27,114 bases of DNA from Oscillospiraceae bacterium (GTDB lineage: Bacteria > Bacillota > Clostridia > Oscillospirales > Ruminococcaceae), in the NCBI GenBank assembly GCA_045545795.1, contig JAZQBN010000050.1, positions 1 to 27,114 on the forward strand, in the 5' to 3' direction. Both the position numbers and the translations under genes were made by a program. The notes beneath the pieces are model-generated. The model had not been told where the DNA came from. It did no database searches and saw only the letters and a list, made by a program, of their open reading frames with translations. This document shows positions 1 to 27,114 of the stretch, in pieces (within the stretch, counting starts at the first letter, position 1; each line of letters begins with the position of its first letter).

Positions 1-132
1 GTTGACACTTTCTAACACGAACGCTTGGTTCTAAGCGAGGTTCGTCAATCCATTACCTTCTTATTATATCAAAATAAGCATAGCCTGTCACCACTGTAGG
101 TCAGCAGTTTGGACTATGCTAATATTATACCA

Positions 133-200
133 AAGCGAGGTAGTTGAATATGACACAGTCTATGATTAAAAACACCAGAATAAATATAATTACCTCGGTG
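133..200 (+). repeat. Left copy of a ~67-bp imperfect direct repeat (RBS-like AAGCGrGGTA, ATGACACArTC, ATGATTAAAA, AGAATAAATA, ATTACCTCGGTG)
   Basis: Aligns by eye at roughly 80% identity with 5615-5681. The two copies bracket the whole 8-gene operon. Confidence 0.7.
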
Positions 201-224
201 GGTTTGAAGCAGCTTTGCGTATAA
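150..224 (+). other. Mini-ORF A (24 codons, MTQSMIKNTRINIITSVGLKQLCV), possible leader peptide
   Basis: ATG lies about 7 nt after a GAGGT. The N-terminus is conserved with mini-ORF B at 5631-5696. A strong intrinsic terminator follows. Coding status is unproven. Confidence 0.25.
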
Positions 225-260
225 GTTTTTGCAGGGCATTGCTGTAATTTTGTATAACGT

Positions 261-299
261 AAGGATACCGAGCGTGGCTTGGTATCCTTTTTTATTTTT
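261..299 (+). terminator. Rho-independent terminator directly abutting the kptA RBS
   Basis: Stem AAGGATACCGAGC / GCTTGGTATCCTT (13 bp including one G-U), 3-nt loop, then TTTTTATTTTT. The GGAG of kptA starts 5 nt later. Confidence 0.8.
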
Positions 300-316
300 A
301 ACAGGAGTTGATACAG

Positions 317-856
317 ATGAAAGAAACAAGTATTTTTTTAAGCCTTATTTTAAGGCACAAGCCCTCTGCGGCTGGCATTACGCTTGACGGGCACGGCTGG
401 GCGAATGTTGATGAACTGATTGACGGTGTAAATGCAACAGGCAGATACACTCTGGATATGGCAAAGCTTGAAGAAATTGTCCGCACTGACAACAAACAGC
501 GTTACAGCTTCAACGAGGACAAGACGCTTATCCGTGCAAATCAGGGGCATTCCGTCCCTGTTGATGTTGAACTGAAAAAGTGCGAGCCGCCCGAGATTCT
601 TTATCACGGCACGGCGGATCGTTTTGTTGACTCGATTATGGCGGAGGGGCTGAAACCGAAAAGCCGTCTTTATGTGCATTTGTCGAAAGACCTTGAAACT
701 GCTGTGACCGTTGGCAAAAGACACGGCAAGCCTTTTGTGTTCAAGGTGAAGTCGGGTGAAATGCATCAGAACGGATTTGAATTTTTCCTATCGGAGAACG
801 GGGTATGGCTGACTAAGGCTGTACCTGCGAAATTTCTTGAAGTGCTTGATAATTGA
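317..856 (+). CDS. kptA: RNA 2'-phosphotransferase, Tpt1/KptA family
   Basis: Alignable by eye along its full length to E. coli KptA: FLSLILRHKP, GWANVDELI, KQRYSF, IRANQGHS, LYHGT, YVHLS, ENGVWLT. I chose the ATG at 317, 9 nt after GGAG, over the TTG at 308 in the ORF track. Confidence 0.93.
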   Translation: MKETSIFLSLILRHKPSAAGITLDGHGWANVDELIDGVNATGRYTLDMAKLEEIVRTDNKQRYSFNEDKTLIRANQGHSVPVDVELKKCEPPEILYHGTADRFVDSIMAEGLKPKSRLYVHLSKDLETAVTVGKRHGKPFVFKVKSGEMHQNGFEFFLSENGVWLTKAVPAKFLEVLDN

Positions 857-874
857 ATAAAAGCGGGGGTAATT

Positions 875-1921
875 ATGAATTACAGAAATGAAAAAATAAT
901 AAATGCGGTTATTGAAAAGGCAGAAAAAATATGCCCTGATTCTTTAGCACTTATAGGAATTTACGGTTCAGTTGCAACGGGTGATGATTATGAAAAATCA
1001 GACCTTGATTTGCTTATACTTATTCAGGATGATAACGGCTGGAAGCTGGGAACAGGCTTTATTCTGGATGACGTCGGGGTTGGTTATGATATCTACTGTA
1101 CGAACTGGGATGGGTTAAGATATGATTCAGCCTGTCATCACGCACACCTTTCAAAGCTGATGGACTCTGAAATTGTATACATTAAAAATCAGGAAGCCTA
1201 CGAAGATTTATGCCGATTAAGAGAGCAGACAAAAGCATTTTTATGTTCAGAGGAACGCTTCGACAGAGTAAATGAACTGATAGAAAAGGCAAAGGTGTCC
1301 TTTGCAAACGCTTGTCTGCACGAAAAAATCGGACAGGTACGAATGGACGTCTGCGAAACCTTGCTGTCACTTCTTGATGCAATAATGCTTTATTACGGGA
1401 CATATTTCAGGCGTGGCGTAAAACGTACTTTTGAAGAGCTTGCTCAATTTCCTCTTGACGGGAATTTCTCCGAAGACATAAGAAAAATATCGGAAAGCAA
1501 GGATGTTACAGAATTGCGTTCCCTTGCAAAATCGCTGATTCTGTATGCTGAAAATTACACATCAAAGGTAAAGGAAAAAGCGATTCCGACAAAGGAATCA
1601 CTTTCGGGAACATACGAAGAAATGTATTCAAACTGGCGAAACAAGGTAGAGGAAGCGGCGGTCAATAATGATACCTACTCATCATTTGTAAATATGTGCT
1701 GTCTGCAATATATGATTTCAGATGTTTCAGCGGATGTGAACATTGGAACTTATGATATTATGGAAGCTTATAACCCTGATTGTCCTGAAGACAATGTCAG
1801 GATTTATGATGAGTTTTTGGCAGACTACGAAAGATTATATAAGGAAGCAGGAATAGCTGTCAATCGCTTTTCTGATGTGGATAAATTTTATGGGGCTTAT
1901 GTCGGGGGAGATGATTTGTAA
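875..1921 (+). CDS. Pol-beta-fold nucleotidyltransferase with KNTase-like helical C-domain and an extra ~100-aa tail
   Basis: GIYGSVATGDDYEKSDLDLLILI matches the GS-x(n)-DxD minimal NTase signature. The following helical region resembles the C-domain of kanamycin nucleotidyltransferase. It sits 18 nt after the kptA stop. Confidence 0.8.
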   Translation: MNYRNEKIINAVIEKAEKICPDSLALIGIYGSVATGDDYEKSDLDLLILIQDDNGWKLGTGFILDDVGVGYDIYCTNWDGLRYDSACHHAHLSKLMDSEIVYIKNQEAYEDLCRLREQTKAFLCSEERFDRVNELIEKAKVSFANACLHEKIGQVRMDVCETLLSLLDAIMLYYGTYFRRGVKRTFEELAQFPLDGNFSEDIRKISESKDVTELRSLAKSLILYAENYTSKVKEKAIPTKESLSGTYEEMYSNWRNKVEEAAVNNDTYSSFVNMCCLQYMISDVSADVNIGTYDIMEAYNPDCPEDNVRIYDEFLADYERLYKEAGIAVNRFSDVDKFYGAYVGGDDL

Positions 1922-1968
1922 AAGTAAGCATTTCTGTTTTATGAAGTATAAATTGAGGTGAAGACAAA

Positions 1969-2820
1969 ATGATTGACATAATTTTATTCCCATCAAGCTA
2001 TTTTTCGGCAAAGCAGGTTGATGAAGCTTTGCAGTATGAATATGATGCGGCACTGGCAACAAGCTTGTTTGAGATTGCCCTGTTTGACTACGATAAATTT
2101 ATCAGCGAGGGTAAACTTATCCTCAACAAGATACCGTCAGAAAAATGCACTGCTGTTATGCGTGGCTGGATGATGAAGCCTGAACAGTACAAACTTTTTT
2201 ATGGGGAGTTGCTGAAAAACAATATTCAGCTTATCACATCTCCCGAAGAATATGAGCTTATGCATATTTTCCCTAACGTTTATGAGCGTTTTGGTACAGA
2301 CACGGCAAAAATGAAGCTGTATCAACTACACACGCAAATTGATGTTGAGGAAGTGAAGAAATCCTTTGACCGACTTATGATTAAGGATTTCGTCAAGTCG
2401 GTAAAGGGCACCGAATTTCCACGCTTTTTTGACTCTTCCGTTACACAGGAACAGTTTGACAAGTGGATGGATGTGTTCTACAAGTATCGTGGTGACCTGC
2501 TCACAGGCGGTATCTGCGTAAAGGAATTCCTTGATTTGAAATTTTACAACGGCAGACCTAACGAATACAGAGTATTTTATGCTAACAACAATATTCTTAC
2601 TGTCAACAGAAATTCAGGTCAGGGCAATTACACAAGTGAGCCGCCTATGGCATTGATTGAAAAATACAAGACCTTACCGAGCTGTTATTACACTGTTGAT
2701 TATGCGGAACTTTCCGACGGAACGTGGCGTGTAATTGAATCAGGCGACGGAAGTGTTTCGGGGTTGTCCGATAATCAGGACGCTGAACAGTATTTCAGGA
2801 GTTTGTATTACGCATTATAA
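1969..2820 (+). CDS. ATP-grasp domain protein (R2K-clade/DUF4343-like)
   Basis: Motifs typical of this ATP-grasp clade as I remember it: IKDFVKSVKG, EYRVFY, VIESGDGSVSGL. The family assignment is from memory, not a search. Confidence 0.6.
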   Translation: MIDIILFPSSYFSAKQVDEALQYEYDAALATSLFEIALFDYDKFISEGKLILNKIPSEKCTAVMRGWMMKPEQYKLFYGELLKNNIQLITSPEEYELMHIFPNVYERFGTDTAKMKLYQLHTQIDVEEVKKSFDRLMIKDFVKSVKGTEFPRFFDSSVTQEQFDKWMDVFYKYRGDLLTGGICVKEFLDLKFYNGRPNEYRVFYANNNILTVNRNSGQGNYTSEPPMALIEKYKTLPSCYYTVDYAELSDGTWRVIESGDGSVSGLSDNQDAEQYFRSLYYAL

Positions 2821-2843
2821 TCTAAAAATGAGGTGAAGACAGA

Positions 2844-3425
2844 ATGATTAAAAACAGAATGATTGAAACTGGAACAGTTGAAATCGGAACGATTTTTTAC
2901 ACCGCCGACCTTCATTTAGGTCACGAAAATGTTATAACCTACTCAAACCGTCCGTTCAGCAGTGCTGCTGAAATGCTGGAATGTATTATCCTTAACTGGA
3001 ATTCCGTTGTGTCGGCTTCTGATGATGTTTACATAATCGGTGATATGTTTTTCAAGATAAGCTCCAAAGAACAGCTTGAAATTCTCCGCCGTTTGAAAGG
3101 CAGAAAGCATCTTATTCTCGGAAATCACGACAAGGGTTTCAACAGCAATATCCGTGACGAATTTGTGGAAATAACCGATTATCTGAAGATTGATGACAAC
3201 GGCAGACGTGTTGTTCTGTCCCACTACCCCATACTTGAATGGGACGGCTATTTCAGGGGTGCATATCACGTTTATGGACACATTCACAACAATTTCGACA
3301 CCCCTGCATATCAGATTATAAAGAACAATCCTGAGCATTTCAGAAATGCTTTTAATGCAGGTGTTGATGTTACCGGGTACACTCCGCGAACACTGAATGA
3401 ACTTATAAGATTGAACAGTAATTAA
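2844..3425 (+). CDS. Metallophosphoesterase (calcineurin-like, short YfcE/AQ1575-type)
   Basis: Ordered metal-binding motifs: DLHLGH, GDMF, GNHD, H..P, GHIHN. GAGGTG RBS lies 8 nt upstream. Confidence 0.85.
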   Translation: MIKNRMIETGTVEIGTIFYTADLHLGHENVITYSNRPFSSAAEMLECIILNWNSVVSASDDVYIIGDMFFKISSKEQLEILRRLKGRKHLILGNHDKGFNSNIRDEFVEITDYLKIDDNGRRVVLSHYPILEWDGYFRGAYHVYGHIHNNFDTPAYQIIKNNPEHFRNAFNAGVDVTGYTPRTLNELIRLNSN

Positions 3426-3462
3426 AGTGTATCAATATGAACCACAAGGAGGTGAACACAGA

Positions 3463-4212
3463 ATGATTGAAAATAAAACGACTGAAACCGAAACAGTTGA
3501 AATCGGAACAGTTGAAATCGGAACAGTTTTTTACACAGGCGATACCCACGGAAAGATACTTAAAATCACAAATGCGATCCGCAATGGTATTCTTACAACG
3601 AATGACACGATAGTAATTCTCGGTGACGCAGGGTTTAATTATTATGGCAACGATCTTGGCGACAAGCGGACAAAGTACAAGCTGAACGAGGTCGGCATTA
3701 CTGTGTTCTGCATTCACGGCAACCACGAAATGCGTCCCGAAACGATACCGACCTACACCACTAAAGAGTGGCACGGCAGCACTGTTTATTACGAGGAAAA
3801 ATATCCGAATATTCTCTTTGCCAAGGACGGCGAGATTTACGACCTTGACGGGCACAAGTCCATTGTTATCGGCGGTGCGTACTCCGTTGACAAGTTTTAT
3901 CGTCTGCGGAACGGCTTTCACTGGTTTGAGGACGAACAGCCTTCGGCTGAAACCAAGGCACGGGTTGAAGCTGTACTTGATGGCTGTAACTGGGAGATTG
4001 ACCAGGTGCTTACTCACACCTGCCCGTATAAATACATTCCTACGGAGGCATTCCTGCCTAGCATTGACCAGAGCACAGTTGACAACAGCACGGAAAAATG
4101 GCTTGACACCATTGAGGACAGGCTGAACTACAAACGTTGGCTTTGCGGACACTGGCATATTGACAAGCATATTGACGATTTGCGGTTTGTTATGGAGGAT
4201 ATTATTGAGTAG
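3463..4212 (+). CDS. Metallophosphoesterase (lambda-PP/Ser-Thr-phosphatase-like subfamily)
   Basis: Motifs GDTHG, LGDAG, HGNHE, GGAYS, THT, GHWH. I chose the ATG at 3463 (GGAGGTG RBS) over 3427. It is divergent from the preceding phosphoesterase except for a shared N-terminal leader. Confidence 0.8.
   Translation: MIENKTTETETVEIGTVEIGTVFYTGDTHGKILKITNAIRNGILTTNDTIVILGDAGFNYYGNDLGDKRTKYKLNEVGITVFCIHGNHEMRPETIPTYTTKEWHGSTVYYEEKYPNILFAKDGEIYDLDGHKSIVIGGAYSVDKFYRLRNGFHWFEDEQPSAETKARVEAVLDGCNWEIDQVLTHTCPYKYIPTEAFLPSIDQSTVDNSTEKWLDTIEDRLNYKRWLCGHWHIDKHIDDLRFVMEDIIE
4186..4208 (+). repeat. 23-bp perfect direct repeat, copy 1 (3' end of the phosphoesterase CDS, encoding FVMEDII)
   Basis: TTTGTTATGGAGGATATTATTGA is identical to 4937-4959. 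Confidence 0.9.
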
Positions 4213-4240
4213 CTGTACTCACGTCTGAAAGGATCAGAAA

Positions 4241-4435
4241 ATGTCACTTAACAAAGCAATAGAACACGGCAAGGAGCACCGCAGACCCTATCGTGGAAGT
4301 AAGGCGGTTGACTACACATGCCGAAATCACGGCGGTTGTGATTGGTGCAGAAATAACCGTATGTACAACGAAAAACGTGAACTTGAGAAAATGAAGTGCA
4401 GGCTTGATGAAAGTGCTGAAATAAGTCAGGAGTAA
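4241..4435 (+). CDS. Small Cys-rich protein (64 aa), function unknown
   Basis: CRNHGGCDWC motif. Resembles small hypothetical proteins I have seen in Firmicutes phage and plasmid contexts. It ends 5 nt before the GNAT start. Confidence 0.6.
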   Translation: MSLNKAIEHGKEHRRPYRGSKAVDYTCRNHGGCDWCRNNRMYNEKRELEKMKCRLDESAEISQE

Positions 4436-4440
4436 CATAA

Positions 4441-4926
4441 ATGAAAAACATTAAAATTATTGCGGTAACTGAGAATGATGCAGAATTTCTGCAAAAGCTT
4501 ATGAATAATAAAGCTGTTATGGCTATTCTGAATGAAGTTCCGACAACTCTTTCTGTTTGGACTGATGCAATTAAAGAGTGGTTGCAGGATACTGACGAGA
4601 AAGATTATATTATCTTTGATGGCACTACACCTATAGGTTGGTTAGGTGTAAACGGACTATCATCAACTGATAAAAAGGCATATATAAAAATGATAGCACT
4701 GCTTCCTCAATATCAGAATTGCGGAATAGGCTCGTTTGTTATAAGGGAAACGATAGAAAGCCTTAAACTGCGTGGGTACAGTCCAATCGGACTTTACACA
4801 GACCAAAGCAACATTCAGGCACAGCAATGCTATTTAAAATGCGGTTTTGATGTCACAGCTGAAACTGAACAAAAAATGTCAAACGGTGTTGTTGTCAAGC
4901 GTTATGTAATGGAGTGTTCGCTTTGA
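4441..4926 (+). CDS. GNAT-family N-acetyltransferase
   Basis: Acetyl-CoA motif A region QYQNCGIGSFVI, C-terminal CYLKCGF, typical 161-aa size. Confidence 0.85.
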   Translation: MKNIKIIAVTENDAEFLQKLMNNKAVMAILNEVPTTLSVWTDAIKEWLQDTDEKDYIIFDGTTPIGWLGVNGLSSTDKKAYIKMIALLPQYQNCGIGSFVIRETIESLKLRGYSPIGLYTDQSNIQAQQCYLKCGFDVTAETEQKMSNGVVVKRYVMECSL

Positions 4927-4936
4927 TAATTTAAGA

Positions 4937-4959
4937 TTTGTTATGGAGGATATTATTGA
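4937..4959 (+). repeat. 23-bp perfect direct repeat, copy 2 (intergenic relic of a phosphoesterase 3' end, reads RFVMEDIID-stop)
   Basis: Identical to 4186-4208. It lies immediately upstream of the ligase-like gene RBS (GAAGGAG). Confidence 0.9.
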
Positions 4960-4977
4960 TTGAAGGAGTGATTATAT

Positions 4978-5553
4978 ATGAAGAAAATGCCTACTTTATT
5001 TGTAAGAGAATTTGAAGCCAATCATAAAATAATTATACACAACGAAGTTACTTCCGGTTGTGAATGGGTGCTTAACGGAGAAGGAATTGCAACCGAAAAA
5101 ATTGATGGTGCTTGCTGTGCTATTTTTGACGGTAGACACTGGCGAAGATATGATGCAAAAAGAGGTAAGCCAATTCCTGAAAATGCTGTTTTATGTCAGC
5201 CTGAAGCTGATGCTGTAACAGAACATCTGCCTTGCTGGGTTCCTGTTACAACAAATTCTGCTGACAAATGGTATCTTGAGGCTTTGCAAAACAGCAATAT
5301 TTCCTTGACGAATGACGGTACTTACGAGGCTGTCGGACCTCATTTCCAGAGCAATCCGTATAATCATGATAAAGATATAATTGTAAAACACGGTTCTATA
5401 ATTTTAGATTTGCCCGATAGGAGCTTTGAAGGTATAAGAGGATTTCTGAATACCCATTATATTGAAGGAATTGTATTCCATCGCGGCAATGGAGAAATGT
5501 GCAAAATAAAGCGAAGTGATTTCGGATTTCCTTGGATGAATTCAAAAAGATAA
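4978..5553 (+). CDS. Minimal covalent nucleotidyltransferase (ATP-dependent RNA/DNA ligase-like, adenylyltransferase domain only)
   Basis: Motif I KIDG with Lys41. Candidate motif IV is EGIVFH and candidate motif V is CKIKRSDF, near the C-terminus. At 191 aa there is no OB or other C-terminal domain. Confidence 0.65.
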   Translation: MKKMPTLFVREFEANHKIIIHNEVTSGCEWVLNGEGIATEKIDGACCAIFDGRHWRRYDAKRGKPIPENAVLCQPEADAVTEHLPCWVPVTTNSADKWYLEALQNSNISLTNDGTYEAVGPHFQSNPYNHDKDIIVKHGSIILDLPDRSFEGIRGFLNTHYIEGIVFHRGNGEMCKIKRSDFGFPWMNSKR

Positions 5554-5614
5554 TAGCAAAATTATGATTTAGTGATTTATAATTTACTAAATCATAATTT
5601 ACTAAAATATAAAT

Positions 5615-5681
5615 AAGCGGGGTAATTAAGATGACACAATCAATGATTAAAACTGAAAACAGAATAAATATTACCTCGGTG
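5615..5681 (+). repeat. Right copy of the ~67-bp imperfect direct repeat
   Basis: See 133-200. It is preceded by an AT-rich hairpin (5563-5596) and a 13-bp tandem ATAATTTACTAAA x2 (5579-5606). Confidence 0.7.
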
Positions 5682-5696
5682 TTATATTGCATTTAA
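5631..5696 (+). other. Mini-ORF B (21 codons, MTQSMIKTENRINITSVLYCI)
   Basis: Paralogous to mini-ORF A (MTQSMIK..RINI.TSV), with a GGGGT RBS-like element upstream. Coding status is unproven. Confidence 0.25.
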
Positions 5697-5706
5697 TATG
5701 CATACA

Positions 5707-5735
5707 TTGTACTTTCATATGAAATATGGTATAAT
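5707..5735 (+). promoter_or_regulatory. Sigma-A-type promoter (TTGTAC-N17-TATAAT with extended TG)
   Basis: TTGTAC at 5707-5712, 17-nt spacer ending in TGG, TATAAT at 5730-5735. It sits 64 nt upstream of the 5799 start. Confidence 0.55.
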
Positions 5736-5798
5736 TGCAGAAAATCTGAAAAGGGTACTGACATAAAATGATAAAATAACTGAACGGAAGGTGAAAGA

Positions 5799-6260
5799 AT
5801 GTTAACTTGTCCACAGCACGGCTGGTCAGAGTTCCGACTTGAAAATACATCAAGATACTCATTAAGCTATTTGGATGATATTGCATTTGAATGGCTTCAA
5901 CAAGCTATACACGGCTTGGAAAATTTATATCCTTTTTGCGTGAAGGGCAACCTTGAACCTGACAGGTTTTTATGTGTTGTCAGTCATTGGCATTGTCACA
6001 TAATTATAGAAAATGATGATAGGTGTCCTTTGGGCAAAGACGAAATTATCCACGAGTTTTCTGATACAAATATGCTTGATTTCTGCAGATATCTGTATGA
6101 GGATATAAGCAAAAATATAAATGAATGGGCTTCATTTGTTAGTTACAATAATGAAAATACAGAGGTAAAATTTCAGGAACTTACAAATCTGCTGGAGAAA
6201 TTACGTCTTCTGATTATCTCTAAAGAAGAATATTTTGGGAAGGATCGCGGATTTACTTAA
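5799..6260 (+). CDS. Hypothetical protein (153 aa), no recognisable domain
   Basis: Clean ORF with a GAAGGTGA RBS and a Cys/His/Trp-rich N-half (HWHCH). I recognise no family. Confidence 0.6.
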   Translation: MLTCPQHGWSEFRLENTSRYSLSYLDDIAFEWLQQAIHGLENLYPFCVKGNLEPDRFLCVVSHWHCHIIIENDDRCPLGKDEIIHEFSDTNMLDFCRYLYEDISKNINEWASFVSYNNENTEVKFQELTNLLEKLRLLIISKEEYFGKDRGFT

Positions 6261-6322
6261 GACTGATTTTAATACAACCACACTCCAATAGAAGCAATAA
6301 AATTATGTATGCTTAATTTCAA

Positions 6323-6351
6323 TTGCTAAAACCACTTCCCTATGCTATACT
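6323..6351 (+). promoter_or_regulatory. Sigma-A-type promoter (TTGCTA-N17-TATACT)
   Basis: Hexamers at 6323-6328 and 6346-6351 with exact 17-nt spacing, 33 nt upstream of the helicase ATG. Confidence 0.55.
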
Positions 6352-6383
6352 TATTACATACTACTGACAAGGGAGTGTTACAA

Positions 6384-8555
6384 ATGCAGGAATCAGACAC
6401 ATTGGCACGAGCAAAAGATTTGCTTAACAACCAATTCCACATAGATGGCGAACTGTTTGACTTTCAGGAACAGTGCATTAAAAGAATCATAGATGAAAAG
6501 AAAAATGTATTCTGTATCCGTGAAACAGGCTCGGGTAAGTCACTTTGCTATCAGATTCCTGCTCTTATGCTGGACAAAGACCATTGTACTGTTGTAATCT
6601 CGCCCCTTATTGCACTGATTGACGACCAGGTCAGGTCGCTCAGGGAAAACGGCATAGATGCTGAAGCGTTTCACTCACAAAGCCACAGCAAAGATGAGAG
6701 AAAACGCATTGAAGAAGAAATTCTGCGTGGCGATAGAAAACCCGGACTCATTTACACCACTCCCGAAACCTTGCGTGCAAAGGCGGATTCCTTTTTCAGC
6801 AAGCTTAAAATCTCCCTGCTTGTAATTGATGAGGCACACTGTGTTTCTGTATGGAGCAACGATTTCCGTCCGTCGTACAGGTGTATTCAGAATTTTATTG
6901 AAAAGAAGCTTCGCACCGCTACTCCTCCCATAATTGCGGCGTTTACTGCAACTGTTGATGAGAAAATTTTTAAAGATGTTGCAACTAAGCTTAATATGGG
7001 GATTGAAAAAAGCGACTGCATAGGACAGCGTCCCAAAAAGGAATTTAAAATTGACAACAAATCGGGAAAGTATAAAATATCTCTTTCTAACGGAAGTCTC
7101 CAAAGAAACAACAACGTATGCAAATTCATTATAAAACACAGGAATGAAAAGCTTCTTGTTTTCTTCAGCAGCAAAAAGTTGATGAATATAGTGAGCAAGA
7201 GACTGGAAAGTATGAGTAGTGGCCTTAAATTTGCAAAGTATTTCGGCGGCACCAACACCGACAAGGCTGCCAGGGCTAAAGAGAACGCTTTCAGGCTTTT
7301 TTCAGAGGGCGAGGTCAATATTCTGCTGGCAACCTCTGCTTTCGGAATGGGCGTTGACATTTGTGATATACGGCATATTATTCATGTCGGCTTTCCGCTT
7401 ACAATGCTTGATTATATTCAGCAATGCGGTCGGGGTGGGCGTGACGGAATGGGTTGTGAATACAAGCTGTACGCCTCACTCTCTGACATAAAGCGATGCG
7501 GCAGATTGATTTCCTCAAAGCAGCTTAAAATGTACCCCATGTCACGCTGTATAAAGATACAGCAAAAGGGTCGTGCAAAATTTGCAGAGGTAGTTGATTT
7601 CTGTCTTAATAATGCTTACGATGCAGACCATGAGCTTATTGAGCAGTTCCGTAATAAGCTTGAAATGTATATGAACAGTCCTGTTTTCGAGGAATATTGT
7701 CTCAACAAAAAGATTTATCAGCCGCTCATAAACACCTCTCCTGAGTTTGAGAAAGCAAGCTACTATGAAAATATCCTTGCAGACGGGATATACTCGCTGT
7801 GGTATAACGGTGCGAAAAGCTTTACTGCAAGAAAGCTGATTACCTGTGTTACAGGCAATGATAAAATCAGTCTGCACAATGAAAAGGCTGGCCATATAGA
7901 AGAGATTATAGACAAGTTGATCGTGAAGCATTACATTCCTGCAGAAAAACGACACACGGAAAACGGCAGGACAAAATATTGCTTTACTCCAAAGGCAAAT
8001 GAATGTATGCCTGACACATTTGCTTTACAGGAAACAGCCTTGCAGAATGGGCATATGTGTAACATTCCGAACGGCGTACTCAAAGCAATGAGTGATTTTT
8101 CCGACAATTCACGGCGTAAGAAAAGGCTTGACGAGGACGCTGATGTTACGGTTGTGAAATACTATCTGCTTAAAGAATTCAACAGGATTTTTGACTACTC
8201 GAAAAAGCACGGTGCTGAAATAACCGACCCTGATTATGAAAAGGAAAAGTATTTTTATTATTGTGAGCGTCCCGAATCGTCGAATAAGATATTGTACAAC
8301 CATTACGACATAAAGGCAGTTGGTGATAAATGCACGGGGATGTACAAGGCAACAGGCTTTTCTTTCAGCATCGGACAGATGCACAAAATCGTGTGTCTTA
8401 TACTGGATAATCTTATAAGGCACGATTATTTATGCGATTACAAGGTGCTGTATCACAGCGAAAAGGAAGTCAGACAATTACAGAAAAGAGGCTGTGATCT
8501 GGGTGCTGAAACTCCGAATGGTTACATAAGGGGTATTGAGCTTATGTGGAGATGA
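6384..8555 (+). CDS. RecQ-family SF2 DNA helicase core fused to an uncharacterised ~290-aa C-terminal region
   Basis: RecQ motifs in order: ETGSGKSLCYQIPAL, VISPLIALIDDQ, DEAHCVSVWSNDFRPSY, FTATVD, ATSAFGMGVDICDIRHIIH, QQCGRGGRDG. I chose the ATG at 6384 (GGGAG RBS). I see no RecQ zinc-finger, RQC or HRDC signature downstream. Confidence 0.88.
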   Translation: MQESDTLARAKDLLNNQFHIDGELFDFQEQCIKRIIDEKKNVFCIRETGSGKSLCYQIPALMLDKDHCTVVISPLIALIDDQVRSLRENGIDAEAFHSQSHSKDERKRIEEEILRGDRKPGLIYTTPETLRAKADSFFSKLKISLLVIDEAHCVSVWSNDFRPSYRCIQNFIEKKLRTATPPIIAAFTATVDEKIFKDVATKLNMGIEKSDCIGQRPKKEFKIDNKSGKYKISLSNGSLQRNNNVCKFIIKHRNEKLLVFFSSKKLMNIVSKRLESMSSGLKFAKYFGGTNTDKAARAKENAFRLFSEGEVNILLATSAFGMGVDICDIRHIIHVGFPLTMLDYIQQCGRGGRDGMGCEYKLYASLSDIKRCGRLISSKQLKMYPMSRCIKIQQKGRAKFAEVVDFCLNNAYDADHELIEQFRNKLEMYMNSPVFEEYCLNKKIYQPLINTSPEFEKASYYENILADGIYSLWYNGAKSFTARKLITCVTGNDKISLHNEKAGHIEEIIDKLIVKHYIPAEKRHTENGRTKYCFTPKANECMPDTFALQETALQNGHMCNIPNGVLKAMSDFSDNSRRKKRLDEDADVTVVKYYLLKEFNRIFDYSKKHGAEITDPDYEKEKYFYYCERPESSNKILYNHYDIKAVGDKCTGMYKATGFSFSIGQMHKIVCLILDNLIRHDYLCDYKVLYHSEKEVRQLQKRGCDLGAETPNGYIRGIELMWR

Positions 8556-8608
8556 AATTGAATATTGTATTTTTACACTTGAAAAAGTTAATCAGCAGTT
8601 ATGAATAA

Positions 8609-8658
8609 AGCCGCCTGAGCTGTCGTGATAATTCACGGCAATTCGGGCGGCTGTTTTT
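8609..8658. terminator. Compound GC-rich hairpin between convergent genes (bidirectional terminator)
   Basis: AGCCGCCTG...CGGGCGGCT with an inner CGTGA/TCACG stem. A GTTTTT run follows on the + strand. It sits immediately after the ATPase stop on the - strand. Confidence 0.7.
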
Positions 8659-10003
8659 ATATATTTTTATTACGTTCCCTTAAAAAACGTTTGAGCATAA
8701 ATGTAAGAAAATATGGGAATGTGTAAAATTTGCCATTGAAGCCGATATTTTTATTGCCAAGCTTTATTCCGTATTTTATATCAGAATATTTTTCGCTGTC
8801 AATAAGCTTGTTCAATGATATGGTTGCACCATCATTTGCTTTAACTTCAACGGGAACAAGAGAATCTGAATCACGCATAAAAAAGTCCATTTCAAGTGTA
8901 CCGCGTTCGTTTTTGTAGAAATACAGCTGACAGCCTTGCTTTACGAGCATATCACCGACAATATTTTCATATATTGCACCCTTGTAGGTGTTGAAGTTTT
9001 TGTTGAAACGCAGATCTTCCTGTGCTTCGTCATCAAGAGAGCCTATCAGCAAGCCGCTGTCACGAAAGTATACTTTGAAATCCGCAGGGTTATAATTCCC
9101 CTTCAATGGAAGTTCAGGCTGTTCCATACAATAACATACGTTAATTATGCCTGCACTGTCAAGCCAATCAAGTGTACCTGCATATTCACGGCTTCGTGCA
9201 CCCTTTTCAACCTTGGAAATCTGAAATTTCTTGTTTTCCTTTCCAAGAAAAGCAGGAATCTTTCTGTAAACATTAAGAACCTTTCCTTTATCAAGCCCTT
9301 CAGCATACTTGGTTATATCTTCCTCATAATCAAGGAGTATCTGACGCTGCATTTTGAGTATCCCGCTGAAATTCTTGTTTTCAATAAATGTTCTGACAAT
9401 TGCAGGCATTCCGCCCAACACCAGATACTCACGGAAATTATCAAACATAACATCAAGCAGTACGTTTGAAAGCGGAGCAGCTGAAAGCATGCTCTGATAC
9501 ATCTCTTCAATCTGTTCGGGTTTGTAGCCTTTGGCCCAGAGAAATTCCTCAAAATCCATTGAGTGCATTTCATAATCTTCCTTAAAGCCCACACTGTTTG
9601 ATTCAATTTCATGATAATTTATACCCATAAGCGAGCCTGAACATATTACATCATATCTTCCATCAAGCTTAAAAGCTTTCAGGCTTGTGGCACAGTTTGC
9701 ACACGCTTGAAGCTCATCAAAGAAAATCAATGTATCGTTTGGAATAAACTCAAGGTCAGGGTTGATCAACGAAATATTCCTGATGATTTTGTCAACGTCA
9801 AAACCATCATCAAAGATACTTCTGAATTGTTTTTGCAAAGCAAAATTTATGGGTACAACACTTTTATAATGACTTTTTGCAAAATTTTCAATGGAAACGG
9901 TTTTACCAATTTGTCTTGCACCCTTAACAATAAGCGGCAGACGTTCAGGATTGCTTTTCCACTCAGACAGATAAGCATCGATTTTACGTTTCAACAATGC
10001 CAT
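8657..10003 (-). CDS. AAA+ ATPase of the AAA_14/DUF4143 (COG1373-like) type
   Basis: Walker A-like GARQIGKT and Walker B-like LIFFDELQ, ~450 aa, C-terminal region of the DUF4143 kind. I chose the ATG at 10003, 7 nt after GGAGGG. Confidence 0.85.
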   Translation of the reverse strand: MALLKRKIDAYLSEWKSNPERLPLIVKGARQIGKTVSIENFAKSHYKSVVPINFALQKQFRSIFDDGFDVDKIIRNISLINPDLEFIPNDTLIFFDELQACANCATSLKAFKLDGRYDVICSGSLMGINYHEIESNSVGFKEDYEMHSMDFEEFLWAKGYKPEQIEEMYQSMLSAAPLSNVLLDVMFDNFREYLVLGGMPAIVRTFIENKNFSGILKMQRQILLDYEEDITKYAEGLDKGKVLNVYRKIPAFLGKENKKFQISKVEKGARSREYAGTLDWLDSAGIINVCYCMEQPELPLKGNYNPADFKVYFRDSGLLIGSLDDEAQEDLRFNKNFNTYKGAIYENIVGDMLVKQGCQLYFYKNERGTLEMDFFMRDSDSLVPVEVKANDGATISLNKLIDSEKYSDIKYGIKLGNKNIGFNGKFYTFPYFLTFMLKRFLRERNKNI

Positions 10004-10022
10004 ATTATCACCCTCCAATCAT

Positions 10023-10051
10023 AGTATATCACAGAATTCCTGTAATATCAA
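10023..10051 (-). promoter_or_regulatory. Promoter of the AAA+ ATPase gene (TTGATA-N17-TATACT, extended TG)
   Basis: Read on the - strand: TTGATA (10051-10046), 17-nt spacer, TGATATACT. The spacer and -10 overlap the proximal ATCACAGAATT repeat. Confidence 0.5.
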
Positions 10052-10136
10052 TAGCAAAAATCACAGAATTACATCGAAATACAAAATATAAATCACAGAA
10101 TTACAACTGCTTTTGCCTTTATAATCACAAAATTAC
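10028..10136. repeat. Four direct copies of ATCACArAATTaca phased at 32/32/31 bp (candidate operator array)
   Basis: Copies start at 10028, 10060, 10092 and 10123. Three of them carry the full 14-mer ATCACAGAATTACA or ATCACAAAATTACA. Confidence 0.8.
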
Positions 10137-10234
10137 AGTAAATAATTGGTAAACTATAATTTATCTGTGCTGAACGGCGGTATTTACGCAGAACTGTTTG
10201 CGGCACAGGTGCAATATTACAAGGAATAAATATG

Positions 10235-10274
10235 ATAACAGCCGCATTCGGAAAACTCCGTTTGCGGCTGTTAT
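10235..10274. other. Long hairpin (12-bp perfect stem plus inner 4-bp stem), function unknown
   Basis: ATAACAGCCGCA...TGCGGCTGTTAT. There is no clean T-run on either strand. It lies in a 720-bp ORF-free AT-rich spacer. Confidence 0.4.
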
Positions 10275-10864
10275 ATCTATTGCTTTATTAATTTTGTATT
10301 ATGCACTTTTCACGTCCAAAAATGTGCAACCTCAAAAATATAAATGACGTAGAATAGGGATTTGTTGCTATTAAATATGGTGTATTAAATAGTTACAGTA
10401 AATTAACTGTGTACATCAAGTAATTATCAGTTATTGATACTTATGCTTATGTTGACTGCGGTATAGGTTATATTCTTCGGGAATGACTTGCAATTGCGTA
10501 ATTAGTCATAGTTTATGTTATTCCGACAGCTTTTTGTAAACAATACTTCTGATTGAATTGATATTCTCTTGATGAATTTCTTGCAGACGGTATACATCAT
10601 GTTCTAAACAGGTTTAAGCTGGCGCTTAAACGGGGGTGTTTATAGGGGAATAAAAGAACAGAATTATTCTCTTATTCTCTTTTATAATTTTATGAAAGGA
10701 AGGTCAATGCATATGCTAATCTGTTTTGCTGTTATCAGAATTAATTCCTAGTCAGCTCTGATGACAGCTTAATATGACACAAAAATCTGACAACAAATAA
10801 GTTCTTGATTATTTATCAGGACTTATAGCAAACAAATATTTCAAACAAAAGGAGTAGGACAACT

Positions 10865-11071
10865 ATGAATGCTAATACAACAAATGCTGAACTTATAATT
10901 TATACTATTGAGGATGTAATGCGTATTTTACGCATTAGCAGAAATCAAACGTATAAATTATTCAATTCCGATGGCTTTCCATCATTCAGGATCGGTAGTT
11001 CGCATCGAATTACAAAGTCTGCTTTTGAAAAGTGGGTTTATTCCACTGAAGGCAGAAAATTCTTAATCTAA
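10865..11071 (+). CDS. Excisionase/HTH_17 (MerR-superfamily) DNA-binding protein
   Basis: YTIEDVMRILRISRNQTYKLF...FPSFRIGSSHRI pattern, 68 aa, immediately upstream of an integrase. AAAGGAG RBS. Confidence 0.75.
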   Translation: MNANTTNAELIIYTIEDVMRILRISRNQTYKLFNSDGFPSFRIGSSHRITKSAFEKWVYSTEGRKFLI

Positions 11072-11081
11072 TAATACCATA

Positions 11082-11125
11082 CCGCCGATTGAACGTCCTC
11101 GTGATGCTTCAATCGGCGGCTTTTT
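11082..11125 (+). terminator. Rho-independent terminator between the xis-like gene and the integrase gene
   Basis: Perfect 12-bp stem CCGCCGATTGAA / TTCAATCGGCGG followed by CTTTTT. Confidence 0.75.
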
Positions 11126-11143
11126 ATGAGAAAGGAGTTTTTC

Positions 11144-12280
11144 ATGGCACAGAAATTGCCTGAAATCAAAAAAAGAAAAGACGGCTATTATGAGATGAAA
11201 GTAACCGTCGCACCTTATGTCAGAAAATCAATATATGGTGATACGCCTGCCGAAGTACGTCGTAAGGCGAAAGAACTTCTCATAGAGGCTACCCGATTTG
11301 ACATTTCGAATGTTAAGAAAATGACTGTTGCCACCTACATGACTTACTGGCTTATGGAAGTCAAAAAGCCTGAGGTCAAGCCTGGGTCATTTGACCGGAT
11401 TGAACAGTCGCTCAACTATCAGATTTTCCCTGCAATCGGACATATACAGATTAACTCACTTACTGCGGGTGATGTACAGCATATGATCAACTCGATTGCT
11501 GCCGAAAAATCCTACTCCACAGCAAAGAAAGCGTATGATAATCTTAATGCTTGTATGAAGCTGGGTGTTCAGCGTGGTGAAATACTTAAAAATCCTGTCG
11601 AAGGTGTAAGGCTGCCGTCCTCGAAGAAAAAGGCAAAGAAAGATATTGCCGCCTACACACCTGAAGAGGTTGCGGCGATCGTTGAAGAAGCTAAACGTAC
11701 ATACAGCAACGGCACTCCCGTGTACAGATACGGTTACCTTATAATTCTTATCCTTAATACAGGGATGAGAGAGGGCGAGCCGCTTTATCTCAAATGGAAG
11801 GACGTAGACTTTGAAAAACGGCGTATTTATGTTTGCGGTGATGTGGCTGAGGTTAAAAATCGTGAGCCTAATGCTAAAAGCAAGTACATCTGCATTGAGC
11901 AGGACACGCCGAAAACCAACAGGTCTGTACGGTACATTCCGCTGAACAACAATGCTATTGACGCACTTGAACAGCTTCGTAAAATTATCAAGGATGATAA
12001 AAGAGTGATTGCGTCGAAAAATCACACAATTCCTTCCCCACGCAAGATTTACAGGACAATGGAAAGTATTCTCAGGAACTGCGGCATAACAGGCAAGACA
12101 AATCTCGTTCACGCACTTCGTCATACATTCGCTACAACGCTCATTCACAGCGGCGTTGACATCAAGGCTGTTTCGGAAATTCTTGGTCACGAAGATGTTT
12201 CGACGACTTTGAAAATTTATCATCACGTTATCGAGGAACATAAGCATTCCGCTGTTATGAAGCTTGATAATTTGTATTGA
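11144..12280 (+). CDS. Tyrosine site-specific recombinase/integrase (module 1)
   Basis: C-terminal catalytic region HALRHTFATTLIHSGVDIKAVSEILGHEDVSTTLKIYHH. N-terminal SAM-like core-binding region. I chose the ATG at 11144, 6 nt after GGAG. Confidence 0.92.
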   Translation: MAQKLPEIKKRKDGYYEMKVTVAPYVRKSIYGDTPAEVRRKAKELLIEATRFDISNVKKMTVATYMTYWLMEVKKPEVKPGSFDRIEQSLNYQIFPAIGHIQINSLTAGDVQHMINSIAAEKSYSTAKKAYDNLNACMKLGVQRGEILKNPVEGVRLPSSKKKAKKDIAAYTPEEVAAIVEEAKRTYSNGTPVYRYGYLIILILNTGMREGEPLYLKWKDVDFEKRRIYVCGDVAEVKNREPNAKSKYICIEQDTPKTNRSVRYIPLNNNAIDALEQLRKIIKDDKRVIASKNHTIPSPRKIYRTMESILRNCGITGKTNLVHALRHTFATTLIHSGVDIKAVSEILGHEDVSTTLKIYHHVIEEHKHSAVMKLDNLY

Positions 12281-12288
12281 ATGCAGAA

Positions 12289-12331
12289 ATCCCAGCAAAC
12301 GGCTTTTATGCTGTTTGGTGGGATATTTTTT
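12289..12331 (+). terminator. Rho-independent terminator after integrase 1
   Basis: ATCCCAGCAAACGGC / GCTGTTTGGTGGGAT stem (one mismatch, one G-U), then ATTTTTTC. Confidence 0.65.
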
Positions 12332-12418
12332 CTATTGTCCCATGGCCTTTAGGAATGTAAGAGCCGATTTATTTGAATGTCAGTTTTTCATGCCTAATTA
12401 TATTTATACCAAACCAAC

Positions 12419-12447
12419 TTGCTATAATCCCAATAACGTGGTATAAT
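12419..12447 (+). promoter_or_regulatory. Strong sigma-A-type promoter (TTGCTA-N17-TATAAT with extended TG)
   Basis: TTGCTA at 12419-12424, TGGTATAAT at 12439-12447. It is positioned to drive the membrane-protein/MutS-like pair independently of the integrase. Confidence 0.6.
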
Positions 12448-12505
12448 AAAACAAAATTCAGTATGTAAAACGTAAAAACATAATCCGAAAAGGACGTGAG
12501 TACAT

Positions 12506-12832
12506 ATGCTTATCGGAAGAAAAAATTTTGATCTGTATTTTCCATCGGATAGATTTATAAATATACCACGAAAGGAAGTATTCTTTACTTTCTGTGTACA
12601 CGGGGCAGTTATTTTTCTGGGGCAACTGCTTTTTTTTAACGTCCTGACAATAATCTCTATCTGGACATTTGCACTTGAAGCCTTTTACGGTCTTCCACTT
12701 ACCAAGAAAATATGGTGCAGACTCGGTTATTCAAATATAACCTTTTGGATTTTGCTGGTGATATATTTAGTGATAGGTGCAATAGCGGCGGATATTTTAC
12801 GCGACTATATTGCTATGAACATTCCCATATAG
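12506..12832 (+). CDS. Small integral membrane protein (108 aa, about 3 predicted TM segments)
   Basis: Hydrophobic stretches FTFCVHGAVIFLGQLLFFNVLTIISIWTFAL and ITFWILLVIYLVIGAIAADIL. Its stop overlaps the GGAGG RBS of the next gene. Its own RBS is weak. Confidence 0.45.
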   Translation: MLIGRKNFDLYFPSDRFINIPRKEVFFTFCVHGAVIFLGQLLFFNVLTIISIWTFALEAFYGLPLTKKIWCRLGYSNITFWILLVIYLVIGAIAADILRDYIAMNIPI

Positions 12833-12843
12833 GAGGTCTGAAG

Positions 12844-14373
12844 ATGAACAGTGATTTTATTTCCGAGCTGAGTCTCAACGCTCTTATCAGGATAAAAGAA
12901 AACTCATGGAACGGTAAGAATTATGTTGAACTTGAAAAGCTTTTAACCGATGATATCAATGTTATAAATTACCGCCTTGACGCTCTGACCGATCTTATTG
13001 AAAATGATGTTCTCTTTGAAGCTGTAAAAGATATTCTTCCCGAGCTTATGACGCTTATGGAAACCAAGGGAATACACAGCGGCGAAGCTGATGAAATAGA
13101 CAGCCTTTATGCTGTAAGAGATCTTCAGATTTATGTTAATCTGATAGACTATCTGAATGAAAAAATCAACAGCGCAAATATTAAATCAAAACTGTTTACT
13201 GACCTGAAAAACGGTATAAATGAAATAACAATGGATGAAAGTTTTGCAAGGCTTAAGGAGGCTATTCCTGAAAATACACGTCTTGTTTCAGATGTGCAAA
13301 GCGTTACCCTCGGAATAAATCTTGACAGCGGATTACACCCTACTGAAGCAGGCATTGTAAGCATAAACAATCAAAAATTTGTTTCGGGAAGCATAATAGA
13401 TAAAGTGCTGCGTCTTGATTCGGGCGTTAATCCATATCAATGCTCTTCTCCACTTTCATCACCACGGAATCTGCTTATGAACAGCGAAGAACGAAAAATT
13501 TTTGAATCTGTACTTAATACTGCACTGTATAAGCTTGTAAAAGCATCTATACGTTCATGGAAACCTGCTGTCAGAGCATATACAAATTCAAAGACAAATT
13601 TCATATTGGGCTTTTACAGCGACCTGCGCTTTTTGGCGGCAGGTGCAGAATTTTTCCGCAAGCTTAAGGCTATGCGTTATCCGATATGCCGTCCTAAGGT
13701 ATGTGATAAAGCCGAGAAACAATGTATCTTAAAGGGTATGTATTTTCCTCAGCTGGTGCTTGACGGTGTTCATATGACAGAAAATGATTTTATATGTGAC
13801 AACAAAGGTATGCTCTATATAATGAGCGGTGCAAACAGTGGCGGCAAAACAATTTACGGTAAAGCTATTGCAGTATGTCAGGCTCTTTTTCAACTTGGAC
13901 TGTATGTTCCTGCTGAATATGCTGAATTAAGTCCTGTAAGTGAAATTCTTCTTCATTTTTCTGCCTCCGGAAAAAGTATAACACAAAGCCGATTTACAGA
14001 AGAATGTGAAAAAATGAGCAAGCTTATGAGTCTTGCAGATGAATATTCTTTAATAATATGTGATGAACCATTTTCAGGTACAAGCTCATATGAAGCCTCG
14101 GCTATTTCAGAGGAGGTTCTTAAAGCAATGAGTGCCAAGGGATGCAGAGGGGTATATATAACTCATATCCATGAGCTTGCCGAGCTTCCCGAAAAAATCA
14201 ATAATTCAGATATTTGTAAATCTCCTTTGGATAATCTGACAGTAGAAATAAATAAAAATAATGGAAAACGCCTTTATACTGTACTGAGAAAAAAGACAAC
14301 AGGTTCAAGCTATGCCAAGGATATTGCAGAAAAATACGGATTAAGTTTTGAAAAATTGATGACTCACACATAA
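12844..14373 (+). CDS. MutS-related ABC ATPase (core/clamp-like region plus MutS domain V), with no mismatch-binding or Smr domain
   Basis: Walker A SGANSGGKT and Walker B LIICDEPFSGTS, then YITHIHEL, a MutS-type signature. I chose the ATG at 12844, 7 nt after GGAGG, over the 12712 extension. Confidence 0.85.
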   Translation: MNSDFISELSLNALIRIKENSWNGKNYVELEKLLTDDINVINYRLDALTDLIENDVLFEAVKDILPELMTLMETKGIHSGEADEIDSLYAVRDLQIYVNLIDYLNEKINSANIKSKLFTDLKNGINEITMDESFARLKEAIPENTRLVSDVQSVTLGINLDSGLHPTEAGIVSINNQKFVSGSIIDKVLRLDSGVNPYQCSSPLSSPRNLLMNSEERKIFESVLNTALYKLVKASIRSWKPAVRAYTNSKTNFILGFYSDLRFLAAGAEFFRKLKAMRYPICRPKVCDKAEKQCILKGMYFPQLVLDGVHMTENDFICDNKGMLYIMSGANSGGKTIYGKAIAVCQALFQLGLYVPAEYAELSPVSEILLHFSASGKSITQSRFTEECEKMSKLMSLADEYSLIICDEPFSGTSSYEASAISEEVLKAMSAKGCRGVYITHIHELAELPEKINNSDICKSPLDNLTVEINKNNGKRLYTVLRKKTTGSSYAKDIAEKYGLSFEKLMTHT

Positions 14374-14540
14374 ATTTCAAATATATATATTTAAAATCAG
14401 CCTGAATCTATGAAATTACTCACACGCAATAATTCCCACAACCAGCTTTGTTATGCCTATATTTGAGCACGCTTATAAAACTTTAATATTGTCGGATTAC
14501 CATATATAATATCGCATTTCGACGATATCGATAACAAAAC

Positions 14541-14578
14541 GTCGAAAGTTTCTACGAAATTTTATCGAAACTTTCGAC
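14541..14578. repeat. Perfect 12-bp inverted repeat GTCGAAAGTTTC-N14-GAAACTTTCGAC
   Basis: Read directly from the sequence. It sits in a cluster of TTCGAC/GTCGAA motifs and a CGATATCG palindrome (14516-14595). Confidence 0.8.
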
Positions 14579-14800
14579 AACGACTTGTCGAGGTGCTGCA
14601 ATTTATTGAAAAAGAGGTTTATCGCAGCAGGGTAAAGCTTGGACTTGATAATGTGGAATAAAATATTCTGCTATGGTGCAGTTGATTGCATCTATGACTA
14701 AAAAGTTCAGAAGGTTCAGACTTCCTTCTGCACTTTAATATTTTGTATATGACAATACTAACTCTGGAAAACACGTAAAATCGCACTTTTCAGCTGATTT

Positions 14801-14990
14801 TTATACGACGAAAATACGACACTTATACGACACTTCCCTGCGATTGTATACTGAATCAAGAAAAAACAAGTTAATATTAAAATATATAATAATAAATAAC
14901 ATTATACGACACTTAGTTCCCTGAAATGACGTAGCTACGTCGTTTGAAGAAATGTTTTATACGACATTTATACGACGAAAATACGACGAA
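14801..14990 (+). repeat. Seven same-orientation ATACGAC motifs: two triplets with exact 11-bp phasing plus one central copy, and a 14-bp palindrome
   Basis: Motif starts at 14803/14814/14825, at 14904, and at 14959/14970/14981. TATACGACACTT..CCCTG occurs twice. Palindrome GACGTAGCTACGTC at 14928-14941. Confidence 0.85.
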
Positions 14991-15062
14991 TAATATTTAT
15001 TTTAATAAAATTTATTGAATAAATAGGGTACTAAATAGTAAAACACACATAATATCATTATT

Positions 15063-15109
15063 CGACAAAAAGCCCGCAAACCTCGGTATTACCGTAGTTT
15101 GCGGGCTTT
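15063..15109 (-). terminator. Rho-independent terminator immediately downstream of the tRNA fragment
   Basis: 13-bp perfect stem AAAGCCCGCAAAC / GTTTGCGGGCTTT. On the - strand it runs into TTTTT. Confidence 0.7.
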
Positions 15110-15113
15110 AATG

Positions 15114-15158
15114 TGGCAGGGGCAGTAAGATTCGAACTCACGACACGCGGTTTTGGAG
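15114..15158 (-). tRNA. Truncated tRNA-Trp(CCA): 3' 45 nt only (anticodon loop to CCA end), likely an att-site core remnant
   Basis: - strand reads CTCCAAAACCGCGTGTCGTGAGTTCGAATCTTACTGCCCCTGCCA. This gives a CUCCAAA anticodon loop, a GTGAG/CTTAC T-stem with TTCGAAT loop, the acceptor 3' strand and CCA. The upstream sequence cannot form the anticodon stem, D-arm or acceptor 5' strand. Confidence 0.8.
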
Positions 15159-15207
15159 TTTTAAATTGTCCGTTTCACAATATGTTGTATCTTGGCGAAA
15201 ATGGCTG

Positions 15208-15430
15208 TTTTGTGTGAATTTTCTTATTCAATGTTGTTGAGCTGTTTTGCATCGTTTTGGCTCTTTTTGAAGGTAAATTCACACAAAACTCACACAAAAC
15301 GTGAGTTAGCCTAATTCACGGCATGCGGTATTCGCAACCGCTTTTTTACTCTATCGTGCAGCCTCATAATTTCGCTAAACTACTCACACAATTACTCACA
15401 CAAACACTTTAGCTATATTTTATTCACACC
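15208..15430. repeat. Cluster of (A/T)(C/T)TCACAC(A)A motifs (candidate integrase arm-type sites)
   Basis: TCACACAAAA at 15279 and 15290 (11-bp spacing). ACTCACACAA at 15382 and 15394. TTCACACC at 15423. An inverted copy at 15208-15218. Further copies at 14362 and 14418. Confidence 0.6.
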
Positions 15431-15456
15431 AATTTCAAAGTCAACCTTTCAATAAT

Positions 15457-15488
15457 AAATCCCATTAAACTGCTGTTCAATGGGATTT
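15457..15488 (-). terminator. Hairpin just downstream of integrase 2 (weak T tract)
   Basis: AAATCCCATT / AATGGGATTT 10-bp stem, 5 nt after the stop codon. Confidence 0.5.
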
Positions 15489-15493
15489 ATACA

Positions 15494-16867
15494 CTATTGC
15501 AGTGCGTTTTTTCTTTTTATCGGAAGAACCGATTGTATCATCTGAGCCGTTGCTGCATCCGCAGATGCTATTGCATGAGCATATATCCTGCTCGTTGTTG
15601 CTGACGTACTATGCCCTAATCTCTTTGCCGTAGTAGTAATCGGTACACCGTTAGAAATCATAATTGATGCACAAGTATGACGCAGTGAATGTACAGAAAC
15701 TTCAGGCAGATTATTTTCTCTTACAAATTGATAAAACCAAGCTGACACCGTACCCGGATTGATTGGTTTCCCATTATTTGCAGTAAATACCTTGCCGCTT
15801 TCAATCCAACTGCCCTCCATCTTCGCCGCTTCACTTTCCTGCCACAGCTTGAAATCTTTAAGCATATCAATAACATCTTGTCCAACCTTAATTATCCTTC
15901 TTGAAGAATAAGTTTTTGTATCATTTTCAAATATGCCTTTTTCCGGGAGATAAAGCAGGGTACGGCAGATATTGATAGTACAGTTGTTAAAATCAATATC
16001 CTCCCAATTCAAGCCGCAAGCTTCTCCCCTTCTCATTCCTGTTAAAAGTATAAGCGGGATTATAACATCGAATGGGTGTGGAGCTTTTTCAAGTACAACA
16101 TTCATAAGTTCTTCAGCTTGGTCATCTTCAAGATACTTTGCTTCTTTACGCTCTACTCTTGGTGCTTTAGTACGCTTACAAGGATTATCGTGTATAATTT
16201 CGTCATATACAGCAGACTGCATTATAGTTGATATAAGTCTATGATGATGAAGGATTGTACGGTCTGAAAGCATCACCTCTGTTGTATCAAAAAGTTTGCC
16301 TACCTCAGCATTAAAATATTCAGCAAATTTGCTCGCAGTTTCAATGCTTATACTCTTTCCTGCTCTTATGCAATCTATCGTGGTGGTTGATACACCCGTT
16401 TTTTCTGCAAGTTCAGGACGGGTTTCTTCCTTGCTCAACCTTATCGCTTCATTATTTGGTGTGCATTTTACATCTTCCCTTTTGGTTTCACGAAGGTTAT
16501 CATAAAACGAATACAAATGAAAAGGTTGAATCTGTGCCATTTTCAAGTGTCCTAAAGCAGGAAGAATGCGTTTGAGCATCCCTTTATACCTTGTAAATGT
16601 AGTTGGCTTTATCTCGTTCTCAACTCTTGGCAACCATATGTTATTAACGTATTTTGCCATAATCATATTGTTATCGAGAACTAAACCTTTTAAACAAAGT
16701 TCTTCAAACTGCAAAGCTACCTTTTCCAGCTCTTTTTCAATCTGTTTCTCTGTCATTTTGCTATTGGGCTTCCAAGTCATATTTTTTATTACCCTTTTGC
16801 CTTGAATCGTTTCGCCGCAATAACAACGAATTGTGTAACTATCACCACGCTTTGATATTTGTGCCAT
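15494..16867 (-). CDS. Tyrosine integrase (module 2), 457 aa, with an XRE-type HTH inserted in the N-terminal core-binding region
   Basis: Catalytic region HSLRHTCASIMISNGVPITTTAKRLGHSTSATTSRIYAH and RRGEACGLNWEDID. Inserted segment LAEKTGVSTTTIDCIRAGKSISIETASKFAEYFNAEVGKLF. Confidence 0.92.
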   Translation of the reverse strand: MAQISKRGDSYTIRCYCGETIQGKRVIKNMTWKPNSKMTEKQIEKELEKVALQFEELCLKGLVLDNNMIMAKYVNNIWLPRVENEIKPTTFTRYKGMLKRILPALGHLKMAQIQPFHLYSFYDNLRETKREDVKCTPNNEAIRLSKEETRPELAEKTGVSTTTIDCIRAGKSISIETASKFAEYFNAEVGKLFDTTEVMLSDRTILHHHRLISTIMQSAVYDEIIHDNPCKRTKAPRVERKEAKYLEDDQAEELMNVVLEKAPHPFDVIIPLILLTGMRRGEACGLNWEDIDFNNCTINICRTLLYLPEKGIFENDTKTYSSRRIIKVGQDVIDMLKDFKLWQESEAAKMEGSWIESGKVFTANNGKPINPGTVSAWFYQFVRENNLPEVSVHSLRHTCASIMISNGVPITTTAKRLGHSTSATTSRIYAHAIASADAATAQMIQSVLPIKRKNALQ

Positions 16868-17094
16868 AATATCACTATCCTTTCAAAACACTTGACGTTC
16901 CGAAAGAAAAATGCTAAAATTAACCTTGTCGATGTAATGTAACATTTCCTTTCGGACTTTCAGTTGCATTGCTCAACATTGCCTTTCGTGCTGCGAACAC
17001 GGAGGGCAATTTCTTACATAATTAATTATACCATACCGTCAAGCATTTGTCAACGCTTTAAAGCGCTAAATCGTAATTTTGCAACAAACATTTC

Positions 17095-17286
17095 TTATTT
17101 CGTTGCAGTGTTTCCCAGCACAACCGATAACAAAGCTTCCTTTGACATAAGAATTTTGTTGCCCGACATAAAAATTGGAATTATCCCGTCTTTCACCATC
17201 TTGCGGATACGATATTCCGATAATCCGTCAATCATAGCTGCGGCTTCTCGTACTGTTAAAAGTCTAATTTTTTCTGTGTTTTCCAT
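17095..17286 (-). CDS. Excisionase/HTH_17 DNA-binding protein (module 2)
   Basis: LLTVREAAAMIDGLSEYRIRKMVKDGIIPIFMSGNKILM. I chose the second ATG, 9 nt after GGAG. Confidence 0.75.
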   Translation of the reverse strand: MENTEKIRLLTVREAAAMIDGLSEYRIRKMVKDGIIPIFMSGNKILMSKEALLSVVLGNTATK

Positions 17287-17526
17287 AAACATTCTCTCCT
17301 TATTTTACATTATTTACTGTTGACAGCCATTTTTCAAAGACACGCATACAACGCTACAGTTCCTCCGTTTCATTGTTTACCATTAACGGGTTATACAATA
17401 ATGTATTATATCTCTTACGCTGTATGATTAAATTTTCAAGATGCTTTAAGGTACTATTTAATACTATTTGGTATTGTCTTGTATCCTTGCATATTATTCT
17501 ATCACATATTATTTGTTTTGTGAACT

Positions 17527-17693
17527 GACACACCGTGTCCGCCATTGTCAAAATGCTCAAATGCTTTTATCACTGACAATTCCCCTGCATAATTATCTGC
17601 TCACACATATCAGATTATAAGTTTATAGCTATCAATAACATAAATATTGACACTTTGGGCGGACACAGCGTGTCCGCCCCACTGTCAAAATGC
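17527..17693. repeat. Two ~31-bp direct repeats (GACAC..GTGTCCGCC..TGTCAAAATGCT); the second contains a perfect 21-bp palindrome
   Basis: Copies at 17527-17557 and 17661-17693. Palindrome GGCGGACAC-AGC-GTGTCCGCC at 17658-17678. Confidence 0.7.
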
Positions 17694-17726
17694 TGAGTAA
17701 AAAATTCAAAGAATAATTTGGTGCTT

Positions 17727-18146
17727 TTATACAAGAGGATTGTATCCATTCGATACAAGAATATCATTGCAATCCTTTACAGTAAGATTACTGCAATAAG
17801 CATTACATAAAAACAAAAAATATAAATTATGTTCGTATGTAGGTGTCAGTGATAAGCCTGCAAGATTTATAAGGTGTAAAGACCTTTTCAGACACAGCCC
17901 CAGTCCAACACAAAGAGCTACTATCGTTTTAATATCCTTGCCACGGTTTTCATTCCGATACCTTCTTATCGTTCTCTCAGTAACTCCACTTCGCATAGAA
18001 AGCTCTGATACACTCATACCAACATTTTCAATATAAAAAGAAAAGGCTGTTTTAAAATCCAACTCACTGACGTCCTTGCTTACCGCAAGTGACATATCCT
18101 CGGATTTAAAACAGCCGGCATTAATTATTATTTTTTTCGTATTCAT
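17727..18146 (-). CDS. XRE-family HTH transcriptional regulator (about 140 aa)
   Basis: MSVSELSMRSGVTERTIRRYRNENRGKDIKTIVALCVGLGL. I chose the ATG at 18146, 9 nt after GGAG. Confidence 0.75.
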   Translation of the reverse strand: MNTKKIIINAGCFKSEDMSLAVSKDVSELDFKTAFSFYIENVGMSVSELSMRSGVTERTIRRYRNENRGKDIKTIVALCVGLGLCLKRSLHLINLAGLSLTPTYEHNLYFLFLCNAYCSNLTVKDCNDILVSNGYNPLV

Positions 18147-18249
18147 AGCAAAAATCTCCTTATTTTTTATCAACGAACATCTGAAGGAGTTCACTATGGT
18201 CCGCTGATTGTAGCGAGATATTCTGCTATTGTCACATTATATACCCCCA

Positions 18250-18309
18250 ATAAAAAACACCGAAGGCAACCTGAACACAATAAATTGTGAACAGATAGTC
18301 TTCGGTGTT
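18250..18309 (-). terminator. Two-tier hairpin followed by TTTTTTA on the - strand
   Basis: AACACCGAAG / CTTCGGTGTT outer stem and CACAAT/ATTGTG inner stem, with the T-run on the - strand. Confidence 0.6.
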
Positions 18310-18455
18310 CAAAATTACAGGTATGCTCACAATTCAATATATAACTAAATATGAGAAAAAACTTCTGTATTTTTCTTTCCCATATTCTATTGAATTTTCT
18401 TTAGTTCAACCGTTATAATTTAGTTCTCGATTCTATCATACAATACTTATGAATG

Positions 18456-18499
18456 CAAAAAAGCGTCAGCTGCCCAATCAAAATTTGGCAACGACGCTT
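18456..18499 (-). terminator. Probable terminator downstream of the glycopolymer operon
   Basis: AAGCGTC / GACGCTT plus TGCC/GGCA stems, then TTTTTT on the - strand. It lies about 360 nt after the tarJ-like stop. Confidence 0.5.
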
Positions 18500-18859
18500 A
18501 ACTTTATTTTGTATATAACAATTTTATTTTTTACATTACCTTCTTCCTGAACCAACATAATCTGTTCCCTTTACAAGTTATTCTACTATTCTTCCGGTAA
18601 TCCTTTGCCTGTTGTCAGATGTTTTTTCCACTGTCTTTATTTTTTACAAAATCAATCAGATAGGACATTTACACCTGCTTAGTCTCTCATAACCGAACTC
18701 CAAGGCAAGAAATATAAACAAAACAGGCAAAAGTGGTTTGTTGCGCACAAACATTTACCGTCTGGTGACAATGCTTGAGCACCTGTACAGGTTTTTTCTG
18801 TTATATCCTCCAAATTTAGAGTTGTGGAGCTATTGAGGAAACACTATTTATGTTAATTG

Positions 18860-19906
18860 CTATACAATTGTCAACACCTTCAAGAACCCCTCCGACTTAT
18901 CTCGCATAATACGCAAGCCCTTATCAAGCCCAGCCATATCAAGCCTGTGAGAAATAATCTGTTCGGGGTGAATTTTCTCCTCCGCAAGCTTGCCAAGCAC
19001 ATAGTGCCAGTCGTCACTTTCCTCCTCGGTAAAGCTTGAGTTCCAGCTTCCTGTAACAGTAAGCTGATTACGGAGAATTTTCCAGTAAGTATTCTTATCA
19101 AATGCAACATCGCCGTAAGGATTGCCCACAAGCATAACCTTTCCGCCTGCCGCAGTATTATTAACAGCCTGGTTTATAGTTTCATTCTTACCAACGCACT
19201 CAAAGAATACGTCAGCACCATTCTTGTTTGTCTTTTCAGTAAGCCATTCATCAACATTTACAGCCCTCAAATAACAGAAATTATCCTCTGCAACTCCAAG
19301 CTTAACCGCCGTGTCACGCTGAAAATCCTTGTTGCCCACAACAAGAACATTCTTGACACCCATTTCAAGCAGAAACATAACAATCAGCATACCAATCGTG
19401 CCAAGTCCGCACACTACAACCGTGTCACTTGCTTTTGGCTCAACACGCCTTATTGCGTGTACCGCAACAGCCATAGGCTCAAGCATTGCCGCTTGCTCAA
19501 AGGTTACATTATCAGGCAATTCAAGCAGATTTCTTTCCGGCACAGCAACATATTCAGCAAATCCACCATTCTGACGCGATCCGAGATAACTGTATTTCTT
19601 ACACATTTCAAACTGTTTGTTTTTACAAGGGATACACTCTCCGCAAGGAATAAGCGGAAAAATTCCAACACGTTTGCCAAGCCATTTGCTATCTGTATTT
19701 GCACCTAACGCTTCAACTTGTCCTGCAAACTCATGACCTGTAATTAGCGGATAAAAATATGCTCCGCTTGTATAAATTCTTGGAATATCTGAACCACATA
19801 TTCCTGCTGCCTTAACCTTGACAATAACCTCATTTTCTTTTGCTTCGGGAATTGCCGTATCCTCAAAACGAATATCATTTATATTATGTAAAATCCACGC
19901 TTTCAT
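18860..19906 (-). CDS. tarJ: Zn-dependent MDR alcohol dehydrogenase, TarJ-like (ribulose-5-P reductase/ribitol-5-P dehydrogenase)
   Basis: GICGSDI and GHEFAG zinc-ADH motifs and a GLGTIG Rossmann motif. Its start overlaps the stop of the cytidylyltransferase gene (ATGA). The specific substrate is inferred from that pairing. Confidence 0.75.
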   Translation of the reverse strand: MKAWILHNINDIRFEDTAIPEAKENEVIVKVKAAGICGSDIPRIYTSGAYFYPLITGHEFAGQVEALGANTDSKWLGKRVGIFPLIPCGECIPCKNKQFEMCKKYSYLGSRQNGGFAEYVAVPERNLLELPDNVTFEQAAMLEPMAVAVHAIRRVEPKASDTVVVCGLGTIGMLIVMFLLEMGVKNVLVVGNKDFQRDTAVKLGVAEDNFCYLRAVNVDEWLTEKTNKNGADVFFECVGKNETINQAVNNTAAGGKVMLVGNPYGDVAFDKNTYWKILRNQLTVTGSWNSSFTEEESDDWHYVLGKLAEEKIHPEQIISHRLDMAGLDKGLRIMRDKSEGFLKVLTIV

Positions 19907-20583
19907 ATCTCTATAATCTCCTTGAATTTCTCCAAATCAGATTTTGTTGTTATCTTAAAATTTTTCTCATCGCCGTCAATCATTACGACATCAAGCCCTG
20001 CAATAATTGCAGGCTCTGTTGACCCATTTATCAATAATATTTTTTCAGGCAATAATGACTTATTTGCTGTAATGTATTTGCCAAGCCTAAATGCTTCAGG
20101 TGCTTGTCCTGCATAAATTTTGCTTCGTTCAACAAGTTCTGAAATACATTTGCCATCGTTGCTGAAATAAACGGTATCCTTCATAGGCAACACAGGCAAC
20201 ACCCCATCATGTTGCTTCAATTCTTTAAAACACTTTGTTATCATTTCTGCAGAAACAAGAGGTCTTGCTGCATCATGAATTATCACGCAATCATCATCGG
20301 ATGAATATTCTTTTACATCACAAAGACCGTTATAAATCGATAGCTGACGAGTTGCGCCCGGTAATGAAAATCCTTTGAATTTATCAGAATTAATATACTT
20401 CAAAATATATTCGTGCCACATTTCATCTGCAACAATCTGAATTACATCAACTTTATCGTGATTGAAAAACATTTCAAAACAATATGCAATTATCGGCTTA
20501 CCGCATACTTCTATATACTGTTTCGGAATATCACAACCAAGCCGTGTTCCTGTTCCGCCGGCAAGAATAATAGCTATGTTCAT
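19903..20583 (-). CDS. tarI: IspD/TarI-family cytidylyltransferase (ribitol-5-phosphate cytidylyltransferase-like)
   Basis: ILAGGTGTRLG...PKQY N-terminus plus IHDAARP. I chose the ATG at 20583 (MNIAIILAGG) over the long 20676 extension. Confidence 0.8.
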   Translation of the reverse strand: MNIAIILAGGTGTRLGCDIPKQYIEVCGKPIIAYCFEMFFNHDKVDVIQIVADEMWHEYILKYINSDKFKGFSLPGATRQLSIYNGLCDVKEYSSDDDCVIIHDAARPLVSAEMITKCFKELKQHDGVLPVLPMKDTVYFSNDGKCISELVERSKIYAGQAPEAFRLGKYITANKSLLPEKILLINGSTEPAIIAGLDVVMIDGDEKNFKITTKSDLEKFKEIIEI

Positions 20584-20629
20584 CAGAATTTCAACTCCAT
20601 TCAAATTGTAAATATATGATGATTTTAAT

Positions 20630-21712
20630 TTATTTATCAGTAAAATCAAATTCTTCGAAATCAGAATAAGATTCAAACAACTTTTCTGTATCCCGTTTCC
20701 AAGCTATTCTTTTTATTACTTTTCCGGGAATACCAACAATACAACTATTGTTAGGATATTCTTTTATCACCATTGAATGTGCTCCTACCATTGATCCGCT
20801 TCCTATAACTGCACCGCTCATAATAGTTGAAAACATACCTAACCAAACATGTTTTTTTATTTTAACATCTCTATTTGCTTTCAAGTTAATATTTTCTAAT
20901 TTTTCAATATCAAATAAATTATGACCATTTCCGGATCTTATAGTTACAAACCTGCTGATCATACAATCATCTTCTATCGATATATTACTGTATGTTGCTA
21001 CTATATATGTATGCTCTGCTCCCGAACAATTATTTCCTATTTCAATAATTGATGAATGTCCTGCATCTATTATGCATTGTCCGTAATTTATAAAATCGTG
21101 CCCAAAATTAATTGTGCTGCCATAATTAGATGAAATTGATGTATTGCTTTTTAAATCGCACCTATCACCTATAATTACTTTGCTGTTATTACTCGACTCA
21201 ATTATACAATCATCAATTATTGCGTCGTTACCTATTATCACTTCCGATCCGTTGCACGCCTTGATTTCAGTCGAGTTACTAATACTGCAATTTTTACCGA
21301 TAATGATTTTTGAACCATTTGACAAAATACCAATACAGGACCCCCCCGATTTCCATAAGTTACCATAAGCATCACTGTATGCACTGCAGTTATGTATTTT
21401 GCATTGTCTCGATGGATATAGAAATGTTTTAAACTCTTCATATCCATAGCTTTTCAGATACTCAATTATATCTTCATAAAAACCTTGAAGACCTATATAA
21501 ACAAAATATTCATCATCACCAACTATATCTCTGTCGTAGCATGAGTAATTATTATACTCTTTTATCTTTTTTGCTTGTTTATCTATATATCCGGCAATTT
21601 GTATTTTATGTTTTTCAAGCATAGATAAAATGCCATCTGTTTTACAGCTCGCACCCCATATCAATACTTTTCGACCGCTTTGTTTTATAATAGACAACAT
21701 TTGTTCGTTCAA
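20630..21712 (-). CDS. Hexapeptide-repeat (left-handed beta-helix) acyl/acetyltransferase with an N-terminal Rossmann-like domain
   Basis: Long runs of [LIV]G-x4 hexapeptide periodicity, e.g. IIGKNCSISNSTEI, IIGNDAIIDDCII, IIGDRCDL. C-terminal GAHSMVIKEYPNNSCIVGIPGKVIK. The start is either TTG at 21712 (9 nt after GGGG) or ATG at 21700. Confidence 0.75.
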   Translation of the reverse strand: MNEQMLSIIKQSGRKVLIWGASCKTDGILSMLEKHKIQIAGYIDKQAKKIKEYNNYSCYDRDIVGDDEYFVYIGLQGFYEDIIEYLKSYGYEEFKTFLYPSRQCKIHNCSAYSDAYGNLWKSGGSCIGILSNGSKIIIGKNCSISNSTEIKACNGSEVIIGNDAIIDDCIIESSNNSKVIIGDRCDLKSNTSISSNYGSTINFGHDFINYGQCIIDAGHSSIIEIGNNCSGAEHTYIVATYSNISIEDDCMISRFVTIRSGNGHNLFDIEKLENINLKANRDVKIKKHVWLGMFSTIMSGAVIGSGSMVGAHSMVIKEYPNNSCIVGIPGKVIKRIAWKRDTEKLFESYSDFEEFDFTDK

Positions 21713-21776
21713 CTTTTATTTCCCCTTTTAATACATCTCAATCATTACAGCGCACTTATTTTAGACAATTTGTAAA

Positions 21777-22439
21777 TCAGAATTTTGAGTTTCTTATATT
21801 TTGAAGTATTTCACCATACGGCTTTTCCTTGCCAAAAAGAAGAGTTGTACCAAGTACAAAACCGTCAACGCCCATTGGTGCAAATTCCTTAATTTTATCA
21901 GCACCGCAAGCACCGTCCCAATGCACCTCAAAGCCCATTTCCTCTTTAAGCTCAATAAGGCGCTTCACCTTTTCTCCGACATAAGGCAAATACATCTGAC
22001 CTGCATTACCAGGATTTACAGCCATTACAAGCACTTTTTTTACAATACGAAGCATTTCGTACACCGTTTCAATGCTTGTACCGGGGTTGATTGCAATACC
22101 CGGTATCATTCCTGCGTCAATGATTTTTTGCAAGGTTGTGGAAGGGTGATACTCTGCTTCGGGGTGGATATACACCGTGTCACCCTTATTAAGACAATCC
22201 GTAAACAACTTAACGCTGTTGTTGGGATGCTCAATCATAAGATGAACGTCAAGAGGCTTGTATGTAAGTGAACGTATACAGCGCATATCGTTCAATGACA
22301 TTGCAAAGTTCGGCACATATCTGCCGTCCATTATGTCAATGTGAAAGGAATCTATTCCGCCCGCTTCAAGCTCACGGACTTCCTTTTCAAGATTTCTGTA
22401 GTTTGCGCACATCATTGATGCGGTTAGTTCGAATGGCAT
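21777..22439 (-). CDS. Ribulose-phosphate 3-epimerase family protein (Rpe/AlsE-like)
   Basis: SMMCANY...FHIDIMDGRYVPNF...LDVHLM...NPGNAGQ...DG motifs. I chose the ATG at 22439, 7 nt after GGAGG. Confidence 0.85.
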   Translation of the reverse strand: MPFELTASMMCANYRNLEKEVRELEAGGIDSFHIDIMDGRYVPNFAMSLNDMRCIRSLTYKPLDVHLMIEHPNNSVKLFTDCLNKGDTVYIHPEAEYHPSTTLQKIIDAGMIPGIAINPGTSIETVYEMLRIVKKVLVMAVNPGNAGQMYLPYVGEKVKRLIELKEEMGFEVHWDGACGADKIKEFAPMGVDGFVLGTTLLFGKEKPYGEILQNIRNSKF

Positions 22440-22452
22440 ATCATTTCCTCCT

Positions 22453-23676
22453 TCAAATATTAAATGCTTCACATATTCTCTTACAGTTATTACAATCACG
22501 ATACTTAATCATTTCAGTTGAAATTTTATTCCTTTTTTCTCTTGATGAATCAACATCATATGCAATTTCACCAATAAATCTACACATATCGTTATAATCA
22601 TAAATTTCCGTTCCCGGTAACCATTCTTTTATATTTTCAAATACAAATCCTCTGCTGTCTTCGTATTCTTCAACATCATCAAGAGTAAAAGCTATAGGTT
22701 TATTTGCATTTAAAAAATCAACAGTAGCCGATGAATAATCGCTAATCAAGGCATCTGCTGAAGCAAGCAATCTGTTGATAACCAAATCTTTTTTATATAA
22801 TTCATAGTTATCAATTATTTTTATATTCGAGCAGTCTGACTTTTTTATAGATGATTTTTTTTGAAACGGGTGTAACTTAACAATAAGCACCATATCATTC
22901 TCAACAAGAATATTATTTAATTGTTTCATCTGATTTATATTCTCTATTATCGGTAATCCTGTTTCAGGATTAAGTTCATATTGTTTGATATGAGAAAATT
23001 TCTCATCTGTTGTTCTGTATGTCGGAAGCCAAAAAATATATTTTTTAGCTAACGGACAATCCAAAATAAGCGATAAGCTTTCATTATATGGTTTAAACAA
23101 CCAGTCATGCTTCGCATATCCGGTAATTATAACCTGTTCGTCACGCAATCCATATATTTTTTTGTGGATATCTGCATATAATGGGCTGATAACTGTTGTA
23201 TAATCATACTTGTCTTCACATCTTCCAAAATTCAGCCTTGTTTTAAAACCGCAGCCGTGCCATAATTGTATTCTTGCCTGATCTTTACGAGAGTTCAACG
23301 CAAAACCATATGTATCAGTGAAAAAAATATATTTGGCAAGACATAATGCACGATAATATTCTTCCTGCTGTGATGTTGATCCGCTGTCTTCCCAATCAAA
23401 TGACAGGAATTTGACATTAGTATGTTTTTTGTACCGTGAAAATTCACAAGGATTTTTTACCAACCAAACAAGTTCGTATTTTTGATTATAGTTATTTTCA
23501 AGCATATATTCAAACAACGCTCTTGAATTGTCAAAAAAATCTGTACCTTCAATATATTGCGAACGCATTGGCCCGCTACGGAAAACAATTATATTTTCTA
23601 ATGGATAATCTTTGTATTTGCTACGATATTTTTCCTCTATTATTTCCGCAGCTTTTTTTTCAACAACATTCTTCAT
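22453..23676 (-). CDS. CDP-alditol:poly(alditol phosphate) phosphotransferase, TagB/TagF/TarL family
   Basis: C-terminal signature LISDYSSATVDFLNANKPIAFTLDDVEEYEDSRGF, typical of the Glyphos_transf family. 407 aa. Confidence 0.8.
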   Translation of the reverse strand: MKNVVEKKAAEIIEEKYRSKYKDYPLENIIVFRSGPMRSQYIEGTDFFDNSRALFEYMLENNYNQKYELVWLVKNPCEFSRYKKHTNVKFLSFDWEDSGSTSQQEEYYRALCLAKYIFFTDTYGFALNSRKDQARIQLWHGCGFKTRLNFGRCEDKYDYTTVISPLYADIHKKIYGLRDEQVIITGYAKHDWLFKPYNESLSLILDCPLAKKYIFWLPTYRTTDEKFSHIKQYELNPETGLPIIENINQMKQLNNILVENDMVLIVKLHPFQKKSSIKKSDCSNIKIIDNYELYKKDLVINRLLASADALISDYSSATVDFLNANKPIAFTLDDVEEYEDSRGFVFENIKEWLPGTEIYDYNDMCRFIGEIAYDVDSSREKRNKISTEMIKYRDCNNCKRICEAFNI

Positions 23677-23808
23677 AATATCCTCACTTATATTAATCCA
23701 TCGGATTCAATATATTGTTCTTTCTGTTAAAAATACAACATTTTATTTTAAAACACTCAATTACAAAAGTTTTATCTTTATTTCTAATGATTTCAATTTT
23801 TTATAATA

Positions 23809-25128
23809 TTACAAACGCCAATAAATATAATTACTATTCATCTTATTTTTGTCAAAAATCCCTTTGATATCAATTAATACACGTTCACAAGGTTTTGACT
23901 CCGATTTAAAAAACTGTGATACCTTAATTTCTGTATATTCCTTAAATTCATTATGTGCAACTGCAAAAATCACACAATCAGCGTTTTGTATTTCATCAAT
24001 ATTTTTTAGTTCAACACCATATTCCTTTCGGACCTCTTCTGCATCAGCCCAAGGATCAACAACTATAGGGAAAATTTCATATTCTTGTAATGTTTTAATA
24101 ATATCATATACCTTGCTATTTCTGATATCAGGACAATTCTCTTTAAAAGTTATCCCCATAATTACAACATTTGCTTTCTTGGGTGCAAAATCAGCAAGAA
24201 CCATCTTCTTAACAATCGTTTCGCCAATAAATTTACCCATTCCATCATTTACTTTTCTGCCCGACAAAATTATTTGGCTATGATATCCTAATTTTTCTGC
24301 TTCGTATGTAAAATAATACGGATCAACGCCTATACAATGCCCGCCAACAAGACCTGGTCTAAACCCCAATGCATTCCATTTTGTGTTCATACCATCAACA
24401 ACTTCGTTGGTATCGATGCCCATTCTATCGAAAACCATTGCGAGTTCATTCATAAACGCAATATTTATATCTCGTTGACTATTTTCAACAACTTTTATTG
24501 CTTCAGCTGTTTTTATTGAGCTTACAGGATATGTGCCAATCTCGATAACTATATCATAAATGTTTTTTACTTCATCTAATGTTTCCTTATCCATGCCTGA
24601 CACTATTTTTTTTATATTCTCAAGACGATGAATCTTGTCTCCGGGATTTATTCTTTCAGGAGAATAAGCCACTTTGAAATCAATTCCACATTTAAATCCG
24701 GATTCGTGTTCAAGTATAGGTATACAAATATCTTCTGTTACTCCTGGATATACTGTTGATTCAAAAACTACAATTGAACCTTTTGTTAGATTTCTTCCTA
24801 CAATTTTAGATGCTTCTTCAACCGGCTTAAGATTAGGTGTGTGGTCTTGATTAATTGGTGTGGGAACTGCTACTATATGAAATTTTGCTTCGCGAAGTTT
24901 TGTCTCGTCAGATGTAAATTCAACAGTTGAATCTTTTATAACATCATTGCCTACTTCATTTGTAGGGTCTATTCCCGATTTATACATTTCAATCTTTGTC
25001 TTGTTAAGATCAAAACCGATAACATTTACTTTTTTTGCAAATGCTACTGCTATAGGCATACCTACATATCCAAGACCGACAAGAGAGATTTTTTCTTCTC
25101 TGTTCTTTATTTTTTCATATAGCGACAT
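23809..25128 (-). CDS. Nucleotide-sugar 6-dehydrogenase (TviB/WbpO-like UDP-GlcNAc/GalNAc dehydrogenase)
   Basis: N-terminal ISLVGLGYVGMP Rossmann motif and catalytic GGHCIGVDPYY. I chose the ATG at 25128, 9 nt after GGAG. Confidence 0.88.
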   Translation of the reverse strand: MSLYEKIKNREEKISLVGLGYVGMPIAVAFAKKVNVIGFDLNKTKIEMYKSGIDPTNEVGNDVIKDSTVEFTSDETKLREAKFHIVAVPTPINQDHTPNLKPVEEASKIVGRNLTKGSIVVFESTVYPGVTEDICIPILEHESGFKCGIDFKVAYSPERINPGDKIHRLENIKKIVSGMDKETLDEVKNIYDIVIEIGTYPVSSIKTAEAIKVVENSQRDINIAFMNELAMVFDRMGIDTNEVVDGMNTKWNALGFRPGLVGGHCIGVDPYYFTYEAEKLGYHSQIILSGRKVNDGMGKFIGETIVKKMVLADFAPKKANVVIMGITFKENCPDIRNSKVYDIIKTLQEYEIFPIVVDPWADAEEVRKEYGVELKNIDEIQNADCVIFAVAHNEFKEYTEIKVSQFFKSESKPCERVLIDIKGIFDKNKMNSNYIYWRL

Positions 25129-25144
25129 TTTACATTTCTCCTTC

Positions 25145-25888
25145 TTATATATCTTGAAATAATGAGCTTTTTTCAACAACATTTCCTAAATCAGTAATAT
25201 TTTCTAAAAGGTTATCGTATCTGTCAATTGGTGCTCTATTGATAAAATCAACTATGTCCATATAAATATTTCTGTCTTTTTCATTCGAATACCAAATCGG
25301 ATGAGTTAATATATGTAATCTATTGAATTGTGCAGATTCAATTATGTCAATAACGGGTTCTCTCCAATGCCTTCTTGAATCTGAAACATACTTCATATCT
25401 GACAAATACGTTTTTGAATATGTATTAACAAAACGATTATTTCTTATATCACTGACAATAATCCGAGTTGAAGGTCTATGCATAGATACAACATTTATAT
25501 TAAATCCCACAACCGACGATAATATATCCATTTCTTCTATTATTTTATTTTCCAGCTCTTCGAGTGATGAGATTTCATATTGAGTTTCATCAAAATGTAA
25601 TCCTATTTTTCCGCCATTATTCAAAATATTTTCAATATTCTTTTTAGAATTATATGAAAATATATTATACATATTAGTTGATAAAAGTAAATTATATACT
25701 GCACCGCCGCCAAAAAGTTCCTTCTCAAAAAGCGAAAACTCTGCAGCTTTACTTATATCAAAATCAACATCATGTCTAAAAATCACAGACTTTTCGCTTT
25801 CCTGCCAGTTGTTGTAATTTTTTATAGCATATCCATTATTCAAAACAGATGTTACAAGTTTCTCATACGCTTTAAAAGTAAAATCCAT
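25145..25888 (-). CDS. Hypothetical protein, possibly polysaccharide-deacetylase (CE4)-like
   Basis: FRHDVDFD and GLHFDE motifs are reminiscent of CE4-type metal sites. The assignment is weak. It lies in-operon between the methyltransferase and the dehydrogenase. Confidence 0.5.
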   Translation of the reverse strand: MDFTFKAYEKLVTSVLNNGYAIKNYNNWQESEKSVIFRHDVDFDISKAAEFSLFEKELFGGGAVYNLLLSTNMYNIFSYNSKKNIENILNNGGKIGLHFDETQYEISSLEELENKIIEEMDILSSVVGFNINVVSMHRPSTRIIVSDIRNNRFVNTYSKTYLSDMKYVSDSRRHWREPVIDIIESAQFNRLHILTHPIWYSNEKDRNIYMDIVDFINRAPIDRYDNLLENITDLGNVVEKSSLFQDI

Positions 25889-25914
25889 ATTTTTATTCTT
25901 TCTTTTAATTTACA

Positions 25915-26694
25915 TTATTTCTTTTGACATATGTATATATTAGTTTTCTTCTCTAAATACAAATTACTGATTTCTTCATCAGTACATAATTCAGACACAT
26001 TGATTTTTTTTACATCAAATCCTGCATTTTCCATACGTTTTGAAAAATCGCGTCCATATAAACGAATTACAGAATGTATGCCTGATTTGATTTCAGAATC
26101 ATACATTTCATTTTCAACGGTTTTATCAAGATTTTCATATTCTGTAACACAAATGAATAAAACACCTGTTGGCTTCAAAACTCGTTTTAATTCCGATAAT
26201 GCTTTTTCTTCATCTTTAATACAATCAAGAACACAAAATGCAATTATTACATCAAATGATTCGTTTTCATAAGGTATGTCTATCATATCTACAGCACGAA
26301 TAATACCTTTCTTTGAAGGATTATAATCAACAGGATAATATTCTATCTGTTCATTGTTTGTAAAGTATTCCCATATTCCTGATTCGGGGGCAAAATGCAA
26401 AACAGTATTTTTCCTGTTTACATCAAAATATTTATTATAATTTTCAATTAAATATTTAAAGAAAAATCTATGTCGTTCTGCTGTTCCGCACACAGGGCAA
26501 ACTGCATTTGAACGAATATGCTCTGTATCTCCCGTGGGAAGATATAATCTGATTTCGTTATTGCATATCGGACAAACTTTTTTCTCCGGTATCATTTTAT
26601 CATACATATCGCAAATCATTGATTCTAATATGCGAATTCTTCTTTCAAGTATATATCTTGATTTTTTTAACTCATATATTTCTTTTTCTATCAT
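25915..26694 (-). CDS. Class I SAM-dependent methyltransferase with an N-terminal CxxC...CxxC zinc ribbon
   Basis: CPICNN...CPVCG, VLHFAPE, FDVIIAFCVLDCI, LKPTGVLFI (Methyltransf_11-like). Confidence 0.85.
   Translation of the reverse strand: MIEKEIYELKKSRYILERRIRILESMICDMYDKMIPEKKVCPICNNEIRLYLPTGDTEHIRSNAVCPVCGTAERHRFFFKYLIENYNKYFDVNRKNTVLHFAPESGIWEYFTNNEQIEYYPVDYNPSKKGIIRAVDMIDIPYENESFDVIIAFCVLDCIKDEEKALSELKRVLKPTGVLFICVTEYENLDKTVENEMYDSEIKSGIHSVIRLYGRDFSKRMENAGFDVKKINVSELCTDEEISNLYLEKKTNIYICQKK
26165..26283. repeat. 119-bp tract 100% identical to 26996-27114 (offset 831 bp) within the tandem methyltransferase paralogues
   Basis: Direct base-by-base comparison. Identity continues to the window edge, while flanking 3' coding sequence is strongly diverged. 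Confidence 0.95.
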
Positions 26695-26745
26695 AATAAT
26701 TTCCCTTTCATAATTGCATCTTTTAAATATATTCCGTATGTATGA

Positions 26746-27114
26746 TTATGTTTTATTACATATATATATATTGGTTCTCTTATCTAAATATAAATCACTG
26801 ATTTCTTCATCGGTACATAATTCAGACATATTAATTTTTTTAATATCAAATCCTGCATTTTCCATACGTTTGGGGAAATCACGTCCATATAAACGAAATG
26901 AGGTGTATGTGAATGTAAGTAGTTCAGGATTATATAACTGGTTATTTATTGTATGTTCAAGATTTGGATTATCACCAACACAAATGAATAAAACGCCTGT
27001 TGGCTTCAAAACTCGTTTTAATTCCGATAATGCTTTTTCTTCATCTTTAATACAATCAAGAACACAAAATGCAATTATTACATCAAATGATTCGTTTTCA
27101 TAAGGTATGTCTAT
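26746..27114 (-). CDS. Second SAM-methyltransferase paralogue (3' part only; the 5' end lies beyond the window)
   Basis: The frame stays open to the window edge. The C-terminal 87 aa are paralogous to 25915-26175, and the upstream part is nucleotide-identical to copy 1. Confidence 0.75.
   Translation of the reverse strand: MDIPYENESFDVIIAFCVLDCIKDEEKALSELKRVLKPTGVLFICVGDNPNLEHTINNQLYNPELLTFTYTSFRLYGRDFPKRMENAGFDIKKINMSELCTDEEISDLYLDKRTNIYICNKT

Follow-up and report, generated by a model that had tools for sequence, protein, structure and literature searches.

A KptA/Tpt1 gene lying in a tight run with genes for an RNA ligase, two phosphoesterases, a nucleotidyltransferase (NTase) and an ATP-grasp enzyme raises the question of whether such an array forms one bacterial RNA repair system or a collection of separate cassettes. 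The initial annotation of the window (the whole 27,114-nt stretch analysed here) proposed the former, a single system of eight genes that includes KptA. This interpretation holds in part, in that the ligase and KptA are genuine, phosphoesterases recur beside this ligase family and another RNA-repair enzyme, RlaP, takes the ligase slot in sister arrays. Integration of all eight genes is not supported: the genes are not co-conserved, several are dispensable and no kinase is present. The accompanying caveat, that independent cassettes may simply have been thrown together as a grab-bag, came closer to the truth. We consider the array to be probably a set of exchangeable accessory-gene cassettes, in which a loose RNA-repair group is combined with unrelated passengers, rather than a fixed new repair system.

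Identities of the eight genes

All of the domain calls originally made for the eight genes (an unambiguous Tpt1/KptA, a KNTase-like Pol-beta nucleotidyltransferase, an R2K-like ATP-grasp protein, two different calcineurin-type metallophosphoesterases, a small Cys protein, a GNAT and a 191-aa ligase) were upheld (table 1).

Table 1. Features of the window and gene content of the sister arrays
Feature	Position	Strand	Evidence or content
Window, Oscillospiraceae bacterium GCA_045545795.1, contig JAZQBN010000050.1	1-27,114	forward	
Leader unit	117-299	+	Possible extended -10, small ORF, two hairpins, terminator-like hairpin
KptA/Tpt1 RNA 2'-phosphotransferase	317-856	+	PF01885, NF002014, phrog_5470, PDB 7kw8
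NTase, Pol-beta fold + helical C-terminal domain	875-1921	+	Motifs, profile matches, AF2 fold
Junction box, copy 1	1950-1974	+	AAAxTGAGGTGAAGACAxAATGATT, 25 nt, RBS + first two codons; repeat families D1, D2
R2K, R2K.3-family ATP-grasp, predicted peptide/protein ligase, variable cassette	1969-2820	+	PF14243, ExGD motif
Junction box, further copies	2825-2849, 3444-3468	+	These two extend to ~75 nt
MPE1, small calcineurin-type metallophosphoesterase, variable cassette	2844-3425	+	phrog_547, PDB 1xm7, motifs
MPE2, second, different calcineurin-type metallophosphoesterase	3463-4212	+	PF00149, phrog_1649
Cys64 + GNAT, one 751-bp cassette	4241-4926	+	37-nt flanking direct repeat, joint absence
Cys64, Cys-rich, 64 aa	4241-4435	+	ORF
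GNAT acetyltransferase	4441-4926	+	PF00583
Ligase, RLIG1/C12orf29-family minimal 5'-P/3'-OH RNA ligase, 191 aa	4978-5553	+	Profiles, PHROG, PDB, AF2 model
Palindrome + leader copy	5559-5686	+	Inverted repeat I2, direct repeat D5, leader-copy alignment
L001			KptA-NTase-MPE2-ligase-HipA-like; without R2K, MPE1, Cys64+GNAT
L003			GNAT-KptA-NTase (frameshifted)-MPE1-orf123-MPE2-Cys64-GNAT-ligase; without R2K
L202			KptA-NTase-R2K-MPE2; without MPE1
L002			MPE2-ligase; without Cys64+GNAT
L327, L328, L329			KptA-NTase-R2K-MPE1-MPE2-Cys64-GNAT-RlaP; RlaP in ligase slot

KptA is a genuine family member based on matches to PF01885 (1.2e-47), the NCBIfam equivalog NF002014 (251 bits, above the cutoff of 239), phrog_5470 (8.7e-77) and PDB 7kw8 (4.6e-51), in which the conserved R16-H17, R65 and R120 are aligned; TTG 308 is an alternative start. 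We predict that it removes RNA 2'-phosphates in an NAD+-dependent reaction. The view that no bacterial pathway producing a KptA substrate is known is partly outdated, since reversible 2'-phosphorylation of tRNA U47 by ArkI/KptA has been described and some bacteria have ArkI homologues (PMC9095486). Certain Tpt1 enzymes take off terminal 2'/3'-phosphates (PMC6573784), phage KptA has been proposed to act in RNA repair together with ligases (PMC9503650) and Tpt1/KptA enzymes are reported to ADP-ribosylate nucleic-acid 5' ends (PMC12678800).

The ligase matches PF17720 (RLIG1; 5.9e-11), phrog_14301 annotated as RNA ligase (8.5e-62, positions 1-184 of 186) and PDB 9c6l (2.4e-16). Its Lys41 (KIDG, motif I) is aligned to the TAKTDG lysine of 9c6l, the residue changed to Met in the K73M entry 9c6m, and the other two motifs named at the outset, EGIVFH and CKIKR, are aligned on the corresponding strands. 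K41, D43, G44, G164, K176 and K178 are invariant among 31 homologues, and E163 is nearly so. A ligase fold had been suggested as a check on this protein, and the sole structural match of its AF2 model (pLDDT 92.6) is the Yasminevirus C12orf29 5'-3' RNA ligase (9c6l/9c6m; Foldseek, query-normalised TM 0.75-0.80, E 2.7e-12). Joining of 5'-P/3'-OH tRNA halves has previously been demonstrated for RLIG1 homologues from bacteria and phages (PMC11494293).

MPE1 matches phrog_547 (9e-47) and PDB 1xm7 (1e-15) and has DxH, GD, GNHD and GHxH motifs in its translation. MPE2 matches PF00149 (Metallophos; 4e-12) and phrog_1649 (2.5e-24). Of its two possible starts, ATG 3463, with a GGAGG site, is more likely than GTG 3427.

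The NTase translation contains hG[GS] and DxD motifs, and its N-terminus only is matched by Polbeta (E 4e-5, 24.0 bits, under the cutoff of 26.9) and NTP_transf_2 (3e-4, 21.5 bits vs a cutoff of 21). The top PDB folds for its AF2 model (pLDDT 80.7) are ANT(4')/KNTase, LinB, AadA and ANT(6), so that it resembles antibiotic nucleotidyltransferases in fold and not RlaP or CCA-adding enzymes. The protein has 1432 homologues and belongs to a stand-alone gut Clostridia family, with no conserved neighbour in the loci listed. R2K matches PF14243 (R2K_3; 7e-20) and carries the ExGD motif (VIESGDG) that sets R2K.3 apart; a protein-modifying role during conflicts between phage and host has been predicted for R2K families, and R2K.3 and GNAT proteins are predicted peptide/protein modifiers (PMC4431377). 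A copy with 92% protein identity occurs in an unrelated context (L325). GNAT matches PF00583 (1.3e-14) and, with low scores, RimI and Sat4, and Cys64 has no match among the profile families and PHROGs.

Expression signals and the leader unit

The initial annotation described eight same-strand genes with gaps of 5-51 nt and a ribosome-binding site each, and this layout was recovered: the eight + strand ORFs are packed within 317-5553 with gaps of 18, 47, 23, 37, 28, 5 and 51 nt, each start having a GGAG/GAGG-type site upstream. It also placed no internal terminator between 133 and 5553. This is correct within the gene array, where no convincing terminator was found (scan of 1-8700; 8 sites vs 6.5 +/- 2.5 in shuffles), but not for the full span, because a strong terminator-like hairpin detected by the scan (261-289; 13 bp plus a T-run) lies immediately 5' of KptA. 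Position 133 itself is no gene start but the beginning of a leader unit of ~170 nt. The co-directional array (117-5553) is probably transcribed together and, given the terminator directly before KptA, its transcription requires read-through or an unseen promoter.

The leader unit comprises a possible extended -10 (TGcTAATAT, 117-125), a promoter read by eye that the scan did not find, and a 24-codon ORF (150-224; MTQSMIKNTRINIITSVGLKQLCV), and the T-run after the hairpin stops 17 nt short of the KptA ATG. The unit has a predicted fold of -45.2 kcal/mol (z = -2.47) and no match in Rfam. Copies are present 5' of KptA in L003 and 3' of the ligase in L001 and L003, and differ by in-frame 3-nt indels within the small ORF. 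In the window, a second, truncated copy (~5614-5686) lies downstream of an AT-rich 21+21-nt palindrome (5559-5600) situated immediately beyond the ligase stop. We interpret the leader as a small ORF with an intrinsic terminator, which may control the array by attenuation. A leader peptide followed by a terminator is typical of inducible resistance genes.

Cassette exchange and co-occurrence in other lineages

Differing gene subsets, in which R2K, MPE1 and Cys64+GNAT are variable, are present in at least six further contigs that share 89-97% DNA identity with the window. MPE2 adjoins the ligase directly in L001 and L002, where Cys64+GNAT is missing. L327-L329 are ligase-free, and RlaP, an RNA 3'-end nucleotidyltransferase that extends damaged RNA 3' termini with NMPs (PMC12776372), stands in for the ligase. 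KptA-NTase...MPE2 is retained in all sister arrays reaching those positions, MPE2 being kept in every one that extends to its own, and may represent a lineage-specific functional core. Neighbouring slots in the sister contigs hold LRR, MORN, DUF6273, extra GNAT and HipA-like genes.

The 25-nt junction box is found at all R2K, MPE1 and MPE2 starts in the window, L001, L003 and L202, and is almost absent from the rest of the 4 Mb of loci that were fetched, and the 37-nt direct repeat flanks Cys64+GNAT (4172-4208 and 4923-4959). Indel breakpoints between the variants coincide with these short repeats. Gain, loss and exchange of cassettes have thus taken place through recombination at short shared junctions, namely the RBS/start box, the 37-nt repeat and the leader/RlaP-type start, which accounts for the different subsets held by the sister contigs.

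Other lineages were sampled through 160 listed ligase loci from 61 lineages, which are redundant pattern-scan matches dominated by one phage lineage, and partners were sought by tblastn (E <= 1e-3), from which very divergent ones would escape. Co-conservation of kptA, the ligase and the phosphoesterases, on which the integrated system had been made to depend, is largely lacking: KptA, NTase and GNAT accompany the ligase in no lineage but that of the window, R2K is in none of the 160 loci, and none of these four is linked to the ligase in the other 60 lineages among the loci listed. Likewise, the other seven array genes are absent from the vicinity of KptA in 36 phage KptA loci and of the NTase in the 80 metagenome loci listed, which have no consistent neighbour. 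The pairing of ligase and phosphoesterase fared better. A calcineurin-type phosphoesterase, often overlapping the ligase start, is the only recurrent ligase partner (~9-10 of the 61 lineages among the loci listed), and this pair is the only unit of the array recurring across lineages. In eight of the 61, an MPE1-like gene lies directly 5' of the ligase on the same strand, typically ending within 17-38 nt of the ligase match. Metallophosphoesterase-signature ORFs number 0.040/kb within 3 kb of the ligase vs 0.0135/kb farther away (~3-fold, p = 0.012), and one locus (L039) has the order RtcB-MPE-ligase-MPE.

PHROG matches are strong for KptA, MPE1, MPE2 and the ligase, all of which have numerous phage-contig relatives; close relatives of NTase, R2K and a RecQ-like helicase encoded nearby were not found on viral contigs. 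An MPE1-like gene is near 12 of the 38 MPE2 relatives on phage contigs, and a ligase near none.

Proposed roles and alternative explanations

We predict a repair group of four to five cassettes comprising KptA, one or two phosphoesterases as candidate healers of 2',3'-cyclic-phosphate or 3'-phosphate ends, the ligase for sealing 5'-P/3'-OH ends and, in its slot in sister arrays, RlaP, which would extend damaged RNA 3'-OH ends by 1-2 nt. Most likely these act singly or loosely together, restoring tRNA or rRNA that ribotoxins or defence nucleases have cleaved, and the phosphoesterases could have substrates other than RNA. The ANT-like NTase, R2K.3 ATP-grasp and Cys64+GNAT would be independent passengers that may target small molecules or proteins.

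It is unlikely that the repair flavour is coincidental and the array purely an assembly of functionally unrelated phage-type morons and resistance/detoxification-like enzymes (ANT-like NTase, GNAT and phosphoesterases whose substrates are nucleotides or signalling molecules) at a recombination-prone site. Cassette turnover at repeated junctions, the genes in the adjoining slots, the match of the NTase fold to aminoglycoside and lincosamide NTases, the low-scoring GNAT matches, the resistance-like leader layout and the presence of an R2K homologue within a long array of NUDIX, HAD, GNAT, beta-lactamase and kinase genes (L330) are consistent with this explanation. However, the phosphoesterase-ligase adjacency in diverse taxa with its local enrichment, RtcB beside the ligase and RlaP in place of it argue against it, and KptA, RLIG1 and RlaP are all RNA-end enzymes, three of which are unlikely to meet by chance in one slot system. 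The combination of KptA, two phosphoesterases and ligase or RlaP in one unit exceeds the expectation for a random draw and would argue for cooperation tighter than the loose form that we favour.

An integrated heal-and-seal pathway, in which the NTase and others modify RNA ends for defence or counter-defence against ribotoxins, is unlikely. The single apparent transcription unit, the genuine family membership of KptA, ligase and phosphoesterases, the retention of KptA-NTase-MPE2 and ligase in the window, L001 and L003, the RlaP-for-ligase swap that leaves the slot within RNA repair, and terminal phosphate healing by some Tpt1 enzymes would all fit. Nevertheless, co-conservation is confined to one lineage of closely related contigs, sister arrays do without R2K, MPE1, Cys64+GNAT or the ligase, a frameshift splits the NTase in L003 and the NTase fold is unlike RlaP and CCA-adding enzymes. 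The absence of a polynucleotide kinase, reported from the start, was confirmed, and 5'-OH ends from metal-independent RNases are therefore not sealable by a 5'-P ligase.

Counter-defence against nucleotide- or NAD+-based immunity, with phosphoesterases degrading cyclic (oligo)nucleotide signals, KptA ADP-ribosylating nucleic-acid 5'-phosphates, R2K and GNAT modifying host proteins and the ligase as sole RNA-repair element, is highly improbable: the phage-contig relatives, the ligase-free pairing of MPE1-like and MPE2-like genes, the predicted R2K role in conflicts and Tpt1/KptA 5'-end ADP-ribosylation accord with it, but the proposed substrates are conjectural, NTase, R2K and helicase lack close viral relatives and the 27-kb window has no phage structural genes. 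The array is part of the cargo of an integrase-bearing variable chromosomal island in a gut Oscillospiraceae bacterium, which encodes two tyrosine recombinases, the RecQ-like helicase and an AAA_14/DUF4143 ATPase; beyond these lie teichoic-acid and polysaccharide genes of the host.

Protein families of the array

All eight plus-strand open reading frames proposed in the initial annotation are present, with intergenic gaps of 18, 47, 23, 37, 28, 5 and 51 nt and a Shine-Dalgarno-like site before every start, and profile searches (Pfam, NCBIfam and PHROGs) bore out each of its domain calls. The originally stated span does, however, include a strong terminator-like hairpin at 261-289 with a T-run behind it, placed before the first gene, 17 nt 5' of the KptA ATG. 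The first of the two calcineurin-type metallophosphoesterase genes (MPE1) is followed by a second (MPE2), whose start is most likely the ATG at 3463 rather than the GTG at 3427.

That the 191-aa protein is a ligase with Lys41, as originally suggested, is borne out by its PF17720 match, its motifs and its modelled fold, which all agree. Sequence, predicted fold and motifs I, IV and V place it in the RLIG1 (C12orf29) family; it matches PF17720 (RLIG1) at 42.2 bits (cutoff 25) and, over the full length, the phage 'RNA ligase' family phrog_14301 (8.5e-62, positions 1-184 of 186). Its exact sequence was absent from the record in a protein look-up, and its 1367 homologues of ∼190 aa are found both in gut bacteria and in phages. 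The lysine of its KxDG motif I, K41, is the predicted adenylylation site and corresponds to the Lys of TAKTDG in the Yasminevirus C12orf29 ligase (9c6l), a residue that is Met in the K73M entry 9c6m; in an alignment of 31 homologues K41, D43, G44, G164, K176 and K178 are invariant and E163 nearly so. The only significant PDB matches of the AlphaFold (AF2) model (pLDDT 92.6) are the 12 chains of 9c6l/9c6m, with query-normalised TM scores of 0.75-0.80. Both the viral (277 aa) and the human RLIG1 proteins are longer than the window ligase. Bacterial and phage RLIG1 homologues auto-adenylylate and ligate 5'-P/3'-OH tRNA halves (Hu et al. 2024, PMC11494293). On the strength of these similarities the window protein is predicted to be a minimal RLIG1-type 5'-P/3'-OH RNA ligase with an ATP-grasp-like fold. 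Pfam, NCBIfam and PHROGs detected neither a polynucleotide 5'-kinase nor any P-loop kinase domain in the eight array proteins and in two encoded downstream, so the ligase alone could mend only 5'-P/3'-OH breaks, the ends produced by metal-dependent nucleases.

KptA scores 251 bits against the NCBIfam equivalog NF002014 (cutoff 239) and matches PDB entry 7kw8 at 4.6e-51, with R16-H17, R65 and R120, presumably the catalytic tetrad of the Shuman-lab papers, aligned to identical residues. Besides junction 2'-phosphates, some Tpt1 enzymes take off 2'- and 3'-phosphates at RNA termini (PMC6573784), and phage KptA has been proposed as a partner of ligases in RNA repair (PMC9503650, Iyer et al. 2022). 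The earlier assertion that no bacterial pathway supplying the KptA substrate is known is partly out of date, given the ArkI/KptA pathway described for reversible 2'-phosphorylation of tRNA U47 (PMC9095486).

The nucleotidyltransferase (NTase, 348 aa) is recognizable solely via its N-terminal Pol-beta motifs (Polbeta/NTP_transf_2 matches). It gave no match to the RlaP profile PF10127, and Pfam and fold results together ruled it out as an RlaP or CCA-adding-type enzyme. Its model (pLDDT 80.7) is closer by far to ANT(4')/KNTase, LinB, AadA and ANT(6) than to CCA-adding enzymes, the matches to 1kny, 6un8, 4ebj, 3jyy and AadA having E values of 2.6e-4 to 1e-2 at 11-16% identity and target-normalised TM scores of 0.34-0.61. 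By its modelled fold, the protein is predicted to have the architecture of ANT/KNTase enzymes, an NTase domain plus a helical C-terminal domain; it scores 16 bits against the ANT(4')-I NCBIfam model (cutoff 350).

The R2K ATP-grasp protein matches PF14243 at 72.3 bits (cutoff 26.3), and its VIESGDG carries ExGD in place of ExN, the motif by which R2K.3 was defined; R2K.3 proteins, some of them linked to a GNAT, have been predicted to ligate peptides or proteins in conflicts between phage and host (PMC4431377). MPE1 (metal-binding motifs DLHLGH, GDMF, GNHD and GHIH) falls under the Pfam cutoff, yet matches phrog_547 at 9e-47 and 1xm7 at 1e-15, and MPE2 (GDTHG, GDAG, GNHE and GHWH) matches PF00149 at 47.4 bits (cutoff 21.5). 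The GNAT acetyltransferase domain was recovered by profile search, and the 64-aa Cys-rich protein Cys64 matched no family. No 2H cyclic phosphodiesterase domain was found in the array proteins (Pfam, NCBIfam), and in PADLOC the eight proteins matched no known defence system except for generic minimal-NTase matches to the NTase N-terminus.

Mosaic structure and island setting

At least six other contigs, 89-97% identical to the window in DNA, carry differing gene sets.

Gene order in the window and in sister contigs with related arrays
Contig	Gene order
Window	KptA-NTase-R2K-MPE1-MPE2-Cys64-GNAT-ligase
L001	LRR / GNAT / KptA-NTase-MPE2-ligase-HipA-like-RecQ
L003	DUF6273 / MORN / leader / GNAT / KptA-NTase (frameshift-split)-MPE1-orf123-MPE2-Cys64-GNAT-ligase
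L202	KptA-NTase-R2K-MPE2...
L002	MPE2-ligase
L327, L328, L329	KptA-NTase-R2K-MPE1-MPE2-Cys64-GNAT-RlaP-RecQ

In three of these contigs (L327-L329) a genuine RlaP (PF10127, 1.9e-83) replaces window positions 4954-6297, which hold the ligase, the second leader copy and orf153. RlaP extends damaged RNA 3'-OH ends by one or two nucleotides (PMC12776372). The breakpoints between variants fall on short repeats, namely a 25-nt box, a 37-nt direct repeat and a leader-type start also used by RlaP. The 25-nt box comprises an RBS and the first two codons and is present in near-identical copies, those before MPE1 and MPE2 extending to ∼75 nt; it is essentially limited to the window's lineage in 4 Mb of fetched loci. 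The boxes of R2K, MPE1 and MPE2 look like cassette-exchange junctions because sister-contig indels begin and end within them. The 37-nt repeats (86% identical) bracket a 751-bp insert carrying Cys64 and GNAT that is missing from L001 and L002. This mosaicism is the more solid result, showing that accessory enzymes are shuffled at common translation-initiation boxes, and it cautions against taking co-directional arrays in variable islands for integrated pathways.

Coordinates of features in the window and of leader copies in two sister contigs
Feature	Position	Strand	Remarks
Leader unit, first copy	117-299		
KptA	308/317-856	+	
NTase	875-1921	+	
25-nt box	1950-1974		start of R2K
R2K	1969-2820	+	
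25-nt box	2825-2849		start of MPE1
MPE1	2844-3425	+	
25-nt box	3444-3468		start of MPE2
MPE2	3427/3463-4212	+	
37-nt repeat, copy 1	4172-4208		MPE2 3' end
Cys64	4241-4435	+	
GNAT	4441-4926	+	
37-nt repeat, copy 2	4923-4959		non-coding remnant after GNAT
Ligase	4978-5553	+	
AT-rich palindrome	5559-5600		directly 3' of ligase stop; 21-nt arms, 90% complementary, no spacer, no T-run
Leader unit, second copy	∼5614-5686		truncated
orf153	5' part of 5799-8555		153 aa; no family match
RecQ-like helicase	within 5799-8555, after orf153		737 aa; strong DpdF and PsyrT matches in PADLOC
AAA_14/DUF4143 ATPase	8657-10018	-	missing from otherwise collinear L001
Tyrosine recombinase 1	11126-12280	+	
MutS domain V ATPase	between the recombinases (11126-16867)		553 aa
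Tyrosine recombinase 2	15494-16867	-	
HTH gene	beyond recombinase region, before the host genes		
Host teichoic-acid and polysaccharide genes	from ∼18860		
Leader units in L003	3653-3818; ∼9149-9330		
Leader unit in L001	∼8913-9070		

The leader unit, ∼170 nt long and placed at transcription-unit borders, combines an RBS, a small ORF (MTQSMIK..RINI(I)TSV..), hairpins and an intrinsic terminator. Between copies there are two in-frame 3-nt indels, and both arms of the terminator stem are altered; the RlaP gene of L327 has an RBS and start similar to the first ∼25 nt of the unit. Read by eye, CTCGGT (194-199) is complementary to ACCGAG (267-272) in the 5' arm of the terminator, a possible antiterminator pairing, and judged from such features the unit may be a leader-peptide attenuator. 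Positions 1-8700 gave zero Rfam matches at E <= 1, so the leader does not belong to any known riboswitch class or RNA family.

Downstream of the array, the RecQ-like helicase has an uncharacterised C-terminal half of ∼300 aa and is retained in L001 and L327, in both of which orf153 is replaced. The orf153-helicase pair might form a module of the defence or toxin-antitoxin-like kind; alternatively, the helicase could serve replication of the island. No phage structural genes were found around the array in the window, and megablast of positions 1-8600 against phage and plasmid collections gave no DNA match; the most similar public contigs belong to Oscillospiraceae and Ruminococcus genomes assembled from metagenomes of ruminant and other guts. 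The island is not called a prophage since no relatives of the NTase, R2K or RecQ-like helicase were found on viral contigs. These surroundings, with recombinases but neither phage structural genes nor a phage or plasmid DNA match, indicate that the array is cargo in an integrase-bearing variable island.

Gene neighbourhoods of the component families

The idea that KptA, ligase, NTase, R2K and GNAT are co-conserved was not borne out by neighbourhood comparison, in which only the phosphoesterase-ligase pair recurs across the lineages sampled. The ligase-centred sample comprised 160 loci (80 each from species-representative genomes and IMG/VR) falling into 61 lineages at 80% ligase identity; loci were gathered by pattern scans and are redundant, so that counts are among the matches listed, and partners were detected by tblastn at E <= 1e-3, which very distant homologues escape. 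Among the 160 loci listed, KptA, NTase and GNAT lie beside the ligase in one of 61 lineages, the window's own, and R2K in none. In the loci listed the ligase most often neighbours genes for a terminase-like protein and for an SPP1-type portal, and so usually sits just upstream of a phage packaging module; next in frequency are MPE1-like genes (8 lineages), the AAA_14/DUF4143 ATPase family also seen in the window (6 lineages, e.g., loci L031, L053 and L055) and RtcB (3 lineages).

MPE1-like genes lie directly upstream of the ligase match on the same strand, typically ending within 17-38 nt of it and often with overlapping ORFs, in Tannerellaceae, Bacteroidaceae, Oscillospiraceae, Faecalimonas and other Clostridia. 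With a single representative per lineage, ORFs with a calcineurin signature number 0.040/kb within 3 kb of the ligase versus 0.0135/kb beyond (binomial p = 0.012), and four lineages have two such ORFs. The main text of PMC11494293 mentions neither operons, gene neighbours nor phosphoesterases, and a phosphoesterase-ligase pairing was not found described there. MPE2 was rejected as a specific ligase partner: its 39 co-occurrences fall in 3 lineages only, mostly one phage lineage, and in MPE2-centred comparison a ligase was nearby in 0/38 phage loci and an MPE1-like gene in 12. In a Faecalimonas sp. MAG (L039, 7811-13098), genes are arranged in the order RtcB, MPE1-like phosphoesterase, RLIG1-type ligase, another Metallophos protein, Macro domain protein and DarT-like ADP-ribosyltransferase, two RNA ligases differing in chemistry thus adjoining a DarTG-like pair.

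The other seven genes were absent within 8 kb of KptA in 36 phage contigs (KptA identity 57-71%), and none of 80 listed metagenome loci with an NTase homologue had any of the seven partners or a consistent neighbour; individual homologues lie beside serS or in an array with HAD, two Metallophos genes and AbiEii. That KptA-NTase-MPE2 is kept in a single lineage is weak evidence in either direction. R2K occurs at 92% protein identity in an unrelated LRR context (L325, 681-3528) and at 72% among the NUDIX, GNAT, HAD and kinase genes of a long array. In L325, R2K overlaps the LRR protein gene by 4 nt, and after it come 135-aa paralogues, four in tandem, plus a VbhA-like gene. In L200/L201 (1-7645), an NTase homologue with 66% identity sits in the array DUF6994, HAD_SAK_2, Metallophos, three no-family genes, Metallophos, NTase, unknown, AbiEii, a second case of an NTase with two phosphoesterases, the latter unrelated in sequence to those of the window.

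Relation to known RNA repair systems

Given these co-conservation results and the likely functions of the parts, the array initially proposed as a candidate RNA end-healing and sealing system is best read as shuffled accessory genes, an RNA-repair group with unrelated passengers. All component families are already known, and the ligase plus end-modifying-enzyme syntax and the proposed role of KptA in phage RNA repair were previously published; what appears to be new is the recurrent phosphoesterase-RLIG1 pairing, the ligase/RlaP swap and the cassette exchange at RBS boxes. If the genes do serve RNA repair in this loose sense, a phosphoesterase and an RLIG1-type ligase would constitute a compact two-gene repair module in gut bacteria and phages, and the window would be a natural construct co-expressing KptA, two phosphoesterases and a 5'-P ligase. 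Should the array be a mere grab-bag, the locus would be ordinary.

Like the array, T4 Pnkp with Rnl1 and bacterial Pnkp-Hen1 join an ATP-dependent 5'-P RNA ligase to a phosphoesterase, the bacterial Pnkp phosphatase being calcineurin-type, and undoing ribotoxin damage is the presumed common role. The array differs in having neither a 5' kinase nor a Hen1 methyltransferase, in its ligase family and in that its parts are not co-conserved. RtcB-RtcA(-RlaP) operons and RlaP-ligase neighbourhoods (Burroughs and Aravind 2016, to the extent summarised in PMC12776372) have in common with it a ligase, a Pol-beta NTase and an end-modifying enzyme. However, the window NTase is not RlaP, RtcA, RtcB and RtcR are absent from the window, and in L327-L329 RlaP substitutes for the ligase rather than joining it. 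Phage moron or early accessory arrays and integron-like arrays are alike in their co-directional unrelated small genes, in gene presence that varies among near-identical relatives and in recombination at short conserved junctions, but the junctions here are RBS/start-codon boxes rather than known recombination sites, and no phage structural genes are nearby.

We consider it very improbable that the array is a split, kinase-less bacterial counterpart of the fungal and plant tRNA-ligase pathway under attenuator control. On that account a calcineurin-type phosphoesterase would turn 2',3'-cyclic phosphates into 2'-phosphate ends, the RLIG1-type ligase would join 2'-P/3'-OH ends with 5'-P ends, and KptA would then strip the junction (or terminal) 2'-phosphate; the leader-peptide attenuator would sense ribosome stalling from tRNA damage and switch the unit on. 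Fungal and plant Trl1-Tpt1 and the phage KptA/2H model (PMC9503650) resemble the array in that KptA shares a unit with an RNA ligase, and the array phosphoesterases could generate or expose a 2'-phosphate. In contrast to these, the array has neither a 2H cyclic phosphodiesterase nor a kinase, its ligase is not known to require a 2'-phosphate, and KptA is unlinked to an RLIG1-type ligase in every other lineage examined. If true, this account would provide a natural substrate-generating pathway for bacterial KptA. An integron cassette array can be dismissed, as attC sites would not fit into gaps of 5-51 nt and the repeats are RBS/start boxes; the island integrases are phage-type tyrosine recombinases.

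If the loose RNA-repair reading holds, then with KptA, phosphoesterases and ligase together the role of bacterial KptA, a long-standing question, would become directly testable in vitro. A 467-kb phage contig (IMGVR_UViG_3300021431_002946; L083/L177) carries KptA and an RLIG1-type ligase ∼43 kb apart. Among the 36 KptA-centred phage loci, 18 (contigs within L164-L195, KptA at 8001-8540) have a PemK/MazF toxin gene (PF02452, 1.5e-36) ∼1.7 kb downstream on the same strand, with an opposite-strand HTH gene in between and, farther downstream, a GmrSD_N-domain protein; these loci probably stem from one phage lineage or from a few.
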